NCBI GenBank assembly: GCA_035529075.1
Contig: DATKXK010000005.1
Location: 68,981 to 132,980 of the forward strand
Reading direction: 5' to 3'
From: Acidobacteriota bacterium
Lineage (GTDB): Bacteria; Zixibacteria; MSB-5A5; GN15; FEB-12
DNA: 64,000 nucleotides
In this document: positions 1-64,000 of the stretch, piece after piece
How positions within the stretch are numbered: position 1 is the first letter of the stretch
How the letters are laid out: each line of letters opens with the position of its first letter
Notes under the pieces: generated by a model
What the model was told of the DNA's origin: nothing
Seen by the model: the letters and a program-made list of their open reading frames with translations, nothing else
The model's database searches: none
Made by a program: the position numbers and the translations under genes

Positions 1-2281
1 TGGCGGGATCCCAGACACCTCCGCCGGTAATGGAGCCGGGGACGTATGTCGTGGAATCGGGGATGGCGTCAAGAACAACCACGTCCTGTGCTATCGCGGG
101 ATTGTCATTGATAACGGTAATCGTATAAGTAAGCGGGTCACCCGGGGAAGCCAGCGTGGCGCTGACGTCTTTGCTGATTCCCATGGTACCGGTGGGTTCA
201 TCGACTACGGTCTCAACCCTGTTGCTGACCCACAACAGGGGGTAGGCGGCGGCCGCGCTCGGTTCATCGAAGCTTGCGACAGCCAGGTTCGAGACTACCG
301 TCGGGAACTTTGTAAACGGCCCGTCAAGAATGACCTTGAAGGACAACTGCACTTCCTTACCTGAATCCGGAGCCGGGATGTTCCATCTGACCAGGTCCTC
401 TCCGGGATCGTAGCTGCCTACCCCGATGATACTGCCGGGAACGTAGCCGGTCGAATCCGGTACGGTGTCAACGACCATGATTGGTCCCTCAATATCCCGG
501 CTGTTGTTTCTTATCGTGAGCGTGTAGAGCAGCGTGTCGCCGCTGAAGGCGGTCGTCTTATCGACTTCCTTTGTTATCGATAATGAGGGCGAGACCTTTA
601 TAATCCCGGAGGTCATGTCCTGCCCGCAGGCATCGACAACCGTCAACTCCACCGTGTAGGTGCCGGTGTCCGTATAGACGTGCGTCGGATGCTGCGCGTC
701 CGAGGTTCCGCCGTCGCCGAAGTCCCACGACCAGGAGTCGATGCCAAGCTCGCTCGTGGAAAGGTCGGTGAAGTCGACCGAGAGCGGGGCAGTGCCGCTG
801 TTGCGTGAGGCGCTGAAAGCGGCGGACGGCCCGCCGTACACGGTGACATATTTCTCCTTGGTGACGCGGAGGGTGTCGTCGCCGTTGACGGCCGCAAGGG
901 CAACGGTGTACTTCCCGGCCGCCTTGTATATATGCTGAACGTCTTGGCCGGAGCCGGCGTTGTCACCGCCGCTGTCGGGATCGCCGAAATCCCAGATCCA
1001 CTCGCTGATCTCACACGGACCGCTGTAAGTCCCGGCAAAGTCGACGGTCAACTCGGCGCATCCCTGCAAGGGCTTGCCGGAAAAGTCCACCGAGCAGATA
1101 TCATAGACGTAGATATACTCGACCTTCTCCTCGGTGTCCTCTCCGCACTCATCACTGACCGTCAGCGTGACTGTGTACCGACCAGCAGCCGTGTAGGTGT
1201 GCGAAGGGTCCTGCACGTCGGACGTGCCGCCGTCGCCGAAATCCCACGACCAGGTGTTGATCTTCAACTCGCTGGTGGAATGATCCTTGAAATCGACGGT
1301 CAGGGGAACAAGCCCGGACCTCGGATCACCGCTGAAGTCAGCCGTCGGGCCGCCAAAGACCGTTATATACTTGGTCTTCGTTTCGGTATCATCACCGCAG
1401 GCGTTGCTGACTTTGAGCGTCACGTCGTAGACACCCGCATCGTTATACGTGTGGGTGGGATGCCGGTCAGTCGAGGTCGTGCCGTCACCGAACTGCCATG
1501 ACCAGGACTCGGCGTGTTGCGACAGGTCGGTGAACTTTACCGCCAGGGGAGCACAGCCCTCGGTAGGATCAGCCTTGAAATCAGCGGTAGGTTCGGGGAG
1601 CACGGTGATGTACTCAGTCTTTTTTTCGGTGTCATCACCGCAGATGTTGGTCACAGTCAGGGTAACGTCGTACGTGCCGGGAGCGGTGTAGGTATGGCTC
1701 GGATTCTGTTCGGTCGAGGAACCGCCGTCGCCGAAAGTCCATGCCCACGTATCGGGATAGGTCGACTGGTCTTCAAAGCTGACCTTGAAGGGGCTGCAGC
1801 CGGTTCGTGACTTGGTCGTAAAGTCGGCCGTGGGGGAGGTCTTGATCTCTACGTAGTGGCTCTTGGTCTCGGAGTCCTGGCCGCCGGGTCCGGTGACCGT
1901 AAGGGTGATGGTATACAGGCCCGGTGACATGTACCAGTGGGTTGGATTCTCCTCGACCGAGTAGTTGGCGGCGCCGCTGGCGGGATCACCGAAGTCCCAT
2001 TGCCACTGGTAGATGTAGCCCTGCGAATAGTCGGTGAAGTGCACCTTGAGCGAATCGCAGCCTTTTCTTGGGCAGGCGCAGAAATCGGCCACCGGCGGCG
2101 GACATGCGGCTATGTCAGTGTCGGGGCTGAAAGTATGAAGCTCTCTGGCAAGGGGGCTGTCACATTCGCCGGAACAGCCGCTTTCGGCTCGTGCCGGCAA
2201 AGCCCAGAAAACCAGTACGCACGTTATCAGCAGGAGCGTTATGGCGACGCGCCCGCAATTGCTGTTATGATATGTTGTCAT
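1..2281 (-). CDS. Secreted PKD-/DUF11-repeat surface protein (N-terminus complete, C-terminus beyond window edge)
   Basis: Absent from the ORF track because it has no stop inside the window. Minus-strand ATG at 2281 has AGGAG ~10 nt upstream and lies 12 nt after the stop of the 2294-4819 gene. It opens MTTYHNSNCGRVAITLLLITCVLVFWALPARA (signal peptide). In that frame the PKD signature W-x-W-D-F-G-D recurs near 720, 985, 1240 (1232-1255 = TWSWDFGD), 1495, 1735 and 1995. Positions 1-640 encode two PGDPLTYTI...IPDSTxYVPGS units typical of DUF11 'conserved repeat' domains. Confidence 0.8.
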   Translation of the reverse strand, partial: MTTYHNSNCGRVAITLLLITCVLVFWALPARAESGCSGECDSPLARELHTFSPDTDIAACPPPVADFCACPRKGCDSLKVHFTDYSQGYIYQWQWDFGDPASGAANYSVEENPTHWYMSPGLYTITLTVTGPGGQDSETKSHYVEIKTSPTADFTTKSRTGCSPFKVSFEDQSTYPDTWAWTFGDGGSSTEQNPSHTYTAPGTYDVTLTVTNICGDDTEKKTEYITVLPEPTADFKADPTEGCAPLAVKFTDLSQHAESWSWQFGDGTTSTDRHPTHTYNDAGVYDVTLKVSNACGDDTETKTKYITVFGGPTADFSGDPRSGLVPLTVDFKDHSTSELKINTWSWDFGDGGTSDVQDPSHTYTAAGRYTVTLTVSDECGEDTEEKVEYIYVYDICSVDFSGKPLQGCAELTVDFAGTYSGPCEISEWIWDFGDPDSGGDNAGSGQDVQHIYKAAGKYTVALAAVNGDDTLRVTKEKYVTVYGGPSAAFSASRNSGTAPLSVDFTDLSTSELGIDSWSWDFGDGGTSDAQHPTHVYTDTGTYTVELTVVDACGQDMTSGIIKVSPSLSITKEVDKTTAFSGDTLLYTLTIRNNSRDIEGPIMVVDTVPDSTGYVPGSIIGVGSYDPGEDLVRWNIPAPDSGKEVQLSFKVILDGPFTKFPTVVSNLAVASFDEPSAAAAYPLLWVSNRVETVVDEPTGTMGISKDVSATLASPGDPLTYTITVINDNPAIAQDVVVLDAIPDSTTYVPGSITGGGVWDPA
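640..2080 (-). repeat. Tandem coding repeat: six PKD-domain units, ~255-265 bp period
   Basis: The core gtcgccgaa(a/g)tcccac(g/a)(a/c)cca recurs on the plus strand at regular spacing. It translates on the minus strand to the WxWDFGD motif each time. Confidence 0.75.
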
Positions 2282-2293
2282 CACGGCACGCTC

Positions 2294-4819
2294 CTACATC
2301 TTTCCCGTAAAGCGAACGAAGACACCCTGACCGGTATAGTCCCGATCCGGGTGCAGATCGATATCGCTCTGGATTCGTTCATAGCCTACGGAAGCTCGAT
2401 ACCAGTGGTGGCTGTCATAGCCGACCTCCAGTTTCGCAAATGTCTTTTCGTCGTTAAGGGGATCGTTCAGCAGGATGCCCTTGATTGATGCCCTGGCAAA
2501 GAACCCGTTTACTATGGAGGCCGCGCCGCTGACAAGCACTATGTACGACGACGCCGTTACTTGCGCACCCGGCGGGTAGCTGTGCAACTGCCAGCGTCGT
2601 ATCAGTCCCGCCGTAAACTCGTTGAAACGGTCCTTGTTCCAGTTGACCCGCAATCCGAGATCCCAGGTCTTGTCACGTGAATACTCGGGATAATGCCTGG
2701 CCGTCCTGCGGTATTCGCTCTCGCCGTTGAACGACAGGTGATGCGTGTGGAAATAGGTCACCTGCCCGAGAAGGAAGTCGTTGGTGACACGATAATCACC
2801 GGCACGCTGCAACTCGTACCGTCCGACCTTCCCGAGAGCCTTTACCTTCTTTAGCGGCAGGTATTCCAGGGCGAAGGTTTCGGCCCATTCCAACTGCTTC
2901 AGGCCGTCATCCTGCCAGAATGTGACATTGTTGCGGGGAACCGTGTAGCGTTTATACTCGTACGTGGTCAGCGTATTGACGTTGTCGTGAGGCCTGAACT
3001 GCACCGTGAGAAACGACACGTCCTGCCGCTCATCGTAGAGGTCCAGCGCTCGATCCTTGCGCAGAGAGAATCGCTGCGTGACGGCTATATTGGCCCGTTC
3101 ACTCGGTTTGCTGGTGAGGGTCAGGGCCAGTTGGTTGGTGTTGGCGTCGTGGTCTCCGATCTGCAGTTCGTTTCGGAACAGGATCAGCTCATACGCGGCC
3201 TTGTAACCGAACTGCCCGAGCACGGAGACGTCCTCTAGACGCCCGCCCAGGTCAACAATGGCGCGATTCTGATAGTTGTCCTCGTGAACAGCGTTGGCCA
3301 CGTCCTCGTTGTCTCGCCGCTCGAGCCGTAACCCGAATCCGAGTTCGGTCCGCAGGTCGTTGCGATATCCCAGCGTGTAGACCTTTTCATCGCGGAGGCC
3401 GTCGTACGGGTTGAACTGACCGTTGGCCTTGAGACCGCGCGTGTCGGCAAACCCGGCCGTGGCCCGCTGCCGTTCCGTCAGTTGGTAATCACCGCCGATC
3501 TGCAGCCACCGCTGGTTCTTGTTGGGGTCAAGGTCGGCATTGGTGAACGATCTGAACTGATCTTCGATCTTCCGAAAATCGGCGCGGAGTGTCAGATCGT
3601 CGATGACTTCCGTCCTGGCTCCGACGCGGAGCGCCATGAACTGATCGTCGACGCCGGGGTTCTCAGTGCCGGCGACCTCGAAGTAGCCGGTGGTATGATC
3701 TTCCACCTTGAAGGAACCGTCAGCGGCCAGCAGGTCCTCGGGTTCCTCGATTCCCGGCCCGATGGCCCCGTCATCGAGATTGCGATGCAGGTAGCTGCCG
3801 CTCACCTGGACGTCGTCATTCGGCGCGACCCTGGCGCGGCCGCCCATGATGTCGTCGTTGTCACTGCGCAGGTAATCGAACGTGATGACGACGTAGACGG
3901 GATCGGCCGAAGCGGTCTCGCTGGCGACCGGTTGATGAAGCAGGACCCGCCCGCGCAGGTAATCGACGTTATAGTCGATGTCGCGGACGAGAGTTCTCGA
4001 GGAGAGCACGGTCGTTTCGTCGAACCGATCGCGGACCTGGATCTTGACTTCTTCACTGCCTCGCGTGATCGGTGCACGGCTCAGATCGAAGGGTCCGCTG
4101 GTTCCGTTGGCGCGAATACCGATGGCTCCGCCTTCCCGGTACGACTTGCCTTCCAGCTTGCCGCCGACGGCTTCCAGGCCGACGCGGCCGGTGTGCAGGT
4201 CGGTGTAGACGCCGAATACGGATCGCTGATGCAGGGTGAATTGAGCACCCTTGAAGCTTGGACGAAGCGATCCGCCTTCGACGACGCCGTACTCGTCGTT
4301 TTCGAGGCGCATCAACAGCTCAAGGCGTGACGGTTCCTGAGGCTGAGTCAGGAGGCGCGTATCGAGATTTTCCAGTTCCCACTGGCGGTTGGGATCGTAC
4401 ACGCCGCGCCCGGTGAAGCGCCAGCCGTCCCAGAGCGGTTCCCTTGATTCAACCGACATCTTGAGGCGAAATATCGACGGATCGACGGTCTGATACTCAT
4501 CTCCTATCCGGGAATCGACAATTACGGCGCCGTTGACCAGGAAATCTCGGGTCGCGTTGCCGTTGGCCAGCAGCGACAATCGGTAGTTCGTCGAGAAGTC
4601 GGTACTGAGGTTCGGATTGGAACTCTCAAACGCTTCCTTGTTGCCGCTGACGTCAAGAACCTGCATGGTTAACTCACCGAAACCAAGCAGGAATAGATCC
4701 TGACCGTTTTGAGGTGAATACCGCGAGCTTATTATCTTGCCGTCCGACGGCTGAGCCGCCAGAAAGATCAGAAGCACGGCGGTCATCCCCAGTTGAAAAC
4801 ACTTACTTGAGGAGGTCAT
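2294..4819 (-). CDS. Hypothetical large outer-membrane beta-barrel-like protein, co-operonic with the PKD/DUF11 protein
   Basis: 841-aa ORF with an N-terminal hydrophobic signal (MTAVLLIFLAAQPSDG) and no later long hydrophobic helices. Composition is Y/R/D/N/G-rich with alternating polarity. It ends ...GVFVRFTGKM (aromatic residue close to the C-terminus). No family recognised, so the function is inference. Confidence 0.55.
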   Translation of the reverse strand: MTSSSKCFQLGMTAVLLIFLAAQPSDGKIISSRYSPQNGQDLFLLGFGELTMQVLDVSGNKEAFESSNPNLSTDFSTNYRLSLLANGNATRDFLVNGAVIVDSRIGDEYQTVDPSIFRLKMSVESREPLWDGWRFTGRGVYDPNRQWELENLDTRLLTQPQEPSRLELLMRLENDEYGVVEGGSLRPSFKGAQFTLHQRSVFGVYTDLHTGRVGLEAVGGKLEGKSYREGGAIGIRANGTSGPFDLSRAPITRGSEEVKIQVRDRFDETTVLSSRTLVRDIDYNVDYLRGRVLLHQPVASETASADPVYVVITFDYLRSDNDDIMGGRARVAPNDDVQVSGSYLHRNLDDGAIGPGIEEPEDLLAADGSFKVEDHTTGYFEVAGTENPGVDDQFMALRVGARTEVIDDLTLRADFRKIEDQFRSFTNADLDPNKNQRWLQIGGDYQLTERQRATAGFADTRGLKANGQFNPYDGLRDEKVYTLGYRNDLRTELGFGLRLERRDNEDVANAVHEDNYQNRAIVDLGGRLEDVSVLGQFGYKAAYELILFRNELQIGDHDANTNQLALTLTSKPSERANIAVTQRFSLRKDRALDLYDERQDVSFLTVQFRPHDNVNTLTTYEYKRYTVPRNNVTFWQDDGLKQLEWAETFALEYLPLKKVKALGKVGRYELQRAGDYRVTNDFLLGQVTYFHTHHLSFNGESEYRRTARHYPEYSRDKTWDLGLRVNWNKDRFNEFTAGLIRRWQLHSYPPGAQVTASSYIVLVSGAASIVNGFFARASIKGILLNDPLNDEKTFAKLEVGYDSHHWYRASVGYERIQSDIDLHPDRDYTGQGVFVRFTGKM

Positions 4820-5528
4820 AGACGTATGTCCTGCGCTTTAGAAGTGTGATTTGGACTGTGCTGTTTCCGTTCTGCCAGGCATAGCCTGACAAAAGAACGC
4901 TGCATGTATGAAAATACTGATCGTCAAAGGCCGAGATGCCGTTGCGAAAATATACTATATCTATCCTGAAATGTCAATGCTCTAATCCGTTATGAAGGCC
5001 CATCTGACCCGCTCCGGCCGCCCTTTGTATAAAAATCGTACAGCGCAGGGAAGGATCGAAGGTGATGCGCGCCAAGACGGGCATACCGCCGTGGATTCCA
5101 CCCGAAAGAAGGACCGGGAACAACCAATTTGCGGGAAACGGATCGTAATAGGCGTATATACGTTGCGCGTCGCCGAACCAGGTCGGCTTTGGTTGATCTG
5201 CATACCCGGACGTCCCCGATTTACGTAGGTTGCCTTGACGTACACGGTCTGCAACCGGCCGCAACGGGTTCACGGGTTTCCACATAATACAAGGTCAGCG
5301 AACCGCCCCGTACGTTCGCGGTGATCTATGCTCATCAGCGACTTTGTCTTTGCCGTTCGGCGTCGAAAGCAGTATACTTGACACCCGGAAGCGACCTTAC
5401 CGCGTGTAAGGCAAAACCGGGAAAGATATTTGCAGTAAGGATACAACCTAGGTGCGTGAAGGTTCAGCGGCTGGACGGTCCCTCGTTACCCGTCAGCCTG
5501 AATTCGCGCACGTTCGAGGAGGCAGGAC

Positions 5529-7052
5529 ATGACGCCACAGAACATCTATACCGATCTGAAGCATCGTATGAAGGAGATCGCCACTCTTGGGTCCACGGGC
5601 GGCGTTCTATACTGGGACCGGGAGGCTTACCTGCCCCGCGCGGCTGACGAACACCGGGCCGAACAACTTGCCCAGATCAGCCGAATGATGCACGAGTGGA
5701 TGACGGACCCGAAGGTAGGGGAGTGGCTTGCCGCCGTCGAGGGTTCCACGCTGGTCAAGGATGCTCAGTCGGAGGCCGCGGTCAACGTCCGTGAATGGCG
5801 ACGTATGTATGACCGAGAGACCAGGCTTCCGGGCGAATTCGTTCAGGATTTCGCGCGCACGACCTCCAGGGCCACCACGGTGTGGGCGGAGGCGCGCAGA
5901 AAGTCAGATTTCGAACTGTTCCGACTGCACCTCGAGAAAATAATCGACCTGTGTCGCAGGAAAGCCGACTTCATCGGCTACAGCACCGAGAGATACGATG
6001 CGCTCCTGGACGGATTCGAGCCGGGAGCGAAGGCGGCCGATGTCGAAACGGCTTTCAAGGGACTTCGCACCGACCTCGTCGAGTTGGTAGGTAAGATCTC
6101 GGACGCTGACAGGAAGCCGGACATCGGCATTCTGAAACGGCCGTATGACGTCGCCAGGCAGAAGGTTTTCGCCGAGTCCATGGCCGCGGCGTTGGGATAT
6201 GACTTCGCGGCCGGTCGCGTCGATGAAGCGGTGCATCCGTCGTGCAATCCCCTCGGGCCACGCGATACGCGGATTCTCACCCGGTATTATCCGGAGGACG
6301 TCGCCGAGGGCATCACCGGTATCGTCCATGAAGCCGGTCATGCGCTGTACGACATGAGCCGGACTGACAAGGAGCATTGGGGGACGCCGTTAGATGAGAC
6401 GGCGTCGCTCGGCATCCACGAGTCTCAGTCCCGGATGTGGGAGAACATCGTCGGCCGTTCGCGGGAGTTCTGGGAATACTTCTTCCCGCAGTTGCAGCGT
6501 TTGTTCCGCGACGAGACGGCGGGCGTTACGCTGGATGAGTTCTACGGTGCAATGAACTGGGTGTCCCCGTCGTATATTCGCGTAGAGGCCGACGAGGCGA
6601 CCTACAATCTTCACATTATGCTCCGTTTCGAGCTGGAGCGGGCCATCATCGCCGGTGACGTCGAAGTATCAGACGTTCCCGGTGAGTGGAACAGCCGCTT
6701 CAAGAACTATCTCGGCATCGAGGTCGACAGGGATGCCAACGGGTGTCTTCAGGATATTCACTGGTCCCACGGGGCCTTCGGTTACTTCGCGACGTATGCG
6801 TTGGGGAACCTGTATGCGGCCCAGTTCTGGAGCCAGGCGCAGAAGGATCTGCCCGGGTTACCGGAGGATTTCTCGCAGGGTAAATACGCCCGGTTGCTCG
6901 GCTGGCTGCGCGAGAATGTCCACAGCCAGGGGTCCAGGTACCCCGCGGCTGACCTGTGCCGGCGCATTACCGGGGAACCGTTGTCTCACCGACCCCTGCT
7001 TGACTACCTGTACGCCAAGTACGCGGACATTTACGGTATCAGCAGGGGCTGA
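5529..7052 (+). CDS. Carboxypeptidase Taq-type metallopeptidase (MEROPS M32)
   Basis: HEAGHALYD (HExxH), HESQSRMWEN, IRVEADEATYNLHIMLRFELE, DIHWSHGAFGYFATYALGN; length 507 aa; GAGGAGG Shine-Dalgarno before the ATG. Confidence 0.93.
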   Translation: MTPQNIYTDLKHRMKEIATLGSTGGVLYWDREAYLPRAADEHRAEQLAQISRMMHEWMTDPKVGEWLAAVEGSTLVKDAQSEAAVNVREWRRMYDRETRLPGEFVQDFARTTSRATTVWAEARRKSDFELFRLHLEKIIDLCRRKADFIGYSTERYDALLDGFEPGAKAADVETAFKGLRTDLVELVGKISDADRKPDIGILKRPYDVARQKVFAESMAAALGYDFAAGRVDEAVHPSCNPLGPRDTRILTRYYPEDVAEGITGIVHEAGHALYDMSRTDKEHWGTPLDETASLGIHESQSRMWENIVGRSREFWEYFFPQLQRLFRDETAGVTLDEFYGAMNWVSPSYIRVEADEATYNLHIMLRFELERAIIAGDVEVSDVPGEWNSRFKNYLGIEVDRDANGCLQDIHWSHGAFGYFATYALGNLYAAQFWSQAQKDLPGLPEDFSQGKYARLLGWLRENVHSQGSRYPAADLCRRITGEPLSHRPLLDYLYAKYADIYGISRG

Positions 7053-7146
7053 GGCTGAACCGGCCCGCGGAGCAATCCGGGAACCTCCCCGAGCATCCGC
7101 GTATTCAGCCACGGGGCAAGCGGCAACCCGAACGCGCACGGCTGCT

Positions 7147-9315
7147 CTATTCGGGCTGCGGTGCGCTGATATCCACGCCGAGCCTGTCAAAGAGAAACGC
7201 ATACACGTCCACCCAGAGCGCAATATCTTCGCTCAGCGAACTGCCGATCCCGTGCCCGCGGCCGGAGGTCGCTCTCAGGAGAGCCAGACTGGTCGGGCTG
7301 GCCGCCTGCATTCTTGCCACCATCTTGCGCGAGTGGTAGGGGTAGACCCGGCCGTCGTTCTCATCGGCAGTGAAAAGAACGTCGGGGTAGCGCGTGTTGT
7401 CGACCACGTTGTGATACGGTGAATACGCGTACAGCGCCTTGAACTGCTCCAAAACCTTCACGGTCCCGTATTCAGTCACGTTAAACGCGCCGTTGGGGTC
7501 CAACTCCACTCGCAGCATATCAAGAACGCCCCTCTGGCAGACGACCGCCCGAAAGAGTTCCGGATGCTGCGTCATGGTGGCGGCGACCAGGAGTCCGCCG
7601 TTGCTTCCTCCCCTGATGGCCAGCCTGGACGGACTGGTGTAGCCGGCGTCGATCAGGTAGCGGGCGCAGGCGGCAAAATCATCGAAAACGTTCTGCTTGT
7701 TGACCAGGTTGCCGGCAAGGTGCCAGTCCTCCCCGAACTCACCTCCACCGCGCAGGTTGGCCACGACGTATACGCCTCCATGGTTCAGCCACAGACTGAG
7801 CTGGCGATCGTACCACGGTGACTGGCTGGAACCGTAGCCCCCATAGCCATACAGGATCGTCGGGTTCACCCCGTTGAGCGTCACGTCCTTGCGTAGCATG
7901 ATGTTGATGGGGACACGCGTACCGTCTTTGGAGGTGACAAACTCACGCACGACTTCAATATCGCCAAAGTCGGCCGGCGAAGTAACAAAGAGCGCCGTCC
8001 GCACCAGTCTGTTCTCCGAAAGATCGTACGTATAGCAGGCGTCCGGTTCCACGTAACTCTGGTTTCTGAAAAGGACCTGGTTGCCGCCCAGGGAGACCAT
8101 GTCTCTTACCGATGAAACCGGAAGAATCGGAATCACCTTCTGAAAAACGCCCGATCGGTCCAGCACGCGGATCTGCGACGGACCGCCCACTATGTCTCTG
8201 ATGAATATGGCTTCGCCAGTGAGCAGGAAATCGCTGATGACGACGTCACTTTCCGCCACCACGGTTGTGGCCGCGGAAAGGTTCGTGTACCCGGCGGGCA
8301 AGCGAAGGATTTTCCCCCAGGGGGCATTCTTGTGTGACAACAAGTACAGGGAGTTGTCATGACCGAACTTTGCGTCCGGAATCATATCCGAATGTTCGGT
8401 GACCTGTTTCCATCGCCCGGCCGGGCCGCGCAGGTAGTGAGCGTACTCGCCGCCGTCGCCGTTGGCGACCCGGGCCAGCACGTAGGTGTTGTCCGGTGAC
8501 GTCTCGAATTGTATCTCGGCGATGGCCGGGAATTCCCTGCCGATCTCGTACGTATCATCCTCGGTCGAAGTGCCGAGTTTGTGAAAATATACTTGCTGGT
8601 AGAAGCGGAGCTCTTCCGGGGGGCGCTCGCCCGGGCGTGGGTAACGGCTGTAATAGAAACCCGAACCATCGGCCAGCCACGCGACGTCACCTCCGGCGGT
8701 GGGGCCGTTGACGCGGGGGACGACGTCCGGCAGCGGCTTTCCCGTGGCGACTTCAAACACGTGGACGTCGCCGTCTTCCGTGCCTCCCCTGGAGAGAGAT
8801 ACGGCTACGAGTTTCGCATCGGGAGAGACGACATAGAAGTCGATGGAGGTCAGGCCGCTGGTATCCAGCGCGTTGGGATCCAGGACAAGCCGCTCTGAGG
8901 CAAGGTCATGCGGTGATTCCATCGTCACAAGCATCGGCTGGTCTTTGGCGGGGTCTTCCTTGAGTACAAACAGGTGACCTGCCCGATACTGAAACCAATA
9001 GTACTCCGGCGAGGCCTCGCGGTACAGTTGCTGCAACCGGCCGGCGATAGCTTCGCGGACCGGGATGTCGCCCAGGAAGCTGCGTGCATAACCGTCCTGT
9101 GCCTCGGTCCATTGCTTCACCTCCGGATCAGTACCGTCTTCCAGCCACCTGTAATTGTCGACGACCTGCACGCCGTGATAGGTGTCCGTAACGGGTCTGA
9201 CGGCCGTGGTGGGAACGTCGGCGGGTCCGGCACCGCAGCCGGCCAGGGTCAGGCAGATTATCGGGATTGCCAGAAGGGAAAGCGACGTCGAAGTCGGTTT
9301 TTGGAGGCTACTCAT
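7147..9315 (-). CDS. Prolyl oligopeptidase (S9A) family serine peptidase, lipoprotein
   Basis: N-terminal lipobox LTLAGC. DNYRWLED motif at the start of the propeller domain. Catalytic-domain motifs GGSNGGLL (nucleophile Ser), ADENDGRV and GHG. Confidence 0.92.
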   Translation of the reverse strand: MSSLQKPTSTSLSLLAIPIICLTLAGCGAGPADVPTTAVRPVTDTYHGVQVVDNYRWLEDGTDPEVKQWTEAQDGYARSFLGDIPVREAIAGRLQQLYREASPEYYWFQYRAGHLFVLKEDPAKDQPMLVTMESPHDLASERLVLDPNALDTSGLTSIDFYVVSPDAKLVAVSLSRGGTEDGDVHVFEVATGKPLPDVVPRVNGPTAGGDVAWLADGSGFYYSRYPRPGERPPEELRFYQQVYFHKLGTSTEDDTYEIGREFPAIAEIQFETSPDNTYVLARVANGDGGEYAHYLRGPAGRWKQVTEHSDMIPDAKFGHDNSLYLLSHKNAPWGKILRLPAGYTNLSAATTVVAESDVVISDFLLTGEAIFIRDIVGGPSQIRVLDRSGVFQKVIPILPVSSVRDMVSLGGNQVLFRNQSYVEPDACYTYDLSENRLVRTALFVTSPADFGDIEVVREFVTSKDGTRVPINIMLRKDVTLNGVNPTILYGYGGYGSSQSPWYDRQLSLWLNHGGVYVVANLRGGGEFGEDWHLAGNLVNKQNVFDDFAACARYLIDAGYTSPSRLAIRGGSNGGLLVAATMTQHPELFRAVVCQRGVLDMLRVELDPNGAFNVTEYGTVKVLEQFKALYAYSPYHNVVDNTRYPDVLFTADENDGRVYPYHSRKMVARMQAASPTSLALLRATSGRGHGIGSSLSEDIALWVDVYAFLFDRLGVDISAPQPE

Positions 9316-9526
9316 GGTACTGGTTCCTTCATTTGAATGTCCGTGTCATCCCGTAGCGATGGGAGGCACCGTGCCGCGTAGTTTTCGATTCCAACATGCT
9401 CGTCACCAAAAGTACGCTTCCAGCCTCGGTTGCGCAATCGAAACCCGGGCCAATTGCACGTAAATGCCGAGGGCAGTGGTTGCGTTGCAGAATCGGCAGG
9501 GCAGGAACTTCTCGCGCTTCTGCCGC

Positions 9527-11269
9527 TTAGCGGAGCCATTTCGAGAAGGTGTCGGACTTGATACCTGTCTGAATCGCAAGTTTTTCGTCCAGGTTTGCCA
9601 GGAGTCCGGCCCAACCGTCGACCCCGATCCTCCGGGCCGAAAGCAGGATATACTCAGTCCCGTTCCCGTCGCGAAGCAGCTCGAAATCTCTGAGTGTCAT
9701 TTCGGACGCCTCCGTGCCCTCCCGGACATCGAACAACCACGTAATAAAGACACGCCAGCCTGACCGATCATCGTAACCGCTGGTTCCCACTCCCCGGTAA
9801 TCGGGAACGACCACGCTGAGCGGTATGAGCGCGCACCTGTCGGCATCCAGCCGGAGCGTGTCCGGAACCGCCCCCCGGTGATAGGCATACAGGAGGATCA
9901 ACGACGATTCGACGACCCGTTCCCTGCCAAAGCAATAGCGAAGATGCTGCATCTGTTTGTATTCGCACACGACCGTGCAATCATCGTCCGCGATGGCAGC
10001 CAACTGCGAGGCCGCCGCATACGAGGGTCCCCGAGATCGAGTCTGGGGGAGCACTGAGTAAGCGATGTTGATCACGAAGGCGATAAGCAATGCCCCGGCC
10101 GTGGCCGCAAGCAGCACCCTGCGCAGCCATGACCGACCGACGTGGCCGGACAGGTCCTTCAGAGTCATGGAGGTCAGCATCAGCAGAGGCGGCAGCGTCA
10201 TGACGAAAAACTCGCTCCTGCCGGGCAGCCACCACAGGAAGAAGAAGTAGTAGGACAGAAGCCAGGCTATCAGCGAAATCCGAAACCCCCGGTACGTGCG
10301 TACGCGCCAGACCCGGCCGACCGCATGTACCACCACTCCTGCAAGCAAAAGCCCGAAGACGGCAATCGCGGCGAGAACCGGCCATGAGGATCCGGGGGGA
10401 ACATACACGACACTTCGCAACTGGCTTTTCAACAACAGAGCGACTCCGGCGGGGCTGAAATGGGCCGTTGTTCCCCACGCGGGATTGGGATGATCGGTAT
10501 AGGCGAGGCAGAAACGGAAGAAGCCTTCGACCGTCGCCTGAGACGCGGCGCTTGTGTACGCCAGAACGTACACGATCAGGACGAGAACCCCTGACAGGCA
10601 CAACACCGCTGTCGTTTTCCCGATCTTCCGCGTGGCGTCGCCGTTCAGCAGGGCCGCGGCAAGGGGGAGGGCGAAGATCACGTTTGATTGGTGGTAGAGC
10701 ACGGCCAACGCATAGAGCACGGACAGTGACAGGAGCCTGGTGGCGGACCACCGTCGCCCGTATCCGCTCACGAGCAGAAGAGCGGCAAGAGACAGACAGG
10801 CCGTGGCGGGCACGTAGACCTCCGCCTGTGTCGAGCCGCTCCACACGCCGATGCTGGCAAAGAACACAATGGCAGCGGTTAGAGCACGAGCCCGGGAAGA
10901 AAGGATGACTCTGAGAGTATGATACAGTGCCACGATGGCCACGGCGGCCCAGAGAATGTTGTGCAACTGGCCGACAAAGACGGCGTCAAATGACAAGTTG
11001 AACTGCAGCGCCGTAAGGTAGAGGCCGCGTACCACCGGCGAGAAGAGAACGTGATGCGGGTGAAAAAGCGCTTTGCCGGTCCTGATCGCATAGGCATAGG
11101 ACAGATAATCCCCCGACTGCTGGGCAGAACGAAAAACCAGGTACAGGGCGCAGGTCAGCAGGACAAGCAGGCTGCTGATGCACCAATCGCTTCTGGCGGA
11201 ACTAAACCGTGGAATGAATCTCGTGAAACCCATGGTATGGCGGCCCGGCGTGGACGCCGGCATCCCCAA
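9527..11269 (-). CDS. Polytopic membrane protein with soluble C-terminal domain (possibly GT-C type glycosyltransferase)
   Basis: 580-aa ORF with about 12 hydrophobic segments over the first ~420 aa and a ~150-aa hydrophilic tail. The first loop (DYLSYAYAIRTGKALFHPHH) recalls ArnT/PMT-like enzymes but no diagnostic motif is verified. Start could be 11269 or the internal Met at 11233. Confidence 0.55.
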   Translation of the reverse strand: MGMPASTPGRHTMGFTRFIPRFSSARSDWCISSLLVLLTCALYLVFRSAQQSGDYLSYAYAIRTGKALFHPHHVLFSPVVRGLYLTALQFNLSFDAVFVGQLHNILWAAVAIVALYHTLRVILSSRARALTAAIVFFASIGVWSGSTQAEVYVPATACLSLAALLLVSGYGRRWSATRLLSLSVLYALAVLYHQSNVIFALPLAAALLNGDATRKIGKTTAVLCLSGVLVLIVYVLAYTSAASQATVEGFFRFCLAYTDHPNPAWGTTAHFSPAGVALLLKSQLRSVVYVPPGSSWPVLAAIAVFGLLLAGVVVHAVGRVWRVRTYRGFRISLIAWLLSYYFFFLWWLPGRSEFFVMTLPPLLMLTSMTLKDLSGHVGRSWLRRVLLAATAGALLIAFVINIAYSVLPQTRSRGPSYAAASQLAAIADDDCTVVCEYKQMQHLRYCFGRERVVESSLILLYAYHRGAVPDTLRLDADRCALIPLSVVVPDYRGVGTSGYDDRSGWRVFITWLFDVREGTEASEMTLRDFELLRDGNGTEYILLSARRIGVDGWAGLLANLDEKLAIQTGIKSDTFSKWLR

Positions 11270-11732
11270 ATGCTGCGGTCCGCAGTTTCGAACCCGGACC
11301 GTCGCCTATGTTTCTGGTTCTGCTGAACGTAATACCGGCTGTCAGGCGCCGCAACCGGTTTTGAGCGATATCCCGGGCCGGGCCGCGCTGATCGGCGGGG
11401 GACAAATCACAGGCCGCCTCTGCAATCGCTTCCGGCACAGGATCACGTTTCCGAGGTCTTTTGCGTTGCGCCCTGTCGATGAACCGCCACGGCGAAATGG
11501 GTGTCCGTATTCGTACGGTAGGTTTTCATGAGAGAATAGTTACACGAAATGGAGGCGGCGGTTTCAACATTGTCAGGGATTTCTGCGTCAGAGTATGGAA
11601 GAACTGATCCGGCGTGGACGGTATGGGCAACTTTTCGCCGACGTGTCCGTAAGGTAGAACGCGGCTTTGAACGGCGACCTGAGGTAGGACGTCGCCGTCA
11701 AGACCAGAACACTACATGAGGAAGCGGAAGTT

Positions 11733-14051
11733 ATGACATCAAGATTAACGCACCGTCACTGGCTGCCGGCGTGTCTGTTGATGCTGGCGGTCTGCCATTT
11801 TCTGTCACGGCCGGCCATGGCCGGCGATACGTTTACGCCGGTGTACCACCCGACCCTGGACGTGTCAAAGGCAGCCGGTGAGATCAAGATCGACGGCAAG
11901 CTCGGCGATCCCGGCTGGCGCAACGCCGCCCGGGCGGCCAATTTCGCGGAACACCGCCCCGGCGACCAGACCGAACCCCCGGTTCAGACGGTGGCGTACA
12001 TGACGTACGACGACGAGAACCTGTACGTCTCGTTCGTCTGCTATGATGATCCGAGGGCGGTCCGTGCGTCGTTGTCTGAAAGAGAACGAGTGGGCAACGA
12101 CGATAATATCTGTCTGTGCCTGGACACGTACGGTGACGCGGCCTGGGCATATACGCTGAACGTCAATCCTTACGGCGTGCAGGCCGATGCGCTCTGGTCA
12201 CCCGACAACGGGGAGGACGGTCGCTTCGACCTGGTCTGGGAATCGGCGGGCCTGATCACCGATTCCGGTTACCAGGTTGAGATGGCCGTGCCGTTTGCGT
12301 CTCTACGTTTTCCCAGCGTGGAGCAGCAGGTGTGGAGAGTTGATTTCTGGCGCAACCACCCCCGGGAAGCCAGCAGGGCATACTCGTGGGCGGCATATGA
12401 TCGCAATGAGGCCTGCTGGCCGTGCAAGTGGGGGACGGTTACGGGGATCGAGGGGGTACAGGCCGGCAGAGGAGTAGAGATAATGCCGTCGGCGATCGGC
12501 TACCAGTACGGCGCCCTTAACGGCGACGGTATCCCGGCGAAACCGTATGAGTTTGCTGACGACGACGCCAAGGGAGAAATGTCGCTCGGAGGCAAGTACG
12601 CCGTTTCGTCCGACGTAACCGTTGAGGCGACCTATAACCCGGATTTCAGCCAGGTCGAAGCCGATGCCGGTCAGATAAGCGTCAACACCACTTTTGCCCT
12701 GTTCTACCCCGAGAGAAGGCCGTTTTTCCAGGAGGGCAGTGACCTGTTTAGAACCGTCTTCAACTCGTTCTATACGCGCACGGTCAATGATCCGCAGTTT
12801 GCGGCCAAGGTGACTGCGCGCACCGGTCGCAGCGGGCTGGGCTATCTGATCGCACGGGATGAGAACAGCCCGATTACACTGCCTTTCGAGGAACGGAGTG
12901 TCTACCTCCTGACCGGTCGGAGCACGACGAGCGTGTTTCGACTCCGTCAGACAATCGGCAGCGGTTCTCAACTGGGATTGATAGCCACGGACAGGCGATT
13001 TGACGGCGGCGGTTCCGGTTCGGTCATCAGCCACGACGGTCTGCTGCGTTTTACACCGAGTCTCAGTCTCTCGTATCAGGCGGTACTCGCCCACACGAAG
13101 GAGGCCAATGACTCTACCATTGTTCCCTCCTGGCTCAGAAGTACTGTGTTCTGGGACGATCACACGGCGGATTTCGACGGCGAGTCGTACTGGGGTCATG
13201 GCGGCGTCGGCGTGCTGAGGTGGCAAACGCGGACCTGGAATGCCGCCGTCAACTACTGGGAGGTAAGTCCCACTTACCGCGCCGATAACGGATACGACCC
13301 CAAGAATAACCGGCGCGACCTCACGGTTACTACCGGGTACAGGTATCGTCCGGAAAGTGACCTGTTCGACATGGTGAACCCCTGGGTTGACGCAGGCACC
13401 GTCTGGAACTGGAACGGGAGGAAGAAGGACGAGTTCGTCGCGCTGAACCTGTTTACTCAACTGAGAGTGGCTCAGGCCTCTTCTTTCACTCAATACATAA
13501 GGCGCGCCGAGAACCTGGGCGGCATTCAGTTTGACAACATCTGGAATGTTCATCAGGAGGGCAATGTCAGGCTCGGCGATCAGCTGGCCATTGGTTTGGA
13601 TGGGGGCTACGGGCATACCATAGCGCGGAGATTCCGGAGGATGGGCAAGACAATCAACCTGGGCGTCCAGGCGGACATCAAGCCGTATGACCGGATCCTG
13701 GTTGAGCAGTGGGCGCAGTATGCTACCGCCGACGAGATGGATTCGGGCGTGGAACTTTATAGGCAGTTTATCTACCGCAACCGCTTCGGTTATCAATTAC
13801 TGCGCCAGCTCTCGCTCCGGCTGGTTGTCGAGTACGAGAACTACAGGGAACTGGGGTCTGATAAAAGTGATCGCTGGAGCGTGGATCCGCTGCTGACCTA
13901 CCGCATAAACCCGTTCTCAATCTTCTACATCGGGTCGACTTACAATTACGAGACGAGATCGGAAATGGATAGTTACGGAATCAGCACCGCGTCCAACAGG
14001 CTGACTTCAAGACAGTTCTTCATGAAGCTTCAGTACCTGTTCCAGATATAG
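11733..14051 (+). CDS. CBM9-like / DUF5916 family exported protein
   Basis: Signal peptide (LPACLLMLAVCHFLSRPAMA). N-terminal IDGKLGDPGWRNAA...VAYMTYDDENLYVSFVCYDD pattern typical of CBM9-like domains. A long beta-rich C-terminal part ends ...FFMKLQYLFQI. Confidence 0.65.
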   Translation: MTSRLTHRHWLPACLLMLAVCHFLSRPAMAGDTFTPVYHPTLDVSKAAGEIKIDGKLGDPGWRNAARAANFAEHRPGDQTEPPVQTVAYMTYDDENLYVSFVCYDDPRAVRASLSERERVGNDDNICLCLDTYGDAAWAYTLNVNPYGVQADALWSPDNGEDGRFDLVWESAGLITDSGYQVEMAVPFASLRFPSVEQQVWRVDFWRNHPREASRAYSWAAYDRNEACWPCKWGTVTGIEGVQAGRGVEIMPSAIGYQYGALNGDGIPAKPYEFADDDAKGEMSLGGKYAVSSDVTVEATYNPDFSQVEADAGQISVNTTFALFYPERRPFFQEGSDLFRTVFNSFYTRTVNDPQFAAKVTARTGRSGLGYLIARDENSPITLPFEERSVYLLTGRSTTSVFRLRQTIGSGSQLGLIATDRRFDGGGSGSVISHDGLLRFTPSLSLSYQAVLAHTKEANDSTIVPSWLRSTVFWDDHTADFDGESYWGHGGVGVLRWQTRTWNAAVNYWEVSPTYRADNGYDPKNNRRDLTVTTGYRYRPESDLFDMVNPWVDAGTVWNWNGRKKDEFVALNLFTQLRVAQASSFTQYIRRAENLGGIQFDNIWNVHQEGNVRLGDQLAIGLDGGYGHTIARRFRRMGKTINLGVQADIKPYDRILVEQWAQYATADEMDSGVELYRQFIYRNRFGYQLLRQLSLRLVVEYENYRELGSDKSDRWSVDPLLTYRINPFSIFYIGSTYNYETRSEMDSYGISTASNRLTSRQFFMKLQYLFQI

Positions 14052-14139
14052 CCGGGACCTGCTGCCGGGCGGCCGGTCGGAGACGCCGTCGACTCGGGCG
14101 GCGATCCGCGGTGCCACGGCAGAGATCAATATGCACAAA

Positions 14140-14163
14140 GGAGACTGAGATGCCTCAGTCTCC
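14140..14163 (-). terminator. Perfect 10-bp stem / 4-nt loop hairpin between convergent genes; probable terminator of the RRM gene
   Basis: ggagactgag-atgc-ctcagtctcc. On the minus strand it is followed by TTTGTGCATATT. It lies 50 nt after the rbp stop and 89 nt after the stop of 11733-14051. Confidence 0.55.
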
Positions 14164-14213
14164 TTCGCAATCAAGCGGCTGCCGTAATCGACAGCAGTGG
14201 ATGCGGATACTCT

Positions 14214-14519
14214 TTACCAGTTCCGACGGCGATTGCTGCCGTAACCACCGCCGCGACCGCCGCGGCTGCCTCCCTCGGTTCGTGGGCGCGCCTCATTGAT
14301 GTTCAGCGTGCGTCCATTCAGTTCCTGGCCGTTCAGGCCGTTCATCGCAGCGGTAGCCGCGCTCTGGTCGGACATCTCAACGAAGGCGAACCCTCTTGAC
14401 TCCCCGGTGTACTTGTCCTTGATAATGTTGACGCTCGAGATCTCTCCAAAGGCCTCAAACGCCTGGCGTAACTGCTCTTCTGTCGTGTCGAACGACAGGT
14501 TACCTACGTAGATGTTCAT
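14214..14519 (-). CDS. RRM-type RNA-binding protein with Gly/Arg-rich tail
   Basis: RNP2 IYVGNL and RNP1 RGFAFVEM; C-terminal SRGGRGGGYGSNRRRNW; 101 aa. Confidence 0.93.
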   Translation of the reverse strand: MNIYVGNLSFDTTEEQLRQAFEAFGEISSVNIIKDKYTGESRGFAFVEMSDQSAATAAMNGLNGQELNGRTLNINEARPRTEGGSRGGRGGGYGSNRRRNW

Positions 14520-14701
14520 TCTACACTCCGGTTTTGTTTATCCCTACCTGGAACATCATCCCGCAGGGATCGCGTTCGTCGAGATAAACCTGTTAATGCG
14601 CACTATTGCGCGGCGGTCCCGAGATTCAGCTTTTTGGGGAGATTTGACAGGAATAACAAAGCCTCTACAAAAGCAAATACGGAAACCAATTGTGAACACT
14701 T

Positions 14702-14730
14702 AATATATCGGCCTAAACGGCAAAAGTCCA
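14702..14730 (-). promoter_or_regulatory. Candidate sigma70-like promoter for the RRM gene (would give a ~175-nt leader)
   Basis: Minus strand reads TGGACT-17 nt-TATATT. Motif match only, and promoter consensus for this lineage is unknown. Confidence 0.25.
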
Positions 14731-14885
14731 CACTTCCTGTGAACCAATTTCCCCCCGGCCAAGTTCCGGCCTGCCTGCTTTTTCCGGCCCACCCGGCCGC
14801 TGCGCGCTGGTCCGGGATGGACCGGGCGGCCTGCCGATGGCGGGTTATAACGTTGCCCAGCAGTGAGTTATGGCGACCGCACCGT

Positions 14886-16748
14886 CTAGAAAAGGTTCGC
14901 CAGTTTAAGCTTCAAGTTCTTCTCCTGATCCTGCCGATCAACCACGAACGTATACCTGGTGCCCGGCTTCTCCATGAGCATCCGGCGGACAGCGATAAGG
15001 CCGTCAATGTACTCTGTATCGATCCCATTCACCGATTGCACGATATCCCCCTGGCGAAACCCGGCTTTGGCTGCCGGCGTCCCGTCCGCGACGAACAGGA
15101 CCTCCACGGCGCCGCCCTCGCCGCCGGTGAGCTGCATGCCGGAGCGGTCTTCGGGGAATTCCTGATTGAACTTGTCCCCTTTTTCCAGAATCACCCGCTC
15201 GTTGGCGTAATCGCAGTAGATGACGAAGTTTCTGAAGAGCGTGTTACCGAGGATGCCTATCTGGTCTTGCGTGGAGACCGTGTCGGTGCCGCCATAGGAG
15301 AAGTTGACTATCGGGTTGTCCACCGTGAAGCCGGCCAGCTCGATGCTCTTGCACCTCACGTTCTTGGTTCCGAAGGCGTTCGCGGCGCCACGTCCGATAA
15401 CCTCGACGCCCTTCATCTCCGTGAAACCGTTCCGAAGGGCGTAGGCTCCGTCAATAGATGTGATGGACGCCCCGAGATCAAACAGCCAGATGCCCGAGTG
15501 CATACCGTCCAAAGTGGCCTTGACCCTGAACAAGCCGTCTCTGACGTGCACGTCCAGCTCTTTACCGTCGCCGGCATAAACGAACGTTTCCGGGTCATAG
15601 AACGAAACCAGTTGGGAGGCGTAGTCTATCCCGGTCACGAATCGTGAAAGGAAATCGAAACCCAGAATACCGGCGACATCCATGCCGAGTGCGCGGGTAA
15701 GCTCGGTCAGGTCCACCACCGCGACGGTCTGCTCGTCGAACTCGACCCCCGGCAGGGAGAAGGGTGGCAGGGTGGTGAGTTTCAGGTCGACCGTCCCGCC
15801 GACCCCGCGGCCCTTGAGATCACCCTCCAACTGCAGCCCGAGTTCATCGGCAAAACGCTTGGTGACAACGGACACGGACGCACCGCTGTCAAGAATCCAT
15901 AACCTCACTTTGCAGCCGACCGTGACCGGAACGTACAAGTGGTTTCCCACGAACTGAAAGGGAATATTCTCAGCGCTGTTACCGGTGGCAAACCGGTAGT
16001 CCTTGCCACCTTCCGCCGGCGGCTCAAAAAGTGACGGATCGATCCGGGGGTTCGAGACGTACTTCGTGATGGTGACTTCCTGAGCCTGCCCGGTCTGGTG
16101 CGCGATTTCCCTGGTCCAGAACGCCACCATCAGGCCGTCAATCTCGCGATAGTCTTTGTAGAACACGTCACGGCTGTTCGTGCCCTCAATCGCCACGCTC
16201 TTCTTTAGAAGCAGGTTCTCCGTGTCTATGTGGCTGGTGTAAACGTCTTTGCTGATGCTGTTAGTCACCTTGATAACGTAGCAGTCTTTGTCCTCAACCT
16301 TCTCGACGCCCTCGAACGTCACCGTAAACACGTCGGAACGCGGATCGGCGTGCTCGTACGCGGCCATCCGCCGCTGCACCTCCCTGCGCTTGACGGTGGC
16401 CTCATCGGGATTGGTAATTTTCTGGAGTTTGCCGTTTGAATCCAGCACCCATTGGTACTCTCCGGCGTCGCCCTGGATCTGGGTGAATATCCCCAGATCA
16501 ACCTCGACCCGGGAGCGGTCCGGCAGCTGGGTCCACACTTTGAGTGTTCCCTCAAGGCCCGCCACGGATAAGGTACCTTCCATGTATTCAGTTTGTTCCG
16601 CCTTCAGGCGGTCGAGCCCTCCGTTGGCCTCGAAGTGACGGCCCAGAATCTCATACGGATCGGTAAGGTCGCCCTGTGCGAAGGCGGCCGTGCTGATCAG
16701 TGCCGCCAGCAGGCAGCCTGCAAGTACATGTCGCCGGTTTATCATCAT
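14886..16748 (-). CDS. Exported protein with LolA-like N-domain, two retropepsin-like aspartyl-protease lobes and a C-terminal PDZ domain
   Basis: Signal peptide MMINRRHVLAGCLLAALISTAAFA. LWILDSGASVSVV (DSG) and WLFDLGASITSI (DLG) lobes. PDZ-like GFRQGDIVQSVNGID. Confidence 0.7.
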   Translation of the reverse strand: MMINRRHVLAGCLLAALISTAAFAQGDLTDPYEILGRHFEANGGLDRLKAEQTEYMEGTLSVAGLEGTLKVWTQLPDRSRVEVDLGIFTQIQGDAGEYQWVLDSNGKLQKITNPDEATVKRREVQRRMAAYEHADPRSDVFTVTFEGVEKVEDKDCYVIKVTNSISKDVYTSHIDTENLLLKKSVAIEGTNSRDVFYKDYREIDGLMVAFWTREIAHQTGQAQEVTITKYVSNPRIDPSLFEPPAEGGKDYRFATGNSAENIPFQFVGNHLYVPVTVGCKVRLWILDSGASVSVVTKRFADELGLQLEGDLKGRGVGGTVDLKLTTLPPFSLPGVEFDEQTVAVVDLTELTRALGMDVAGILGFDFLSRFVTGIDYASQLVSFYDPETFVYAGDGKELDVHVRDGLFRVKATLDGMHSGIWLFDLGASITSIDGAYALRNGFTEMKGVEVIGRGAANAFGTKNVRCKSIELAGFTVDNPIVNFSYGGTDTVSTQDQIGILGNTLFRNFVIYCDYANERVILEKGDKFNQEFPEDRSGMQLTGGEGGAVEVLFVADGTPAAKAGFRQGDIVQSVNGIDTEYIDGLIAVRRMLMEKPGTRYTFVVDRQDQEKNLKLKLANLF

Positions 16749-16904
16749 GTTTCTCCTCTCGCTTCTCTGTATAGTTAACGAAGATCGTAGGCGCAGGTTG
16801 CGGTGTTCCTGTCCACCGGGAGCGTTGCTCCTGTCGTGCGGCCATGGCAGCGCAATTGCCGTGGAGACTTTCGCCGCCGTCGGTTACGGCCTTTCCCTGT
16901 GTGC

Positions 16905-17822
16905 TCAGCCCTGGCCGAGGCGCTCTCTGAGCCAGGCAACTTTTTCCGGCGGCCCGGCCAGCCTGCTGTGCCAGTCAGCGCCCAGGTGCTTCGAGGAGAC
17001 GACACATCGGGCAGTGACAACGTCCTGGATGCTGTCGAACGCCTCATCAGCGCCGTACTGCCGTTCAAAGAAGATCGGGTAATTATAGCGGTCGGGCAGT
17101 TCGAGCGTTTCCTCGCGACTGACGCTGTGCAAAACGGCGCCTACAAGCGCGGTCTGGTGCAGGAAGATCCTCTTGTCGCGGGATTCCCGGCACATTTTGA
17201 CCAGGGCCGGGTCCGTGTACAGCCGCTCGAAATCTGCGGGCCACCGGCGGAGAATCCCTCGCTCCGGCCTTACGACCAGTATCCCGGCCTGGAAGTAGGC
17301 CCGGATTTTCTGCTTGTCGGCGGGTGTCACCATGGCAAAGAGCATGTCGTCGCCAAGCGACAATACTTCGTAGATGCGACCCCAGAAATCGTCCGGGGGA
17401 GCCTCGAAAAGCGATCCCGACCGGTTGTGCATCACCGGCCGGTAGGCGAAGCTCACCGATTGAGCCAGGTCGAATTCCTTCGGTTCGGACAGTACGATCG
17501 TATCCTCATCCATCCAGACGAGGACCGCTGCTTGACCTGCCGCGTCAGTCTCTGCCCGGGCCGCCGCGTACACCTTGCCGGCATAGTAAAACCATCGGGC
17601 CTGCTCGGGCGTGTGGCTTGTGTGCACCTCGACGTCGAGGGATCGCAACTGATCGAACAATCCCGTATCCTCGAGGATCACATGGTCCGGGACGTACGAC
17701 CAAACCGGCGAGCCACGAAAGCGGCCCCCGAACTGCCGAAGGCTCTCGGCAAGACGGTACACCTGACGTAATTCATCAATCGATTCGGCGTAGGTCCCAA
17801 AGACTATATTACCGGCCGCCAT
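16905..17822 (-). CDS. Hypothetical protein (possible GT-A-like nucleotide-sugar transferase)
   Basis: 305-aa ORF with protein-like composition. The overlapping plus-strand ORF (16803-17771) is Arg/Pro-rich shadow. WMDEDT could be a DxD motif. No family recognised. Confidence 0.5.
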   Translation of the reverse strand: MAAGNIVFGTYAESIDELRQVYRLAESLRQFGGRFRGSPVWSYVPDHVILEDTGLFDQLRSLDVEVHTSHTPEQARWFYYAGKVYAAARAETDAAGQAAVLVWMDEDTIVLSEPKEFDLAQSVSFAYRPVMHNRSGSLFEAPPDDFWGRIYEVLSLGDDMLFAMVTPADKQKIRAYFQAGILVVRPERGILRRWPADFERLYTDPALVKMCRESRDKRIFLHQTALVGAVLHSVSREETLELPDRYNYPIFFERQYGADEAFDSIQDVVTARCVVSSKHLGADWHSRLAGPPEKVAWLRERLGQG

Positions 17823-17995
17823 TTCAGATCACCCTTCATGTGAATCGGCCGCCCTTACGCAGCCCGGTCGGGGTTTCGGCGAGCGCGACACGCCGTATAG
17901 CCCGAATATAGGTTCTTCCGGGGACAAAACCATCTTGTTTTGCAGGATTGTCTTCTGTGTGTCATGCTGGCTGAGCCGAACCGGGACCGGCAATG

Positions 17996-18022
17996 GAAAA
18001 GCCCGCCATGAACGACGGGCCT
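17996..18022 (-). terminator. Candidate intrinsic terminator of the repeat-lipoprotein gene
   Basis: Minus strand reads GGCCCG-tcgttcatgg-CGGGCT followed by TTTTCC, ~60 nt after the stop at 18081. Confidence 0.45.
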
Positions 18023-18080
18023 TCCAGCAAACTGACCAATATGACAGATCCTGTGCCGATCGTATCTCCGGCCTTGAGTA

Positions 18081-19877
18081 TCACGGGCCGTAATGAAGGA
18101 CTGTCTGATTTGCACCCACCACGAACACGTCGCGATCGGAACTGCTCCAGACGGCGAAAAACCGCGGCTCATTCGTCAAGTCCTGGCTCCAACTCAGGCT
18201 TATAGCCCAGGCCGTGCCGTTGTAGTGAAGGATGGTGCCGTAATAACCTACCGCAAACAGGTCACTTGCCGAACTGCCCCAGACACCGTAAAGCGGGACC
18301 GGGACGAGAATCCCGCTGGTCATGGTAGACCAGGTCGTGCCGTTGTAGTGAATAATAGTGCCGAGATCACCCACCGCATACACATCGCTGGAGGAACTGC
18401 CCCAGATGGCGTAAAGCACGTTCCCGCCACTGTAACTGGTAGCCCAGGTCGTGCCGTTGTAATGTACAATTACGCCTTCTGCGCTTACCGCAAACACATC
18501 ACTTCCGGAACTGCCCCAGATGCCCCTATAGTGTGCAGTCCCGGTGTTCATGATAACCCACTCCGTGCCGTCATAATGATGGATAATGCCCCCGTCGCCC
18601 ACTGCAAACACGTCGCTTGAGGAACTGCCCCAGACGGCGTAAAGCGGCACCGTATTCGGGCTGATCATTTTAGACCAGGTCGTGCCGTTGTAGTGAATAA
18701 TAGTGCCGTCTAAACCCACCGCAAACACATCACTTCCGGAACTGCCCCAGATGCCCCGAAGGGGTACGGTAGTCCCGCTGGTCATGTCAGTCCAGGCCGT
18801 ACCGTTATAATGAGGTATACGGCCCTGGTCGCCCACTGCAAATACGTCGTTTGAGGCACTGCCCCAGATGGCGTGAAGCTGTGGGAGCGGCTCGCCGGTC
18901 AGGCTGATCATGTCGGCCCAGGCCTTACCATCGTAGTGAAAGATTGCGACACCGATACCCACGACAAACACGTCGCTGGAGGAGCTGCCCCAGATGGCGT
19001 GAAGTGGTGCATCGTTCGGGCTGGTCATGGTACCCCAGGTCGTGCCGTCGTAGCGAATAACGGTGCCGTTATCACCCACCGCAAACACATCGTTTGAGGA
19101 ACCGCCCCAGATGCCCTTAAGGTTGTAGTCATTCGCGCTGGTCATGGTAGACCAGGTCGCGCCGTCATAATGAAGGATAGTGGGCCCGTCGCCCACTGCA
19201 AACACGTCGTTTGAGGAACTGCCCCAGATGCCCTTAAGGCTAAAGCTAGTCCCGCTGTTCATGGCAGCCCACTCCGTACCGTCGTAATGGAGAATCTCGC
19301 CCCCGTCGCCCACTGCAAATACGTCGTTTGAGGCACTGCCCCAGATGCCCTTAAGGTTATGGTCAGACTCGTTGATCGAGGTAGCCCAGGTCGCGCCGTT
19401 GTAATGTAGGATTGCGCCTTGATCACCCACCGCAAACACATCACTTCCGGAACTGCCCCAGATGCCCTTAAGGTCGTGGTTATTCGTGCTGGTCATGAAA
19501 CCCCAGGTGGCACCGTCGTAATAAAGAATTGTGCCTCCGCCATCGCCCACCACAAACACGTCGTTTGAGGAACTGCCCCAGACACCGTGAAGCTGCGTCT
19601 GATTCCCGTCGTCCATCGGGCTCCACACCTTGCCGTCATAGTGAAGGATATTGCCACCCGCGGTGACGGCAAACACATCGCTTGAGGAACTGCCCCAGAC
19701 GCCCTCAAACTGGTCACTGTAGCTCATCACGGACCATTTGGAGCTACCCACGGGCTTTGGTCCTGGTGGTTGGGTCGGCGACGACTCGTCATCGCCGCAG
19801 CCGAGGCCGCCCAGCACGAGCGCGGCCAGCACGAATCCGGCCAGAAGCCGGTGAACAACATTTCCTGACATTTTCAA
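18081..19877 (-). CDS. Probable lipoprotein made of 14 tandem ~40-aa repeats (beta-propeller-like)
   Basis: N-terminus LAALVLGGLGCGDD. It is followed by 14 units of consensus G(I/V)WGSSxxDVFAVGdxGtIlHYnGttWxxMxSxxxxxL. Confidence 0.8.
   Translation of the reverse strand: MKMSGNVVHRLLAGFVLAALVLGGLGCGDDESSPTQPPGPKPVGSSKWSVMSYSDQFEGVWGSSSSDVFAVTAGGNILHYDGKVWSPMDDGNQTQLHGVWGSSSNDVFVVGDGGGTILYYDGATWGFMTSTNNHDLKGIWGSSGSDVFAVGDQGAILHYNGATWATSINESDHNLKGIWGSASNDVFAVGDGGEILHYDGTEWAAMNSGTSFSLKGIWGSSSNDVFAVGDGPTILHYDGATWSTMTSANDYNLKGIWGGSSNDVFAVGDNGTVIRYDGTTWGTMTSPNDAPLHAIWGSSSSDVFVVGIGVAIFHYDGKAWADMISLTGEPLPQLHAIWGSASNDVFAVGDQGRIPHYNGTAWTDMTSGTTVPLRGIWGSSGSDVFAVGLDGTIIHYNGTTWSKMISPNTVPLYAVWGSSSSDVFAVGDGGIIHHYDGTEWVIMNTGTAHYRGIWGSSGSDVFAVSAEGVIVHYNGTTWATSYSGGNVLYAIWGSSSSDVYAVGDLGTIIHYNGTTWSTMTSGILVPVPLYGVWGSSASDLFAVGYYGTILHYNGTAWAISLSWSQDLTNEPRFFAVWSSSDRDVFVVGANQTVLHYGP
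18084..19700 (-). repeat. Tandem coding repeat, ~117-123 bp period, 14 copies
   Basis: The plus-strand core ccgcaaacac(a/g)tc(a/g)ct...ctgccccaga(t/c)g recurs throughout and corresponds to the WGSSxxDVFAVG blades. Confidence 0.8.
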
Positions 19878-20145
19878 ATCCTCCTGTCTGCCAGAGTATT
19901 ATTCTGCCTTAAGTATTTCTGTACGGAACGATGGTGTCGTGGACGGCCAACTTTCCTGTGATGCACGCTAATATATTGAGCCGTGGCCTCTTGTTCTGGC
20001 AAATATGCTCAGGACGATCGCTGCCGTCAAGTGAATTCCGTCAGGCTCGGGCTATCCGGCCGGGAAGCGGAATCCTGACATACACCGCCACCGACTGGGT
20101 GCAAACGGGGCAGAGTGTAAGGAATGTACTCCTGTGCCTGCTTTT

Positions 20146-23100
20146 TTATGGCTCGCTCTGCCGGCCGTTCCTGTCGCGCAGGTATCTGATCATCGGTTCC
20201 GCGACCAGCGGGACCACGTCGCGGATCATGTGCGGCATCAGGGTGTCCATCACGCGGGGCATGAGTTCCGGCATCTGCTCTGCCATGTAATCCGGCATAG
20301 GGATGCGGTCCGCTACGCGCTGCAGCATGACCGGCATGACTTTGGGCATCATCATAGGCAGCAGTCGTGGAAACAGCACCGGGAACATTGGTTTCATGAG
20401 CCGGAGAAGGCCCGGCACCCGGCCGGCCAGTTTCATGAAAGGCCCCATCCTAAACGGCATGGCATCAATCAGTTCCGGCCACATAGTGCCCATGAGATCA
20501 GCGAACCCGCGTGGCGTCATGAGCGCGATCATAGCTTCGAATACCGCCCATTGCCGCCGCACTTCCGGGTGCGGATCGGGAAGCTCGAACCCGAGCGCGT
20601 CGCACGCAAAGTGCGCCAGGTCCCTGACCTCGATGGGCATGCGGTTCTTCTCGGCCGACACCCTGAGCTGGAATTCGCAGCACGGGCAGAGAGCCAGGAC
20701 GGTCGAGGCGCCGGCCTCCTGGGCCTCCTCGAGACGGATTCTGCCGACTTCGGCCGCGACCGGCGGCTCTTTGATAAGCGTCAGGACACTGCCGCAGCAG
20801 TGCGCCCGTTCACGGTTATGGCTCATCTCCACGAGTTTGACGTTCGGCACGGCCCTGACGATATCACGCGGCGGCTCGTACACGCCCGAGGCACGACCGA
20901 TGTGGCACGAATCATGCCAGGCGACAGTTATCGGTTGATGATCGTTGTCCGGGAACGAAAACTCGCCGGTCTTCAGCCTGTCCGCCACCAGTTCGGTGTA
21001 GTGGGTAATCTTCAGATCGTAGGCAAGACCCAGCTTCCTTGCCCAGACGGGGTAGACGTGGCGCCACATCATGTCGCAGGCCGGACAGGACGCGACTACC
21101 GTGTCGGCTCCCGCCTGCCTGACGGCCTCGATGTTGTGGCGCATGGTGGCTTCAAAGACGTCCCACTTGCCGGCCACGAGCATCGGCGTGCCGCAACAGT
21201 TCTCCGTCTCGCCCAGGTAAGTGAAGTCGACTCCCGCCGCATCGAGCAACCGCACGGTGCCGATGCCGATATCTTTCTCCACGTAGCTGGCCGTGCAACC
21301 GGCGAAGTAGACAATCCCAGCCTGATGGTCCGGGCCGTGCCGCTTCCGGAGATCATCGGGAAACCAGTCGGTGCGGTTTTTCCGGTAAGCGGCCCAGATG
21401 TCGCCTTCCTTGCGAAGCGCGGCGGCCATCATCTCGAAGGGTGGAAAAGTCATTTTGTTTTCTTCGGCGATCAACTGGCCGCGCATTTTCATCCAGGAAG
21501 GCTCGATAGGCAGGGCGGCCGAGCAACGGAGGTCGCAGAGTTCGCAGGTAGTGCACGCGATGAAGGTGTCGGTCATGAACTGATCCCATTGTTCGCGGCC
21601 TTCCATGTACTCGCGTAACCAGAACCATTTTCCGCGAGGTGACTGGCTTTCCCAGCCTCGACCGTAGTACTGATCGCACTCGGCCACACAATAGCCGCAT
21701 TGCGAACAACCGTACGCGTACCAGGCAATGTCCGCGGGGATGTTCCGTATCGGGCTTGTCGGTTGTTCTCCGACCTGGGTAATCACGTAGTTGCCAAGGG
21801 GCCTCATCAGAGGCTCGAAGAATTCAGCGACCTGCAGGGCCGCACCGACCAGGTGCCCGCCCAGCACTTTGCCGGGGTTCAGGATTTTCCTTGCGTCCGT
21901 CCGCGACTTGAACGCCCGCAGACGTTTGAGCCTCTCACGGCCCAGCACCTCGGGGGCCTTGCCGCCGAAGTACAGGCCGGTCGAGTAGGGACGCCCGCCG
22001 TGACGCTCGGCGATTTTCATGATCGTCATGACCAGGGTGAAAACGAAATTGTACTTAAACGAGCGTTGATCGCTGGGAATGAACCCGAGTATGACCACCT
22101 CCGGCTGCCCGTCGCGGCCCTCCCGAATGACGACACCCTCCTTGATGATCGGCTGGTCGACCTTTCGTTCAATCTCGGTCATGACGTCGCCGAGCGATGA
22201 CAGGGGAATCACGAACTCCGACGGCACCAGGCTCGGTCCGAGTCGCTTGACGACCATGAGCTTGGACCGGTGGTTCCATTCGTGGTTGGCGATTCTGTCA
22301 CTGAGTATCTCCGCCTCGCCCGGTGCCGGCATGGATCGAAGCTTCTCCCGCACCGACCGGCCCTCTCCGGCCCGGCAGGCCAGTGTCAGGATGTACGCCG
22401 CCGGCAAAAGGACGCGCTCTTCGACCGGATGACCGTTATGCTGCAGCAGCGGAGCCCGGTTCTTTAGTTCCGCCATGCGAGGGTTGATGAAGACCAGTGA
22501 CCAGATCGGGAGTTTTTCAGCCGCTATGGACTGGATCAATCGTTGCAGACCGTGCGCGTCGGGGCAGCCGACGGCCATAACATCCAGTGCCTCCAGCGGC
22601 TGCACACGGAAGGTCAGTTGGCTTATGAGGCCGGTGACGCCCTCGGCGTCGGCAATGAGGTCAAGATCATCACCGGCGAATTGAGCAATCGTGCCGTCAC
22701 CAAGGACGACGCGCGCACTGAGAACGTTCTGCCGAAACCACCCGGCTTCATATGAACCGATACCGGCGCCACCCTGGGCGAGCCAGCCGCCGACGGTCGA
22801 CCCCGGATAGCTGGTGGGATACAGGCGAAGGGTCAGGTTCTTCTTTGCCAGGGCGCGATCGATTTTTTCCCAGACGACCCCGGCCTCGACGGTGGCCGTC
22901 AGGTTTTCCGGATCAATGGCAATCACCCGGTCCAGGCGGTGAAAGTCGACCACGACTCCGTTACGGACCGGCAGGACGCCGCCGTATCCGGAGGAGGCTT
23001 TGCCACGCGGGGTTATCGCCACACCACGGCCGGCCGCCCACTGAACCAGCTCGAGAAGCTCCTGCTCCGACTCCGGCTGGACCACGCAGTCCGGCACGGT

Positions 23101-23271
23101 GTCGCCGACCAGCGGTCTTACCAGGCTGGGAATCGCGGCGATGTCATGGCTGTAAAGCTTCCTCTCCGTGCGTCTGAAAGCGGCCCGACTGCCGAATCGT
23201 CCGGTAAGCCAGGCACGGTCTTTTGTGGTCATACGGCTCACGATGTCTGTTCCTGCCTTCCTCGATTGCAC
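20146..23271 (-). CDS. FAD-linked oxidase fused to Fe-S/CCG (GlcF/HdrD-like) domains, YdiJ-like, with a Met-rich C-terminal extension
   Basis: FAD_binding_4-like N-terminus (ITPRGKASSGYGG, STVGGWLAQGGAGIGS). Ferredoxin-type CSQCGYCVAEC and CTTCELCDLRC. Two CCG-type Cys-rich domains (ENCCGTP, HCCGS). The last ~137 aa are Met/Pro-rich. Confidence 0.88.
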   Translation of the reverse strand: MQSRKAGTDIVSRMTTKDRAWLTGRFGSRAAFRRTERKLYSHDIAAIPSLVRPLVGDTVPDCVVQPESEQELLELVQWAAGRGVAITPRGKASSGYGGVLPVRNGVVVDFHRLDRVIAIDPENLTATVEAGVVWEKIDRALAKKNLTLRLYPTSYPGSTVGGWLAQGGAGIGSYEAGWFRQNVLSARVVLGDGTIAQFAGDDLDLIADAEGVTGLISQLTFRVQPLEALDVMAVGCPDAHGLQRLIQSIAAEKLPIWSLVFINPRMAELKNRAPLLQHNGHPVEERVLLPAAYILTLACRAGEGRSVREKLRSMPAPGEAEILSDRIANHEWNHRSKLMVVKRLGPSLVPSEFVIPLSSLGDVMTEIERKVDQPIIKEGVVIREGRDGQPEVVILGFIPSDQRSFKYNFVFTLVMTIMKIAERHGGRPYSTGLYFGGKAPEVLGRERLKRLRAFKSRTDARKILNPGKVLGGHLVGAALQVAEFFEPLMRPLGNYVITQVGEQPTSPIRNIPADIAWYAYGCSQCGYCVAECDQYYGRGWESQSPRGKWFWLREYMEGREQWDQFMTDTFIACTTCELCDLRCSAALPIEPSWMKMRGQLIAEENKMTFPPFEMMAAALRKEGDIWAAYRKNRTDWFPDDLRKRHGPDHQAGIVYFAGCTASYVEKDIGIGTVRLLDAAGVDFTYLGETENCCGTPMLVAGKWDVFEATMRHNIEAVRQAGADTVVASCPACDMMWRHVYPVWARKLGLAYDLKITHYTELVADRLKTGEFSFPDNDHQPITVAWHDSCHIGRASGVYEPPRDIVRAVPNVKLVEMSHNRERAHCCGSVLTLIKEPPVAAEVGRIRLEEAQEAGASTVLALCPCCEFQLRVSAEKNRMPIEVRDLAHFACDALGFELPDPHPEVRRQWAVFEAMIALMTPRGFADLMGTMWPELIDAMPFRMGPFMKLAGRVPGLLRLMKPMFPVLFPRLLPMMMPKVMPVMLQRVADRIPMPDYMAEQMPELMPRVMDTLMPHMIRDVVPLVAEPMIRYLRDRNGRQSEP

Positions 23272-23473
23272 GCCGTCGGGCTGTCCATGTCAGACAACAT
23301 ACGGAATTACCGGCGATAGTGTCAACTAACCATCCTCGAATCCCTGCCTGAAGAACACAATCACGGAAGATGACAGTCCCATCCGGATCAGGGATTCCGG
23401 CCTTGCGACGAAACAACTTTGGGCTTAGCTTCACGTATCCAGGAAGGAAACGGGAGAAGCCGGGAGGGTTACG

Positions 23474-24550
23474 ATGAACAGGGCGACGACGATAAGGACA
23501 CTCATCTCAGCCGTTGTAGCGCTCGGTATTACGACAGCAGGCGTTTGCGGGCAGGATTCGTCACTTCAGAGGATTGACCAGTATCTCGAGGAAAAGCAGC
23601 AGTCAGATGATTTTTCGGGCAACGTCCTGATCGCGAAGGGCGGGGAGGTCATGTATGTCAGGTCGTTCGGCCTGGCCGACAGAGACCATGGTGTTGCCAA
23701 CAAACCGGAAACCAGGTTCAACGTCGGCTCCATAGGCAAACTGTTTACATCGATCGCCATACTCCAACTGGCCCAGGCCGGCAGCCTCGAACTGACTGAT
23801 CCCATCGGCAAGTACCTGCCGGAGTTTCCCGAAGACAAGAAGGCAATCACCATCCACCAGCTCCTGCTGCACACGTCCGGTCTGTCCAGTTACATGACGA
23901 ATTCCGATTATTCGGAAAGGAAACAGACGTATCGTTCGATAGACGACGTTCTGGTCCTGGTCAGAGACGAGGTTCTCCTGTTTGCGCCGGGGGAAGGGAA
24001 TGAGTATTCCAATTCCGGTTACATCGTCCTCGGGGCGATCATCGAACGAGTGTCCGGCCGGGAGTATAGTGCGTACGTGCACGAAAACGTATGGCAGCCG
24101 GCGGGGATGTCGAATACGGGCCTGTATTACAGAGAAGATGTCGTCCCGAACAGAGCTACCGGCTACATCAGGGTCGATTCCGGTACCGTGATCAGCAACG
24201 TCTTTGAGGAACCGCCCGCGTTTTCGGACGGCGGGGCGTACAGCACGGTTGGGGACATGTTGAGGTTCGTCCTGGCGTTGCAGGACGATACGCTCCTGAA
24301 CGAGGAATTCCGTAAACTCTGGCTTACGCCTCAAGTCGGTCCCATGACTTACGGGCCCGCAACCGCTTCTGCCGAGAGAAGTTTCAGCGGTAAAGCAGTC
24401 TGGGGCGGCATGGGCGGTGCGCCCGGAGTCAGTGCCGCTCTGCATCACGTAACAGGCGATGAGTATACGATCATTGTGCTGTCCAACCAGGACATGGTGG
24501 CTTTGAGAATGCCGATAGATATCGAAGCAATCCTGTATGGAAAACGATAG
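23474..24550 (+). CDS. Serine hydrolase, class C beta-lactamase/PBP-like family
   Basis: Signal peptide. S-x-x-K in FNVGSIGKLFTS, Y-x-N in EYSNSGY, LLLHTSGL. Confidence 0.9.
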   Translation: MNRATTIRTLISAVVALGITTAGVCGQDSSLQRIDQYLEEKQQSDDFSGNVLIAKGGEVMYVRSFGLADRDHGVANKPETRFNVGSIGKLFTSIAILQLAQAGSLELTDPIGKYLPEFPEDKKAITIHQLLLHTSGLSSYMTNSDYSERKQTYRSIDDVLVLVRDEVLLFAPGEGNEYSNSGYIVLGAIIERVSGREYSAYVHENVWQPAGMSNTGLYYREDVVPNRATGYIRVDSGTVISNVFEEPPAFSDGGAYSTVGDMLRFVLALQDDTLLNEEFRKLWLTPQVGPMTYGPATASAERSFSGKAVWGGMGGAPGVSAALHHVTGDEYTIIVLSNQDMVALRMPIDIEAILYGKR

Positions 24551-24576
24551 GCGGACATACTCACAGGTGCTCCATC

Positions 24577-25305
24577 ATGAAGCAGACATATGACGGCGTC
24601 ATCCGGACACTCAGGCGGGAAATCGCACGGCATGACAAGCCGGAGAACAGACTGGACTACCAGCGCTTCTTCAAGGAACCGCTGGACGAACCGACGGGTC
24701 TCAAGATCCCGGTTCTCAGGAAGATCTCCAGCCAGTGCTTCAAGGAACTGAAAGGCGCTCCGGCAAAGGACGTCCTGGCGTGTTGTGACGACCTGCTGGC
24801 CTCCGACGAACGGTACATGAGGTTCTTCGCGTTCGAGTGGGCTTTGAAGCTCAGAAACCAGTACAGGCCGCAGGATTTCACACGTTTTGAATCCTGGCTG
24901 AAACGATACGTGAATAACTGGGGGACGTGCGACCACTTTTGCTGCGGCCCAGTGGGGCACCTTGTGTTCCAGTTCCCGGAACTGGCCTCAAAGACGTATC
25001 GCTGGGCGCGGTCGCGGGACCGGTGGCGGCGTCGGGCCGCGGCGGTGAGCCTCATCGTGCCCGTGCGGAAGCGTCTGCTGCTGGACGAAGTTTTCCGGAC
25101 TGCGGATGCGCTGCTGATCGACCGGGACGACATGGTGCAGAAGGGATACGGCTGGATGCTCAAGGAGGCCAGCAACGTCTTTCCGGACGAGATTTTCGCG
25201 TACGTGATGAAACACCGCAGCCGGATGCCGAGAACGGCGCTGCGGTACGCCATTGAGAAACTGCCGCCCGCGAAACGAAAACAGGCCATGAAGAAAGATT
25301 TCTAA
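24577..25305 (+). CDS. DNA alkylation repair protein (AlkD/HEAT-repeat-like family)
   Basis: YQRFFKEP, GLKIPVLRKI, NNWGTCDHF, WARSRDRWRRRAAAV, KGYGWMLKEAS. Confidence 0.8.
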   Translation: MKQTYDGVIRTLRREIARHDKPENRLDYQRFFKEPLDEPTGLKIPVLRKISSQCFKELKGAPAKDVLACCDDLLASDERYMRFFAFEWALKLRNQYRPQDFTRFESWLKRYVNNWGTCDHFCCGPVGHLVFQFPELASKTYRWARSRDRWRRRAAAVSLIVPVRKRLLLDEVFRTADALLIDRDDMVQKGYGWMLKEASNVFPDEIFAYVMKHRSRMPRTALRYAIEKLPPAKRKQAMKKDF

Positions 25306-25345
25306 GTTCTCGCCCGGTGGCTCTTCCGCGCGTGTATCAGGCGGC

Positions 25346-26182
25346 TTGACTGAATATATGAATGAATCCTGGTTCCGAATCGGCGATGAGTATTTGTATT
25401 TCAGGCATAATACTCTGCGTCCGAAGAGACGGTCCCTGTTATTCGTGCACGGGTTGGGCGATTCGACGCTGAGCTTTCAGGACGTCTTCAGAGACAAACG
25501 ATTTGACGATTTCAATCTCGTTGTCCCGGATCTCATCGGTTACGGCAGGAGTTCGGGCGCCGGGAGCCTGCAGGGGTACAGCTATGATTCTCACGTGGCC
25601 CGGCTCTGGAAACTGATTGGCGAGACGGGCCTGAGTGAGCTGACCGTCATCGGTCACTCCATGGGGGGCGATCTGACCACTCTCCTGTGTGCATCGGACA
25701 CGGACGGGATTATAAGGAAATACGTCAGCGTTGAGGGTGACCTGACCCAGCACGACCTGACTATCTCCCGGGCGGCGGTAAGCGCGGACAGGCGGGGGAA
25801 ATTCAGAGACTGGTATGACGGGGATTTCCGGGAGAGAATGGTCTATGAGTCCCTTGGCCGTAATCGCTCAGGCCGGGTGTATTACGCGTCGCTGGCTTTC
25901 TGCCGCCCCGAGGCTTTTCTGGAGAACGCCCGGGAGCTTGTCAGGCGGAATACGTCGCTGCCGGGGAAATACAAGAGCGAGATCGGTGAAATCTACCGTT
26001 CTCTCGGCCTGCCCAGGGTCTTCTGCTACGGGACTGAGAGTCTCTCCCCCCGGACGCTCTCGTTCCTGAAGGAAAACGGTCTGGATGTCAGGGCTTTCGA
26101 GGGGGTAGGTCACTGCCCCATGACCGACAGCGCGGCCGAGTTCTACGAGTTCCTGCATCATTTCGTGACAGGCGGGGATTAG
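25346..26182 (+). CDS. Alpha/beta-fold hydrolase
   Basis: LLFVHGLGDS and nucleophile elbow GHSMGG; C-terminal GVGHCPM. The track start is TTG at 25346; the ATG at 25358 is an equally plausible start. Confidence 0.85.
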   Translation: MTEYMNESWFRIGDEYLYFRHNTLRPKRRSLLFVHGLGDSTLSFQDVFRDKRFDDFNLVVPDLIGYGRSSGAGSLQGYSYDSHVARLWKLIGETGLSELTVIGHSMGGDLTTLLCASDTDGIIRKYVSVEGDLTQHDLTISRAAVSADRRGKFRDWYDGDFRERMVYESLGRNRSGRVYYASLAFCRPEAFLENARELVRRNTSLPGKYKSEIGEIYRSLGLPRVFCYGTESLSPRTLSFLKENGLDVRAFEGVGHCPMTDSAAEFYEFLHHFVTGGD

Positions 26183-26418
26183 CAACAACTTGACCGGGGG
26201 GCTGCCAGGAAACAACGGGCAATCTGGCGGTTGAAAAACGTCTTTTTCGAACCGGTCCGTCGATTGCCGCACTCCAGGACAACCTTTTGGCCGCAGTTTC
26301 GTAGACAGTAAAGACCCGTTAGACTACTGAGATTCGTTATTGAATGCTGTATGCAGAGTCCCCCAACCTCGCCGCGAGAACTCCCGGATACAGATCAATG
26401 CACACAGGAGGCTATAGC

Positions 26419-27711
26419 ATGCGACCGATTCTGATCGCAGTCTGTTGGCTGCTGTTTCTGTCGTCCGCCGCCGTTTCGGCCGACTGGCAGATTACAAGGC
26501 TGGACAACGACCTGAAAGTAATGATCCTGGAGAACCACCAGGTTCCCCAGGTGAACATCTCGACCACGATCCAGGTGGGTGCCAAGAACGAGCGGGATTA
26601 TTTCGGCGGTGCCACGCATCTGCTGGAGCATCTCATTCTCTTTCGAGGTACCGAGGAAATGACCGGCGAAGAGGTCGGCGACGCAATGAAAAGGCACGGG
26701 GCCTATTTCAACGGTTATACGTCGTCGGACTGGACCAATTTCGTGATTTCTCTTCCCAGGGAGCACCTTGATTTCGCCCTGAATATCCACGCCGACATGC
26801 TCTTCCGGTCTGATTTCCCGGAGGCTGAGATAGACAAGGAACGTCAGGCCGTCCTCGAGGAGATAAACATATCCGAGGATAAACCTGTCAGCAAGGCGTA
26901 TCGGTCGTCGCTGAAGGCGCTTTACGGTGACCACCCCTACGGCAAGAGCGTGCTGGGAACGAAGGAGAGAGTGCGCAACATCCCGCGTGACTCGGTTTAC
27001 GCGTACTACAAGCGCTACTACGCTCCCAACAACATGACCATGGTCATTGTGGGCGACGTAGACGCCGAGCAGGCGCTCGAGCTGGTCCGGCAATACTTTG
27101 GCGGTTTCCCGAAAGGCTGGGCGACGCGAGACAACTACACCCCCCCGCCGGAGCGGGACAGGGTGACTGAAATCGAGATTACGAAGGACGTCAGCCAGGC
27201 ATACCTGATGATGTCGACCATCGGCCCGATGGCGGACAGTCCTGATCAGTACTCCCTGGGCATCCTGGGCACGCTTCTGGGTAACGGCGAGTCCAGCAGA
27301 CTGTGGAAAAGGCTCAAGGACGAGAAGGGCCTGGTCTATTCCATCGGTTTCTCGTTCTACACGTCCAAGTATGAAGGATCCATGTTTACTCTGGCCACGC
27401 TCGACCCGGCGAACATTGCCGCCGTTGAAACGGCCGTCAACGACGTGTTGGACGACGTTATAGCGAACGGTTTCACGCCCACCGAGTTGCGCAAGGCCAA
27501 GAACAAGATCAAGACCAGCCACTACGCTTCTCTGGAACGGGGGCTTGACCTTGCCGACAAGTACTCGGAGTACGATTCGTTCATCGGTTACCAGTTCGTG
27601 GAAAACTACCCTGACAACATCGAGAACGTCACGCTGGCCCAGTTAAACGCGGCGGCCCGCAAGTACCTCAACACCGACTCATACGTCAAGACTACGGTGG
27701 TGCCCAAATGA
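26419..27711 (+). CDS. M16 (pitrilysin/insulinase) family zinc peptidase, catalytic subunit
   Basis: Inverted zinc motif HxxEH in GATHLLEHLILF. Signal peptide MRPILIAVCWLLFLSSAAVSA. AGGAGG lies 6 nt before the ATG at 26419, so the track's upstream extension to 26344 is probably not translated. Confidence 0.9.
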   Translation: MRPILIAVCWLLFLSSAAVSADWQITRLDNDLKVMILENHQVPQVNISTTIQVGAKNERDYFGGATHLLEHLILFRGTEEMTGEEVGDAMKRHGAYFNGYTSSDWTNFVISLPREHLDFALNIHADMLFRSDFPEAEIDKERQAVLEEINISEDKPVSKAYRSSLKALYGDHPYGKSVLGTKERVRNIPRDSVYAYYKRYYAPNNMTMVIVGDVDAEQALELVRQYFGGFPKGWATRDNYTPPPERDRVTEIEITKDVSQAYLMMSTIGPMADSPDQYSLGILGTLLGNGESSRLWKRLKDEKGLVYSIGFSFYTSKYEGSMFTLATLDPANIAAVETAVNDVLDDVIANGFTPTELRKAKNKIKTSHYASLERGLDLADKYSEYDSFIGYQFVENYPDNIENVTLAQLNAAARKYLNTDSYVKTTVVPK

Positions 27712-29030
27712 AAAAGGTAACGTGCTTTCGAGGGACTATTCTTCTGGTCACGGCGCTGGCCCTGTCCGGGTGCCAAGGTGGCGGCCGCCGGATCAGCGTC
27801 GGGCCGGACGGTTACGGAAAGGCACGGTTGCCGAACGGGCTTACCGTGCTGGTCAACCATGACGAGACGACGTCGCTGACAGCGGCACGGATTCTCATCG
27901 GCGGCGGGGTCCTGACCGAAACTTCCGATAACAACGGCATCACCAACCTGATGACGAAGATGCTGCTCAAGGGTAATGACAGTATGAGCGCCGCCGACAT
28001 AACCGAGCGGCTCGAGTTTCTCGGGGCCAGCGTGTCCGCCAGTTGCTTCAGAGATTACAGCGCCATCTCGTTTACCTCACTTACCGAGAATTTCGACGAG
28101 GTGCTGGGGATTATAGCCCGGTCGGTCGCATCGCCGACCTTTCCGGAGGAAGAGCTGGTCAAGCTGAAGAAGGAGATCGAGGGAGATATCAAAGCGTCCG
28201 ACGACAGCCAGGCGCAGGCATCAAGCAAGCTGTTCTGGAGGACCGCATACGGTGACCAGGGTTACGGCCTTCCCACCCTGGGAACCCTGGAGTCGATAAC
28301 CGGGATTACGGCTGGCGACATACGGCAGCACTACCGGAAGTACGTAGGAGCCGAGAACGTGGTCTTTTCCGTGGCCACCGACCTGCCGGTTGAACGGCTC
28401 GGTGCCCTCATTCGCGACCGGTTTGAGGGACTGAGAGCGGGGGCAGATCGAATACCTGCCCCGGAATTAACGCTCGGGGCCGAGCAAACCGGCTTTGTCC
28501 CGTTTGATCGTAACCAGTCGTACATCTTCATGGGCGTGGTCCTGGATCATCTCGAGCCGATCGAGCTGCCCTATGTCATCCTGCTCAACGAGATAATGGG
28601 CAACAACGTTGGGTCGCGGCTGTGGTACCTGCGGCAGAAGGAGAAGCTGGCCTATGCGGTTTACACGCAATACACCGCCGACAGATACGGCGCCGTTTTT
28701 CGTGCGGCCATCGGCACCGACACCGCCAAAGTGCAGCAGGCCCTTAGTTCACTGGACCGCGAGTGGTTGAAACTCGTGGCGGACGGGGTTACTCCGGAGG
28801 AGCTGGCCGACGCCAAGGTCAACATGAAAAACAACCTGATCTACTCCATCGATCGCAAAAGCGTCAGGGCGAACACAATGGCGTACTACGAGTATGTCGG
28901 GTACAACCATCGGTTCGTGCTTGACCTGATCGGGATGGCTGACGGCGTCGCTCTTGATGACCTCAACGGCTTCGTCGGAGAGAGATTCACCGATGACAAG
29001 CGATTTGTCTCCGTAGTCGGGAAAAGGTAG
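27708..29030 (+). CDS. M16 family peptidase-like partner subunit (no HxxEH)
   Basis: ATGA start/stop overlap with the previous gene. Lipobox LALSGC. M16 fold pattern (GxxNLMTKMLLKG) but the zinc motif is absent. Confidence 0.85.
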   Translation: MKKVTCFRGTILLVTALALSGCQGGGRRISVGPDGYGKARLPNGLTVLVNHDETTSLTAARILIGGGVLTETSDNNGITNLMTKMLLKGNDSMSAADITERLEFLGASVSASCFRDYSAISFTSLTENFDEVLGIIARSVASPTFPEEELVKLKKEIEGDIKASDDSQAQASSKLFWRTAYGDQGYGLPTLGTLESITGITAGDIRQHYRKYVGAENVVFSVATDLPVERLGALIRDRFEGLRAGADRIPAPELTLGAEQTGFVPFDRNQSYIFMGVVLDHLEPIELPYVILLNEIMGNNVGSRLWYLRQKEKLAYAVYTQYTADRYGAVFRAAIGTDTAKVQQALSSLDREWLKLVADGVTPEELADAKVNMKNNLIYSIDRKSVRANTMAYYEYVGYNHRFVLDLIGMADGVALDDLNGFVGERFTDDKRFVSVVGKR

Positions 29031-29051
29031 CCGGAGACAAGTGCCGTTTTA

Positions 29052-29105
29052 GGCAGCCCCGGTCGGTTCCCGGAACCGCCCGGGGCTGCCCCGGGGCTTT
29101 TTCTT
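29052..29105 (+). terminator. Intrinsic terminator after the M16 pair
   Basis: ggcagccccggtcggttcc-c-ggaaccgcccggggctgcc (19-bp arms, one mismatch), then ccggggcTTTTTcTTc. Confidence 0.6.
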
Positions 29106-29221
29106 CAAAACACACGAGCCTGCCCGTGTTCCACGGGCTATATTACCGGCGGAGTTCAAATAAGGCCGGTCTTGCCTGCGGTGGGCGGCTGGCCGTAGCC
29201 GGGACCGAGTGCCTGCACGGT

Positions 29222-30115
29222 ATGGCTTATCAGAAAGCGCTTCCGAATTACCTGAAGATTCTGGCCGGAGAAGTCGGGCCGAGGTTCAAATCCCTGGACC
29301 TCAGCGAACGCGTGACGGAAGCTTTCACGATTCTCAAGGATTGTGAGCTCTGCTCCCGACGGTGCCGGGTCGACCGCACGTCCGGCGAACTGGGGTACTG
29401 TGAGGCGGGCGACACTGCAGCCGTGTCGTCATGCTTTGATCACCTCGGGGAAGAGCCTTTCCTTGTCCCTTCGTTCACTATTTTCTTCAAATCCTGCACG
29501 TTTGCGTGCCTGTTCTGCCAGAATTGGGAGATATCGCAGGTCGGGCAAACCGGCGCGGATTACTATGTGACGGAGTCGGAACTGGCCGCGGCCATCGATG
29601 GGCACAGTTACTGCCGGAATGTGAACTTCGTCGGCGGCGAACCGACACCGTGGCTGCCATTCATTCTCAAGACTCTCCAGTACGTGAAGTCCGATATCCC
29701 GGTGGTGTGGAATTCCAATTTCTACATGTCCGGAAAATCCATGGAGTTGCTCCGGGGAGTTGTGGATGTCTACTTGTCTGATCTCAAGTACGGCAACGAC
29801 CGCTGCGCCGCGAGACTGTCCGATGTGCCGGACTACTCCAGGGTGGTGCGGGAGAACCACCTGAAGGCCGGGCAGGATGCGGAACTGGTTATCCGTCACC
29901 TCGTGCTGCCCGGCCATGTGGACTGCTGCACCAGGCCGGTGCTGCAGTTCATTGCCGAGAACATGGGTGATCGGGTCGTTGTGAACCTGATGGACCAGTA
30001 CCGGCCCTGTTACAAGGCTCACCAGGTTTCCGGTCTTGACCGGAGAATCACGGCCGAGGAGTTTGAAAGCTGCGTGGACCAAGCCACTCGCCTCGGCCTG
30101 AACTTCATAACGTAG
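29222..30115 (+). CDS. Radical SAM protein, PflX-like (pyruvate formate-lyase activase homologue family)
   Basis: CxxxCxxC in SCTFACLFCQNWEIS; upstream CELCSRRCRVDR..GYC; RHLVLPGH. ATG at 29222 (MAYQKALPNYL) is preferred over the GTG at 29126 used by the track. Confidence 0.85.
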   Translation: MAYQKALPNYLKILAGEVGPRFKSLDLSERVTEAFTILKDCELCSRRCRVDRTSGELGYCEAGDTAAVSSCFDHLGEEPFLVPSFTIFFKSCTFACLFCQNWEISQVGQTGADYYVTESELAAAIDGHSYCRNVNFVGGEPTPWLPFILKTLQYVKSDIPVVWNSNFYMSGKSMELLRGVVDVYLSDLKYGNDRCAARLSDVPDYSRVVRENHLKAGQDAELVIRHLVLPGHVDCCTRPVLQFIAENMGDRVVVNLMDQYRPCYKAHQVSGLDRRITAEEFESCVDQATRLGLNFIT

Positions 30116-30138
30116 AGTGTGGCCGTTGAGGCGGAGAT

Positions 30139-30297
30139 GTGATCTTGGGTGTCGCCGAGACAGAATGTCAGTGCTGCGGTAAAGCCGGTGGCCTGATATC
30201 TGAATCTCTGGGTGTCTGCGTGGACTGTATCCGGGCACACTATGATCGGGCCGGGCCGTACGTCCGGGAGGCTCACCCGCGATCCCGGCGGGATTAA
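30139..30297 (+). CDS. Possible 52-aa Cys-rich (zinc-ribbon-like) peptide or gene remnant
   Basis: GTG start with GAGGCGGAG upstream. Translation VILGVAETECQCCGKAGGLISESLGVCVDCIRAHYDRAGPYVREAHPRSRRD carries CxCC...CxxC. Too short for the ORF track and coding status is uncertain. Confidence 0.3.
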   Translation: MILGVAETECQCCGKAGGLISESLGVCVDCIRAHYDRAGPYVREAHPRSRRD

Positions 30298-30371
30298 AAG
30301 CCGGGAAGATAAAGGCCGCACACTGGTATTCCAGGTGCCGACGACACGCGACAGAAAAGGAGAGCGGAGCT

Positions 30372-30845
30372 ATGATCACGGCCAAAGCAGCTATGGTTTT
30401 AATCGTCATTCTGGTGGCCGGGTGCGCCGTGCCGGGCAGTGAAGGGGAAAAGGTCGATGCCCAGGGGGTAGCCGGAACCGTCTGGTTCCGGCCGGATTAT
30501 GACCACAGCGACGTGTGGCTCGTCAATAATCCACCCGACACCACCCCGCGTCCGTTGCCCGAGACCAGCGTCTACTTGCTGAAATATCCCGGTACCGGCC
30601 CGAGCCGGGATGATATCCTGGCCGTCACTCTTACCGACAGCCTGGGGCGTTACGAACTCAGGACCTCCCCGGGGACTTATTATCTGGCAGTGGAGGCTCC
30701 CGTTGTCAATGCGCCGGTTCTCCGGCTTCCTCAAACGGACACTCTCAGGCCGGGTTTGCGAATCAACGATCTCAGAATCGTTGAAATTCTCCCCGGTAGA
30801 ATTGCCGGGCAGAACTTTGAGATCGGCGAGATAGTCCCCCAGTAG
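30372..30845 (+). CDS. Small lipoprotein with carboxypeptidase-regulatory-like beta-sandwich pattern
   Basis: Lipobox ILVAGC; GRYELRTSPGTYYL motif; GGAG before the ATG. Confidence 0.6.
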   Translation: MITAKAAMVLIVILVAGCAVPGSEGEKVDAQGVAGTVWFRPDYDHSDVWLVNNPPDTTPRPLPETSVYLLKYPGTGPSRDDILAVTLTDSLGRYELRTSPGTYYLAVEAPVVNAPVLRLPQTDTLRPGLRINDLRIVEILPGRIAGQNFEIGEIVPQ

Positions 30846-30955
30846 ACGGCGGCTCAGCCTGTTCCAACGGAACCAGTCCGGAATCTTATTGCGAACGACG
30901 GCCGCTCACCGCTATTATCCGAAAAACGGTTACATGAAGTTCAGGTGGTAATCCC

Positions 30956-32128
30956 ATGAGGAAGTTCGCACAGAACATTACCTGGCTGTTGCTGCCGTTG
31001 TTTGCAGCCTCAGCCGGCTCCGTGTGTCATGCTCGCGACGGCGCTGGATTGGTTCACGCCGCCGCCGGGCCTGTCAGTTCCCCTGACTATTCGAGATCGG
31101 CAGATTCGCTCAATGACGGCCCCCATGTGTTCTGGCAGTCGGATACGTCGGCGATCGTGTTTTACCTCTGCAACGACGAGGTCACGCGCCAAACGTACCG
31201 GGTTTCCGATACGCTGCGGTTCTTCGGGTTCTGTCGGGATACCGCCGTTCAGTACGTGATACCTGCGGCGCCGGCCGTTCCCGGGCCGCACGTTTTTACC
31301 GGGGTTCCCAAGATCTTCGCCGTCTCCGACATAGAGGGTGATTACGAACACCTTGTTGACATCTTCACAAAGGGCGGCGTGATCGATGACAGTGGCCGCT
31401 GGGCCTGGGGACGCGGGCATCTCGTCGTGCTTGGTGACGTCTTTGACCGGGGTGACTACGTTACCGAGTGCCTCTGGCTGATTCGCAGGCTCGAAACGGA
31501 GGCCGGGCAGAGCGGCGGCGCCGTTCACTTCGTACTGGGCAATCACGAGTTGATGATCCTGCGGGGCGACGAGAGGTACGTTCGTGATAAGTACCTTGAC
31601 GGGATTGTCCGGGCCACGAGGATCAAACACGAGGACCTTTACGGTCCGGACATGGAACTGGGAAGGTGGCTGCGCTCGAAGCACTCTGCCGTTAAAATCA
31701 ACGACGTCGTTTTTGTCCACGGCGGGATTTCTCCGGCCGTGATCGAGCGTGGACTCAGCCTGGCTGATATCAACGAAACGGTTCGCTCCGGCCTTGACCT
31801 GCGCTCGTCGCAGGTGGCGTTCAATGATGCCGTCGGGTTCCTCTTCGGAGGCGAGGGTCCCCTGTGGTATCGCGGTTACCACTATGAGATGGAAGACTCA
31901 TATCCAATGGCCTCCGAAAGCCAGATCGACAGCCTGTTGAGCTATTACGGCGCCCGGGCCGTGGTGGTCGGCCATACGCACGTCGACCAGGTGTCGGGGC
32001 TTCGTGGAAATCGGGTCATGGCGATTGACATTCCGGTCGATGAGTTAGGCACGTTGCAGGCGCTGCTGTGGGAAGGGGACCGGTTCTTTCGCGTAACCGG
32101 GACGGGAGAATTGCAGCCGCTGGACTGA
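30956..32128 (+). CDS. PPP-family-like metallophosphoesterase, exported
   Basis: Signal peptide. Motifs VSDIEGDYEHL, LGDVFDRGD (GDxxDRG), GNHE, VHGG, GHTH. Confidence 0.85.
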   Translation: MRKFAQNITWLLLPLFAASAGSVCHARDGAGLVHAAAGPVSSPDYSRSADSLNDGPHVFWQSDTSAIVFYLCNDEVTRQTYRVSDTLRFFGFCRDTAVQYVIPAAPAVPGPHVFTGVPKIFAVSDIEGDYEHLVDIFTKGGVIDDSGRWAWGRGHLVVLGDVFDRGDYVTECLWLIRRLETEAGQSGGAVHFVLGNHELMILRGDERYVRDKYLDGIVRATRIKHEDLYGPDMELGRWLRSKHSAVKINDVVFVHGGISPAVIERGLSLADINETVRSGLDLRSSQVAFNDAVGFLFGGEGPLWYRGYHYEMEDSYPMASESQIDSLLSYYGARAVVVGHTHVDQVSGLRGNRVMAIDIPVDELGTLQALLWEGDRFFRVTGTGELQPLD

Positions 32129-32169
32129 GTGACGGGCCGGTCCGTTCAGTAGACGGCGTGGGAGGTTCT

Positions 32170-33351
32170 ATGTTGCAGTGTGATCCTGCTCTTCTTGTCT
32201 GGCTGTCTTCGTCAATCCTTCTTCTGGCCGCCGCGGGTTCATCTTCGGGCAGCGCCCGGCGGCGCAAACGGGCGCGGGATCTCGGCATTGAAGTGGGAGA
32301 GCTGACACCAGGTGCGGCGAACGCAATTACCGACGTTCCGGGCGTCAGGGTCGGCCACAAGACGGTTGTCAGCGGGGCCGCTATCCGCACCGGCGTTACC
32401 GCCGTTCTGCCGCATGACGGTAACCTGTATCAGGAAAAGGTCCCCGCCGCCGTCTGCGTGGGCAACGGTTTCGGCAAGCTGGCCGGGTACACCCAGGTCG
32501 AGGAGCTGGGGAATATCGAAACGCCCATCCTGCTTACCAATACTATGAGCGTCGGCACCGTCGTTACCGCCGTGGTCAACTACACTCTCAGCCGGCCGGG
32601 CAACGAGGAGATCAGAAGTGTGAACGCCGTGGTGGGCGAGACAAACGACGTGTATCTCAATGACATTCGTTCGGCGCGTGTCACGGAGAGGGACGTCGTC
32701 GACGCCATCGAGGCTGCTCAGCCGGGTCCGGTCGGGGAAGGCAGTATCGGGGCCGGGACAGGCACCACGGCTTTCGGTTTCAAGAGCGGTATTGGGACCG
32801 CGTCAAGGCTCGTACCGGCGGCAGAGGGACGCCGCTACGTGCTGGGGGTACTTGCCCAGACAAACTTCGGCGGCCGGCTTGAGATCAACGGGGTACCGGT
32901 CGGACGTGAACTTGGTCGTCCCGGGCTGAGCGGCGATGCGGAGAAGGGGATCGACGGCTCCTGCATGCTGGTGGTTGCCACTGATGCGCCGCTGTGCAGC
33001 AGAAACCTCAAACGGATAGCCCGGCGGGCTTTCTGCGGCCTGGCCCGAACCGGATCGTACCTGGGCAACGGTTCCGGTGATTACGCCGTCTGCTTCTCCA
33101 CGGCATATCGAATACCGAACAACACCAGGCAGCCGTATGCCCTGCCGCCGTTGCTTCCGAACGACGCCATGACGCCTTTCTTTCAGGCGGTCATAGAGGC
33201 AACCGAGGAATCGGTGTATAATTCCCTGTTTGCGGCAACCGCCGTAAAGGGATTCAAAGGGCGGGTAAGCGAACCCTTGCCCGTCGACGAAGTAGTGCGG
33301 ATTTGCAGAAAATACCGTCGGCTCGGCTCGCCGGACGGGTCGTCCGAATAG
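32170..33351 (+). CDS. P1/S58 family peptidase (DmpA / L-aminopeptidase-like)
   Basis: ITDVPGVRVGH, TGVTAVLP, NAVVGETND, GAGTGT, GIGTASR, TNFGG. ATG at 32170 has GGAGG upstream, so the track's extension to 32068 overlaps the previous gene and is rejected. Confidence 0.88.
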   Translation: MLQCDPALLVWLSSSILLLAAAGSSSGSARRRKRARDLGIEVGELTPGAANAITDVPGVRVGHKTVVSGAAIRTGVTAVLPHDGNLYQEKVPAAVCVGNGFGKLAGYTQVEELGNIETPILLTNTMSVGTVVTAVVNYTLSRPGNEEIRSVNAVVGETNDVYLNDIRSARVTERDVVDAIEAAQPGPVGEGSIGAGTGTTAFGFKSGIGTASRLVPAAEGRRYVLGVLAQTNFGGRLEINGVPVGRELGRPGLSGDAEKGIDGSCMLVVATDAPLCSRNLKRIARRAFCGLARTGSYLGNGSGDYAVCFSTAYRIPNNTRQPYALPPLLPNDAMTPFFQAVIEATEESVYNSLFAATAVKGFKGRVSEPLPVDEVVRICRKYRRLGSPDGSSE

Positions 33352-33394
33352 CTGCCGCGGGGCGGCGTGCGGACCGCGGACTCACCGTTATTCG

Positions 33395-34789
33395 CTACAG
33401 GGGATGTTCCGGATGCGTGTCCGGCGGGTCCGAGTGCGCCACCCGCATCGGTTGCAATCGCCCGTAGGTGAGCGACCGCCAGAGCCATTCGGCGGGGCCG
33501 AAGCGGAACCGTTTCAGCCAGATCGGACTCAGCCAGAGTTGCACCAGCCACACGCCCAGGACGAACGCCCACAGGCCGAAACGGTCGATCCTTCCGAACA
33601 ACCCAAGACCGTACCCGTAGAAGATGGTCGTGCAGATAAGGGTTTGTGCCAGGTAGTTGGTCAGGGCCGTCCGGCCGACCGCCGCCAGGCGCCAGGTCAG
33701 ACCTTCAAGAAAACCGAACTGGCAGACCAGCATTATGACCCCCGTGTGCCCGAGAGCCACCAGAACGCTCCCGGTATAGCTGTAGTGATTGCCGCTCGTG
33801 AGTCGGTAGACAATGTCGAAACCGTGCGCGATGAGTGAGCCCGCACCGTAGCCGGACAGCGGCAGCCCGATTCCGTAACCCGTGATGATCATCAGCAGGT
33901 AGTACCGCGGCGACCGCATGCCGGACAGCACGCCCAGCTTCATCAGTCCCATTCCCAGCAGCATCAGGCCGGCCGTTCGCCAAAAAACCATGAAGACAAA
34001 TCCCTGCGTCTGCATCATTAGCGTATGCGGTATGCGCCAGGCAAGCACCTGTGAGTAGCTGCCTCGGCGTGCGGCTGTCTCTTCGGCGAGCACGGCTGCC
34101 GGGGGCTCGAACATTGAGCGCATTTGCTCCCAGGCGTTCATCACCGCCCGTTGCTGGGCCGACAGGTCCTCGCCGCGTGCCTGCGCCTCCTGCGCCGCCA
34201 CCGCGTTTTCTCGCAGCATTCCGTTGATCGTGCCCGCTCCCGTCCGGATCAGCATACCCAGGACCAGCAGAATGACTCCGAGTATGATCAGGAGCCGGGC
34301 CGACCGCCGCCGCAACGGATACAGCAGAAGGCCGCACAGCGCGTACGAGAAGAGGACGTCGCCGAACCAGAGCAGGTAGGCGTGGGCCAGGCCGATCAGC
34401 AGGAGCCACAGGATTCGGCGGTAGTAGATCCCGCACAGGGGTCTTCCCGACGCCTCGGCCCGACCGGACATGAGTATCAGGCCGCCTCCGAACAGCATGG
34501 AGAAGATGGCCATCATCTTTTCCAGGAAGAAGATCGTATCAACCTTCCAGGCGAACAGGTTAAGGCCGGTGAAGCCGCCCGCAACGGTGGGGTTGAATAT
34601 GACGGAATTCGGTAAGGCGAACAGTTCGATGTTGATGACCAGGATGCCGAGCAGGGCGACTCCGCGAAGGACGTCGATCGCCGCGATACGCTCCGACGAC
34701 GAGACGGGTCCGAGGCGGCTCATCCTCTCAGGCTCGACGGCGGGCCTGTCGTCTTCATGTCCCGTGCCAACCGGGCCAGCATCCGGCAT
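33395..34789 (-). CDS. DUF418 (YeiB-like) membrane protein
   Basis: RIAAIDVLRGVALLGILVINI, FSMLFGGG, GRTALTNYLAQTLI, FGPAEWLWRSLTYG. TAATG stop/start overlap with the upstream gene. Confidence 0.88.
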   Translation of the reverse strand: MPDAGPVGTGHEDDRPAVEPERMSRLGPVSSSERIAAIDVLRGVALLGILVINIELFALPNSVIFNPTVAGGFTGLNLFAWKVDTIFFLEKMMAIFSMLFGGGLILMSGRAEASGRPLCGIYYRRILWLLLIGLAHAYLLWFGDVLFSYALCGLLLYPLRRRSARLLIILGVILLVLGMLIRTGAGTINGMLRENAVAAQEAQARGEDLSAQQRAVMNAWEQMRSMFEPPAAVLAEETAARRGSYSQVLAWRIPHTLMMQTQGFVFMVFWRTAGLMLLGMGLMKLGVLSGMRSPRYYLLMIITGYGIGLPLSGYGAGSLIAHGFDIVYRLTSGNHYSYTGSVLVALGHTGVIMLVCQFGFLEGLTWRLAAVGRTALTNYLAQTLICTTIFYGYGLGLFGRIDRFGLWAFVLGVWLVQLWLSPIWLKRFRFGPAEWLWRSLTYGRLQPMRVAHSDPPDTHPEHPL

Positions 34790-36204
34790 TATTGGATCCC
34801 CGCGGTCGGCTCGCCAACCGTATCTACGGATGACTGCCCTGGTTCGAACTGATCGATGAGTTCGAAGTTGACGTCGTACACTTTGACAATCAATCTTTCA
34901 CCGATCATCGATAATTTACAGAAATGGTATTTACTGACAAAAAGCTGGCTGCAGGGGTGTTGCCTGGCCTGTCCGCGAAGCGGCGCGCCCCCTCCGCCCG
35001 TCACAATGTAGTACCTTCCGCCGCAGAACGAGCGCTCGTAATCGTGATCGTGACCGGTGAACGCGATATCCACCCCGTACCGCTCAAACAACGGGACCAG
35101 TGTCTGGCGCAGCCCCAGCTCGTCCTCGACGTGCGTGCCGGTGCTGTATGGGGGATAGTGAAACACCGTGATGATGAACCTGATCGAGTCGGGAACGCCG
35201 GCCAGGTCGGCCTCGAGCCAGCGGTACTGCGGCGACGCCGCGTCGATGGCGACGCACGAGTTGAGAACGATGAAGTGAGTGTTGTTTCTCTCCACCGAGT
35301 ACCATTGCTCGTTGTTCGGGAGGTCGAAGTTGTCGAAGTACAGTGGTGCCTGGTGCTCGTGATTTCCGAGTGCGGGGTAAAACTTGGCGACCGACACGAG
35401 ATCGGACACGATACTGTTGAAGGTCACCCATTCAGCAGCGGAATTGCCGTCGTCGACCAGATCGCCGACGTGGAACACCGTGCTCGGATTAAGCGGCAGC
35501 ATCAGGTTCACGATTTGCCGGTGTACGTCATCATTGGTCCGTGTGTCACCATATACGATTATACAGCGGACAAGTTTCACCGCTACGGTAAGCGAATCGG
35601 CCAGTGACCCGTCGCTCGCGATGACCACAAAACTCGTGTCCGTCGACCCGTCGAGAGGGGTGCCGAAAATACTGTCCGCGTCGGCGGCCAGCCAGGTCGG
35701 ATAGTCCACAAATGATATCGTGATAACCGAGTCATCCGAATCAAATGCTACGCCCTGGTATCGGAAGTAGACTCCTCCGGCGGCCTCAACTGCGCCGGGC
35801 GAAAGGATTCGGGGTCGCCCCCCGGCCGCGATTACCGTCAGCGTCACGACAAGCGTGTCGGTGGCTGCGCCGTCGGAGACGATGACCACAAAACAGGTGT
35901 CAGTGGCGGTCTCACCGGGCGTGCCGCAGAGGCTGTCGGAGTCGGCGCTCAGCCATGACGGGTAGTTCTCGTACGTGATGATTGCGTCCGGGCCGTCGGG
36001 ATCGGTAAATGCCGGCTCAAAACAGAACCTTTCGCTAACCACAGCAAGGACGAAGTCACCGGAAGTGATATGCGGCGGCGCATTGGTCGGCTCCATGGGA
36101 GTATCGGAGCAGGACACGGTCACGATCAGGAGAAAGGCGGTCAGGTACGGAAAGAAGCCCCTGCCGTCGTAGCGGGGTTCGATGGGTTCTTGTCGCTCGG
36201 CCAT
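34789..36204 (-). CDS. Purple-acid-phosphatase-like metallophosphoesterase with two N-terminal Ig-like domains
   Basis: YGDTRTN, GDLVDDG, GNHE, FHYPPYS, GHDHDYER. The unit ...YENYPSWLSADSDSLCGTP / ...FVDYPTWLAADADSIFGTP is duplicated. Confidence 0.85.
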   Translation of the reverse strand: MAERQEPIEPRYDGRGFFPYLTAFLLIVTVSCSDTPMEPTNAPPHITSGDFVLAVVSERFCFEPAFTDPDGPDAIITYENYPSWLSADSDSLCGTPGETATDTCFVVIVSDGAATDTLVVTLTVIAAGGRPRILSPGAVEAAGGVYFRYQGVAFDSDDSVITISFVDYPTWLAADADSIFGTPLDGSTDTSFVVIASDGSLADSLTVAVKLVRCIIVYGDTRTNDDVHRQIVNLMLPLNPSTVFHVGDLVDDGNSAAEWVTFNSIVSDLVSVAKFYPALGNHEHQAPLYFDNFDLPNNEQWYSVERNNTHFIVLNSCVAIDAASPQYRWLEADLAGVPDSIRFIITVFHYPPYSTGTHVEDELGLRQTLVPLFERYGVDIAFTGHDHDYERSFCGGRYYIVTGGGGAPLRGQARQHPCSQLFVSKYHFCKLSMIGERLIVKVYDVNFELIDQFEPGQSSVDTVGEPTAGIQ

Positions 36205-36431
36205 GCCTGTTCTCGCGGGTCATAATTCGCGGACCGGGTGACGTGCCTTCCCGGTCATCCCTACATTGTAGTATAGCCTGATCGTACCGTTTTATCAAGC
36301 TGTCCGCGGCCCGTCCGGTGGCGGGGCGATCGGCAGCGGAAGGCACGCTGCGACCGATAAGCAATCGCCCCCGCCGCACGTGCGACGGGAGCGATCATAA
36401 TCCCCCCGGTACAGGTGCCGCTGAGTCGGTT

Positions 36432-36686
36432 TTACTTCAGCAGCACCATCTTCTTCGTCTGGACAAAATCTCCCGCCTCGAGCCGGTAAAGGTAGACGCC
36501 GCTGGCGACATGGCTCGCGTCCCACGCAACGGTGTGAACGCCCGCCTCGAGCCGTCCGTCGACAAGGGTCGCTACCTGCTGCCCGAGCGTGTTGTAGACC
36601 CGTAACCTGACCTCGCTCGCAACGGGAAGGCCGAACGAAACGTTGGTGGTCGGGTTGAACGGGTTGGGGTGGTTCTGTTCCAGCGC
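36432..36686 (-). other. T9SS-type (Por secretion) C-terminal sorting domain of the metalloprotease
   Basis: 84-aa tail ALEQNHPNPFNPTTNVSFGLP...VYNTLGQQVATLVDG...ASGVYLYRLEAGDFVQTKKMVLLK matches the canonical type A CTD pattern. Confidence 0.8.
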
Positions 36687-39308
36687 GAACGTCGTCGGCA
36701 GTTGCCGATCTTCGCCCGCGCCGGACGGGTGAAGGGTAAGGTCGTAATTGTTGGTGTCCACCACCACCACTTCCGTCAGTGTGAAATCACCCCTGACGCG
36801 GATGACCTCGTAACTGCCGGCCGGCACGCGACGTGACCCTTTGCGGTCAAAGAGGCCGACCGTGACCGTTTCCTCAGACCGCCACACTGCCATCGCTACC
36901 CCGTCCTCGATCAGGTTGACCGGCGCTGCATCGGAGTTCCCCACCAGTTCGAGCTGTAGGGCGCGCAGGTTATACGGCGTACTGAGCGAGACAGTGGTCA
37001 CGCCGTCGTTGAAACTGAGACTGATCTCCACATCGGCCGCCAGCCGCTCGGCCGCCGGCTTCGGGTACATACCGCCGCAGTTGGCACATGGTTCAGGGCC
37101 GCTCGAGTACAGGTAATCGATCAGGTAACACAGATCGCTGACGTTGACCTTGGTGTCACAGTTGACGTCTCCGGAAATCCACGGCACGGGCGCCGGACCG
37201 CCGGAGTAAAGGTAGTCGTGCAGGTACTGCTCGTCCATCGAATCGACAAAACCGCTGTAGTCGACGTCGCCGCAGATGCCCTCGACGATGACCTCCTGGG
37301 TTTCGACGTTTTGACCCCACGGGTAGTGAGCCGTGCAAGTGATGTAGTATGTGCCCCAGTCAGTGTAAGCGTGTACGGGAGCTAACGAAGTATCGGCCGG
37401 AGTGCCATCTCCGAAATCCCACACCAGGAAGTCCCAGGGGTACGTGTCAAGGACTTGCCAGGTCACCGGATCAAGGTTCACATGTGCCGGGTAGTGTGTG
37501 CCATACTGATCTACGCATAGTATGTCCCCGTCCTTCATGAACACTAACGTGGCGTGCGGGCCGAGCCAGTGATCAGCATAAGCGCTGCAGATTGTTCCCG
37601 CGTTTGGCGTGCTGTCTGACAAATCGCCGTTGTCATCATCGGCCAGAAGGAGTGACCGCACCGCCTGTGCCGGTGTTGATATGTCATACGCACTCGAGTA
37701 GAAAACGAGGCTGTCGGTATAGCCGGAACCAAGTGCGGATCGAATCTGCCACCACGAGCCGGACTGCGTACCGCCCAGTTTGTGGTGGTCCGTTTGCACT
37801 CCGCACCAGTTCGGCACGTAGTAGCTATAGTCAAAAACAGGGGTAGTGTTCCGCAGATCAGAAGCGAAATAGTCGGCTTGCCCTTCGTTCCACCAGGTGG
37901 GTAGCGAGCCAAAACGCAAAAGGATGCTGTGATATGCGACCTGATGAGCCATCTCATGGTAGATGACATAGGTGTTGTACCCGCTGTAGGTGTCAATTCC
38001 TATTTCACCGGGAACAAAGTAGCCGGCCCAGCCACCGGTGAGATGTGCTTTTACGGCTACTCTTTCAAAGGCAAGGTCCTCTCCCAGCCAGTCGGCGTAC
38101 CAGGTGTGCATCTTTTTGAGGTGGTAGGCTATGTTCAGGTCTTTATAGTACTCCGGGTGGTCCAGCAGAAGCTGCGTCTCAGTCCAGTCAAAATCGAGAG
38201 TAAAGGAAAGGCTATCCACTATGTTAAATGTATCGGAAACGGCAAACGGTCGGACAAAGTTACCACTGCCGTCGTCCACGAGCGTTAGGCACACGTCATT
38301 GCCCATAAAGTACTTGAAATAGTACTCGTCAACGCCGACTTTACTGGTATAGTGGTAGTAGCCTGTATCATTCGAGAACAACTCCCCCGTCTCCGTAAAC
38401 GAGCCCCCCAGACTGCCGAGTGCCGCTAGAGGAGGTACGCCTGGTGTGCCTGGTTCGTATCCGACCCGATAGGAAGCGGCTGCAAAAGAACCGAACGTGA
38501 ATGGATCAGACTCGTCCATTTCCTTCCACGCACCGGATATATGACCATCAATGTCACCGTTGAATCGCAGAAGTACATCCTGCTGCTTCACTATCTCGCC
38601 CGATCCTGCATCCACGTAGGCCAAATGTGCCCCGATCGGCTCACCCGTGTTGACCAGAAACCGGTATGTCAGATGTACTTTTCCGTCCGCGGCTTCGGTA
38701 TAGGCAATGTCTTCAAACTGCACACGCTCCGGCCGGTATGAACGGAACTCGCTCTCAATTGCCTGTGTTGCTTGGTCTCTTGTCCACAGTATGTGAGGCT
38801 GCACAACGCTGAGGTCGAGCAACTCGACGGTTAGGAAGCTGAGCCTGCCCCGTGCATCAAGCACGCAGTGGATGCCGGCGTTTTCGCCGCAATATCCGTC
38901 CCTCGTCTGGGAAAAGTCTACCCGGGTCAGTTCCCCGAAACTGATAACGGTCGGCTCGTTGAGGTTCCAGCGTTCAAAGTCAATAAAGCTCGAGACCAGT
39001 GTTTGTACGGCGTTTCCTCTATCCGATGAATCACCTGTGAGTTCGATGGGCTTTCCGGTTGCCGTAAAGGAAATGTGCCGAGATGGATTTCTCTTGACGG
39101 TCCACCCGTCCAGGCCTCTCTCGAGCGCCTTCTCAAGCTCGCATTGAATTTCTCCACGGTACTCGGTTAGACCCGGTGAGATCAGCCCCATGGCCTCGGG
39201 CTCGCCGGTTGAAGCGGACTGGTCGGCCGGGTAATAGGCAGACACCTGAGCGCAAAGAAGACCCAGGACAATCAGCATTGCCAACAGTGTTCGATGTGTT
39301 TGTGACAT
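36432..39308 (-). CDS. Secreted HExxH zinc metalloprotease with PKD domain, dockerin-like pair and T9SS C-terminal sorting domain
   Basis: Signal peptide. VIYHEMAHQVAYH (HExxH), WDFGDGTPADTS (PKD), GDVDYSGFVD...GDVNCDTKVNVSDLCYLIDYLYS (dockerin-like). C-terminus is LEQNHPNPFNP...GVYLYRLEAGDFVQTKKMVLLK. Confidence 0.85.
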   Translation of the reverse strand: MSQTHRTLLAMLIVLGLLCAQVSAYYPADQSASTGEPEAMGLISPGLTEYRGEIQCELEKALERGLDGWTVKRNPSRHISFTATGKPIELTGDSSDRGNAVQTLVSSFIDFERWNLNEPTVISFGELTRVDFSQTRDGYCGENAGIHCVLDARGRLSFLTVELLDLSVVQPHILWTRDQATQAIESEFRSYRPERVQFEDIAYTEAADGKVHLTYRFLVNTGEPIGAHLAYVDAGSGEIVKQQDVLLRFNGDIDGHISGAWKEMDESDPFTFGSFAAASYRVGYEPGTPGVPPLAALGSLGGSFTETGELFSNDTGYYHYTSKVGVDEYYFKYFMGNDVCLTLVDDGSGNFVRPFAVSDTFNIVDSLSFTLDFDWTETQLLLDHPEYYKDLNIAYHLKKMHTWYADWLGEDLAFERVAVKAHLTGGWAGYFVPGEIGIDTYSGYNTYVIYHEMAHQVAYHSILLRFGSLPTWWNEGQADYFASDLRNTTPVFDYSYYVPNWCGVQTDHHKLGGTQSGSWWQIRSALGSGYTDSLVFYSSAYDISTPAQAVRSLLLADDDNGDLSDSTPNAGTICSAYADHWLGPHATLVFMKDGDILCVDQYGTHYPAHVNLDPVTWQVLDTYPWDFLVWDFGDGTPADTSLAPVHAYTDWGTYYITCTAHYPWGQNVETQEVIVEGICGDVDYSGFVDSMDEQYLHDYLYSGGPAPVPWISGDVNCDTKVNVSDLCYLIDYLYSSGPEPCANCGGMYPKPAAERLAADVEISLSFNDGVTTVSLSTPYNLRALQLELVGNSDAAPVNLIEDGVAMAVWRSEETVTVGLFDRKGSRRVPAGSYEVIRVRGDFTLTEVVVVDTNNYDLTLHPSGAGEDRQLPTTFALEQNHPNPFNPTTNVSFGLPVASEVRLRVYNTLGQQVATLVDGRLEAGVHTVAWDASHVASGVYLYRLEAGDFVQTKKMVLLK

Positions 39309-39488
39309 AATGCCTCCCTTGGGCCTGCCGCCGCCGCATCATGAATGCCAGAAACAGCAAAGCCCGTGTGTACGCAGACCCTTCTTGTGTTACTTACCGC
39401 GCGGTAGTTAGCCACACTCTTTATTTGGCGGGAGCCGGTATTCTTACAGCACCCCTGAGAGGTAATTCCGTTTTGCGGCCCGTGATGA

Positions 39489-39518
39489 TTGACAAACCTG
39501 TACGTTGAGCACTATTTT
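39489..39518 (+). promoter_or_regulatory. Candidate promoter of the ECF sigma operon
   Basis: TTGACA-18 nt-TATTTT, ending 8 nt before the ATG at 39527 (nearly leaderless). Motif match only. Confidence 0.25.
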
Positions 39519-39526
39519 AGCGGCAG

Positions 39527-40090
39527 ATGTCTCAGCCCGCTGACAGCCGGCGCACCCTGGATGAACTCCTCGACAAGGCGAGACAGGGCGACAAATCCGC
39601 GGAAGACCAATTACTTCGATACCTGCGTGTTAGATTCGTTCTGCTTGCCAAAAGAAGAATAGGGGAGGAGTACGCGGAGGATCTGGCCCAGGAGGCCTGC
39701 GTCACCGTCTTGCAGAAGTACCGGGACGTGCCGCCTGCGGGCGCGTTTGAGCCCTGGGCATATGGCGTGCTGCGAAACAAGATAGGCAACTATCTGCAAA
39801 GCAGCGCCGTGCGAAGGGAAACGGACCTCCGCAACGGACGGATGAACGGCCTCGTCGGCCGGCCGTCGGTCGCCTCCGACCCGGTCCTGAAGCTCAGGCT
39901 TCTGGATTGTATCAGAAAGATCGTGAAGCAGCACCCGCGGTACGCGAGAGTTCTCAACCTCGTTTACCAGGGCTACAGCACCACGGAGATTTGCCGCCGG
40001 CTGAAGGTCAGCCCCGGCCACTGCTATGTTCTGCTGAACCGGGGTCGAAAGATGCTGAGCAAATGCCTGGAAGCAGAGGGGAACAAATGA
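39527..40090 (+). CDS. ECF-type RNA polymerase sigma-70 family factor
   Basis: Region 2-like DLAQEACVTVLQKY..PWAYGVLRNK. Region 4 HTH GYSTTEICRRLKVSPGHCYVLLNRGRKML. 187 aa. Confidence 0.9.
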   Translation: MSQPADSRRTLDELLDKARQGDKSAEDQLLRYLRVRFVLLAKRRIGEEYAEDLAQEACVTVLQKYRDVPPAGAFEPWAYGVLRNKIGNYLQSSAVRRETDLRNGRMNGLVGRPSVASDPVLKLRLLDCIRKIVKQHPRYARVLNLVYQGYSTTEICRRLKVSPGHCYVLLNRGRKMLSKCLEAEGNK

Positions 40091-40776
40091 CTGCTGATAA
40101 GTGCACAGATCCTGAGGCCGGAGCCCTTGTGCATGCATGGGAACTGGGCGCGCTGCCGGACGAGGATGCGGAACGCTTTGAAATCCACCTGCTGCGCTGT
40201 CCGAGCTGCTTCGCAACGGTACAAAGATTCGAACGGCAGGCGACGCTGCTGCGCGAGGACGCCGATATACGCAGCCAGGTTCAGAGCGCCGTCGTCGGAG
40301 AAACGGGGCAGGCATCCGTTGCCCGTAGGCTCCGGGACTACCTGTGGCCCGGCACGCCGCTGGTGTTCAGGCCGGCGCTGGCGCTGGTGGTAATCATGCT
40401 GCTGATCTACCCGGCCTACCGCGGGATACAGCGTCTGGCCGGCGGCGACATCGAGGAAGTCCAGATGATCCACCTCTTCCCGTCGCGCGCCGCTTCGGAT
40501 GCCGTGTTCCGGGCGGGTCCGGGCACGGACGGTGTCATTTCGTTCGTCTTTCGCGGTGCCGTCCCGGGCCAGAGCTACCGGGTGACAGTGGCAATGGAAG
40601 ACGGTGCGGTCCTGTGGCGGGACAACTCGTATGCCTCTTTCGATGAATATGAGACCGGTCGGTTGCTGCTGCCTGCTTCCCTCATGCAGCCGGGGCGATA
40701 CGAAGTGCGAATAACCGATCCGGACGGCTCGCCGCCGGCCAACGAGCAGACATACACGTTCACAATAGAGCCGTGA
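40087..40776 (+). CDS. zf-HC2 anti-sigma factor, single-pass, with ~120-aa extracytoplasmic domain
   Basis: ATGA overlap with the sigma stop. MTADKCTDPEAGALVHAWELGALPDEDAERFEIHLLRCPSCF (H-x3-C-x2-C). TM segment LVFRPALALVVIMLLIYPAY. The track ORF start at 39907 overlaps sigma and is rejected. Confidence 0.8.
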   Translation: MTADKCTDPEAGALVHAWELGALPDEDAERFEIHLLRCPSCFATVQRFERQATLLREDADIRSQVQSAVVGETGQASVARRLRDYLWPGTPLVFRPALALVVIMLLIYPAYRGIQRLAGGDIEEVQMIHLFPSRAASDAVFRAGPGTDGVISFVFRGAVPGQSYRVTVAMEDGAVLWRDNSYASFDEYETGRLLLPASLMQPGRYEVRITDPDGSPPANEQTYTFTIEP

Positions 40777-40840
40777 CCACGAGGGCACAGAGCGGCTGGT
40801 AATCATCACGCACTACGCCGACGGTAGATGGAAAGGCATC

Positions 40841-43800
40841 ATGGCAATGAAAATTATTCCGAGCCTGCTGCTGTCGGCCGTTGCCTGGCTTTGCGTAGGC
40901 GACCTGCCAACGGCGCAGGAGTCATCCGACGGCAACCTGAAGGCGGCCGAGGCAGGCCGACTTCTCGTCCGGGCTGACTCGCTCAAGGAAAACCGACAAC
41001 TCGATTCCGCCCTTGTCGTGTATCAGTCGGCCGTTGCACAGGCGAGGGAGGCCGGGGCGGAGAATGACTCGACCGTCGTTCAATGTCTGGACGGTCTGGC
41101 GAGCTGCTATTATAAACTGTCGGAATACGAGAGGTGCGATTCGCTGTATCGCCAAGCCTGCTCGATTCGGGTGGTCGTTTTCGGACCGTCCAGCCTCGAA
41201 GTCGCTCGTTCCCTTTTCGACGTGGGCGAGGTTGAGGCAGTACTGGGGCGGTATGAAGAGTCAGTCTCCCTGTTAAACCAGTCTCTGGAACTTCAGGAAC
41301 TTCACCTGGGCCCGTCCCACATCGAACTCGAACCGTGCCTCCGGGAACTCGGCAACGCGCTTTCGATGCTTGGCCGCCTGCCGGAGGCGGAAACGGCGCT
41401 TAAGCGGGCTATTGCCATCGTGGAACAGACAAGGGGGCCTGACGATGTGGCGGTTGTTTCGAATCTTAACTACCTCGGCAACCTCTACGTCAAGCAGTCT
41501 CGTTTTGTCGAAGCAGAACCACTCTTCAAGCGAGCGATCACGCTGGTGGAGAAACAATTGGGCCGTGACCACCCGAAACTGTCCACGGTCCGTTTTTATC
41601 TCGCCGACCTGTACATGTCGCAGCATCGCGATAATGAAGCGGAGCCGCTGCTCAAACAGGCCCTGGCTGTTCAGGAGAGAACGTACGGGCCGGAGGATGA
41701 CCAGGTGGCGCCGTATCTGGCCAGCCTGGCGGTCGTCTACTGGAGGCAGGGACGGTTTGAGGAAGCGGTGCCGCACATGAAACGTGCCCAGCGAATATTC
41801 GAGAGCGTGTATGGTCCCGACCATCCCGTCGTGGCCAGCGTGCTGAACAACCTCGGTACTATTCTGATCGGTCAGGGCAACCTTGCCGAGGCCGAGCGCA
41901 GCTTCGAACGTGCCTTGGAGATTTGGAGCAAAGTGGCTCACGACGTTGCCCGGCGAATTACGACCCTGCACAATCTTGCGGTCGTGTATTTCATGCAGGA
42001 CAAGTACGATCAGGCGGAAGACCTGTGGGCGCAGGTCCTCGCTCACCGCACGGAACTCCTGGGGGCCGATCATCCGGAGGTCGGCATGGTCCGGCTCAGC
42101 CTGGGACGGCTGTTTGAGGAACAGGGCCGGTACGAGGACGCCGAGCGCGAGTTCGGGCAAGCCCGGACGATCTTTGCCGAGCAATGGGGACCCGGCAGCC
42201 TGGGCGTCTCGGCATGCCTGCACGGTCTGAGCGACGTTTATGCGGCCACCGGCCGGTACGCTCAGGCCGAAGAATTCACGGCCGACGCGTTGTCGCTGGA
42301 GAGTAAGGAACTCCGCACCGGTCACCCCTCGCTCAATCGTGGGTTGCATCTGATGGCGGTGATTCATGGATCCCTGGGAGAGTACGAGTCGAGCCGTGCG
42401 AACATGTGCGAATTGCTTGACGCCAGGCACCGCTTTATCGCCCATGTTTTCTCGTACGCCTCGGAAGAGCAAAAGCTCAGATACGTCGATCAGCAGCCGC
42501 TTGTCGATGAGGTGATGCTTTCGCTGGCTCTCATCGATGGTTCCGAAGAGACCCGATCCGCCGCGCTTGAAATGCTGGTGAAAGGCAAAGGTGTCATCAT
42601 TGATGCCATGTCCGCCGAAAATGCGATCATTTCCTGTAAGCCGGGCAGCGAACTGGGGCAGACGGCAGAGCAGTATTCGTTTCTGTGCAAGATGATATCC
42701 ACGCTGGCCATGTCCGGACGCGAGAGTATGGTGTCGCAGCAGACGGCGGACCGGCTGAAGACTCTGTCTCAGGCCAGGGATTCGATCGAAGCGGAGCTCA
42801 GTTTGAGCTGTCTTGAATTCAAGGACGAACTGGACCGGGGTAATTTCTCGCTGCAGAACGTACTCGAGGCGCTGCCCCCGGGCAGCGTCTACCTGGACTA
42901 TGCGCGATTTCGCCCGGTTGACTTCTCGAAGGTCGGCTCATATCAACAAAAACTGGGATCGTCCCGCTATCTCGCCTTTACGCTCGATCACGACGGCCAT
43001 AGCACCCTGCACGACCTCGGCGATGCGAACCAGATCGACAGCTTGGTCAGGAGTTGCCGCCGGCTGATCTACAATGCAGGGGCCGAGTTGCATTCGCCGC
43101 TGGCGGACGTCGCCGAAGAACGGCTTCGAGAAGTCACCGACCGGCTGTATGAAAGGTTGTTTCTCCCGCTGGTCGAGGAGCTCGGTGGCAGGGAAAGCCT
43201 TTTTGTCTCGACTGACGGCCTGCTTACTCTTCTGCCCTTCGAAATCCTGTCGTGTCCGGACCGGTCGTTTCTGATAGAGAACTACCGAATATGCTATCTT
43301 TCGTCAGGACGGGATATCCTTCGATTCGTGGAAGGTCCGGTGTTGGCCGGTGAGGCCGCTGTTTTTGCCGACCCGGATTTTGATAACGCCGGTGTCTCCG
43401 CCGCCAACGTCGCCGAGGTGACGCAGTTCGGCTCGGATTCGGTGTCGGGCACGCAATGGTATGCCGCGCGCGCAGGCGACTGCCCGGCTGTCGGCTTTGA
43501 CCGTCTGGCCCGAAGCCGCTCCGAGGCGGCGTCGATTGTCGGCATCCTCAGGCAAGCGGGGAAGGTGAGGGTCGGCGAATACTACGGTACCGAGGCTCTG
43601 GAAGATGTCTTGAAATCCATGGCTGCTCCGCCGCGCGTTCTGCATCTGGCGACGCACGGCTTTTTTTGCCCGATGTCGGACACGTCCGAATCTCTCGTTG
43701 CCGGCAACCCGTTGCTTCGGTGCGGCCTGGCCTTCGCCGGAGCCAATAGGGCCGGCTTTCCTGCCGGGGACAACGCTCCGGGGGCGGAAGACGGTATCCT

Positions 43801-44149
43801 GACCGGCCTGGAGGCCGCCGGCCTTGATCTGGTCGGAACGGAACTGGTGACCCTGGCCGCGTGCGAAACGGGCCTGGGCGAACTGGTGGATGGAGAGGGC
43901 GTCTTCGGTCTGCGCCGGGCTTTCCAGCGTGCCGGGGCGCAGACTATCGTGATGAGCCTGTGGAAAGTCCCCGATCAGGAAACAGCCGAATTGATGGACG
44001 GTTTCTACCGACGGTGGTGCGGCGGGGCATCAAAGCTGGATGCGCTCCGCGAGTCAGCTCTTGACGTCCTTAACCGGTCACGGACCGAACGAGGACGCAG
44101 TCATCCGTTGCTCTGGGGCGGATTTATCCTGGCCGGCAACCCGTACTGA
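40841..44149 (+). CDS. Exported TPR-repeat / CHAT-domain (caspase-fold) protease
   Basis: N-terminal signal-like MAMKIIPSLLLSAVAWLCVGDLPTAQE. About 10 TPR_12-type units (LNNLGxxYxxQGRYxEAEPLxxRAL). CHAT His/Cys dyad in LHLATHGFF and LAACETGLG. Confidence 0.9.
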   Translation: MAMKIIPSLLLSAVAWLCVGDLPTAQESSDGNLKAAEAGRLLVRADSLKENRQLDSALVVYQSAVAQAREAGAENDSTVVQCLDGLASCYYKLSEYERCDSLYRQACSIRVVVFGPSSLEVARSLFDVGEVEAVLGRYEESVSLLNQSLELQELHLGPSHIELEPCLRELGNALSMLGRLPEAETALKRAIAIVEQTRGPDDVAVVSNLNYLGNLYVKQSRFVEAEPLFKRAITLVEKQLGRDHPKLSTVRFYLADLYMSQHRDNEAEPLLKQALAVQERTYGPEDDQVAPYLASLAVVYWRQGRFEEAVPHMKRAQRIFESVYGPDHPVVASVLNNLGTILIGQGNLAEAERSFERALEIWSKVAHDVARRITTLHNLAVVYFMQDKYDQAEDLWAQVLAHRTELLGADHPEVGMVRLSLGRLFEEQGRYEDAEREFGQARTIFAEQWGPGSLGVSACLHGLSDVYAATGRYAQAEEFTADALSLESKELRTGHPSLNRGLHLMAVIHGSLGEYESSRANMCELLDARHRFIAHVFSYASEEQKLRYVDQQPLVDEVMLSLALIDGSEETRSAALEMLVKGKGVIIDAMSAENAIISCKPGSELGQTAEQYSFLCKMISTLAMSGRESMVSQQTADRLKTLSQARDSIEAELSLSCLEFKDELDRGNFSLQNVLEALPPGSVYLDYARFRPVDFSKVGSYQQKLGSSRYLAFTLDHDGHSTLHDLGDANQIDSLVRSCRRLIYNAGAELHSPLADVAEERLREVTDRLYERLFLPLVEELGGRESLFVSTDGLLTLLPFEILSCPDRSFLIENYRICYLSSGRDILRFVEGPVLAGEAAVFADPDFDNAGVSAANVAEVTQFGSDSVSGTQWYAARAGDCPAVGFDRLARSRSEAASIVGILRQAGKVRVGEYYGTEALEDVLKSMAAPPRVLHLATHGFFCPMSDTSESLVAGNPLLRCGLAFAGANRAGFPAGDNAPGAEDGILTGLEAAGLDLVGTELVTLAACETGLGELVDGEGVFGLRRAFQRAGAQTIVMSLWKVPDQETAELMDGFYRRWCGGASKLDALRESALDVLNRSRTERGRSHPLLWGGFILAGNPY

Positions 44150-44315
44150 GATCGGCACTTTCGGGCCGGATGGTTGCAGAGATGTGCCGTGACAGGCCGG
44201 ACTTCGCCTGAGGACTTTCGGGTTCGCCGGGGGCGCATCAAGTGGAAGGCGGTGCACCGGGAGCCGCCGGCAGGCCTTCAAACTGCGGGGTCATCCTCTC
44301 GACAAACCCGTCGGA
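43988..44315. repeat. Direct repeat copy A (~325 bp): CHAT 3' end + spacer + diverged apbE 3' fragment
   Basis: 43988-44248 matches 47088-47348 with 2 mismatches (44021, 44143). 44249-44315 matches 47349-47415 at only ~80%. The offset is exactly 3100 bp. Confidence 0.92.
44238..44315 (-). pseudogene. Remnant of an apbE 3' end (last ~25 codons)
   Basis: Minus strand reads (S)DGFVERMTPQFEGLPAAPGAPPST*, compared with the intact apbE end PDGFVERMTPQFESLLAAPAVPSST*. There is no upstream coding continuation. Confidence 0.75.
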
Positions 44316-44325
44316 AGAGTTCGTT

Positions 44326-44559
44326 TTATTTCAGCAGCACTGTTTTCTGTGTCTGAGCGAAATCCCCGGCCTCGAGCCGGTAGAGGTGTACGAACCCACT
44401 GGCGTTGTGTTCGGGCTTATTCTTCGGTACTGGTGAGCCGTTCAGACTGTGCGACATTCCAAAGAAGCGGCCGGGCCCCGATGCCTGCAAACCCGCCTGC
44501 AATAATCGGGCTCTTCGTGAATATCCAGCCAGCCAGAGTTGCCAGCGCAACCGGCGCCT
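44326..44559 (-). pseudogene. Degenerate T9SS sorting-domain remnant, in frame with and directly downstream of the Kelch/TolB gene stop
   Basis: The last residues ...NASGFVHLYRLEAGDFAQTQKTVLLK* parallel the CTD end of the 36432 gene (ASGVYLYRLEAGDFVQTKKMVLLK*). The upstream two-thirds of a CTD is not recognisable. It shares the frame of 44560-46860, separated by the TAG at 44560-44562. Confidence 0.45.
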
Positions 44560-46860
44560 CTACGGAATTCTGCTGCCTTTCGCAGCAGGCGGCACAAGTG
44601 ATCGCCACGCCGGAAATTCGTCATGGGCGCTGTTGTTGGTCAACTTCCGCCGGTTAGTGCCGTCCACGTTCATTATGTAGATTTCCCCGTCGCCGTCCTG
44701 CCACGATGCAAATACGATCTGCTTGCCGTCGGCAGACCAATCCGGGCAGTTCTCGCCGGCATAAGTGGTCGACAGTTTCTGCAGGCCGCTGCCGTCGGCA
44801 TTGATGATATAGATCCCCCGGAAACCTGCATGATCGGAACCAAAGACAATACGGGTGCCATCCGGCGACCAGTCCGGTTCGAAGCAGACGATATCCATCA
44901 ACTTATGCTCATCGCTGCCATCGGCATCCATTATGAAGGTGCCTTCATTGTCGTTGATGCGGGAGAAGACAATCTGACTACCGTCTGGTGACCATGCGGG
45001 AAAATCCTCGGAGCTGGAAGGGGTATCGGTCAGACGCTGCAGATTGGAGCCGTCTGCATGAATGACATAAATCTCGCCCTGGCCGTCGCGCCATGATGCG
45101 AACACTATGTGCACGCCATCGGGCGACCACTGAGGCCAGAAATCCATAGCGGTATGGGATGTCAGTTGTTGCACGCTGCTGCCGTCGGCATTCATGACGT
45201 AGATATCGGGGTTCCCGCCTCGGGTCGACACGAAGGCAATCCGTGAACCGTCGGGCGACCAGCTCGGCCCGGCGTCGTAGGCCGGATCGTCCGTCAGACG
45301 GCGTACGTGGCTGCCGTCGATCTTCATGAGGTAGATGTCCCCTGCACCGTCCCGTTCTGACGTGAAGGCAATCGTTGAGTCAACTGCGACCGGGCACGGC
45401 GGCAGCGGCTCATAGGTGATAAACAGATACTTGATCATCCGCGTCAGGTCCGAGATATCGACCACGCCGTCGGGCTCTGCCTCCGGGCCGATGTCGGCCT
45501 CGGCCAGGCAACAGATCGGTTGGCGAGAGATGAACAGGAAATCAATGAGGTTGGTCAGATCGCTGACATCGACTGTCTGATCGCTGTATTCGCACTCGCC
45601 CAGTAGCATGACATTGCCTATCGTGCCCTCACAGCAGCAGGCATCGCCGACATTATCGCTGTCGCCGTCCTCCTGAAGCGGGTTGTATACGAAGGGGCAG
45701 TTGTCGACGTCGGCACACAGACCGTCCCCGTCGACGTCGTTGTACGGATCCAGCGGGCAGTCGTCGCAGTCGTTGCCGATCCCATCACCGTCTGTATCCA
45801 CCTGGGCCGGGTTGTAAAGTACAGAACAGTTGTCAACCGGGCACGTGTTCTCGGCGTGACCGGGATCGCCGTAACCGTCGAGATCACCATCCGTACAGGA
45901 TCCGACCACAAAACCCTCGTTGGCATCGCTGGCCCCGGCTCCCGTCTGATAGGCACCGGCCACTACGAAGATCGTGTCTCCGATGACTGCCGCGTTGGTT
46001 CCGTGGCGCGGCGTGAGCATGGGCGTCAGCGGCTCCCAGGTATCGGTGCCGGGATCATACAACTCTACTTCCTCGTAGATGTCCGGAATCTCCCCGCCAA
46101 ACGTATACAGCTTTCCGCCAAGGGCCGCCGTCGAAAACGCGCTGCGCGGCGTCAGCATGTCTGCCAGTGTGTACCAGGTATCGCTGGCCGGCGAGTATGC
46201 TTCAGTCACCGGGACCAGCTCGAGAGACTCTCCCCAGTAGCCGATTCTCCCGCCCACTACGTAGATCAGGGAATCGATTACCGCTACTCCCGGGTGGTGA
46301 CGGGCCGTAGGCATGCTCGTGCCCGGAGACCAGCTATCCATCTGCGGATCATACACCTCGACCGAAGCCAGATCATCACCGTAGGTGTTGTTGCCGCCGA
46401 ATACGTAGATAAGACCATCGTAGGCCACAGCGCTGTGTTCACCCCGAGCCGTGGCCAGGGGGGCTCGAGGCGCCCAGCTATCGGTCGATGGCTCATAAGC
46501 CCAGACGGTGCTCGTAGCGATCCACGGCAGGCCGGCATTGCTGTAGCCACCGATCGCGTAAAGTACCCCGTCCACCACGGCCGTGGCACAGTGATGGCGG
46601 GCCTCGGGCAGCAGGGCCGCTGTCGACCAGGTATTGGCGGCTGGATCATACACATAGACACTGCCACTCACGACCAGGCTGGGGGTATACCCGCCCACAA
46701 CGTAGATGCGCCCGTCGAGCACGGCCGGCAGAACCTCCTGTCTGGCTTCCGGCAGCTCAGGACGTTCGAACCAGTAACCGGGCCCCTGGCCATAGGCAAA
46801 CCCGGCTAAGACATTCAACGCTATCAGGATGACGAGACAGACACGGGAACGGCGTTTCAT
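44560..46860 (-). CDS. Secreted mosaic protein: 6 Kelch repeats + TSP3-type Ca-binding repeats + dockerin-like pair + TolB-like (PD40) beta-propeller
   Basis: Signal peptide MKRRSRVCLVILIALNVLAGFAYG (ATG at 46860 preferred over 46917). Six units of PxARxxxxxAVxDGxIYVxGG. DTDGDGIGNDCDDCPLDPYNDVDGDGLCADVDNCP. DVSDLTNLIDFLF / DISDLTRMIKYLF. Repeated IAFxSxRDGxxDIYVMNADGSxxxxLT. Confidence 0.85.
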   Translation of the reverse strand: MKRRSRVCLVILIALNVLAGFAYGQGPGYWFERPELPEARQEVLPAVLDGRIYVVGGYTPSLVVSGSVYVYDPAANTWSTAALLPEARHHCATAVVDGVLYAIGGYSNAGLPWIATSTVWAYEPSTDSWAPRAPLATARGEHSAVAYDGLIYVFGGNNTYGDDLASVEVYDPQMDSWSPGTSMPTARHHPGVAVIDSLIYVVGGRIGYWGESLELVPVTEAYSPASDTWYTLADMLTPRSAFSTAALGGKLYTFGGEIPDIYEEVELYDPGTDTWEPLTPMLTPRHGTNAAVIGDTIFVVAGAYQTGAGASDANEGFVVGSCTDGDLDGYGDPGHAENTCPVDNCSVLYNPAQVDTDGDGIGNDCDDCPLDPYNDVDGDGLCADVDNCPFVYNPLQEDGDSDNVGDACCCEGTIGNVMLLGECEYSDQTVDVSDLTNLIDFLFISRQPICCLAEADIGPEAEPDGVVDISDLTRMIKYLFITYEPLPPCPVAVDSTIAFTSERDGAGDIYLMKIDGSHVRRLTDDPAYDAGPSWSPDGSRIAFVSTRGGNPDIYVMNADGSSVQQLTSHTAMDFWPQWSPDGVHIVFASWRDGQGEIYVIHADGSNLQRLTDTPSSSEDFPAWSPDGSQIVFSRINDNEGTFIMDADGSDEHKLMDIVCFEPDWSPDGTRIVFGSDHAGFRGIYIINADGSGLQKLSTTYAGENCPDWSADGKQIVFASWQDGDGEIYIMNVDGTNRRKLTNNSAHDEFPAWRSLVPPAAKGSRIP

Positions 46861-47087
46861 GACAATATCTCTTGAGTTAAAGGTCAAACCAGACGACCTC
46901 GCAAAGGACGACGGCAAAACTGGTATTTAATAGACGAATACCAACCGACATTGTTCAGCTATTCCAGCTGCAGCGTGCCTGTCCTGTAACTGCCGCTGCC
47001 TGCCCTAAAATGCTCCTTTTAGCCTTACTCTCTTACGAGCAGGATGAACTTCCCGGGCCCTTCTCTGCGCCCATCAGTTACTGCACT

Positions 47088-47249
47088 GAATTGATGGACG
47101 GTTTCTACCGACGGTGGTGCAGCGGGGCATCAAAGCTGGATGCGCTCCGCGAGTCAGCTCTTGACGTCCTTAACCGGTCACGGACCGAACGAGGACGCAG
47201 TCATCCGTTGCTCTGGGGCGGATTTATCCTGGCCGGCAACCCATACTGA
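47088..47249 (+). pseudogene. Orphan copy of the last 53 codons of the TPR-CHAT gene
   Basis: ELMDGFYRRWCSGASKLDALRESALDVLNRSRTERGRSHPLLWGGFILAGNPY* differs at one residue from the end of 40841-44149. The track ORF 47010-47249 merely adds unrelated upstream codons. Confidence 0.8.
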
Positions 47250-47415
47250 GATCGGCACTTTCGGGCCGGATGGTTGCAGAGATGTGCCGTGACAGGCCGG
47301 ACTTCGCCTGAGGACTTTCGGGTTCGCCGGGGGCGCATCAAGTGGAAGACGGCACAGCCGGAGCCGCAAGCAGGCTTTCAAACTGCGGGGTCATCCTTTC
47401 GACAAAGCCGTCCGG
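47088..47415. repeat. Direct repeat copy B (~325 bp): truncated CHAT 3' end + spacer + genuine apbE 3' end
   Basis: See copy A. Identical block structure, shifted by 3100 bp. Confidence 0.92.
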
Positions 47416-48414
47416 AGTTCTCACAACGAGTAACGCCGCCAGACCTTTGCCGAGCGCCAGCGCATAGCCGTCCGCCGGGCCCAGGATATTGATCGCCGTC
47501 GCCATCGCATCGGCGTACCAGCAGGAATCATGGATCACCGTCACCGAGGCCAGGCGGTGCCTTATCGGCTGTCCTGTCCTGGGATCGATGAGGTGTGAAT
47601 AGCGGACGCCGCCTGTCTCGAAGTAGTTTCGATAGTCTCCGGACGTTGCCATGGCGCAATTGACAAGAGACGCGACTTTCTGCACACCCGAATCCCCGTC
47701 GGGAGTCTCTATGCCGATCTGCCACACCTGATCCCTGTCGTTGCGACCCCGCGCTTTCATCTCCCCGCCGATCTCGACGAGATAGTCGGACAGGCCTGCC
47801 GAGTCAAGGTACCGGGCGATTTCGTCAACGCCGTAGCCCTTGGCGATTGCCGCCAGATCACAGTAGACCCCCGCGTTGTCCTTTTTCAAGGCAGGCGGAT
47901 CCAGCCGGACGGCGATCCTGGCGTACCCGGTGCGCGCCATGGCCCGGGTGATTTCTTCGGGTGTCGGTAGCCTGCGATCGGTCGTCGGGGGACCGAATCC
48001 CCAGAGGTTCACCAGCGGGCCAACCGTAATATCAAACGTACCACCCGTTTCCCGACTTACCCCCAGAGACTGTTCGATGATGCGTGCCGTGGCGGCCGAC
48101 ACGAGGAACCAGTCGGTTTTCTTCCGGTAGTTGAACCGCGAAATCTCCGAACTCTTCAGGTAGCAGGACATCTGAGCGTTGACGGCCTGCAACAGGCTGT
48201 CGATGCCCCGCCTGGCCAGTTCGATCTGCTCATGCGCAAGGTCGGCTGCGTGGCTGATTTTGACACTGTATACGGTCCCCATGGTTTCGCCGCGGATGAC
48301 AACCGGTCCGGCAGGGGCCGGGTTGTCCGAGCAGCCGGCAAGAAGCCCGGCGGCAACCAGCCATCCGGTCAGCCGCCGCCGCGCCCGGTCGGGATTCATC
48401 GCTCTGAACTTCAT
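47338..48414 (-). CDS. apbE: FAD:protein FMN transferase (flavin transferase ApbE), lipoprotein
   Basis: Lipobox LLAGC. GTFDITVGPLVNLWGFG, DLAAIAKGYGVD, AMATSGDYRNYF, YSHLIDPRTGQP. Confidence 0.92.
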   Translation of the reverse strand: MKFRAMNPDRARRRLTGWLVAAGLLAGCSDNPAPAGPVVIRGETMGTVYSVKISHAADLAHEQIELARRGIDSLLQAVNAQMSCYLKSSEISRFNYRKKTDWFLVSAATARIIEQSLGVSRETGGTFDITVGPLVNLWGFGPPTTDRRLPTPEEITRAMARTGYARIAVRLDPPALKKDNAGVYCDLAAIAKGYGVDEIARYLDSAGLSDYLVEIGGEMKARGRNDRDQVWQIGIETPDGDSGVQKVASLVNCAMATSGDYRNYFETGGVRYSHLIDPRTGQPIRHRLASVTVIHDSCWYADAMATAINILGPADGYALALGKGLAALLVVRTPDGFVERMTPQFESLLAAPAVPSST

Positions 48415-48548
48415 TATATCATTATAGTGGATCCTCTTCGGCCAGGCCAGTCGGCAGTGCCCGACATTCCGTTTTTCTTGAGCCGGGTAGGTCAGTCCCG
48501 GTGAGCCGGGCGGCCGTGATGACTGCCGGAGCTTGTGAAAAATATCTC

Positions 48549-48577
48549 TTGCGGCCGGATCATGATATTTTTATACT
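48549..48577 (+). promoter_or_regulatory. Candidate promoter of the cytochrome/Rnf operon (would give a ~175-nt structured leader)
   Basis: TTGCGG-17 nt-TATACT. Downstream lies the hairpin cggtgcc-cgtc-ggcaccg at ~48589-48606. Motif match only. Confidence 0.3.
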
Positions 48578-48753
48578 TTACGGGTGTCCGGTGCCCGTCG
48601 GCACCGCGCAGAATAAACCCTGCCGAGGGAGCAGGTCAGAGCGCTTGCTGAAAGTCGGTCGCATGAGTACCTGGTCGCCGGTCCGGTAGGTTTGAGTCAT
48701 GGGGACGCGAGGTACCGCCCGGTCTTGCTCGACCGTAGAAAAGAGGATGTAAC

Positions 48754-49227
48754 ATGCCGGAGAAGAAGAAAGATCAAGCGGACAGTTGGGAGGGCATGTT
48801 CTGGAAACCGCACAAGTATAATGAGCGGATCAACCTGAAATCCGGTTCGTATCTCCGTACCTTCTGCCCTCGCTGCGACGAAGAACTGACTGAAGGTAAC
48901 GTGATCCGGCTTGAGGTGATTAACCTCAACGATGAATCGGGGTGGATTGAGCTGAGCACGTACCTGAACGTTTTTGAGCGGAAGACCGATATCAAGCTGC
49001 CTGAGGATCAAGAAGTCAAGGATCTCCGTTGCCGTCACTGTCACCGTTCATTGGTCGTGGAGGGCCGGCGCTGTGGAACCTGCAATTCCCACGCGGCCGG
49101 CATTGTGGTCGGCGTCTCCAACACCAAGGTGCCTTTCCTGATTTGCACGCGCATAGGTTGTCACTGGCACGCTATTCTGCCCGATGACGAAGACCAGATA
49201 ATTCTCGATGACAGCCGTGAATGGTAA
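48754..49227 (+). CDS. Cytoplasmic 8-Cys (double zinc-ribbon-like) protein of unknown function, first gene of the Rnf-type operon
   Basis: 157 aa with no signal peptide. Cys pairs CPRC, CRHC, CGTC, CTRIGC. Its stop lies 1 nt before the cytochrome start. Confidence 0.6.
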   Translation: MPEKKKDQADSWEGMFWKPHKYNERINLKSGSYLRTFCPRCDEELTEGNVIRLEVINLNDESGWIELSTYLNVFERKTDIKLPEDQEVKDLRCRHCHRSLVVEGRRCGTCNSHAAGIVVGVSNTKVPFLICTRIGCHWHAILPDDEDQIILDDSREW

Positions 49228-49228
49228 T

Positions 49229-49840
49229 ATGCAGGCGCACAGAAAACCCACTTTCCTGATAATTCTTACCGTCGTGGCCGCCGTTGCGGCCGTGGGCGGC
49301 TACTGGGTGGGAGAGGAATCCTCGGACACCAGCCGATTCTTCCTGAGTAGCTCCGGCGGCGACGTGGTGTTCGAGCACGGGGCGCATACGGAAATGGCCG
49401 CGGGGTGTGAAAGCTGCCACCATGATCTCCTGCTGGCCGATTCACGGCAGCCGTGCAGCACTTGTCACGGCGACGACGTTGCGGCGGAGGATTTCGATCA
49501 TGATGACCTCAAGACCATCTCGGCGCACAGTTGCGAGACATGCCACGAGGTCAACGACCAGGCCGAGGCAGGGTCATGTCGCAGTTGCCACCCGTCGGCT
49601 CAGGACGCGGAACCGCAAACGGTGGCCTGCGGGCAGTGCCACGACGGCTACTCGGCCGATTTGATGACCCACGACGAGATGCAGGAAATCGAGGGGCACG
49701 CGTGCGAAGGGTGCCACGTCATTGAGGCGGTCAGTACCGTGTACCACCGTCAGTGTGAGGGCTGTCACCTTGCCGAAAGCCCCGAGAAGTTTGCCACCGA
49801 AACCGGAGAAAGCCAGTGTCAATCGTGTCACCTGAGGTGA
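49229..49840 (+). CDS. Membrane-anchored/exported octahaem c-type cytochrome
   Basis: N-terminal MQAHRKPTFLIILTVVAAVAAVGGYWV. Eight CxxCH motifs in ~150 aa: CESCH, CSTCH, CETCH, CRSCH, CGQCH, CEGCH, CEGCH, CQSCH. ATG at 49229 is preferred to the track start at 49208, which overlaps the previous gene. Confidence 0.88.
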   Translation: MQAHRKPTFLIILTVVAAVAAVGGYWVGEESSDTSRFFLSSSGGDVVFEHGAHTEMAAGCESCHHDLLLADSRQPCSTCHGDDVAAEDFDHDDLKTISAHSCETCHEVNDQAEAGSCRSCHPSAQDAEPQTVACGQCHDGYSADLMTHDEMQEIEGHACEGCHVIEAVSTVYHRQCEGCHLAESPEKFATETGESQCQSCHLR

Positions 49841-49856
49841 ATTTCAGCTTGCGGGT

Positions 49857-51167
49857 TTGCCCATGAATTCCATACGGACACTTTTCAGGACCCTTGGCCA
49901 CATCGGGGATTGCGCCTCACATGAGGAGAAGATTTCCGCAATCGCCGACCCGCCGTACGTCTGCATCCCGCTGGAGTATCCGGGCCAGATCCTGTACAAG
50001 CCCCTGGTGCAGGCGGGTGATACGGTGCGCAGGAACCAGATCATCGGCCGGTCCGGGCAGGGTAATTGTGTCCACGCGTCGGTAAGCGGAACAGTGAAGG
50101 AGATCAGGCCCGTCTGGACTGCGCGAAGCTACAACGTGCCCTCGGTCGTGATTGAGCGAAACGGCGGCGCCCCGCTGTCGGTGGGCGAAGTCTTTGAGCA
50201 GTACGGCGTGCGGTTTGCCTCGGCGTCCCGGATACAGAAAATGAAGGCCCTGGGGGTTGTCTCGCCGTGGACTCTGCCGGGCAAGTTCCACCGTGAAGAG
50301 GAGGTGGAGGAGTTCCCCGAGGTCAGACAGATCATTATCAAGGGAAAAAACGAAGAACCCAGTATTTTCACGTTCGAACTGCTGCTTGAGCAGGAATCTG
50401 AGAAAGTGACTCGGGGGATTCAGCAACTGACCAGCATCGCCCCCAATGCTCTGATCTGGCTGACCGTGCCGAGGCGCCTGGCTGCCTGGGCGCGTGAGAC
50501 TTTCGGCGACTCCGTCAAAGTTGCGCCCCTTGGGGACGGTTACAAGGACCGTCTGGAGCGGCTGCTTGTCCCGCGCCTGACCGGGATCACGATAGCCAAC
50601 ACCGCCCCGTACCGGCAGGAAGGGATTGCCGTCATATCGGTCGAGTACCTCCTGGCCATGGTCGACGCGCTTGAAGGCCGCAGCCCGTTCACGCACAAGC
50701 ACCTGACTGTCGCCGGGCATAACGTCTCCAGACCCGTTACGGTCAAGTTCCCTATAGGCACACCCATCCGAACACTCCTGGAGAGCCAGCAGCTTCACGA
50801 CAAGTCGTTCGCACGCCTGCTGGTCGGGGGGCCGATGAAGGGAATCGCGCAGTTTAGTGACGAAACTCCCCTCACCAAGTCCTGTCACGGTCTTTACGTG
50901 ATATCAGCGGATCAATTGCCGCTGGAGGTGAACCTTACGTGCATAAACTGCGGCCGGTGTACGCGGGCGTGCCCGCTTAACCTGCAGGTGCACCTGATCG
51001 GCCGCTACGTCGAATATAACCTGCTGCTTGAGGCCAGGGGATTTCACCCGGAAGCCTGCAATGAGTGCGGGTTGTGCGCCTATGTCTGTCCGGCTCACAG
51101 GCCGCTGGTACAACTTATCACTATGTGTAATCAGTACGATGAGCACGCCGATGGTCAGAACGTATGA
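49857..51167 (+). CDS. rnfC: RnfC-like subunit retaining two [4Fe-4S] motifs but lacking the Gly-rich NADH/FMN-binding motifs
   Basis: RnfC_N pattern (VCIPLEYPGQILYKPLVQAGDTVRRNQIIG..VHASVSGTVKEI), LLVGGPMKG, CINCGRCTRACP and CNECGLCAYVCP. Where RsxC/RnfC has G(L/V)GGAGFPT and INxAECEPY, this protein has VVSPWTLPGKF and IKGKNEEPS. Confidence 0.82.
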   Translation: MPMNSIRTLFRTLGHIGDCASHEEKISAIADPPYVCIPLEYPGQILYKPLVQAGDTVRRNQIIGRSGQGNCVHASVSGTVKEIRPVWTARSYNVPSVVIERNGGAPLSVGEVFEQYGVRFASASRIQKMKALGVVSPWTLPGKFHREEEVEEFPEVRQIIIKGKNEEPSIFTFELLLEQESEKVTRGIQQLTSIAPNALIWLTVPRRLAAWARETFGDSVKVAPLGDGYKDRLERLLVPRLTGITIANTAPYRQEGIAVISVEYLLAMVDALEGRSPFTHKHLTVAGHNVSRPVTVKFPIGTPIRTLLESQQLHDKSFARLLVGGPMKGIAQFSDETPLTKSCHGLYVISADQLPLEVNLTCINCGRCTRACPLNLQVHLIGRYVEYNLLLEARGFHPEACNECGLCAYVCPAHRPLVQLITMCNQYDEHADGQNV

Positions 51168-52125
51168 GAAACTGAACGTAGCTTCCAGCCCTCACTGGCG
51201 GGATGGAAGCGCCCTGGATTTGACTTACAAGCTGTGGCTGCTGGCCCTGGCGCCGGCCATGATCGTGAGCCTGCTGATGTTCGGTTGGCAGGCGTTACGG
51301 GTTCTCGGCCTGGCCGTGGCCTGTTCCGTATTCCTGGATGCGCTCGTCAACCGGATAAAGCCCTCCAAGGACTTTACGACCAATTGGAGCAGCGTTACGT
51401 TCGGCGTGATCCTCGCCCTGATGATGCCGTATGACGCCGCCTGGTGGCTGATTCTGGTGGGTTGCCTGATCATGATTGTGGTGGGCAAAAAGCTTTTCGG
51501 CGGCGTGGGAGCGTACCCCGTGCACCCGGTCCTGCTCAGTCTGGCCATGCTGCATGTATCCTGGCCGCACCGCTTCGACTTCACCGCTTCCATGGTTTCA
51601 CTGGATCTCGGTGTCAAGATGGTCGAGCCGATGCGTCTCGTCAAAACGCTGGGCGCGGGCGCCGAGGCTGCATATCGCTGGCAGGATCTCCTGCTGGGCA
51701 AACAGGTGGCCGGCATCGGTAGCGGGCTCGTCCTGTACCTGCTTATAGGCGGCCTGCTCCTGATTCTTTTCCGCCAGATTCCGTGGCACATCCCGGTCGC
51801 CTTTATTGTCGGTAACCTGGTGATGGGGGAGGTTCTGCACCTGGCGGATCCGGTTCAGTTCGCCACACCGCTCTTCTACCTTCTGTCCGGCGGCACTGTT
51901 TTCGCCGCTTTTTTCCTGGCGACGGAGTACACGACTTCGCCCGTGAACCCGGTTCCGATGTTGTTATACGGGTTCCTGGGTGGGGCTTTGCTGATAGTAA
52001 TTCGCGCGTTTTCGAACTACACTGACGGCGTGGTGTTTACGATCCTGCTGATCAACCTGTGCAATCCGCTTCTCGATCGCATCACGCCCAGGGTATACGG
52101 CATAGAGGCGGCTCAGCATGCGTGA
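51139..52125 (+). CDS. rnfD: RnfD/NqrB-family membrane subunit (divergent at the FMN-attachment site)
   Basis: VASSPHW near the N-terminus, KKLFGGVGAYPVHPVLLSLAML, YLLSGGTVFAAFFLATE, NYTDGVVFTILLINLCNPLLD. ATG at 51139 is chosen; the track start at 51028 lies deep inside rnfC. Confidence 0.86.
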   Translation: MSTPMVRTYEKLNVASSPHWRDGSALDLTYKLWLLALAPAMIVSLLMFGWQALRVLGLAVACSVFLDALVNRIKPSKDFTTNWSSVTFGVILALMMPYDAAWWLILVGCLIMIVVGKKLFGGVGAYPVHPVLLSLAMLHVSWPHRFDFTASMVSLDLGVKMVEPMRLVKTLGAGAEAAYRWQDLLLGKQVAGIGSGLVLYLLIGGLLLILFRQIPWHIPVAFIVGNLVMGEVLHLADPVQFATPLFYLLSGGTVFAAFFLATEYTTSPVNPVPMLLYGFLGGALLIVIRAFSNYTDGVVFTILLINLCNPLLDRITPRVYGIEAAQHA

Positions 52126-52717
52126 AGTAATCAGGCTAGTCGTGGTGCTCACCGTCATCTGCGGTGTCTCGGCGGGTGCTCTGACGCTTGTGCGGCAGTC
52201 ACTGGGTTCTCGCATTGAGCAGCAGAGCGATTTTTATGTTCGCGGCCCGGCGCTGGAGCGCCTGTTCGGCCAACCATCGGCGGAGCTGCTTGACAAGAAG
52301 GTCAGCTTTACCTCCGACGGGCGCACGTATCCGGTTTTTTATACGCGTGACGGCGAGCAGATCACAGGGCTGGCCGTCGAGGCACCCGGCCCGGGAGGGT
52401 ACGGCGGCGATGTCGTCGTCATGATTGGTGTGGACCTGCGTGCCGGGCAGATGGTAGGTATGGAGATAATCCAGCATAATGAGACGCCCGGCGTCGGCTC
52501 GCAGGTGGAAAGGCCGGCCTTCCGCAAACAGTGGAGCGGCCTGTCCGTCTCCGAGCCCGTGCAGCTGACTGCGCAAGGGGGCAAGATTGACGCCATCAGC
52601 GGTGCCACGTACTCATCGAAGGCGGTGATCAACGGAACGAACGCCATTGTCGAATTGCTGGGCCGTCACCGTGACGAGATTATGGCTTCAATACGGACGA
52701 AAGAGGGTCAATCGTAG
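52118..52717 (+). CDS. rnfG: RnfG subunit (periplasmic FMN_bind domain)
   Basis: N-terminal anchor VVVLTVICGVSAGAL. HNETPGVG. Flavinylation motif DAISGATYSSKAV (SGAT at 52598-52609). Confidence 0.9.
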   Translation: MREVIRLVVVLTVICGVSAGALTLVRQSLGSRIEQQSDFYVRGPALERLFGQPSAELLDKKVSFTSDGRTYPVFYTRDGEQITGLAVEAPGPGGYGGDVVVMIGVDLRAGQMVGMEIIQHNETPGVGSQVERPAFRKQWSGLSVSEPVQLTAQGGKIDAISGATYSSKAVINGTNAIVELLGRHRDEIMASIRTKEGQS

Positions 52718-52746
52718 ACTGCCCTGACGGGGTGTGAGAAGCGAAT

Positions 52747-53358
52747 ATGAGTTTACGGAAGGTACTGTTTCACGGGTTCTGGAAAGACCTGCCGCCGTTT
52801 CGTCTGGTCCTGGGTCTGTGCCCGTCTCTGGCCGTGACTTCATCGGCCGAGAACGGTCTGGGTATGGGACTGGCGGCGACGTTCGTGCTCGTCTTTTCCA
52901 ATCTGTTTATCTCCGTGCTGCGCAAAATGATCCCGGACAAGGTACGCATTGCCAGTTACATCGTGGTTATCGCCACCCTGACTGTTCTCGTGGAGATGGC
53001 GATGAAGGCGTACTTCTTCCCGCTTTCGCAGCAGTTGGGAATTTACATTCCCCTGATCGTCGTTAACTGCATTATTCTCGGCCGGGCGGAAGCGTACGCC
53101 TCGAAGAACCCGCCTCACCTCTCGATTGTTGATGGCATCAGCATCGGGTTGGGTTTCACGATTTCGCTGACGGTGGTCGGATCGATCCGTGAGATTCTGG
53201 GTGCCGGGCAGTGGTTTGGCACGTACGTTCTCTGGGACAGCTACGAGCCGTTTGAGTTCATGATCAAGGCCCCGGGTGCCTTTATCTGCCTGGGCGTGCT
53301 GTTGGGTCTGATGAACGCATACAGCCGCATGCGCGGTGAAACCTTCATACAGTCGTAG
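52747..53358 (+). CDS. rnfE: RnfE subunit
   Basis: LVLGLCPSLAVT, GLGMGLAATFVL, LGIYIPLIVVNCIILGRAEAYA. Confidence 0.9.
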   Translation: MSLRKVLFHGFWKDLPPFRLVLGLCPSLAVTSSAENGLGMGLAATFVLVFSNLFISVLRKMIPDKVRIASYIVVIATLTVLVEMAMKAYFFPLSQQLGIYIPLIVVNCIILGRAEAYASKNPPHLSIVDGISIGLGFTISLTVVGSIREILGAGQWFGTYVLWDSYEPFEFMIKAPGAFICLGVLLGLMNAYSRMRGETFIQS

Positions 53359-53367
53359 GAGGTACTG

Positions 53368-53943
53368 ATGGACCTGTTGTTGCTCGCGATCAGTGCGATC
53401 TTTGTGAACAATATCCTCCTGGCCCAGTACCTCGGCAACTGCCCCTTCTGCGGCGTCTCCAAGAAGCTGAACACGTCCATCGGGATGGGGGTGGCGGTGA
53501 TCTTTGTGGTGGCGCTGGCCTCGGTGTTCACGTGGCTGGTTTACTACTACGTTTTGAAACCGTACGATATGGAGTTCATCCAAACCCTCGTCTTCATTCT
53601 GATTATCGCGTCGCTCGTTCAGTTTGTGGAGATCTTTCTTAAGAAGCAGAGTAAGGCGCTGTACAACGCGTTGGGGATCTACCTGCCGCTGATCACGACG
53701 AACTGCGCCGTCATGGGCATCGCACTGCTTAATATCAAGCACGAATTCAACTTCATCGAGATGGTGATATTCTCAGTTGCCAGTTCCGCAGGTTTTGCCC
53801 TGGCGATCATACTGTTCGCCGGGCTGCGGGAGCGGCTGCTGGTCTCACCGGTCCCTCGGGCCATGCAGGGGACAGCCGTGGCGCTTCTGACGGCCGGTAT
53901 CATGTCGCTGGCGTTCTTGGGCTTTTACGGTATGGTTCAGTGA
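53368..53943 (+). CDS. rnfA: RnfA subunit
   Basis: NNILLAQYLGNCPFCGVS, LGIYLPLITTNCAVMG, GFALAIILFAGLRERL. Confidence 0.9.
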   Translation: MDLLLLAISAIFVNNILLAQYLGNCPFCGVSKKLNTSIGMGVAVIFVVALASVFTWLVYYYVLKPYDMEFIQTLVFILIIASLVQFVEIFLKKQSKALYNALGIYLPLITTNCAVMGIALLNIKHEFNFIEMVIFSVASSAGFALAIILFAGLRERLLVSPVPRAMQGTAVALLTAGIMSLAFLGFYGMVQ

Positions 53944-53958
53944 GATAGAAAGTAGGGT

Positions 53959-56058
53959 ATGGGCATGCTGGAGTCAGTTGTACTCCTTGCGGGAATTGGA
54001 TTTGTAGCGGCGATTGGTCTGGGCATTGCCGGGATAATCTTCTACGTCAAGGAAGATCCTCGCATAAAGGGCGTTCAGAACATCCTCCCCGGCGCCAACT
54101 GCGGAGGTTGCGGGTTTGCGGGTTGCGCGGCTTGCGCCGAGGCCATTGTCAGGGGGGAAGCTGAGGCAAACGCCTGCGTCGTGGGCCAGACGGAGGTCGC
54201 CACGGAAGTCGCGGATTATCTTGGTCTGTCTCCGGTCGACTCGGAACCGCAGGTGGCCAATCCCGACTGCCAGGGCGGGCTCCGCGCCTCCAGAAAGTAC
54301 GACTACCTGGGCTTCGACGACTGCCGGGCCGCCATGTTGTACTACCACGGGCCGGTGGCGTGTGAGCATGGCTGCATGGGCTTCGGAACCTGCATCAAGG
54401 CGTGCAAGTTCAACGCCATTATGATGGGCGAGAACAACCTGCCACGGTTCAATCCGGAACTGTGCGTGGGCTGCGGCCAGTGCGTGGCGGCCTGCCCCAA
54501 GGGCATCATCTCACTCATCTCCGCCAAGGCCAAGATCCTGCACTGGAATCAGTACACCGAGTGCCTGTCTCCCTGCCGACAGAAGTGCCCGGCTCAGGTC
54601 AACATCCCGAAGTATATCCAGCATATCAGACGCGGTGAATACGCTCAGGCCCTGCTGACAATCAAGGAAAGCAACCCTATGCCGTTAAGCATCGGGCGGG
54701 TCTGCCCCGAACCGTGCGCCCTGGCCTGCCGGCGTACCATCAATGACGAACCCGTGGCTATCAACTACCTCAAGCGGTTTGTCGCCGACTGGGAGATGCA
54801 CTCCGGCCGTCGTCTCCGCATTCCCGTGGCGGCCGGCACGGGCAAGAAGGTGGCCGTGATCGGGGGCGGCCCGGGCGGTCTCTCGGCCGCGTTCTATCTC
54901 AAGCGCCTCGGCCATGAGGTGACAATCTTCGAAAAAAAGCCCCAACTCGGAGGCATGTTGCGTTACGGCATTCCCGAGTACCGGCTGCCCAAGAAGATTC
55001 TCGACTGGGAGATCGAAGGTATCCTCCAGTTGGGAATCACCGCCACTGCCAACGTGGAGTTCGGCAAGGACTTCACGATTGATTTCCTGCGCGCCGAGGG
55101 GTATGACGCCGTTTTCATCGCGGTCGGGGCCTGGAACGAGTCTGAACTGAAGGTCGAGGGCCGCGATCTGAAGGGTGTGGTCGGCGGCATCGGGTTTCTC
55201 GAGCGGTTCCACACCGGTGAAGAGGTTGAGATCGGCAATCACGTGGTTGTGATAGGCGGTGGCAATACGGCTATTGACGCTGCGCGCAGTTCCCTGCGGC
55301 TGGGTGCACAGACCGTCACCATCGTGTATCGCCGGTCGAGGGACGAAATGCCCGCCAATCCTGCCGAGATCATTGCCGCTGAAGAAGAGAACATTCAGTT
55401 CCAGTTCCTGAGTGCTCCCAACCGTGTGCTTGGTGAGGACGGCCGGGTAGCGGGCCTGGAAGTCCTGAAAATGCGCCTGGGCGAGCCCGATCCCAGCGGC
55501 CGGCGAAGGCCCGTCCCGATTGAGGGGTCAGAAGAAGTTGTCCAGTGCGATATGATCGTCGAGGCCGTCGGCCAGTACCCGGATCTGGACTGCCTCAAGC
55601 AAGCGGGATCGCCCAGTCTCCAGGTCACCAAGTGGAACACGATTGACGCGCAGGAAGCGACCCTGCAGACGGACGTTCCCTACATCTTTACCGGCGGTGA
55701 CTGCTTCACCGGTCCGGGTCTCGTGGTGGAGGCCATAGGCGCCGGGCGCTATGCCGCGCGTTCCATCCACTACTACATGATGGATGACGAGATTCGGCCG
55801 ATTCGGGATCGTCAGCGCGAGATCATTCCGGACTCGCTGCACAAGTCAATTATCGGTGTTGCAGCCTTGCCCCGCGTCCATGAACCGATAGTCACACTTG
55901 AAGACCGGCTGGGAACATTCAAGGAGGTGGAGGGGACCATCGACGAGGAGGATGCCCGGTACGAAGCCACGCGGTGCCTGAACTGCGGCATCTTTTGTTA
56001 CGATCACGACCAGGAGGTCGAGCGACTGGCCCAACTGGAGGCGGCCGAAACGACTTAG
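53959..56058 (+). CDS. rnfB: RnfB fused to a GltD-like (glutamate synthase small-subunit-type) NAD(P)H/FAD oxidoreductase module
   Basis: Residues 1-190 are the TM anchor, LPGANCGGCGFAGCAACAEAI (RnfB-type cluster), CEHGCMGFGTCIKAC and CVGCGQCVAACP. Residues ~195-640 carry SPCRQKCPAQVNIPKYI...GRVCPEPCALACRR, KKVAVIGGGPGGLSAAFYL..EKKPQLGGMLRYGIPEYRLPK, VVVIGGGNTAIDAARS and IFTGGDC. 699 aa, against ~190-330 aa for ordinary RnfB. Confidence 0.88.
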   Translation: MGMLESVVLLAGIGFVAAIGLGIAGIIFYVKEDPRIKGVQNILPGANCGGCGFAGCAACAEAIVRGEAEANACVVGQTEVATEVADYLGLSPVDSEPQVANPDCQGGLRASRKYDYLGFDDCRAAMLYYHGPVACEHGCMGFGTCIKACKFNAIMMGENNLPRFNPELCVGCGQCVAACPKGIISLISAKAKILHWNQYTECLSPCRQKCPAQVNIPKYIQHIRRGEYAQALLTIKESNPMPLSIGRVCPEPCALACRRTINDEPVAINYLKRFVADWEMHSGRRLRIPVAAGTGKKVAVIGGGPGGLSAAFYLKRLGHEVTIFEKKPQLGGMLRYGIPEYRLPKKILDWEIEGILQLGITATANVEFGKDFTIDFLRAEGYDAVFIAVGAWNESELKVEGRDLKGVVGGIGFLERFHTGEEVEIGNHVVVIGGGNTAIDAARSSLRLGAQTVTIVYRRSRDEMPANPAEIIAAEEENIQFQFLSAPNRVLGEDGRVAGLEVLKMRLGEPDPSGRRRPVPIEGSEEVVQCDMIVEAVGQYPDLDCLKQAGSPSLQVTKWNTIDAQEATLQTDVPYIFTGGDCFTGPGLVVEAIGAGRYAARSIHYYMMDDEIRPIRDRQREIIPDSLHKSIIGVAALPRVHEPIVTLEDRLGTFKEVEGTIDEEDARYEATRCLNCGIFCYDHDQEVERLAQLEAAETT

Positions 56059-56099
56059 CGGTGCGACCGGCTCCCCGCCTGACCTGATTTCACTGACGG

Positions 56100-56133
56100 C
56101 GGCCGGTCCTTTCGGGCTGGCCGTTTGTGTGTT
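56100..56133 (+). terminator. Intrinsic terminator closing the Rnf-type operon
   Basis: cggccggtcc-tttc-gggctggccg (10-bp stem including 2 G-U pairs) followed by TTTGTGTGTT, 42 nt after the rnfB stop. Confidence 0.6.
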
Positions 56134-56149
56134 ATATCTCCCAAAATAG

Positions 56150-56164
56150 TTGCCAAAGTGGCAA
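56150..56164. promoter_or_regulatory. Perfect palindrome TTGCCA-aag-TGGCAA upstream of the SDR gene (possible operator)
   Basis: 6+3+6 inverted repeat, 82 nt upstream of the ATG at 56246. No binding protein can be assigned. Confidence 0.3.
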
Positions 56165-56245
56165 ACAATCGCCCATTATAAGGCGGTGCCGGCGCGCGAC
56201 TGACCGTCAGGCAGCCAGTCGCTTGAACATCAGCCGGATCGAAAT

Positions 56246-57940
56246 ATGGATACGAATCTACCCGGGATCATAGTTACGGGCGCGTCCGGTTTCATCGGGC
56301 GGCACTTTCTGGAGGCGGTGGCCGGTAAATTCCGTCTCTTCTGCCTGGCGCGCCGTTCGCAAAAGGAAGCGGGTATTCCCAGGGATGACAACATCCGCTG
56401 GACCCAGGTCGACATCGCCAAATGGGACACTCTCAGAGAGGTCGTGCAATGCGTGAAGACCAACGGGGGTGCGGATTTCGTCCTGCACCTGGCCGGCTAC
56501 TATGACTTCAGCAACGCCGACAACCCGGAATACGAACGGACCAACGTCAACGGCACGCGCAACGTCCTGAAGCTGGCAAAACAGATCGGCACGCGCCGTT
56601 TCATCTTCGCCAGTTCCCTGGCGGCCTGTACGTTTCCGCGTGACGGCGGGGTGGTCAACGAAGAGAGTGCGCCAGACGCCACTTTTCCGTATGCGTCCAG
56701 CAAACGGCTGGGCGAAGAGATGATGCAGGAGTACTCCGAGTGGTTTCCGTGCACGACCGTCCGTTTGGCCGCAATCTACAGCGACTGGTGCGAGTATCCT
56801 CCGGTATACGTGTTTCTCGGTACCTGGCTGTCCGGCCGCTGGAATTCGCGCATCCTCGGCGGCCGGGGAATGTCCGCCGTGACGTATCTTCACATCCAGG
56901 ACCTGATCAGGTTCTTTCTAAAGATAATCGACCAGACCGATCGCTTGCCGCGGATGTGCACCCTGGTGGCAAGCCCGAACGGATTCACGACTCATCACGA
57001 GCTTTTCAAAACGGCCACGCGGTATTTCTACGGCCGGGACATCCGGCCGATTCGCATGCCTAAGGTCCTGGCCACGCCGGGCATGGTCTTGCGCCATGCC
57101 ATAGGGAAGCTCTTCGGCAGGCCGCCGTTCGAGCGCCTGTGGATGGTGGCGTACATTGACAAGAAACTGAACGTCGACGCCTCAGGAACGCACGCCGACC
57201 TCGGCTGGCAGCCGACCGCCCGGCACGGCATTCTCCGGCGCCTGCTGTTCCTGATGGAAAACATGAAGAATCACCCCGACGGCTGGCATTTGCGGAACGA
57301 AGCCGTGCTGCGGCGGGTGACCGAGCGGCCGAATCTCACCATTTACGAACTGCTTATCGAGTCCCGCGAGGCGCTCATTGATGAAATGCTCAAGTTCATC
57401 CTGGCCCCCGCCAACGCCGGGCGGCTCAACCGCTACCAGAGGATGGATAAGGACCTGCTCAAGTGGTACGTCACCCTCGTGTACCAGCTGGTGGCTACGG
57501 TCGTGCGAACCCGCGACCGGACGCTGATGCGCAATTACGCCGAGGTCATAGCGTATCGCCGGTTCGTGGAAGGATTCGAGGTTCGCGAGGTTTGTGACTT
57601 TCTCATGTCTATAGGTGACATGATGCGTGAGGCACTGGAGCCACGGTCCGAGCTCAGGGACATGCCGCAACGGGTGTACGACCACATCACCATGACTTTC
57701 CAATTGGCGGTGGACGAGATCGAGGACTCTTACGAGTTCCTGGCTGCCCAGACACCTGAATACCTGCAGCGGCTCAGGGAAGTGCCGTTACCGACACACA
57801 GCGGCGATCTCGAGCGCATTGTCCATCAACTGGAGGACATCTGCCAGGACATGTTCGAGGACCGGCTGAGCACGGAGGCCCGCAAGCTCCGGGGCGCGCC
57901 CCTCTCCCGCAGTGACACCCCGCATTATCATGATCTGTAG
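56246..57940 (+). CDS. NAD-dependent epimerase/dehydratase (extended SDR) fused to a ~230-aa helical C-terminal domain of unknown function
   Basis: IIVTGASGFIGRHF (GxxGxxG), YASSK (YxxxK). Residues ~330-564 are helical and not SDR-like. Confidence 0.8.
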   Translation: MDTNLPGIIVTGASGFIGRHFLEAVAGKFRLFCLARRSQKEAGIPRDDNIRWTQVDIAKWDTLREVVQCVKTNGGADFVLHLAGYYDFSNADNPEYERTNVNGTRNVLKLAKQIGTRRFIFASSLAACTFPRDGGVVNEESAPDATFPYASSKRLGEEMMQEYSEWFPCTTVRLAAIYSDWCEYPPVYVFLGTWLSGRWNSRILGGRGMSAVTYLHIQDLIRFFLKIIDQTDRLPRMCTLVASPNGFTTHHELFKTATRYFYGRDIRPIRMPKVLATPGMVLRHAIGKLFGRPPFERLWMVAYIDKKLNVDASGTHADLGWQPTARHGILRRLLFLMENMKNHPDGWHLRNEAVLRRVTERPNLTIYELLIESREALIDEMLKFILAPANAGRLNRYQRMDKDLLKWYVTLVYQLVATVVRTRDRTLMRNYAEVIAYRRFVEGFEVREVCDFLMSIGDMMREALEPRSELRDMPQRVYDHITMTFQLAVDEIEDSYEFLAAQTPEYLQRLREVPLPTHSGDLERIVHQLEDICQDMFEDRLSTEARKLRGAPLSRSDTPHYHDL

Positions 57941-57946
57941 GGTCGC

Positions 57947-58162
57947 GTGGTGCCGACTTTCCGCGCGCGGCCGTTCTACTGCCTGCCTCTTCGGGAGGCG
58001 CTCGATCAGCTGCGGGAGGATGACCTTCAACGCGTGATAACGCCCGAGGGCAGCGAGGGAGTGAGCATCCCGCTCTGGCGTTCATATTGGTTCGACATCC
58101 GGCACGACTTCGAACACGGCGGGCAGATTTTCCAGATTAAGAACGAGTACCTGAGGAGATGA
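57947..58162 (+). CDS. Small hypothetical protein (DinB-like C-terminal His motif?)
   Basis: 71-aa GTG-start ORF wedged 6 nt after the SDR stop and 1 nt before the next ATG. HDFEHGGQI resembles the end of DinB-fold proteins. Coding status uncertain. Confidence 0.35.
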   Translation: MVPTFRARPFYCLPLREALDQLREDDLQRVITPEGSEGVSIPLWRSYWFDIRHDFEHGGQIFQIKNEYLRR

Positions 58163-58163
58163 C

Positions 58164-58706
58164 ATGGCACTTAAGGCAGAAGACTCCGTGTTGGTGGTTA
58201 TCGATGTCCAGGGCAGGCTGGCCACCCTGATGCATCGGAAAGAAGAATTCTTCGAGAACCTCGTGAAAATGATCAGGGGAGCGCAGGTCCTGGGGATCCC
58301 GATTCTCTGGAACGAGCAACTCCCGGACAAGCTGGGTTCGACCATTCCGGAAATCCGGGACGTGCTGGCCGGCCAGGCACCGTTGATCAAGAGCACGTTC
58401 AGCTGCTGCGGCAGCGATGATTTCGCACGGCAACTGGGGTCGCTAAACCGCAACCAGGTCCTGCTCGTCGGCATGGAGACACACGTCTGCGTGTATCAGA
58501 CGGCTCGCGACCTTCTGGCCAAAGGATACGAGGTTCATCTGGTGGCCGACTGCGTTTCCTCGCGCACTCCGGAGAACAAGAAGATCGGTATAGACGCGAT
58601 CAAGGACTGCGGCGCCGGGATCACGAGCCTGGAGATGGCCCTTTTCGAGATGCTGCACGTGGCCGAAGGAGACGAGTTCAAACGGATCATTGAAATCGTC
58701 AAGTAG
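58164..58706 (+). CDS. Isochorismatase-family cysteine hydrolase
   Basis: VLVVIDVQ, QVLLVGMETHVCVYQTARDL (catalytic Cys context), 180 aa. Confidence 0.88.
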   Translation: MALKAEDSVLVVIDVQGRLATLMHRKEEFFENLVKMIRGAQVLGIPILWNEQLPDKLGSTIPEIRDVLAGQAPLIKSTFSCCGSDDFARQLGSLNRNQVLLVGMETHVCVYQTARDLLAKGYEVHLVADCVSSRTPENKKIGIDAIKDCGAGITSLEMALFEMLHVAEGDEFKRIIEIVK

Positions 58707-58755
58707 CCCAGTTCCCGAATCGCCGTCAACGCGCGGCGCGGCCCGCCCGGCGCCG

Positions 58756-59625
58756 TTATTCAGGCGTCGCGCGCGGCAGGCCATACGCCTGACTGATAAA
58801 TCGAAGCAACTCTTTCTCGATTCGTTCGTCGACGGCGGCATTCCGTTCAATTGCAAGGTTGTAGGCGTTGACGCGGTTGCCGTTGTAGTATCTCCGGAAC
58901 AGGAAGAGGAATGCCGAGAAGGCCGAGACGTACCTCTCGTTGACGGCATAGTAGCCGGTCAGGTAACCCAGGGCGCCGTTGAGCAGCGCGGCATTCAGGC
59001 CGTCGCCCCAGGCCCCGCAGTAGATTTGCCCCGCCCCCGGAAGCAGCGTGGAGAACAGCATGGCGGTAGCAGGTGATTTGTAGCCGCCCGGCGATGCTCT
59101 GACGAGAGTCGATTCGATGGCGGCCGGCATACCGATATTGCTCTCGGGCAGCGAGCGGCAAGCGCTGAGAGCGGTGGCCCAGTCGTGGCGCAGAATCGCG
59201 GTCACCAACCGCAGCATCATGGCACGACCTGTCGCGTCTTCATAGCGTGAGAAACGCAGGACCTGCTCCATATCCCGTCCGGCCGCAGGATAGTCACGAA
59301 ACATCACGTGGACAACCGCCCGATCGAGTCTCCGCTGATCCAGCAGGCTGTCGGTCGCGGCGAGAAAGACGGCCGTATCCATAGCCGCAATCGCGCGATC
59401 GTGGTCGTCCAGATAGGCGTAGCAGAGGCCGATCCTGGCGTAAGATTCATCGAGAGACGGGTAATGCGGGTTGAAGAAGGCGTGTCTCGTGTATTCGGTT
59501 ATGGCGGCGTCGTAAGACTCCCTTGACATGAGGGAATCGGCCAGTGCCAGTATAGGGTCAGCAGCCCCGGCCGGAACGTGAAGGCCGACAAGCAGGACGG
59601 CGATCTTAAGGCAGGGTGATCTCAA
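58756..59625 (-). CDS. Exported TPR-like protein with C-terminal SxLLPGAGQxYCG membrane motif (paralogue of 59606-60505)
   Basis: The track ORF (to 59940) overlaps the upstream gene. A TTG at 59625 would give MRSPCLKIAVLLVGLHVPAGA (signal-like). The C-terminus has FSTLLPGAGQIYCGAWGDGLNAALLNGALGYLTGYY. Confidence 0.55.
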   Translation of the reverse strand: MRSPCLKIAVLLVGLHVPAGAADPILALADSLMSRESYDAAITEYTRHAFFNPHYPSLDESYARIGLCYAYLDDHDRAIAAMDTAVFLAATDSLLDQRRLDRAVVHVMFRDYPAAGRDMEQVLRFSRYEDATGRAMMLRLVTAILRHDWATALSACRSLPESNIGMPAAIESTLVRASPGGYKSPATAMLFSTLLPGAGQIYCGAWGDGLNAALLNGALGYLTGYYAVNERYVSAFSAFLFLFRRYYNGNRVNAYNLAIERNAAVDERIEKELLRFISQAYGLPRATPE

Positions 59626-60505
59626 CTTGCAGGCCTCGCAGGAAATCCTCGTGACTCCGGCGGTTGTACAGTTCCGCTGCGACCACGGAACCATAGACGT
59701 TGCCAAGGTAGAAACTCGTTCCGAGCACGCCGAAGATCCAGCCCCGGGTGGATCCGGATCCATCCTCGTGGAATCCGTCATAGGCCTGCCATGCCGTAAG
59801 CCCGACGAGCAGCAGTGAGTAGAAACCGTCGGCGGTGTGACCGCAGTACTTCTTGCCTGCTCCCGGCAAAAGGGCGGAATAGACTCCCGCCTGCAGTTTG
59901 CTTTTGGACGGCAACGACTGCGCCAGTATTGCCTTTTCACAAAGTTCGGCGATCATGGCCGCACGTCCGTCGGGGTTATAGTCAGGCAGCGACGTCTCTG
60001 CTTCCGCGAGCGGGCAGACGGTCCGGCGAGCCATCTCGAAATCACCCAGATAGAGATAGTCCGTGCCGGTGACGATGGCCGCAAGCCCGGCGTTGGCTAC
60101 GCCCCGATGGCCGGCCAGCGCCAGCGACCGCTCGTACTCACCGAGGTGAAACGCGACCACCGCCTGAAACAGGGGAACCTCGGCCGCAAACGGCGACCGG
60201 GGGTATTCTGCCGCAAGGGCGTCCAGAAGCCGCCGGCAGTGCCCGTAATCCCCGCCGAGGAATACGGCCTTGACCATGCGGTAGTATGTCGAGTCGGAAC
60301 TGCCCGGTGCGGTAAGCGAGAAGAGGTAACGCTGGTATTCGCCCGCCGCCCGAAGGTAGTCGCCGCGTTCGTACAGGTAATCCGCGAATCTTAACAGATT
60401 CTCCGAATTGAAATAATCGACCGGGCCGGTGCCTGCGGGCTCGGGAGCTTGAGAAAAGCACAGGGCGGGCCACAACAGTATGAAGCATGCAACAAGTCTA
60501 TTCAT
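59606..60505 (-). CDS. Exported TPR-like protein with C-terminal SxLLPGAGxxYCG membrane motif
   Basis: Signal peptide MNRLVACFILLWPALCFSQA. TPR-like YLYERGDYLRAAGEYQRYL. YSALLPGAGKKYCGHTADGFYSLLLVGLTAWQAY. Confidence 0.6.
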   Translation of the reverse strand: MNRLVACFILLWPALCFSQAPEPAGTGPVDYFNSENLLRFADYLYERGDYLRAAGEYQRYLFSLTAPGSSDSTYYRMVKAVFLGGDYGHCRRLLDALAAEYPRSPFAAEVPLFQAVVAFHLGEYERSLALAGHRGVANAGLAAIVTGTDYLYLGDFEMARRTVCPLAEAETSLPDYNPDGRAAMIAELCEKAILAQSLPSKSKLQAGVYSALLPGAGKKYCGHTADGFYSLLLVGLTAWQAYDGFHEDGSGSTRGWIFGVLGTSFYLGNVYGSVVAAELYNRRSHEDFLRGLQVEITLP

Positions 60506-60950
60506 CAGCTTCCGGACGGATATACCTGTAGACCGGGTCGTACAGCCTGTCAGATACAGTGCCGTTTGTGATCAGTGCCGGGTAATGCCGTTGGTTGACG
60601 CATCGGTGACAGCGGCTCAGACGGTCGGCGCCCAGCAGGATGCCCTTGAGCAACCCCCCCCTTCGTATTGCCTCTGCGGCAAACCTGGAGCACGAGGGAG
60701 TGAACCGGCATGACGGAACGTCCTGGGATGACACCGCGACCTGATACAGCCTTATCAGCCCGGTGCCGAAGATCTGCAGTTCCGACGTTTTCGTGAGCCC
60801 GGGGGACTCGTGCCTGGCAGCGGAGGCGTCCTGCCCGGCCCGGGAACTGAGTATGGTTTCAAGATCCCCTGCAATCGGCCTGGAAACCGCGCCCGCATTC
60901 CCCCACATGAAACCCAGGACGGCCAGGGTTACGACAAGCACTCTCCGCAT
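60498..60950 (-). CDS. yidD: YidD-like (membrane protein insertion efficiency factor family) protein with signal peptide and long extensions
   Basis: LIRLYQVAVSSQDVPSCRFTPSCSRFAAEAIRRGGLLKGILLGADRLSRCH matches the YidD core. 150 aa against ~80 aa typical. N-terminal MRRVLVVTLAVLGFMWGNAGA. 8-nt overlap with the downstream gene. Confidence 0.78.
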   Translation of the reverse strand: MRRVLVVTLAVLGFMWGNAGAVSRPIAGDLETILSSRAGQDASAARHESPGLTKTSELQIFGTGLIRLYQVAVSSQDVPSCRFTPSCSRFAAEAIRRGGLLKGILLGADRLSRCHRCVNQRHYPALITNGTVSDRLYDPVYRYIRPEADE

Positions 60951-61029
60951 GGAGAGAAACTACCTGATGCCGTCTCTGAGGTCAAGGGATGAGCTGTGGC
61001 CGGCACGCCCTGCAGAGCAGGCGGTCTGG

Positions 61030-62148
61030 CTACCAGCAGCCGCCGCCGGCGCAACCGCCGCCGCCGCCGCCACAGCCGGCCTTTTCCTTTCGCTCGATCT
61101 TGCGCGTTATGGCCATCATCATCCCGATCTGCTGCGAGTTACTTCCCGATTCCTTGAAGGCATCGGTGAACGCAATCGAGTATTTCAGCTCCAGGGAAAA
61201 GCGGAAGTCGTACGATTGAAACGCGTATACGCCGCCAGCCAGGTGAAGGGCCATGGCCTGATCACTCTTGACGTAGGGATCGGAGCCGCTAGGGTACGTG
61301 GTTCCTTCGATGTTCTCTTCCATGATGAAGTGCATCCCGACGCCGCCGCCGACGAAAGGTGAAAAGTCGGCCTCACGATTGAAGACATAACGCAGGCCCA
61401 TGTCCCAGGTCAGCATCTGAATCGTCCTTTTGTCTATGGCAATACCCCAGACGGTCGTATCCGGCTCGGCGGTTCCGAAGGACCATCCGAAGGAGTTGTC
61501 GACCACGTACTTGCCCGCTTCATAGCGAATAATCCAGGCAAAAGAAAACAGGTTGCCCACGTTGGAGTATGAGTCGCCAAAGGGAATGCCGAAACCGAAG
61601 GCACCACCGGAGGTGATATAGGCTTTCCTGCGCATGGGTTCCCTGGCCTCCTGCTCGGTGACCGCGAAACGCGTGGCCTCAGACTCTATCTGCCTGCGTT
61701 GCGCCACGGCCTCGGCAAGCTTGCGGAGGGTTACTTCCAGGTCGTCAAGGGAACCGGCCGAGAAGCGGTCGTCGAAGACGACCTCCTTTCTGACAACGCT
61801 GACGAGCTTCACTTCGGCGGTTATCTTCTGGCCCAGCTTGGTCAGCGAGCCGATTATGGCGTTTTCCGCCCCCGTTTTGTACCCGTAGTCGGCCGCACAG
61901 GCGACCTCGTGGCACGTGAAGTCGGTTATTCCTTCCTCGGCCAGGGCTGCCTCCATCTCTCCCTTTTGGATTACGGAGAACTTCCCGGTAGCGGCGAGTT
62001 CATTTCTGAAGATGTGAGTGGCGGCCTGAATCGTCTGTGCGTCAATGCCTATGCCGGCAAAGTCGAATACGACCGCCCGTTCTTGGGCTGTGCCTGTTCC
62101 GATCAGGACTAACCAGAATAAACACAAACAGATGCTCCTATGAAGCAT
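61030..62148 (-). CDS. Exported two-domain protein: CsgG/LpoB-like N-domain + small beta-barrel-like C-domain, ending in a Cys/Gly tail
   Basis: ATG at 62148 with GGGAGGA upstream gives MLHRSICLCLFWLVLIGTGTAQ. ERAVVFDFAGIG...GKFSVIQKGEMEAAL...AENAIIGSLTKLGQKITAEVKLV. Aromatic-rich strand pattern. C-terminus is KAGCGGGGGGCAGGGCW. Confidence 0.6.
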   Translation of the reverse strand: MLHRSICLCLFWLVLIGTGTAQERAVVFDFAGIGIDAQTIQAATHIFRNELAATGKFSVIQKGEMEAALAEEGITDFTCHEVACAADYGYKTGAENAIIGSLTKLGQKITAEVKLVSVVRKEVVFDDRFSAGSLDDLEVTLRKLAEAVAQRRQIESEATRFAVTEQEAREPMRRKAYITSGGAFGFGIPFGDSYSNVGNLFSFAWIIRYEAGKYVVDNSFGWSFGTAEPDTTVWGIAIDKRTIQMLTWDMGLRYVFNREADFSPFVGGGVGMHFIMEENIEGTTYPSGSDPYVKSDQAMALHLAGGVYAFQSYDFRFSLELKYSIAFTDAFKESGSNSQQIGMMMAITRKIERKEKAGCGGGGGGCAGGGCW

Positions 62149-62423
62149 GCATTCCTCCCGCGCTGCAGTGGATTGTGAGTTATCTGAGCCCATTGGTAAT
62201 CAGTTCTGGTGGGCAAGTCAATCTATTTTATTCGGGTTAATTGTGTCTCGAATGGCAGTCCGGATCCGCTTTCGGTTGCCCTGCAATATATTGGCAAGGG
62301 CGATATAAAGTAGTTGCAGTCGGCGCGATCAGGTATATAGTTTCCGAAAGTCGCCAGTATTCAACGTTTCGGTCAGGTTAGCAGCGTGTTGTCTATGACA
62401 GGATATTAAAGGAGGTGTGTGTT

Positions 62424-63476
62424 ATGCTGGAAAAGATCGCTAAACTGCTCGGAAGCGACGCGGATAACCTTCTCAAGCATACGTGCAAAACGGTATCGAG
62501 GGATAAGCTCCACCTGCCCGGTCCCGACTACGTGGAGAGGGTAGTCTACAACTCGGATCGCTCAGTGCCGGTTCTGAGAAACTTGCAGGCCTTGTTTGAC
62601 CACGGCAAGCTGGCGGGCACCGGATACCTTTCGGTCCTGCCGGTAGACCAGGGGATAGAACACAGCGCCGGAGCGAGTTTTGCCCCGAATCCGGACTGTT
62701 TCGATCCCGAGAACATTGTCAAACTGGCCATTGAGGGAGGCTGCAACGCCGTTGCCTCCACGCTCGGGGTCCTCGGTTCCGTGGCCAGGAAGTATGCCCA
62801 TCGAATCCCGTTCATCGTCAAGGCTAATCACAATGAACTTTTGACGTACCCCAACAAGTACGATCAGATCCTGTTTGCATCGGTTGACCAGGCGTGCGAC
62901 TTGGGAGCGGTTGCCATCGGCGCGACCATTTACTACGGCTCACCCGAGAGCAGCAGGCAGATTCAGGAAGTGGCTGATCTCTTCCATTATGCGCACAGCA
63001 GGGGTCTGGTGACGGTACTCTGGGCGTACCTGAGAAACCCGGCCTTCAAGACGGAACAGGCGGACTACCATGTTTCGGCAGACCTGACCGGGCAGGCCAA
63101 CTACCTTGCCGCCACGATTGAAGCCGACATCATAAAACAGAAGCAGCCGGAGAATAACGGCGGATTCAAGGCGCTGAAGTTCGGTAAGACTCACGAGGCG
63201 GTCTACAGCAAGCTGACCTCCGATCACCCCATCGACCTTACCCGTTACCAGCTGGTCAACAGTTTCATGGGTAGAGCGGGTCTCATCAATTCCGGCGGTG
63301 CCTCCGGCAAGGACGACCTTGCCCAGGCGGTCAGAACGGCCGTGATCAACAAGCGGGCCGGGGGCATGGGCATGATAAGCGGAAGGAAGGCGTTCCAGAA
63401 GCTCACAAAAGATGGCGTGGAACTTCTAAGTGCCATCCAGGACGTCTATCTCTGCAAGGAGGTAACTGTCGCCTGA
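62424..63476 (+). CDS. fbaB: Class I fructose-bisphosphate aldolase (DhnA/FbaB type)
   Basis: Collinear by eye with E. coli FbaB along its whole length: [115 protein letters not shown] lies 8 nt before the ATG at 62424. Confidence 0.95.
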
Positions 63477-63477
63477 T

Positions 63478-63606
63478 CGTCGGGAGATTGTCGCTCAGAC
63501 CACCTCGGATAACCGCGCCGTGATCTCCGTGTTCGAGAAGCGCGGATTCACGATCACCTACGGCGGCAGCGATTCAACCGTGGACGTCGTCAAGGAGCTG
63601 ACCTGA
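63478..63606 (+). pseudogene. Startless 43-codon fragment resembling the C-terminus of a GNAT acetyltransferase
   Basis: RREIVAQTTSDNRAVISVFEKRGFTITYGGSDSTVDVVKELT*. The frame opens only 12 nt upstream (after a TAA) and has no ATG/GTG/TTG. The N..A(V/M)I.(V/L).EK.GF pattern is GNAT-like. Confidence 0.3.
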
Positions 63607-63649
63607 CTCGCCGGAGACAGGCCGCGGGTCGCGTCACTGGCCGTTCGCG

Positions 63650-64000
63650 CTAAGCCCGCGCTGCCTTCGGTCTGTAGATGGCCGCAATGATAAGCCCGGC
63701 CAGGATCATCTCGACCGGGTAACCGATCACCAGGCCCGCGGCCAGCTTGCCCGTCATCGGGTACACCGCGTAATGGGCCAGCGTAGACGATACCCCGAAC
63801 GTGATGCCGATTAACAGTCCGAACCGAAAACCTTCGGCCAGACCCCGGTTCTCGCGACCCTTGATGAAGATGTAGCAAAAGCCGAACGACAGCAAAAACT
63901 CACTGATCAGCACCCAGAGGAAAAACTCGCCGCCCATGGTGGTACGGAGAAGGTGCGCAATGTCCTGGTAATACCCCTCGAGCACGACTGCATGAAGCAG
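63650..64000 (-). CDS. Small multi-pass membrane protein (5' end possibly beyond window)
   Basis: Three hydrophobic segments: FFLWVLISEFLLSFGFCYIF, FRFGLLIGITFGVSSTLAHYAV, LVIGYPVEMILAGLIIAAIY. The frame stays open to the window edge. No family recognised. Confidence 0.5.
   Translation of the reverse strand: MLHAVVLEGYYQDIAHLLRTTMGGEFFLWVLISEFLLSFGFCYIFIKGRENRGLAEGFRFGLLIGITFGVSSTLAHYAVYPMTGKLAAGLVIGYPVEMILAGLIIAAIYRPKAARA

Follow-up and report, generated by a model that had tools for sequence, protein, structure and literature searches.

We found that the open reading frame at 49857–51167 of a 64,000-nt stretch of contig DATKXK010000005.1 (the whole stretch analysed, hereafter the window) encodes an RnfC-like subunit, here called RnfC*. 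To judge from its sequence and predicted structure, RnfC* has lost the signatures of the FMN/NAD(H) pocket and has kept the RnfC fold and both [4Fe-4S] motifs. The complex encoded in the window is a new member of the Rnf2 type, from a subclade that is probably sister to the Desulfobacteraceae type and turns up here in a different bacterial lineage. With moderate confidence, and on the strength of sequence comparison and structural models, we assign RnfC*, as subunit C, to an Rnf complex of the Rnf2 type ('Desulfobacula toluolica Tol2-type') that would work as a route from NADPH through RnfB to a cytochrome. The features on which this reading draws are as follows.

47338–48414, − strand: ApbE flavin transferase (PF02424, E 8e-86), divergently oriented
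48754–49227, + strand: 157-aa cytoplasmic Cys-rich protein, first gene of the cluster, with a 20-nt overlap with the cytochrome gene
49208–49840, + strand: eight-haem c-type cytochrome (c3/c7-like), membrane-anchored or secreted, with 8 CxxCH and an N-terminal hydrophobic helix
49857–51167, + strand: RnfC-like subunit (RnfC*), RnfC fold and two [4Fe-4S] motifs kept, FMN/NAD(H) motifs replaced
50253–50291, + strand: GVVSPWTLPGKFH, in place of the FMN-phosphate loop G-I-V-G-[ML]-G-G-A-x-F-P-T-H, with a clade-invariant W138
50337–50363, + strand: IKGKNEEPS, in place of V-N-[AG]-[AS]-E-C-E-P-Y; the second Glu (E167 of RnfC*) is the only residue kept
50538–50573, + strand: GYKDRLERLLVP, in place of K-Y-P-Q-G-A-E-K-Q-L-I; an invariant Gly has become an invariant Arg (R232)
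50940–51092, + strand: ferredoxin domain with two CxxCxxCxxxCP motifs, eight Cys invariant in 68 clade sequences
51139–52125, + strand: RnfD, start at 51139 or 51151 (the mechanical ORF begins at 51028)
52118–52717, + strand: RnfG, flavinylation motif SGAT intact (52598–52609)
52747–53358, + strand: RnfE
53368–53943, + strand: RnfA
53959–54555, + strand: RnfB proper, with membrane anchor, PF04060 Fe-S domain and 2x[4Fe-4S] ferredoxin domain
54556–56058, + strand: NfnA/StnC/NfnB/GltD-like module fused to RnfB, with Fer4_20, FAD and NADPH motifs and a Cys tail
56098–56125, + strand: terminator-like hairpin (12 pairs, 8 of them G-C) just past rnfB
56246–57940, + strand: SDR/epimerase-like protein of 564 aa with a C-terminal extension of ~230 aa, syntenic with this Rnf type in FCB-type loci

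Motifs and fold of RnfC*

The start of RnfC* is probably the ATG at 49863, since the identical database protein (P0001) is 434 aa long. The protein matches the solved RnfC subunits 7zc6_C, 9eri_C and 8ahx_C at E-values from 3e-37 to 3e-28 in phmmer, and we placed its motifs by phmmer against these structures and by MAFFT alignment. Both methods set VVSPWTLPGKF (residues 134–144, 50256–50288) opposite G-[ML]-G-G-A-x-F-P-T, and IKGKNEEPS (residues 161–169, 50337–50363) opposite VNAAECEPY, the same placement that a first-pass annotation had proposed by eye for the conserved Gly loop and the INAAECEPY-type motif. A third motif is swapped, with K-Y-P-Q-G-A-E-K turned into G-Y-K-D-R-L-E-R (50538–50573); in brief, GxGGAxFP has given way to SPWTLPGKF, ECEPY to NEEPS and YPQGAEK to YKDRLER. 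The same alignment was searched for a Gly motif that had shifted and stayed intact, and none was found: the sole GG of the region (ERNGGAPL, residues 99–106) is not conserved in the clade.

Three canonical RnfC traits are retained, namely the RnfC_N barrel (PF13375, 51.8 bits), the two CxxCxxCxxxCP motifs (CINCGRCTRACP at 50940–50975 and CNECGLCAYVCP at 51057–51092) and the location in an rnfCDGEAB operon. VGGPMKG is intact at 50823–50843, and the first-pass annotation had rightly listed barrel, GGPMxG segment and both Cys motifs as preserved. Profile HMMs also bear out its view of the missing signatures. Complex1_51K (PF01512) gave no Pfam match in RnfC* at E ≤ 0.01, and two control RnfCs score 184–195 bits with this model. 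SLBB (PF10531) reaches 21.7 bits against a cutoff of 27, over 26 residues only, in a part whose fold is predicted confidently. RnfC* scores below the cutoffs of the rnfC models TIGR01945 (189.1 bits against 245.95), NF003454 (168.8 against 345) and rnfC_Methano NF041837 (137.5 bits against 650, the better of two stretches being residues 226–426). NqrA family models fall far below their cutoffs, and the subunits of the operon score best as Rnf, not Nqr.

To describe conservation we counted a column as conserved when it reached at least 90% among 69 canonical RnfCs. The window's clade keeps 35 of 82 such columns (43%), nearly all of them in the barrel, the GGPM loop and the ferredoxin domain. 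Residues G138, G140, G141, F144, P145, K149, N164, E167, C168, D175, E207, P237, G239 and N268 (A. woodii numbering) are invariant in 69/69 canonical sequences, and none is kept in the clade. Likewise, N-x-x-E-C-E-P-Y and Y-P-Q-G-x-E-K are invariant in all 69 canonical RnfCs and read KGKNEEPS and YKDRLER in the window. What occupies the former pocket is a strongly conserved, clade-wide set of replacements (SPWT..PGR.H, NEEP and Y..RIER), and the replacement motifs are common to more than 390 RnfC* homologues at 42–69% identity. Across 68 clade sequences W138, R232, Y252 and E167 of RnfC* are invariant along with the eight Cys. The AF2 model of RnfC* (pLDDT 92, pTM 0.91) keeps the RnfC fold, with Foldseek TM scores of 0.80 to solved RnfC and 0.65 to NqrA. 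Given the replacement motifs shared by so many homologues, the invariant Cys and the preserved fold, RnfC* is under purifying selection and not in decay. The former FMN pocket would be filled by Trp and Arg side chains, and the invariance of the eight Cys and of W138, R232, Y252 and E167 argues for a role beyond that of a scaffold.

The operon and its relatives

RnfB (53959–56058, 699 aa) ends in an NfnA/GltD-like FAD and NADPH module. Its core aligns with 9eri_B over residues 5–192 (E 1.8e-50). The module consists of a Fer4_20 domain with 2 clusters, a GxGxxG-type FAD site (VAVIGGGPGG, 54850–54891), a GxGxxA-type NADPH site (VVVIGGGNTAIDAARS...YRRSRDEMPA, 55243–55356) and a tail that contains Cys (CLNCGIFC). 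In the PDB the module matches 9bov_A best (E 1.6e-133), with further matches to 9n5u_A, 8oh5_C, 4ylf_B and 2vdc_G; PRK12771 scores 523 bits on RnfB, over its cutoff, and Pyr_redox_2 matched too. By these motifs both the FAD and the NADPH site appear complete. The first-pass annotation had held that the NAD+/NADH function looks lost here. This stands for RnfC* itself, as far as its pocket signatures go, but loss of pyridine-nucleotide coupling from the complex is unsupported because RnfB, encoded in the same operon, carries a complete NfnA/GltD-like fusion module. The annotation had overlooked this fusion, the co-varying cytochrome gene, the RnfD change described below and the earlier descriptions of this Rnf type. 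The fusion of an NADPH-binding module to RnfB, together with the addition of a multihaem cytochrome, would be the reason why RnfC lost an NADH/flavin pocket of its own.

The remaining subunits have changed to different degrees. The clade keeps 94% of canonical-conserved columns in RnfA, 82% in RnfE, 81% in the RnfB core and 80% in RnfG, against 50% in RnfD and the 43% of RnfC; at the sequence level the first four match ordinary Rnf in their conservation. In RnfD, for which the A. woodii reference positions are T156, N123 and D249 (PMC11889175), the Thr that carries covalent FMN has become Glu (51625–51627, VKMVEPMRL against TTATPLALL) and the riboflavin ligand Asn has become His (YPVHPV, 51514–51531). 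All 61 canonical loci have T or S at position T156, and the 17 motif-less loci have E (13), Y (2), D (1) or A (1) there. The riboflavin position D249 is still D/E, so RnfD may hold a flavin non-covalently. Haem b or another new cofactor in place of the RnfD flavins was considered and set aside, as a clade-specific His (N123 to H) and one Cys are too little to go on.

Upstream of rnfC lies the cytochrome gene, whose product matches Pfam Cytochrom_CIII (E 4e-10) and whose end is 17–23 nt from the rnfC start, by the start codon chosen. The 157-aa protein encoded before it has two metal-binding sites, one Cys4 and one Cys3His, and its C-terminal D..EW is invariant. By blastp, a homologue lies upstream of the cytochrome in 12 loci of the main subclade (L001–L011 and L015), and none was found in L013, L017 or L047. 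The family counts 24 homologues, and those with names are all 'hypothetical'. Its AF2 model has a pLDDT of 70, and Foldseek against the PDB gave no match better than E ~1. A rubredoxin-like partner of RnfC* was considered for this protein and is not relied on, there being only weak zinc-ribbon-like Pfam matches and no PDB fold match. ApbE is presumably the flavinylase for RnfG. At the other end, the hairpin is a probable end of the operon, and the SDR-like gene is probably a separate transcription unit. Among ten larger window ORFs outside the rnf region we found no informative partner of the Qrc, Dsr or outer-membrane conduit kind; the ORFs scanned include peptidases, a T9SS-tailed protein and a GlcD/HdrD-like fusion.

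We examined co-occurrence in 83 loci, counting motif-less loci only where the contig also holds rnfB. The GltD fusion and a directly upstream cytochrome (4–10 haems) accompany motif-less RnfC in 15/15 such loci; the fusion occurs in 0/57 canonical loci with rnfB, and no canonical RnfC among the 83 loci is found with a fused RnfB and an adjacent cytochrome. A cytochrome of 4–10 haems precedes every motif-less RnfC where the contig spans the region. Hosts of the window's subclade are Zixibacteria-like, Calditrichota, Krumholzibacteria, Marinimicrobia, Fibrobacterota, Desulfocapsaceae and Geopsychrobacteraceae genomes. In a neighbour-joining tree of 85 RnfCs, made without D. toluolica, bootstrap, maximum likelihood or an outgroup, the motif-less sequences all fall on one side of the midpoint root.

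Electron route and alternatives

In the route that we favour, a pyridine nucleotide, probably NADPH, would enter at RnfB, and electrons would pass from FAD along the RnfB Fe-S chain to the [2Fe-2S] of RnfA/E, on to the FMN of RnfG and out to the periplasmic multihaem cytochrome, with reversible coupling to Na+/H+ translocation. The old return branch, from the RnfD flavins through RnfC to NAD+, would serve as an exit no more. RnfC* would have been retained because it clamps RnfD and RnfB, and its Fe-S clusters may be structural or may serve some cytoplasmic partner. Haem potentials of the c3 type can lie close to that of NADPH, so it is uncertain how large the driving force is and which way the electrons flow.

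A less likely alternative is that RnfC* is still an active redox port. The remodelled pocket (W138, R232, Y252, E167) would then bind a new ligand or cofactor or dock a partner, for which the co-encoded 157-aa Cys-rich protein is one candidate, and the complex would have three ports (NADPH, cytochrome c and a further partner X), with electrons entering or leaving it at its cytoplasmic face via the two [4Fe-4S] clusters. The invariance of the eight Cys and of the new pocket-region residues across 68 sequences is consistent with such a port, and an acceptor or donor other than NAD+/NADH must exist for the Rnf2 RnfC according to the literature (PMC5109826). The 157-aa protein, moreover, goes with this Rnf subclade in every locus that spans the region. 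However, it is absent from the Desulfobacteraceae subclade, and its Pfam, AF2 and Foldseek results give no sign of a redox protein. RnfD, too, lacks the covalent-FMN Thr and has a changed riboflavin ligand, which takes away the path by which electrons are known to get from RnfG to the clusters of RnfC.

We regard Nfn-like bifurcation as improbable. Here NADPH would be oxidized at the GltD-type FAD, with one electron crossing the membrane to reach the cytochrome and its partner passing to ferredoxin via clusters of RnfB or RnfC*. In favour of this, the module on RnfB is a homologue of NfnB (4ylf_B, E 4e-91; 5jca_L), which carries a bifurcating FAD, and the contact between RnfC and RnfB is firm in solved Rnf complexes. 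Yet the closest solved relatives (9bov_A, 9n5u_A and 8oh5_C) are NADPH-input modules of NfnABC and StnABC, in which, as far as we know, bifurcation does not take place at the GltD-like part, and in canonical Rnf the RnfB and RnfC clusters are 25 Å to more than 30 Å apart.

More improbable still is an ordinary ferredoxin:NAD+ Rnf whose RnfC binds FMN and NADH by a shifted or divergent motif. The fold is retained, GGPMKG, E167 and Y229 are kept, and some relatives have weak Complex1_51K remnants of 16–20 bits, but 14 residues invariant in 69/69 canonical sequences are replaced, among them all phosphate-loop glycines, with one Gly turned into Trp and another into Arg. No alternative Gly-rich motif is conserved in the clade, and the scores are below the curated cutoffs. 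A decaying pseudogene or assembly artefact, for which the missing motifs alone would speak, can be dismissed, as the ORF is intact, more than 390 homologues from several phyla share the replacement motifs and the synteny, the identical protein occurs on contigs of up to 289 kb, and, according to PMC5109826 and the PMC11887813 supplement, proteomics on cultured Desulfobacteraceae has picked up Rnf2 subunits.

Relation to known complexes and significance

PMC5109826 and PMC11887813 already describe the architecture for Desulfobacteraceae, under the names "Desulfobacula toluolica Tol2-type" and "Rnf2", and PMC5109826 traces the Tol2-type Rnf to Woehlbrand 2013. These papers place Rnf2 in the core genome of the family, report it as constitutively abundant in the proteomes of six strains and propose cytochrome c3 reduction as its role; in the published proposal, ferredoxin is kept as a donor to RnfB. 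They call the other subunits 'very similar' and, in the parts that treat the complex, do not mention the change in RnfD (PMC5109826; PMC11887813 supplement), although by our own observation the covalent-FMN Thr is missing from both the window's subclade and Desulfobacteraceae Rnf2. The Rnf reviews and structural papers that we consulted do not mention the Rnf2 type, which is described in the Desulfococcus multivorans genome paper (PMC5109826); a 2025 RNF/NQR review has neither the GltD fusion nor sulfate reducers.

The window shares with Rnf2 an RnfB of ~700 aa with a C-terminal pyridine-nucleotide-disulfide oxidoreductase/NAD(P)-binding domain (699 aa here), an RnfC with two [4Fe-4S] motifs and without Complex1_51K and SLBB signatures, and a c3-type cytochrome gene inside the rnf cluster. 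The window and L047 share the order cyt-rnfCDGEAB, whereas L017 has rnfB upstream of the cytochrome and rnfC. The window's RnfC is only 28–30% identical to the Desulfobacteraceae-type RnfCs (L017, L047 and L055). Unlike that type, the window's subclade keeps RnfC_N and GGPM.G, has motifs of its own (SPWT, NEEP, RIER) and has the extra conserved 157-aa Cys-rich gene and, in FCB-type genomes, the syntenic SDR-like gene. The downstream route published for Desulfobacteraceae Rnf2 (Qrc to menaquinone to Qmo) is peculiar to sulfate reducers and may not hold for the window.

With canonical RnfC (A. woodii 9ERI, C. tetanomorphum 7ZC6, A. vinelandii 8AHX), RnfC* shares the fold (TM 0.80), the barrel, the C-terminal 2x[4Fe-4S] and the rnfCDGEAB position, but identity is 22–25%, the score is below the TIGR01945 cutoff and the residues of the pocket for non-covalent FMN and NAD(H) are all replaced. 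NqrA of Na+-NQR follows the same evolutionary logic, being a homologue whose NADH/FMN function was lost once the NADH site had moved, there to NqrF and here to RnfB::GltD. NqrA, however, has lost both Fe-S clusters as well, whereas RnfC* has all 8 Cys, and its TM score to RnfC* is only 0.65. In Na+-NQR, moreover, NqrB keeps covalent FMN and riboflavin and reduces quinone, and its input module, NqrF, is of the FNR kind and has no relation to GltD. The Rnf of M. acetivorans resembles the window in having a multihaem cytochrome c (MmcA) co-transcribed with rnfCDGEAB; it does not use NAD(P), its RnfC has been given an 'alternate function', and electrons are proposed to exit from RnfG to the cytochrome (PMC4023990). 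It differs in that its donor is ferredoxin and its RnfB is without a GltD fusion.

Anaerobes have in Rnf and Nqr central machines of energy coupling, and recent structures and reviews treat RnfC as the NAD+ site, a rule that the Rnf2 type breaks. Known for Desulfobacteraceae, the Rnf2 architecture is newly found here in Zixibacteria-like, Calditrichota, Krumholzibacteria, Marinimicrobia and Desulfocapsaceae genomes, and metabolic reconstructions that call such operons "ferredoxin:NAD+ oxidoreductase" are probably wrong on both substrates. More tentatively, the sequences raise the possibility that the whole Rnf2 type, its return branch stripped of flavins and its input half and RnfG intact, constitutes, next to Rnf and Nqr, a third class: an NADPH:cytochrome c oxidoreductase that translocates ions, needs no quinone, has its end point in the periplasm and is widespread in sediment bacteria of several phyla. 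If NADPH is indeed linked directly to periplasmic cytochromes with ion pumping, these complexes would be a previously uncharacterised respiratory entry point in sediment bacteria, and, as a natural experiment, they would tell on which half of the electron path in Rnf/Nqr ion translocation depends.

The RnfC-like protein and its gene cluster

Nine + strand genes of the window form the cluster that encodes the RnfC-like protein; they are listed here with the flanking features. The 434-aa length of the identical database protein points to ATG 49863 as the probable start of the RnfC ORF. Three neighbourhood look-ups recovered the same gene set, at Calditrichaceae, Krumholzibacteria and one further MAG locus.

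Genes and sites of the rnf cluster
47338-48414, divergent from the cluster: ApbE flavin transferase
48754-49227, +: 157-aa Cys-rich protein
49208-49840, +: eight-haem c-type cytochrome, hydrophobic helix at the N-terminus
49857-51167, +: RnfC-like protein
51139-52125, +: RnfD
52118-52717, +: RnfG
52747-53358, +: RnfE
53368-53943, +: RnfA
53959-56058, +: RnfB, 699 aa
56098-56125: terminator-like hairpin between rnfB and the SDR-like gene
56150-56179: promoter-like site between rnfB and the SDR-like gene
56246-57940, +: SDR/epimerase-like protein, 3' of the hairpin

A phmmer search of all PDB chains matched the window RnfC over nearly its full length to the solved RnfC chains 7zc6_C, 9eri_C and 8ahx_C (E 3e-37 to 3e-28). 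Both these alignments and a MAFFT alignment with 21 relatives placed the same three replacements opposite canonical motifs: GVVSPWTLPGKFH (50253-50291) opposite GIVG[ML]GGAxFPTH, IKGKNEEPS (50337-50363) opposite VN[AG][AS]ECEPY, and GYKDRLER (from 50538) opposite KYPQGAEK. Pfam detected no Complex1_51K domain and only a sub-threshold fragment of SLBB, and TIGR01945 scored 189 bits against a cutoff of 246; two ordinary RnfC controls gave 184-195 bits for Complex1_51K and 36-56 bits for SLBB. The protein still has the PF13375 barrel domain, GGPMKG and the two CxxCxxCxxxCP motifs, as the first-pass annotation had described. The alignment of 85 RnfC included 69 canonical sequences (those with the FMN/NAD(H) motifs), among which 82 columns reach a conservation of 90% or more. 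The window's clade keeps 35 of these columns, nearly all belonging to the barrel, the ferredoxin domain or the GGPM loop. In the NuoF-like domain, 14 positions that do not vary among the canonical RnfC (69/69) are all replaced in the clade, and alignment against canonical RnfC revealed no shifted glycine-rich motif. The observation of the first-pass annotation that the FMN/NADH glycine motifs are missing, coordinates included, is therefore correct.

The protein is not decaying: its fold is retained and a new set of residues is under selection. Searching with it returned 394 proteins at E <= 1e-10 (42-100% identical among the 120 listed), most without Complex1_51K annotation. W138, R232, E167 and all eight cluster cysteines are invariant in 68 homologues, and Y252 is conserved in 12/12 locus-derived clade sequences. 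An AlphaFold2 model built from the 68-homologue alignment (mean pLDDT 92, pTM 0.91) best matched solved RnfC (TM 0.80), followed by NqrA (TM 0.65) and the NuoF/HydB family.

RnfB, RnfD and a proposed electron path

Residues 1-195 of the window RnfB form an ordinary RnfB, with membrane anchor, PF04060 Fe-S domain and 2x[4Fe-4S] domain (9eri_B, E 1.8e-50). For residues 199-683 the matches are to NADPH-input modules, those of NfnABC/StnABC (9bov_A, E 1.6e-133; 9n5u_A; 8oh5_C), as well as to NfnB (4ylf_B, 5jca_L) and GltD (2vdc_G); this stretch exceeds the curated cutoff of PRK12771. In this fused module the FAD motif, VAVIGGGPGG, is intact, and there is an NADPH motif, VVVIGGGNTAIDAARS...YRRSRDEMPA, whose YRR we read as NADPH-specific, as is established for GltD-type enzymes. 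The first-pass account of a lost NADH site, sound as to the feature itself, was only partial as an interpretation, having missed this module.

We compared 83 loci by scripted analysis (80 from a scan with one genome per species, plus the three look-ups), of which 17 encode an RnfC that lacks both GxGGxxFP and ECEP; the loci are best tblastn matches only and not independent events. Fifteen of these 17 motif-less loci contain rnfB, in every case (15/15) with the GltD fusion and with a cytochrome of 4-10 haems encoded just upstream; the remaining two loci are on truncated contigs. The fusion occurs in 0/57 of the canonical loci that contain rnfB (57/66). No multihaem cytochrome gene adjoins rnfC in any of the 66 canonical loci, and in two one lies 7-9 kb away. 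Published operons of Desulfovibrio and Methanosarcina combine a cytochrome with a short RnfB (PMC4023990, PMC11887813). The genus Desulforhopalus supplies both a canonical rnf locus (L082; RnfC motifs intact, RnfB short) and one of Rnf2 type (L010), in line with the literature, in which both types are reported for some sulfate reducers.

RnfD has changed as well. In A. woodii, its FMN is covalently bound at T156 and riboflavin is held by N123 and D249 (PMC11889175).

RnfD residues at A. woodii flavin positions
T156: 61 canonical loci, T 60, S 1; 17 motif-less loci, E 13, D 1, Y 2, A 1
N123: canonical, N 61; motif-less, H 10, Q 2, N 4, C 1
D249: canonical, D 61; motif-less, E 9, D 8

The window's VKMVEPMRL (51613-51639) lies opposite A. 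woodii TTATPLALL, with Glu at 51625-51627, and in the window's clade a Trp takes the place of the Asp in the flavinylation motif D-x-x-T-x-A-T. The covalent-FMN threonine is lost in the window and in loci L001-L013, L017, L047 and L055; neither this loss nor the change of the riboflavin ligand N123 (to His or Gln in 12 of the 17) is mentioned in the Rnf2 papers that we read. The clade keeps 94% of canonical-conserved columns in RnfA, 82% in RnfE, 81% in the RnfB core and 80% in RnfG, 50% in RnfD and 43% in RnfC, and the RnfG flavinylation site [ST]GA[TS] is kept in all loci. The known Rnf electron path is U-shaped, and judging from this asymmetry and the kept RnfG site, its input half is conserved and its return half remodelled.

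Cofactor-binding motifs are intact in RnfB::GltD, RnfA/E and RnfG but not at the flavin sites of RnfC and RnfD, and a periplasm-facing multihaem cytochrome is co-encoded. In the most likely scheme, the fused module would accept hydride from NADPH at its FAD, and electrons would run through that module's two clusters, the RnfB clusters and the [2Fe-2S] of RnfA/E to the FMN of RnfG and leave by the cytochrome; ions would be translocated as they are by Rnf and Nqr. We give this NADPH-to-cytochrome mechanism an even chance of being right. Flow might be reversible, because c3-type haems can have potentials as low as that of NADPH. The scheme resembles Nqr, where a new input subunit has likewise taken over the NADH site and NqrA, homologous to RnfC, has become cofactor-free, and also the model for M. 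acetivorans, which has RnfG reducing a cytochrome (PMC4023990). It does not account for the retention of both RnfC clusters or for the new invariant residues in the old pocket. RnfC may be a scaffold whose clusters are structural, or it may be a port for some cytoplasmic partner.

Accessory genes and surroundings

In the locus comparison, the 157-aa gene was confined to the window's subclade and in each case sat immediately 5' of the cytochrome gene. Its product has no Pfam family or PDB fold match and only 24 database homologues, none informatively named; the family has an invariant Cys4 site (C38, C41, C93, C96), a Cys3His site (C107, C131, C136, H139) and an invariant C-terminal D..EW. The SDR-like gene is restricted to FCB-type members of the subclade, being syntenic in Calditrichota, Krumholzibacteria and Fibrobacterota loci (50-60% identity); blastp found no match in Desulfocapsaceae, Geopsychrobacteraceae, uncultured deltaproteobacterium and Neomarinimicrobiota loci (L007-L011, L015) or in Desulfobacteraceae-type loci. 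Its 564-aa product joins an N-terminal NAD-dependent epimerase/SDR half to a C-terminal extension of ~230 aa.

Elsewhere in the window, a 958-aa protein (36432-39308, -) carries a T9SS C-terminal sorting domain, which fits an FCB-group host. At NCBI the identical RnfC (P0001) carries the label 'Acidobacteriota bacterium', while named proteins among its closest relatives are labelled Zixibacteria; the source MAG may be mislabelled. In a 300-nt direct repeat (43988-44287 and 47088-47387; 97% identity, 3100 nt apart), the 3' end of a TPR/CHAT-domain gene (40841-44149) is duplicated together with its downstream sequence. The repeat copies flank a beta-propeller-repeat gene (44560-46917, -); the second copy creates a 79-aa ORF (47010-47249) and itself overlaps the apbE 3' end. 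Within the flanked gene, a 42-nt unit occurs six times (44641-45336, spacing ~132 nt), mirroring ~44-aa tandem repeats (PD40/TolB-like) of the protein. A 1041-aa protein (20146-23271, -) fuses FAD_binding_4, a 4Fe-4S dicluster domain and two CCG (HdrD-like) domains, and resembles a dehydrogenase of GlcD/HdrD type.

Relation to Rnf2

The complex is very probably of the Rnf2 type, with a lost RnfC flavin site. The Tol2-type RnfB was described as ~700 aa with NAD+-binding sites (PMC5109826). A 2025 study named the type Rnf2, placed it in the Desulfobacteraceae core genome, found it constitutively abundant in six strains and associated with cytochrome c3, and called its other subunits very similar; it proposed that oxidation of ferredoxin, perhaps also NADH, reduces the cytochrome and in turn Qrc and menaquinone (PMC11887813). 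Neither the main review of Rnf/Nqr nor the structural papers mention this type. The window RnfC is 40-54% identical to its relatives in the locus set and up to 69% to database homologues among the matches listed, the relatives coming from Zixibacteria, Calditrichota, Krumholzibacteria, Fibrobacterota, Marinimicrobia, Desulfocapsaceae and Geopsychrobacteraceae genomes. Canonical RnfC are at most 31% identical to it. The Desulfobacteraceae-type RnfC (L017, L047, L055) are 28-30% identical and more degenerate, with GGPM lost and RnfC_N below threshold. All motif-less RnfC fall on one side of the midpoint root of a neighbour-joining tree, which is consistent with, but not proof of, a single origin. 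The RnfC feature as first described is already in the literature; this analysis adds a further Rnf2 member, belonging to a sister subclade not described before, together with the strict co-occurrence of motif-less RnfC, fused RnfB and cytochrome and the finding that RnfD has lost its flavinylation site.

Follow-up and report, generated by a model that had tools for sequence, protein, structure and literature searches.

A six-subunit Rnf operon without the RnfD flavinylation threonine and its relationship to large-RnfB Rnf complexes

The closest described counterparts of the operon reported here are the Rnf2 complexes of the Desulfobacteraceae, which are produced constitutively and abundantly, and for which RnfB, RnfC and the cytochrome have already been described, the remaining subunits being called "very similar". 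Exit or entry of electrons at RnfG by way of the cytochrome has already been published for these complexes, and in the Rnf complex of M. acetivorans, which does not use NAD(P), the FMN of RnfG is the proposed cytochrome donor. In NqrB, the roles of N200, N203 and D346 have been demonstrated by mutagenesis (PMC9293633), and an engineered T236Y substitution removes the FMN and disrupts electron flow while the structure of the complex is kept. The loss of the flavin-bearing Thr of RnfD from a six-subunit Rnf complex appears to be new to the literature, published accounts of Rnf2 being silent on it.

The window analysed here, by which we mean the whole stretch of 64,000 nucleotides from an Acidobacteriota genome, encodes six Rnf subunits together, in the order rnfC-D-G-E-A-B at 49857-56058, as judged from Pfam assignments and gene order; all genes described below lie on the + strand except where the - strand is indicated. 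The rnfD gene (51139-52125; PF03116, E 1e-76) encodes a protein of 328 aa without a flavinylation site. The solved RnfD chains 9eri_D, 8ahx_D and 7zc6_D match this protein in HMMER with E values of 6.5e-44 to 9.6e-38, and the alignments pair LDLGVKMVEPMRLVK of the window with LD-GVTTATPLAILK of C. tetanomorphum and with LTDTVTTATPLALLK of A. woodii. From these alignments Glu163 (codon GAG, 51625-51627) occupies the position of the FMN-bearing Thr (T236 of V. cholerae NqrB), and residue 163 is placed identically by the HMMER alignments to the three structures and by several MAFFT alignments. The ApbE recognition motif of RnfD, D...(S/T)GAT-P, is changed to L...KMVE-P; Asp157 and Ala162 of the motif are lost too in Thr-less RnfD proteins and, with Arg135 and Glu195, are sequence-level positions conserved in Thr-type RnfD and lost in the Thr-less type. 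A regular-expression scan for [ST]G[AS][TS], or even for GA[TS], finds no match in RnfD or in any other protein of the operon except RnfG, and the Ser and Thr residues near Glu163 (Thr149, Ser151, Ser154 and Thr170) do not have the G-A context required by ApbE. The preliminary description had reported both the Glu at this site and the absence of any other GAT-type motif from RnfD, and both observations hold. Because the whole ApbE recognition motif is lost, the window RnfD is very probably without covalently bound FMN.

In other respects the protein is recognisably an RnfD. An AF2 model (pLDDT 82) has TM-scores of 0.79-0.85 against solved RnfD structures, and NqrB matches the window protein only at E 1e-12 to 1e-13; its score of 198.3 bits falls below the cut-off of 207.05 for the NCBIfam model TIGR01946. 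The loop at Glu163 is strongly conserved and not decaying, with M(V/I)EP(L/M)R nearly invariant in the window's clade, and this suggests that the site has a function and is not empty. The positions of Asn200 and Asn203 in the riboflavin site of NqrB are taken by Tyr126 and His129 in the window RnfD (51514-51525; alignment to 7xk3_B). Both are Asn in 36/36 canonical loci; in the window's clade the first is Tyr (12/13) and the second His or Gln, and loci of the Desulfobacterales type keep the two Asn residues in 33/33 and 27/33 cases.

Downstream of rnfD is rnfG (52118-52717; PF04205, E 6e-18; aligned to 7zc6_G and 9eri_G), encoding the periplasmic FMN-binding subunit. Its SGAT sequence, containing Thr164 (AGC GGT GCC ACG, 52598-52609), aligns with the AITGAT/AITGST flavinylation site of those two chains, and the window has no second ApbE target motif: when all 64 kb were scanned in six frames for D..[ST]GA[TS], one match was returned, RnfG KIDAISGATYSSK (DAISGAT). 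The best NCBIfam model for this protein is NF045876, of the RnfG_DVU2794 type, and its 97.9 bits are below the cut-off of 102 for the curated rnfG model. SGAT, TGAT or SGAS is kept in nearly all loci with a readable rnfG, the one exception seen being comparison locus L032 (GGAT). A flavin transferase gene of the lipoprotein type, apbE (47338-48414, - strand; PF02424, E 8e-86), with a lipobox-like LLAGC at the N-terminus of its product as judged by eye, is found at the head of the operon. The preliminary description had placed the SGAT site next to apbE; the gene does flank the operon, but it is divergent from it and ~2.7 kb from rnfD, and does not adjoin rnfG. An adjacent apbE is present in only some relatives (L002, L015, L045 and L085). 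The earlier proposal that ApbE has a single client agrees with the scans of the operon proteins and of the window, in which RnfG is the only recognisable target, and on these motif data Thr164 of RnfG is very probably the only ApbE substrate of the complex.

The RnfC subunit has also departed from the canonical form. The rnfC-like gene (49857-51167) encodes an N-terminal barrel domain and two [4Fe-4S] motifs, and its FMN/NADH motifs are gone: a Pfam search finds no match to the FMN/NADH-binding domain PF01512 in the window RnfC, and in alignments to 7zc6_C and 9eri_C the canonical GIVGMGGATFPTHVKL corresponds to GVVSPWTLPGKFHREE and the canonical NAAECEPYLT to KGKNEEPSIFT, so that both the GxGGAxFP and the NxxECEP motifs are replaced. 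The protein scores 189.1 bits, below the NCBIfam cut-off of 245.95 for TIGR01945. The eight Cys residues of the two [4Fe-4S] clusters are all conserved in 44/44 Thr-less loci, which argues against a dead RnfD-RnfC arm and indicates continuing selection for a redox role of that arm.

The rnfE gene (52747-53358; PF02508, E 6e-65) and the rnfA gene (53368-53943; PF02508, E 1e-55) encode proteins with putative [2Fe-2S] ligands, Cys25 and Cys108 in RnfE and Cys25 and Cys113 in RnfA, and these cluster Cys residues are invariant in variant and canonical loci alike. The rnfB gene (53959-56058; PF04060, Fer4, PF14691 and PF07992) encodes a fusion of 699 aa, in which residues 1 to ~195 are RnfB and ~197-685 form an NfnB/GltD-like NAD(P)H-FAD-2x[4Fe-4S] module. 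In a PDB search residues 5-192 match 9eri_B, and ~183-686 match 9bov_A, 9n5u_A, 8oh5_C, 4ylf_B and 5jca_L at E 1e-88 to 1e-133; the fusion scores 522.7 bits against NF009410 (cut-off 516), and the fused module is nearest to NADPH-binding modules of the NfnB type. A fusion of this size (~700 aa) was seen in 35 Thr-less loci, against 0/31 canonical loci, where RnfB is mostly ~190 aa.

Two genes immediately precede rnfC. The nearer (49208-49840; PF02085, E 4e-10) encodes an octahaem cytochrome c of the c3/c7 type with eight CXXCH motifs, all conserved in its homologues, and an N-terminal hydrophobic anchor or signal; its localisation, like that of ApbE, was judged by eye, and it is the presumed periplasmic partner of RnfG. 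The other (48754-49227), whose 3' end runs 20 nt into the cytochrome gene, encodes a 157-aa Cys-rich protein of unassigned function with seven invariant Cys residues; searches of Pfam and NCBIfam assign it to no family at E<=0.001 and yield only sub-threshold matches to zinc-ribbon/DUF6487 models (E 0.002-0.03). In 12/12 informative loci of the window's clade a homologue is found at this position, and loci of the Desulfobacterales type have none.

The significance of these departures emerges from a comparison of co-variation in 87 fetched loci, in which the canonical loci are mostly from Proteobacteria. The flavin-bearing Thr is present in 100/100 broadly sampled Thr-type RnfD representatives and in 36/36 canonical genome loci, whereas the window RnfD and its 120 closest homologues, which come from several phyla, have Glu (118) or Asp (3) at this site; among Thr-less subclades the residue varies further (E, D, Y, H, F, L, P and W). 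In a rough neighbour-joining tree of RnfD, the representatives that lack both Thr and Ser at the site (26/26) fall in one clade of 33 leaves, and none is found among the other 99 leaves. The Thr-less loci share an RnfC without GxGGA and ECEP, the large RnfB fusion, an upstream cytochrome and a retained RnfG SGAT, while canonical loci have the RnfD Thr, an RnfC with GxGGA and ECEP, no RnfB fusion and no cytochrome. Five further clade members show the same RnfC and RnfD pattern, with a large RnfB in the four that have rnfB on the contig, and every RnfD clade member with rnfB on its contig has the large fusion. The window's clade occurs in genomes of Zixibacteria, Calditrichota, Marinimicrobia, Fibrobacteraceae, Desulfobulbales and Geopsychrobacteraceae. 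Loss of the RnfD Thr is thus a trait of a lineage and not a one-off event; a one-off mutation or a pseudogene is ruled out by conservation in the 120 homologues and by the intact, well-folding ORF. An apparent orphan RnfD in a Gemmatimonadota "chromosome" (L012) proved to lie in ~1.4-kb pieces joined by 100-N runs and was excluded. The preliminary description had overlooked this family-wide nature of the traits, along with the loss of the RnfC NADH/FMN site and the NAD(P)H module of RnfB.

Of the 36 Thr-less loci with sufficient sequence upstream, 35 have a multihaem ORF immediately before rnfC; none of the canonical loci has one. This distribution fits the earlier suggestion of electron exit at RnfG toward the cytochrome, or entry by the same route. 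The idea that the presence of a cytochrome explains the loss of the Thr is weakened by Thr-less loci L085 and L045, whose operons neither contain a cytochrome gene nor have one nearby, and by L084, also Thr-less, where the only cytochrome genes lie 2.5 kb upstream on the other strand. Absence of the Thr is more closely associated with the RnfB fusion and with the missing FMN site of RnfC than with the cytochrome.

From gene content and motifs, the best explanation, to which we assign a probability of about 0.6, is that the complex encoded in the window belongs to the large-RnfB Rnf type, known as Rnf2 or Desulfobacula Tol2, and is not a classical ferredoxin:NAD+ Rnf. The site for pyridine nucleotides would have shifted from the RnfC end of the complex to the RnfB end, and electrons would pass, in one direction or the other, between NAD(P)H, the FAD and Fe-S centres of the RnfB fusion, the intramembrane [2Fe-2S] cluster of RnfA/E, the covalent periplasmic FMN of RnfG and the multihaem cytochrome. 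Such an NQR-like, essentially one-way crossing of the membrane would stand in for the classical U-shaped return through the FMN of RnfD to NAD+ on RnfC. The RnfD-RnfC arm would be kept, probably as an ion path or scaffold and, since its Fe-S clusters are conserved, probably also as a secondary redox port with non-covalent cofactors, the cytoplasmic partner of which would most likely be ferredoxin. Against this explanation, a purely linear route from NAD(P)H to cytochrome leaves the conserved RnfC clusters without an explanation, the riboflavin-site Asn is kept in Desulfobacterales-type relatives, and a few Thr-less operons have no operon-encoded cytochrome. A broader proposition is offered tentatively, and we give it less than an even chance: that a widespread natural Rnf lineage, which in marine Desulfobacteraceae is a core complex and highly expressed, has dispensed both with the covalently bound FMN in RnfD and with the site for FMN and NAD in RnfC, and works as an ion-motive oxidoreductase between NAD(P)H, possibly also ferredoxin, and cytochrome c, with the FMN of RnfG as its sole ApbE-dependent cofactor and periplasmic exit. 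If true, the Rnf scaffold would have acquired its one-way exit independently, as a re-invention in the style of NQR; the window's clade adds an uncharacterised Cys-rich subunit.

The statement in the preliminary description that the relay from RnfG to RnfD is broken goes beyond the sequence, given the conservation of the RnfC cluster Cys residues and of the Glu163 loop. The same conservation, together with the near-invariance of M(V/I)EP(L/M)R and the riboflavin-site Asn residues of Desulfobacterales-type loci, favours a relay that is intact and non-covalent, in which RnfD would hold riboflavin or FMN in its old pocket, the carboxylate of Glu163 (Tyr in the Desulfobacterales type) replacing the phospho-threonine linkage. 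Electrons would then run from RnfG through RnfD and the Fe-S clusters of RnfC to a new cytoplasmic partner, for example ferredoxin or the 157-aa Cys-rich protein, and the complex would join the pools of NAD(P)H, ferredoxin and cytochrome c. We consider this rather unlikely, however, as a single conserved flavin-anchoring chemistry would not predict a site residue that differs by subclade, and Asp157, Ala162, Arg135 and Glu195 are lost as well; moreover, the window's clade has replaced the riboflavin-site Asn residues with Tyr and His/Gln, and NqrB-T236Y does not retain its FMN.

It is also conceivable, by analogy, that the covalent FMN of RnfG swings into the vacated RnfD pocket and serves both positions, as Huang et al. 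2024 propose, on the basis of AlphaFold models, for an RnfG-like FMN sampling the flavin site of Thr-less NqrB/RnfD-like subunits; retention of RnfG and its motif in nearly every locus examined is in keeping with this. But the complexes of Huang et al. differ in having two subunits, with the RnfD-like one fused to PF00175, whereas RnfA/E and RnfB are present here and RnfG must also reach the RnfA/E cluster, and such a double role seems improbable. Most improbable of all is an artefact, whether a faulty alignment, an error in sequencing, a pseudogene in decay or a flavin carried by some non-canonical Ser or Thr of RnfD: although candidate residues for the last of these lie near the site, from Thr149 to Thr170, they have no G-A context for ApbE, the alignment methods agree on residue 163, and the substitution recurs across phyla in an ORF that is intact and folds as RnfD.

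These observations point to a large natural clade without the RnfD FMN, one of two such FMNs, and with the FMN of RnfC missing too. Metabolic models built from genomes that score such operons as ferredoxin:NAD+ Rnf probably assign the wrong reaction in sulfate reducers, Zixibacteria, Calditrichota and others, and the proposed wiring is a concrete candidate for how anaerobes connect periplasmic pools of cytochrome with NAD(P)H or ferredoxin in the cytoplasm. The clade also supplies natural "T236Y-like" and "T236E-like" variants that can be used to ask which cofactors ion pumping needs, and the predictions are directly testable in cultured hosts, including Desulfopila aestuarii DSM 18488 and strains of Desulfosarcina, Desulfococcus and Desulfobacula.

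Classical Rnf complexes (A. woodii 9ERI, C. tetanomorphum 7ZC6, A. vinelandii 8AHX and that of V. cholerae) share with the window six homologous subunits in the same order, the RnfD fold, the RnfG flavinylation site, the RnfA/E cluster Cys residues and the two [4Fe-4S] motifs of RnfC. The window differs in having no RnfD Thr or ApbE motif, no RnfC FMN/NADH motifs, an RnfB fusion and a cytochrome c, and its RnfC, RnfD and RnfG are all under the NCBIfam cut-offs for the classical subunits. Its likeness to Na+-NQR, namely a dehydrogenase module on the RnfB/NqrF side, an RnfC/NqrA homologue that does not bind NAD(H) or FMN, and a final acceptor other than NAD+, looks convergent: Na+-NQR reduces quinone with riboflavin and the covalent FMN that NqrB keeps at T236, NqrA is without the Fe-S clusters whose motifs the window RnfC keeps, and NqrF is FNR-like (FAD/2Fe-2S) whereas the RnfB module is NfnB/GltD-like. 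The window contains no NqrF-type gene, and its proteins fall far short of the cut-offs of the NqrB and NqrA models.

The two-subunit Nqr/Rnf-like complexes (Meheust 2021; Huang 2024), found mainly in Actinobacteria and CPR, likewise have an NqrB/RnfD-like subunit without the Thr and an NqrC/RnfG-like subunit that keeps it, and their proposed one-way flow from NAD(P)H to an extracytosolic acceptor is as we suggest for the window. Their RnfD-like subunit is fused to an NqrF-type PF00175 domain, whereas the window has a stand-alone RnfD of 328 aa in a complete six-gene operon, with the NAD(P)H module on RnfB. The Rnf of M. acetivorans with MmcA, compared by description, shares the multihaem cytochrome c gene at the head of the rnf operon but is archaeal, with a normal-size RnfB fed by ferredoxin. 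Identity to the RnfD of the Rnf2/Tol2 type (Desulfobacula toluolica) is only about 35-42%, the site residue is mostly Tyr in that type and Glu in the window's clade, and the cytochromes have 4-5 and 8 haems, respectively; unlike Rnf2/Tol2, the window's clade has the extra conserved Cys-rich gene and the altered riboflavin-site pair. Nevertheless, Rnf2/Tol2 shares with the window the RnfB of ~700 aa with its pyridine-nucleotide-binding flavoprotein module, an RnfC without the NADH-ubiquinone-oxidoreductase/FMN-binding domain signature, a c3-type cytochrome gene in the cluster and the gene order rnfCDGEAB; the RnfD Thr is missing too from the fetched loci of Desulfosarcina, Desulfonema and other Desulfobacterales, and in the rough neighbour-joining tree the window RnfD groups with the RnfD proteins of these large-RnfB operons.

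The RnfD protein encoded at 51139-52125 on the plus strand carries a glutamate at the position of the FMN-bearing threonine. In HMMER alignments it matches the RnfD chains of three solved classical Rnf complexes, 9eri_D (A. woodii), 7zc6_D (C. tetanomorphum) and 8ahx_D, with E-values of 6.5e-44 to 9.6e-38, and its 'LDLGVKMVEPMRLVK' pairs with 'LD-GVTTATPLAILK' and 'LTDTVTTATPLALLK' of these chains; Glu163 (codon GAG, 51625-51627) therefore replaces the threonine. An AF2 model of the protein (pLDDT 82, pTM 0.82) has a TM-score of 0.79-0.85 against solved RnfD, and in it Glu163 caps helix 164-178. A motif scan found neither [ST]G[AS][TS] nor GA[TS] in RnfD or any other operon protein, RnfG (52118-52717, plus strand) excepted, and the ApbE target pattern D..[ST]GA[TS] has a single match in the six frames of the window, the 'DAISGAT' of RnfG (SGAT at 52598-52609), which aligns with the flavinylation site of the solved RnfG chains. 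RnfD has no ApbE site and RnfG has a single one, which bears out the preliminary description in its claims that RnfD lacks both the flavinylation threonine and any other GAT-type motif and that RnfG keeps its SGAT.

The rnf region spans 47.3-56.1 kb. It opens with apbE (47338-48414, minus strand), which is divergent from a tightly packed set of eight plus-strand genes. The genes for RnfC (49857-51167), RnfD and RnfG are followed by those for RnfE (52747-53358), RnfA (53368-53943) and RnfB (53959-56058), the last a protein of 699 aa with Fer4_20 and Pyr_redox_2 domains in its C-terminal 500 residues. Ahead of rnfC lie a gene for a 210-aa cytochrome c with eight CXXCH motifs (49208-49840) and, translationally overlapping it, an ORF (48754-49227) for a Cys-rich protein of 157 aa. 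This protein is cytoplasmic-looking, with seven invariant cysteines (CPxC...CxxC...C...C....C) and an invariant C-terminal 'S.EW', and its gene occupies the same position in all 12 informative loci from the window's clade and is found in none of the Desulfobacterales-type loci, another group in which RnfD lacks the threonine. No family could be assigned to it, matches to double-zinc-ribbon and DUF6487 models being sub-threshold only; it may serve as an additional subunit or assembly factor.

Directly 3' of rnfB is a gene for a 564-aa protein (56246-57940, plus strand) that starts with an NAD-dependent epimerase/SDR domain and whose long C-terminal half is uncharacterised. Its close homologues (E 1e-222 to 1e-256) adjoin the same operon in four other loci (L002, L003, L004 and L011), and none lies beside the operon in Desulfobulbales loci. 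Just upstream of apbE, inspection by eye suggests a TPR-rich protein of 1102 aa whose C-terminal part looks CHAT-protease-like (40841-44149, plus strand) and a protein of 785 aa with apparent Kelch-like and TolB-like beta-propeller repeats (44560-46917, minus strand); both look unrelated to the rnf operon.

The loss of the RnfD threonine is real and generalises well beyond the window as a trait of a family. The window RnfD and its best 120 database homologues (51-100% identity) share M(V/I)EP(L/M)R, with Glu at the site in 118 and Asp in three; annotations among these homologues include Zixibacteria, Calditrichaceae, Desulfocapsaceae, Desulfopila and one 'Acidobacteriota' MAG. The nearest 50%-identity representatives also lack the threonine and have E, D, Y, F, L, W or P in its place; the canonical (S/T)xATP is found in those further away. 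A neighbour-joining tree of 132 full-length sequences, rooted at the midpoint, puts all 26 RnfD proteins with neither Thr nor Ser at the site inside one clade of 33 leaves, and none among the other 99. The rest of the ApbE motif has gone from the Thr-less set as well, including Asp157 (86% conserved in Thr-type proteins) and Ala162 (93%), as have Arg135 and Glu195; the Pro-Leu that follows the site is kept.

We note that the protein identical to the window RnfD (P0001) derives from a MAG labelled 'Acidobacteriota bacterium' at NCBI. The closest RnfD relatives that bear a name belong to Zixibacteria, Calditrichota and other genomes of the FCB group or Desulfobacterota, so that either the MAG is mislabelled or the operon has been acquired by horizontal transfer. 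Some RnfD homologues are far longer than 330 aa (P0134, 507 aa; P0127, 481 aa; P0177, 624 aa; P0230, 775 aa), which suggests that they are fused to additional domains or subunits.

Other subunits vary together with the RnfD site. Eighty loci were fetched with the RnfD profile and seven more through exact-protein look-up, and every locus was scored with the window's proteins; the Thr-less set comprises L001-L045 and L047 without L012, and the canonical set L046 and L048-L082. L012 (CP070792.1, 'Gemmatimonadota bacterium chromosome') was dropped as a scaffolding artefact, stitched from pieces of about 1.4 kb joined by runs of 100 N, such that its gene context is meaningless and the taxonomic attribution of its RnfD doubtful. 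Neither the glycine-rich FMN loop nor ECEP is present in RnfC of the Thr-less loci: the window protein has 'GVVSPWTLPGKF' and 'KGKNEEPS' where 7zc6_C has 'GIVGMGGATFPT' and 'NAAECEPY', and it gives no match to PF01512. The two [4Fe-4S] motifs of RnfC retain all eight cysteines in 44 of 44 Thr-less loci. In 35 Thr-less loci RnfB is a fusion, about 690-730 aa long; one more locus scored for the GltD-like part only, and ten, mostly on short contigs, have no RnfB-type ORF. Of the 36 Thr-less loci with enough sequence upstream, 35 have a multihaem ORF (4-13 CXXCH) immediately before rnfC. At the canonical loci, RnfD has its threonine (36/36), GxGGA and ECEP are present wherever rnfC is readable, RnfB is a short protein (in most cases about 190 aa, fusions in 0/31), and no cytochrome gene was found. 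Neither group shows any variation at the four RnfA/E cysteines that ligate the intramembrane [2Fe-2S] cluster in solved complexes.

Wherever it is readable in the Thr-less loci, the RnfG site is SGAT, TGAT or SGAS, with one exception (GGAT in L032). SGAS replaces SGAT in a Desulfobulbales/Geopsychrobacteraceae subclade (L001, L006, L008-L010 and L013), and the residue to be flavinylated there would therefore be Ser. Five further members of the Thr-less clade (L083-L087) show the same RnfC and RnfD pattern, and the large RnfB fusion is present in all four whose RnfB gene is on the contig. In L083 and L087 a Complex1_51K Pfam match to RnfC persists though GxGG and ECEP are gone; the domain fold seems to outlast the loss of its cofactor-binding residues. 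The cytochrome is less constant among these five than in the other Thr-less loci: L085 has no cytochrome gene, those of L084, for a cytochrome c and a cytochrome b, lie on the opposite strand, and L087 has a 22-haem protein downstream of the operon. The latter (12647-14257, 536 aa, 22 CXXCH motifs) has a faint MtrC/MtrF-like match, and an RseC/MucC-family gene follows some Thr-less large-RnfB operons (L084, 11996-12469; L087, 12060-12557); these downstream genes hint at a link to extracellular electron transfer.

A second flavin site of RnfD may be altered specifically in the window's clade. In V. cholerae NqrB, N200, N203 and D346 show absolute conservation, and riboflavin is lost from double mutants (PMC9293633). 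Aligned to the NqrB chain 7xk3_B, the window RnfD has Tyr126 and His129 (51514-51525, plus strand) and Glu263 (51925-51927, plus strand) at these positions. The combination N, N and D is seen in 36/36 canonical loci; Desulfobacterales-type Thr-less loci keep the two asparagines in 33/33 and 27/33, with mostly Glu at the third position; and the window's clade has Tyr (12/13), His or Gln, and Asp or Glu. Together with the threonine loss, these replacements suggest, at the level of sequence, that both RnfD flavin sites have been remodelled in this clade.

The extra module of RnfB is closest to NfnB-type modules (9bov_A, 9n5u_A, 8oh5_C, 4ylf_B and 5jca_L; E 1e-88 to 1e-133), which bind NADPH and carry FAD and 2x[4Fe-4S], and matches them better than it does glutamate synthase small subunits. 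The 'IVYRRSRDE' after its second Rossmann motif presumably resembles NADPH-type GltD/NfnB sites. RnfC has lost its FMN/NADH motifs, and the path through RnfB, RnfA/E and RnfG is intact as regards ligand residues. The complex would thus link NAD(P)H at the RnfB end with the periplasmic cytochrome through RnfG-FMN. An engineered NqrB-T236Y loses FMN and has disrupted electron flow with the complex architecture kept (PMC12901251), and Desulfobacterales-type RnfD naturally carries the same substitution. The preliminary description had proposed RnfG as the only ApbE client, with electrons leaving there toward the cytochrome, and a broken flavin relay to RnfD. This mechanism is supported in part: the single site on RnfG stands and the cytochrome route accords with the link proposed here, but there is reason not to dismiss the RnfD-RnfC arm as dead, because the RnfC clusters are conserved and the loop around Glu163 strongly so; this arm may bind a non-covalent flavin and serve another cytoplasmic partner.

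The combination of a large RnfB and an RnfC without the NADH domain was reported for Desulfobacula toluolica Tol2; for Desulfococcus multivorans, whose proteome contains its subunits, this type was given the name Rnf2 (PMC5109826). According to a 2025 study, Rnf2 belongs to the core genome of Desulfobacteraceae and is formed abundantly and constitutively; the supplement of that study covers the differences in RnfB and RnfC and describes all the remaining subunits as 'very similar' (PMC11887813). A survey of Desulfovibrionaceae describes rnf operons that include a cytochrome and in which an 'FAD-dependent oxidoreductase' replaces rnfB (PMC11434368), and threonine loss is on record solely for two-subunit Nqr/Rnf-like complexes (PMC10979944). 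In the full text of open-access papers and bioRxiv preprints we found no statement of an RnfD without the flavinylation site in a six-subunit, large-RnfB Rnf, and its loss across Rnf2 appears unreported so far. The window operon is a variant of Rnf2, a known but biochemically uncharacterised complex, to which it adds the Glu type of RnfD, an octahaem cytochrome, the extra Cys-rich gene and hosts that are not sulfate reducers, and the proposed link from NAD(P)H at RnfB to the cytochrome would be a layout convergent with that of Na+-NQR.

Follow-up and report, generated by a model that had tools for sequence, protein, structure and literature searches.

The window, a 64,000-nucleotide stretch of DNA, carries an rnf operon in which the last gene encodes RnfB and a flavoprotein in one chain. 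The operon runs in the order 157-aa Cys-rich gene, octahaem cytochrome c, rnfCDGEA, and rnfB fusion, with an apbE gene divergent from it. The features, in window positions, are as follows.

47338–48414, − strand: ApbE (FAD:protein FMN transferase), divergent from the operon; Pfam ApbE, 288 bits
48754–49227, + strand: 157-aa Cys-rich, zinc-ribbon-like protein, first operon gene; seven invariant Cys and one His
49208–49840, + strand: octahaem c-type cytochrome; eight CxxCH, N-terminal hydrophobic anchor/signal, Pfam Cytochrom_CIII 40 bits
49857–51167, + strand: RnfC; RnfC_N 51.8 bits and Fer4 matches
51151–52125, + strand: RnfD; Pfam NQR2_RnfD_RnfE 258 bits; likely start ATG 51151, mechanical ORF start 51028
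52118–52717, + strand: RnfG; FMN_bind 65.8 bits; flavinylation motif DAISGAT at aa 158–164
52747–53358, + strand: RnfE; Pfam Rnf-Nqr 218.9 bits; TIGR01948 239.8 bits, above cutoff
53368–53943, + strand: RnfA; Pfam Rnf-Nqr 188.4 bits; TIGR01943 255.9 bits, above cutoff
53959–56058, + strand: rnfB-flavoprotein fusion ORF; 699 aa, ATG start, no internal stops
53959–54534, + strand: RnfB part of the fusion, aa 1–192; TM helix, N-terminal [4Fe-4S] domain, 2×[4Fe-4S] ferredoxin domain
54547–56013, + strand: NfnA/StnC-type, GltD-like module, aa 197–685; 2×[4Fe-4S], predicted FAD and NAD(P)H sites
55900–55998, + strand: circularly permuted segment, aa 648–680; provides C673 and C676, cluster ligands of the "RCLxC" motif
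56098–56125, + strand: terminator-like hairpin ending the operon; 12-bp stem with 8 GC pairs, T-rich tail

The first gene and the cytochrome gene share 20 nt, and the cytochrome ORF lies directly upstream of rnfC. The hairpin stands 40 nt past the fusion stop codon, the gene after the fusion encodes an SDR epimerase, and proteins with T9SS tails are encoded near the locus. The 157-aa protein matched no family above threshold, giving only weak, sub-threshold double-zinc-ribbon matches; its gene occupies the same position at loci L001, L082, and L083. ApbE scores 289.5 bits against NF007774, under the 498-bit cutoff (NCBIfam), and L002, L006, and L082 likewise have apbE beside the fusion. RnfA contains C25, C28, and C113 and RnfE contains C25 and C108, which are candidate ligands, by inspection of the two sequences, for the membrane [2Fe-2S] cluster.

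RnfB and a permuted flavin module in one chain

The sequence-only reading described RnfB joined to a GltD-like oxidoreductase in a single 699-aa chain, and we find one uninterrupted ORF whose product matches both domain sets. RnfB models cover aa 3–193 (TIGR01944 rnfB, 86.8 bits, cutoff 68.7), with FeS (PF04060) at aa 43–74 and Fer4 domains at aa 136–185 by Pfam, and the RnfB chains 9eri_B (1.8e-50) and 7zc6_B (4e-42) in the PDB align with aa 2–193. Pyr_redox_2 and Fer4_20 cover aa 202–596 (Pfam Fer4_20 at aa 202–282, 85.3 bits; Pyr_redox_2 at aa 296–596, 113.5 bits), and the NCBIfam model NF009410, "NAD(P)-binding protein", matches aa 197–685 with 522.7 bits against a cutoff of 516. The GltD/Pyr_redox_2 assignment is therefore backed by domain searches, by PDB sequence matches, and by a fold search. 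The cysteine cluster and both dinucleotide fingerprints quoted in that reading are all present: NCGGCGFAGC at aa 47–56, VAVIGGGPGGLSAA at aa 298–311 (including GGGPGG, aa 302–307), GGMLRYGIPEYRLPK at aa 331–345, and VVVIGGGNTAIDAA at aa 429–442 (including GGGNTA, aa 433–438). It had also counted two CxxCxxCxxxCP motifs in the RnfB part, of which the second is canonical (aa 169–180) and the first is instead Cx3Cx5Cx3C (aa 135–149). An AF2 model of the fusion, in which aa 2–27 form a helix, has a mean pLDDT of 74, with values below 50 in every Fe-S-binding stretch (aa 94–142, 180–212, 254–264, and 674–686).

The chain could in principle reflect rnfB and a gltD-like neighbor merged by a sequencing error near 54500–54560, but the junction (aa 186–203, ...SLISAKAKILHWNQYTECL) is conserved. 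More than 115 full-length fusion homologues (682–716 aa, 54–80% identity) come from independent NCBI, JGI, ENA, and Logan assemblies of several phyla, and they retain the junction, with L194, N197, C202, and L203 invariant among 60 homologues. The best hits, at 74–78% identity, bear the name Zixibacteria; other names include Krumholzibacteria, Gemmatimonadales, Marinimicrobia, Thermoanaerobaculales, Calditrichaceae, and Fibrobacteraceae. The same fusion gene is present in the cultured Desulfocarbo indianensis and Salidesulfovibrio brasiliensis, and an RnfB of ∼700 aa is reported to have been detected by proteomics (PMC5109826). Neither the window fusion nor its RnfC has an exact match in a collection of 15 billion proteins. 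With so many full-length fusions from independent assemblies, a frameshift or misassembly joining two genes is ruled out; we give it practically no weight. The fusion is kept within rnfCDGEA operons at 13 loci, and one locus, L081, is syntenic with that of the window. A neighbor-joining (NJ) tree of the flavin module, which carries no support values and from which one fusion event cannot be told from two, sets two fusion subfamilies apart from unfused proteins.

The module had been likened to glutamate-synthase small subunits, NfnB, and SudA-type enzymes. Its GltD/NfnB-like character holds, and its nearest relatives are NfnA and StnC rather than glutamate synthase. PDB sequence matches rank Csac NfnA (9bov_A, 4.7e-134), Thermococcus sibiricus NfnA (9n5u_A, 3.2e-129), and StnC (8oh5_C, 4.5e-120) ahead of NfnB (4ylf_B, 1.8e-91), and Foldseek returns the same ranking, with NfnA/StnC followed by NfnB. 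The glutamate synthase models TIGR01316, TIGR01317, and TIGR01318 (NCBIfam) all score far under their cutoffs with the fusion, and no gltB lies in the neighborhood examined; neither mark of a functional GltD is present. Residues 648–680 align with residues 14–42 of T. maritima NfnB and with the equivalent C-terminal position of 9bov_A and 8oh5_C; the "RCLxC" ligands, N-terminal in ordinary GltD and NfnB, are thus C-terminal ("RCLNC") in the fusion, where C673, C676, and C680 are invariant across 70 sequences. Because this tail carries cluster ligands, the flavoprotein extends to about aa 685, and not to about 640 as first delimited from aa ∼195.

K272 is the equivalent of StnC K170, and R342 of StnC R239. 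Like the window module, NfnA and StnC (9bov, 9n5u, 8oh5) have a permuted "RCLxC" after the flavin domains, a Lys ligand at the proximal cluster, and the YRR motif; the window module has the full motif, YRRSRDEMPA, in common with four NADPH enzymes. They differ in holding the module inside a soluble protein of ∼950–1180 aa with an Fdh/NuoG-like domain and NuoE/F-like partners, whereas the window module sits on a membrane-anchored RnfB whose chain ends at aa 699 without the Fdh/NuoG-like C-terminal domain. As judged from these alignments, the module belongs with NfnA/StnC as a circular permutant and is predicted to take in NADPH electrons without bifurcation, with Lys as a cluster ligand. Members of a Desulfocapsaceae clade have FRFSR in place of YRRSR, and therefore the nucleotide preference may vary between clades.

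Homology to NfnB, whose FAD bifurcates, and the NuoE/NuoF-like bifurcation-type genes that adjoin the second fusion subfamily raise the prospect that the fused flavin bifurcates or confurcates as in NfnSL, sending NADPH electrons to ferredoxin at low potential and into a membrane cytochrome route at high potential. However, K272, near-invariant among fusion homologues, replaces the Glu of bifurcating NfnB at the proximal cluster, and the "RCLNC" is C-terminal where NfnSL has its counterpart at the N-terminus. The flavin of the nearest relatives, NfnA and StnC, has been explicitly described as non-bifurcating, an FAD at which NADPH delivers electrons to a chain of FeS clusters (PMC11829005; PMC10482914). 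No NfnA/NfnS partner gene and, at E<1e-8, no NuoE/F homologue lies in the 64-kb window, and a second cofactor path from the FAD is not evident in the sequence. Given the Lys ligand and the literature on these homologues, we regard bifurcation as quite improbable.

Altered RnfC and RnfD in fusion-linked operons

RnfC of the window gave no Pfam match to Complex1_51K, and SLBB reached 21.7 bits, under the 27-bit cutoff. The G(M/L)GGATFPTH loop is replaced by SPWTLPGKFH (aa 136–145) and ECEPYLT by NEEPSIF. Both [4Fe-4S] motifs are kept, CINCGRCTRACP at aa 362–373 and CNECGLCAYVCP at aa 401–412. The sequence-only reading had raised the question of whether such fusions co-occur with a degenerate RnfC; they do, the FMN/NADH loops being gone in 13 of 13 fusion-linked operons examined. 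Complex1_51K scores of 0–43 bits in the ten fusion-linked RnfCs that were scored compare with 192 bits for canonical RnfC, the positive control, and three of the fusion-linked proteins show weak NqrA_2nd matches. The two CxxCxxCxxxCP motifs are clearly conserved, which suggests that RnfC still lies within some electron path.

RnfD is altered as well. T156 of A. woodii RnfD ("TVTTATPL"), which carries FMN (PMC11889175), corresponds to E159 in the window ("VKMVEPM", nt 51616–51633), and a residue other than Thr stands there in 15 of 16 RnfDs. All 16 come from fusion-linked operons, as opposed to cytochrome-bearing operons with a short RnfB (Desulfovibrio Rnf1, Methanosarcina), so the loss may track either the fusion or the cytochrome. 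The one locus that keeps the Thr is that of Desulfocarbo indianensis (L006), which also has the least degenerate RnfC and no cytochrome gene within 4 kb. The riboflavin ligands of the window RnfD are changed conservatively (N123 to H, D249 to E). RnfD thus appears to lack the covalent-FMN threonine; loss of the FMN itself is not proven, because "DPVQFATPL" in another loop (aa 233–241) resembles a flavinylation site and its A-[ST]-P is partly conserved in relatives. RnfG scores 173.6 bits against NF045876 (RnfG_DVU2794; NCBIfam), under the 205-bit cutoff.

Cytochrome genes accompany the fusion in most of these operons: an ORF with 4–11 haems lies immediately 5′ of rnfC in 10 of 13. The exceptions are L006, L002, where the contig end cuts the locus, and L009, where multihaem ORFs occur only downstream on the other strand.

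Kinship with Rnf2 and comparison with other complexes

This architecture is already known in the literature from Desulfobacteraceae, where the complex goes by the names "D. toluolica Tol2-type" and "Rnf2" (Wöhlbrand 2016; Dörries 2016; Sci Adv 2025); PMC5109826 cites Wöhlbrand et al. 2016, Proteomics 16:973, for the Tol2-type Rnf. By its gene and domain content, the window locus is a further member. It shares an RnfB of ∼700 aa, made up of ∼200 aa of ordinary RnfB and a pyridine-nucleotide oxidoreductase of ∼500 aa, an RnfC from which the FMN/NADH domain in the middle is missing, a cytochrome c gene in the cluster, and the order rnfCDGEAB. The window fusion is 50–51% identical, over matched lengths, to those of L004, L005, and L033 (Desulfobacterales, Desulfobacula), which served as the Desulfobacteraceae stand-ins in place of the D. 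toluolica Tol2 sequence itself, and in the NJ tree of the flavin module, built without bootstrap and without L033, the window and the large RnfB of Desulfobacterales fall within one clade. The window differs in its cytochrome, which has eight haems as opposed to a small c3; in its 157-aa Cys-rich gene, where Desulfobacula has RseC; and in its host, which appears to lie outside Desulfobacterota, given Zixibacteria-named best matches and T9SS-tail proteins. The genome is probably non-deltaproteobacterial and, judging by the names of the best hits and the synteny with L081, Zixibacteria-like.

Complexome and proteome data for Rnf2 subunits are limited to Desulfobacteraceae strains (PMC5109826; PMC11887813), and we found no biochemical characterization of any Rnf2-type member in the literature. 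We also found no mention, in the literature searched, of the loss of the RnfD flavinylation Thr or of the NfnA/StnC identity of the fused module, nor, in the Rnf2/Tol2-type papers, of a spread of the type well beyond sulfate reducers.

Compared with canonical Rnf (A. woodii, C. tetanomorphum, A. vinelandii; 9eri, 7zc6, 8ahx), the window complex retains the RnfA, E, G, and D scaffolds, the N-terminal 190 aa of RnfB, the covalent-FMN motif of RnfG (D-x-x-S-G-A-T), and the RnfC Fe-S motifs. It differs in that RnfC is without the FMN/NADH (Nqo1-like Gly-rich) loops, RnfD is without the T156 FMN site ("(T/G)(T/G)AT-P-L"), RnfB gains an FAD/NAD(P)H module, and a cytochrome c is added. The Rnf of M. 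acetivorans likewise has a co-transcribed multihaem cytochrome, MmcA, and no use of NAD(P) at RnfC; it is cytochrome-c-linked and NAD-independent, with RnfG proposed as the donor to the cytochrome (PMC4023990). However, its donor is ferredoxin, acting through a poly-ferredoxin RnfB with no fused flavoprotein, and a candidate flavin motif has been reported in its RnfD. In Na+-NQR (NqrA–F), NADH is oxidized by NqrF, which takes the RnfB position with a TM helix, a ferredoxin domain, and an FAD/NADH domain, and NqrA, the RnfC homologue, has no cofactors. The NqrF flavin domain is of the FNR type and not homologous to the GltD/NfnL-type module of the window, whose RnfC retains Fe-S motifs and whose presumed acceptor is a cytochrome rather than a quinone. 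The resemblance of the Rnf2-type layout to Nqr is one of analogy, not membership.

Putative electron route and its significance

The suggestion in the sequence-only reading that the fused module changes the substrate on the RnfB side seems reasonable, and it agrees with what the Rabus group inferred from this architecture in sulfate reducers (PMC5109826; PMC11887813 supplement). We lean slightly toward the window complex being an NAD(P)H:cytochrome c oxidoreductase that works reversibly and translocates Na+/H+. The last ∼500 residues of RnfB would work in the manner of NfnA/StnC, as an NAD(P)H:iron-sulfur oxidoreductase that does not bifurcate, with NADPH, possibly NADH, donating hydride to the FAD. 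From there electrons would move singly across the two [4Fe-4S] clusters of the module, reach the ferredoxin domain of RnfB and its N-terminal cluster, and continue to the membrane [2Fe-2S] center of RnfA/RnfE and to the covalent FMN that RnfG carries on the periplasmic side. With no covalent-FMN Thr in RnfD and no FMN/NADH site in RnfC, the canonical return branch would be disabled, so that the putatively membrane-anchored octahaem cytochrome encoded in the operon would serve electrons as the exit or, with the flow reversed, as the entrance.

Several observations support this model: the cytochrome gene stands next to rnfC in most fusion-type operons, the RnfG motif is kept, and ApbE is adjacent. 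D. indianensis, with no cytochrome gene within 4 kb, alone combines an RnfD Thr with the least degenerate RnfC. The M. acetivorans Rnf is a precedent for a link to cytochrome c, and the published Rnf2 hypothesis also has electrons leave at a cytochrome, c3. Against the model stand the Fe-S motifs kept in RnfC, the conservative nature of the changes at the RnfD riboflavin ligands, and the alternative RnfD motif; free ferredoxin may also still dock on RnfB. In D. alaskensis, whose Rnf is of the short-RnfB type according to PMC11887813, the operon cytochrome was dispensable for Rnf phenotypes (PMC4215793).

The RnfC motifs would also fit a complex that has remained ferredoxin-dependent, with the fused module as an on-board ferredoxin:NADP+ oxidoreductase. 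Ferredoxin would dock on the RnfB or RnfC clusters, and electrons would be split between NADP+, via the fused FAD, and the pump route; the result would be an Fd:NADP+ enzyme that translocates ions or an "inverted" one, Fd(RnfC):NADP+(RnfB). NfnB-like proteins on their own, without NfnA, are simple Fd:NADP+ oxidoreductases (PMC12221290), and the published Rnf2 hypothesis, in which cytochrome c3 is the exit point, names ferredoxin "and maybe also NADH" as the donor (PMC11887813 supplement). However, the canonical link between RnfG and RnfC is the very RnfD FMN whose attachment Thr is absent in nearly all of these operons, and exergonic flow from ferredoxin at RnfC to NADP+ at RnfB would, by extension from the A. 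woodii mechanism, force the core of the pump into reverse. It would also leave the tight cytochrome linkage unexplained, and we judge a ferredoxin-dependent complex to be unlikely. On the NAD(P)H:cytochrome c model, we tentatively extend the proposal to the type as a whole, at a confidence somewhat short of even: in Rnf2-type complexes, Rnf may have been reinvented convergently along the lines of Nqr, in such a way that the branch from RnfD FMN through RnfC FMN to NAD+ is dead, leaving a one-pass, ion-coupled NADPH:multihaem-cytochrome oxidoreductase that would connect the cytoplasmic NADPH pool with the periplasm in either direction and be widespread among sediment bacteria of many phyla.

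Rnf2 is reported to belong to the core genome of Desulfobacteraceae and to be abundant and constitutively formed there, and these bacteria account for a major share of seabed carbon oxidation (PMC11887813). The window and its homologues in several phyla show that the type is not confined to sulfate reducers. In annotation, the two rnf types could be told apart by the length of RnfB, by the absence of Nqo1-like loops from RnfC and of the FMN threonine from RnfD, and by a multihaem cytochrome gene upstream. If NAD(P)H does feed periplasmic cytochromes directly and with ion translocation, any metabolic model that treats all rnf operons as "ferredoxin:NAD+ oxidoreductase" would be wrong for these organisms.

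The fusion gene and its operon

Window 53959-56058 (+) is one uninterrupted open reading frame, 699 codons long and starting with ATG. The sequence-only reading had proposed that it joins RnfB and a GltD-like flavoprotein in one chain, which Pfam, NCBIfam, and alignments to solved chains bear out, and every motif it quoted lies where it was placed. Pfam assigns the following domains.

aa 43-74: RnfB-specific Fe-S domain, PF04060
aa 136-185: 2x[4Fe-4S] ferredoxin domain
aa 202-282: Fer4_20, 85 bits
aa 296-596: Pyr_redox_2, 113.5 bits

Two details needed correction: the first of two supposed CxxCxxCxxxCP ferredoxin motifs is Cx3Cx5Cx3C, and the flavoprotein part, put at about aa 195-640, extends to about aa 685. 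Among NCBIfam models, the rnfB subfamily TIGR01944 passes (86.8, cutoff 68.7), as does NF009410, "NAD(P)-binding protein" (522.7 on aa 197-685, cutoff 516), and every glutamate-synthase equivalog is far under its cutoff. By PDB sequence match, solved RnfB chains cover aa 2-193 (9eri_B, 1.8e-50; 7zc6_B, 4e-42); aa ~190-686 are matched by solved NfnA, StnC, NfnB, GltD, and DPD chains.

An assembly artefact can be rejected as the source of the fusion. The sequence-only reading had called for homologous fusions, and our search of 5.8 billion proteins returned more than 115 full-length homologues among the 120 matches listed (682-716 aa, 95-100% coverage, 54-80% identity), from NCBI, JGI, ENA, and Logan assemblies; the collection contains no identical copy of the window's own sequence. 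Where the source gives an organism, the carriers are Zixibacteria, Krumholzibacteria, Gemmatimonadales, Marinimicrobia, Thermoanaerobaculales, Calditrichaceae, Desulforhopalus, and Desulfopila. The junction, ...SLIS-x3-KILHWNQYTECL..., ranks among the best-conserved stretches, with L194, N197, C202, and L203 invariant in 60 sequences, and thus gives the appearance of a fixed interface, not a linker.

The fusion gene is the last in a tightly packed operon.

47338-48414, divergent, upstream of the operon: apbE
48754-49227 (+): Cys-rich protein, 157 aa, operon gene 1
49208-49840: octahaem cytochrome c, eight CxxCH, N-terminal hydrophobic anchor
49857-51167: rnfC
51151 (probable start)-52125: rnfD
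52118-52717: rnfG
52747-53358: rnfE
53368-53943: rnfA
53959-56058 (+): fusion gene
56098-56125: 12-bp GC-rich hairpin with T-rich tail, 3' of the fusion gene

We see this eight-gene order, the 157-aa gene and an eight-haem cytochrome included, again in the Zixibacteria contig L081, the Gemmatimonadales MAG L082, L083 (Desulforhopalus sp. IMCC35007), and L001, a Geopsychrobacteraceae chromosome. The 157-aa protein is cytoplasmic-looking and carries seven invariant Cys along with a single His (CPxC...CxHC...C...C....C); "IL.DS.EW" is conserved at its C-terminus, and 20 nt of its gene are shared with the start of the cytochrome gene. It falls in no Pfam or NCBIfam family, double-zinc-ribbon matches being sub-threshold only, and may represent an overlooked subunit or an assembly factor of this clade of Rnf2, the large-RnfB type of Rnf; in Desulfobacula (L033), RseC takes its place.

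After the operon, with its own promoter-like site in front, lies a gene for a 564-aa protein (56246-57940, +) with an SDR/epimerase N-terminus (Pfam Epimerase, 101 bits, aa 8-233) and a C-terminal half to which no domain is assigned. A homologous 548-554-aa architecture adjoins the Rnf2 operon downstream in L081 and upstream in L082, so the neighbourhood is conserved across phyla. Upstream of the operon are large proteins of surface or signalling type: a 958-aa protein with a T9SS Por_Secre_tail (36432-39308, -), which fits an FCB-group host, a 1102-aa TPR-CHAT protein (40841-44149, +), and a 785-aa Kelch/PD40 beta-propeller protein (44560-46917, -). Together, the T9SS-tail proteins in the vicinity and the synteny with L081 point to a probably Zixibacteria-like host of the FCB group.

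The fused flavin module

The module (aa 197-685) is matched best by the NfnL-like domains found in C. saccharolyticus NfnA (9bov_A, 4.7e-134), T. sibiricus NfnA (9n5u_A, 3.2e-129), and S. ovata StnC (8oh5_C, 4.5e-120); NfnB (1.8e-91) and GltD (about 1e-67) rank behind them, and Foldseek with the predicted AF2 structure gives the identical ranking. The module is circularly permuted: its tail, EDRLGTFKEVEGTIDEEDARYEATRCLNC (aa 648-676), aligns to residues 14-42, ESRRRNFEEVALGYTLEEALEEAQRCLQC, at the N-terminal end of T. maritima NfnB, and also to the equivalent C-terminal position of NfnA and StnC, which allows the module to follow another domain in the chain. With the permuted tail, eight Cys are available for two clusters (C202, C206, C210, C249, C253, C257, C673, and C676).

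In the StnC alignment, R239 corresponds to fusion R342, C114 is replaced by Ile, and K170 corresponds to K272 in a nearly invariant "LKRF". StnC K170 is the Lys ligand of the FAD-proximal cluster, which is Glu in bifurcating NfnB (PMC10482914). In the Stn/NfnABC papers the flavin is non-bifurcating, and NADPH reduces FAD, which passes single electrons into an Fe-S chain (PMC10482914, PMC11829005). A bifurcating module flavin is quite improbable given this Lys ligand and the way the nearest relatives behave; the Lys and the permuted, NfnA/StnC-like character of the module instead argue for non-bifurcating NADPH input. Because the module's VYRRSRDEMPA is common to four NADPH-using homologues, NADPH would be the likelier nucleotide. 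The Desulfocapsaceae clade has FRFSR.

Partner subunits and a proposed electron path

The partner subunits of the fusion are changed in a consistent manner. Window RnfC aligns end to end with solved RnfCs, and in it the Nqo1-like loop G(M/L)GGATFPTH has become SPWTLPGKFH, ECEPYLT has become NEEPSIF, and KYPQGAEKQL has become GYKDRLERLL. Pfam Complex1_51K, which scores 192 bits on C. tetanomorphum RnfC, gives 0-43 bits on ten RnfCs adjoining fusion genes and no match on the window RnfC. The co-occurrence of the fusion with degenerate RnfC, which the sequence-only reading had proposed as a test, holds here, the Nqo1-like loops being missing from all 13 aligned fusion-linked RnfCs; all 13 retain GGPM.G and at least eight C-terminal cysteines, and both CxxCxxCxxxCP motifs of the window RnfC are intact.

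In A. woodii RnfD, T156 of "TVTTATPL" carries covalent FMN (PMC11889175; position checked here in the sequence). The window RnfD has E159 there, in "VKMVEPM", and 15 of 16 fusion-linked RnfDs have E, S, Y, P, or A at this position. A stretch in another loop, "DPVQFATPL" (aa 233-241, window 51847-51873), fits the D-x5-A-T-P-L pattern of the canonical site, with A-[ST]-P in several relatives, and may mark an FMN attachment site that has moved or be coincidental; given this likeness, we only infer that the RnfD flavin is lost. RnfG retains DAISGAT.

The one RnfD that keeps the Thr ("SETPL") is that of Desulfocarbo indianensis (L006). Its operon (5494-13132) has no multihaem gene within 4 kb, unlike 10 of 12 other loci, and its RnfC is the least degenerate (Complex1_51K 43 bits, the highest residual score; RnfC_N 84 bits; SLBB 38 bits). 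This co-variation, in one genome, is suggestive, and the locus may be an evolutionary intermediate from Rnf1 to Rnf2.

We lean, somewhat beyond even chances, toward a model in which NAD(P)H would reduce the module FAD. From there, electrons would move along the two clusters of the module, then along the ferredoxin clusters and the N-terminal cluster of RnfB; the next carriers would be the [2Fe-2S] centre of RnfA/E and, at the periplasmic face, the FMN of RnfG, with the octahaem cytochrome c last. The conserved A/E core would be the site of ion translocation, the flow would be reversible, and the return branch through RnfD and RnfC would be a vestige or serve another purpose. In the main rival, ferredoxin is still a substrate and the module serves as a built-in Fd:NADP+ reductase; this rival, which we regard as unlikely, draws its best support from the conserved RnfC clusters. 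The interpretation offered by the sequence-only reading, with a likely change of substrate on the RnfB side, is supported.

Relation to Rnf2 and a second fusion subfamily

The architecture of fusion-type Rnf is already published. Dörries et al. (2016; PMC5109826), with reference to Wöhlbrand et al. (2016; Proteomics 16:973), describe a "D. toluolica Tol2-type" Rnf with an RnfB of about 700 aa carrying NAD-binding sites, an RnfC without NADH-ubiquinone-oxidoreductase and SLBB domains, and a cytochrome gene in the cluster; its mode of action "awaits experimental verification". [quoted passage not shown] The window protein has every sequence-level feature of the type, is 50-51% identical to Desulfobacterales and Desulfobacula representatives, and in a simple NJ tree falls with those from Desulfobacterales. 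The locus lacks the defining cofactor features of canonical Rnf. It is a further example of an already described kind; the searchable literature yielded no paper on the type's biochemical or structural characterisation. By analogy, the proposed model would resemble Nqr, in which the place of RnfB is taken by NqrF (TM helix, ferredoxin domain, FAD/NADH domain) and the homologue of RnfC, NqrA, is without cofactors. Another parallel is the Rnf of M. acetivorans, which makes no use of NAD(P) and for which RnfG-to-cytochrome transfer is proposed (PMC4023990).

A second, membrane-anchored RnfB-GltD-like subfamily is 35-41% identical to the window protein, with a partial Pyr_redox_2 match (aa 283-339). 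In Desulfosarcina-like and Desulfobacteraceae genomes (MAGs; L021, 7102-12586, also L015, L017, L027, and L037), the order is NuoE-like (2Fe-2S thioredoxin-like), NuoF-like (Complex1_51K 162 bits plus NADH_4Fe-4S), fusion, rseC, and there it would be a membrane-tethered Stn/NfnABC-like module; at L007, L009, L013, and L040 it lies within rnfCDGEA operons.

We did not find in the searchable literature this second subfamily, the module's Lys ligand and its identity as a permuted NfnA/StnC-type domain, the consistent lack of the FMN threonine in RnfD, or the spread of the type, with its eight-gene operon conserved, over several phyla outside the deltaproteobacteria. To a specialist in sulfate-reducer bioenergetics, the type would be familiar at once; the sequence markers collected here sharpen the testing of the enzyme's real substrates.
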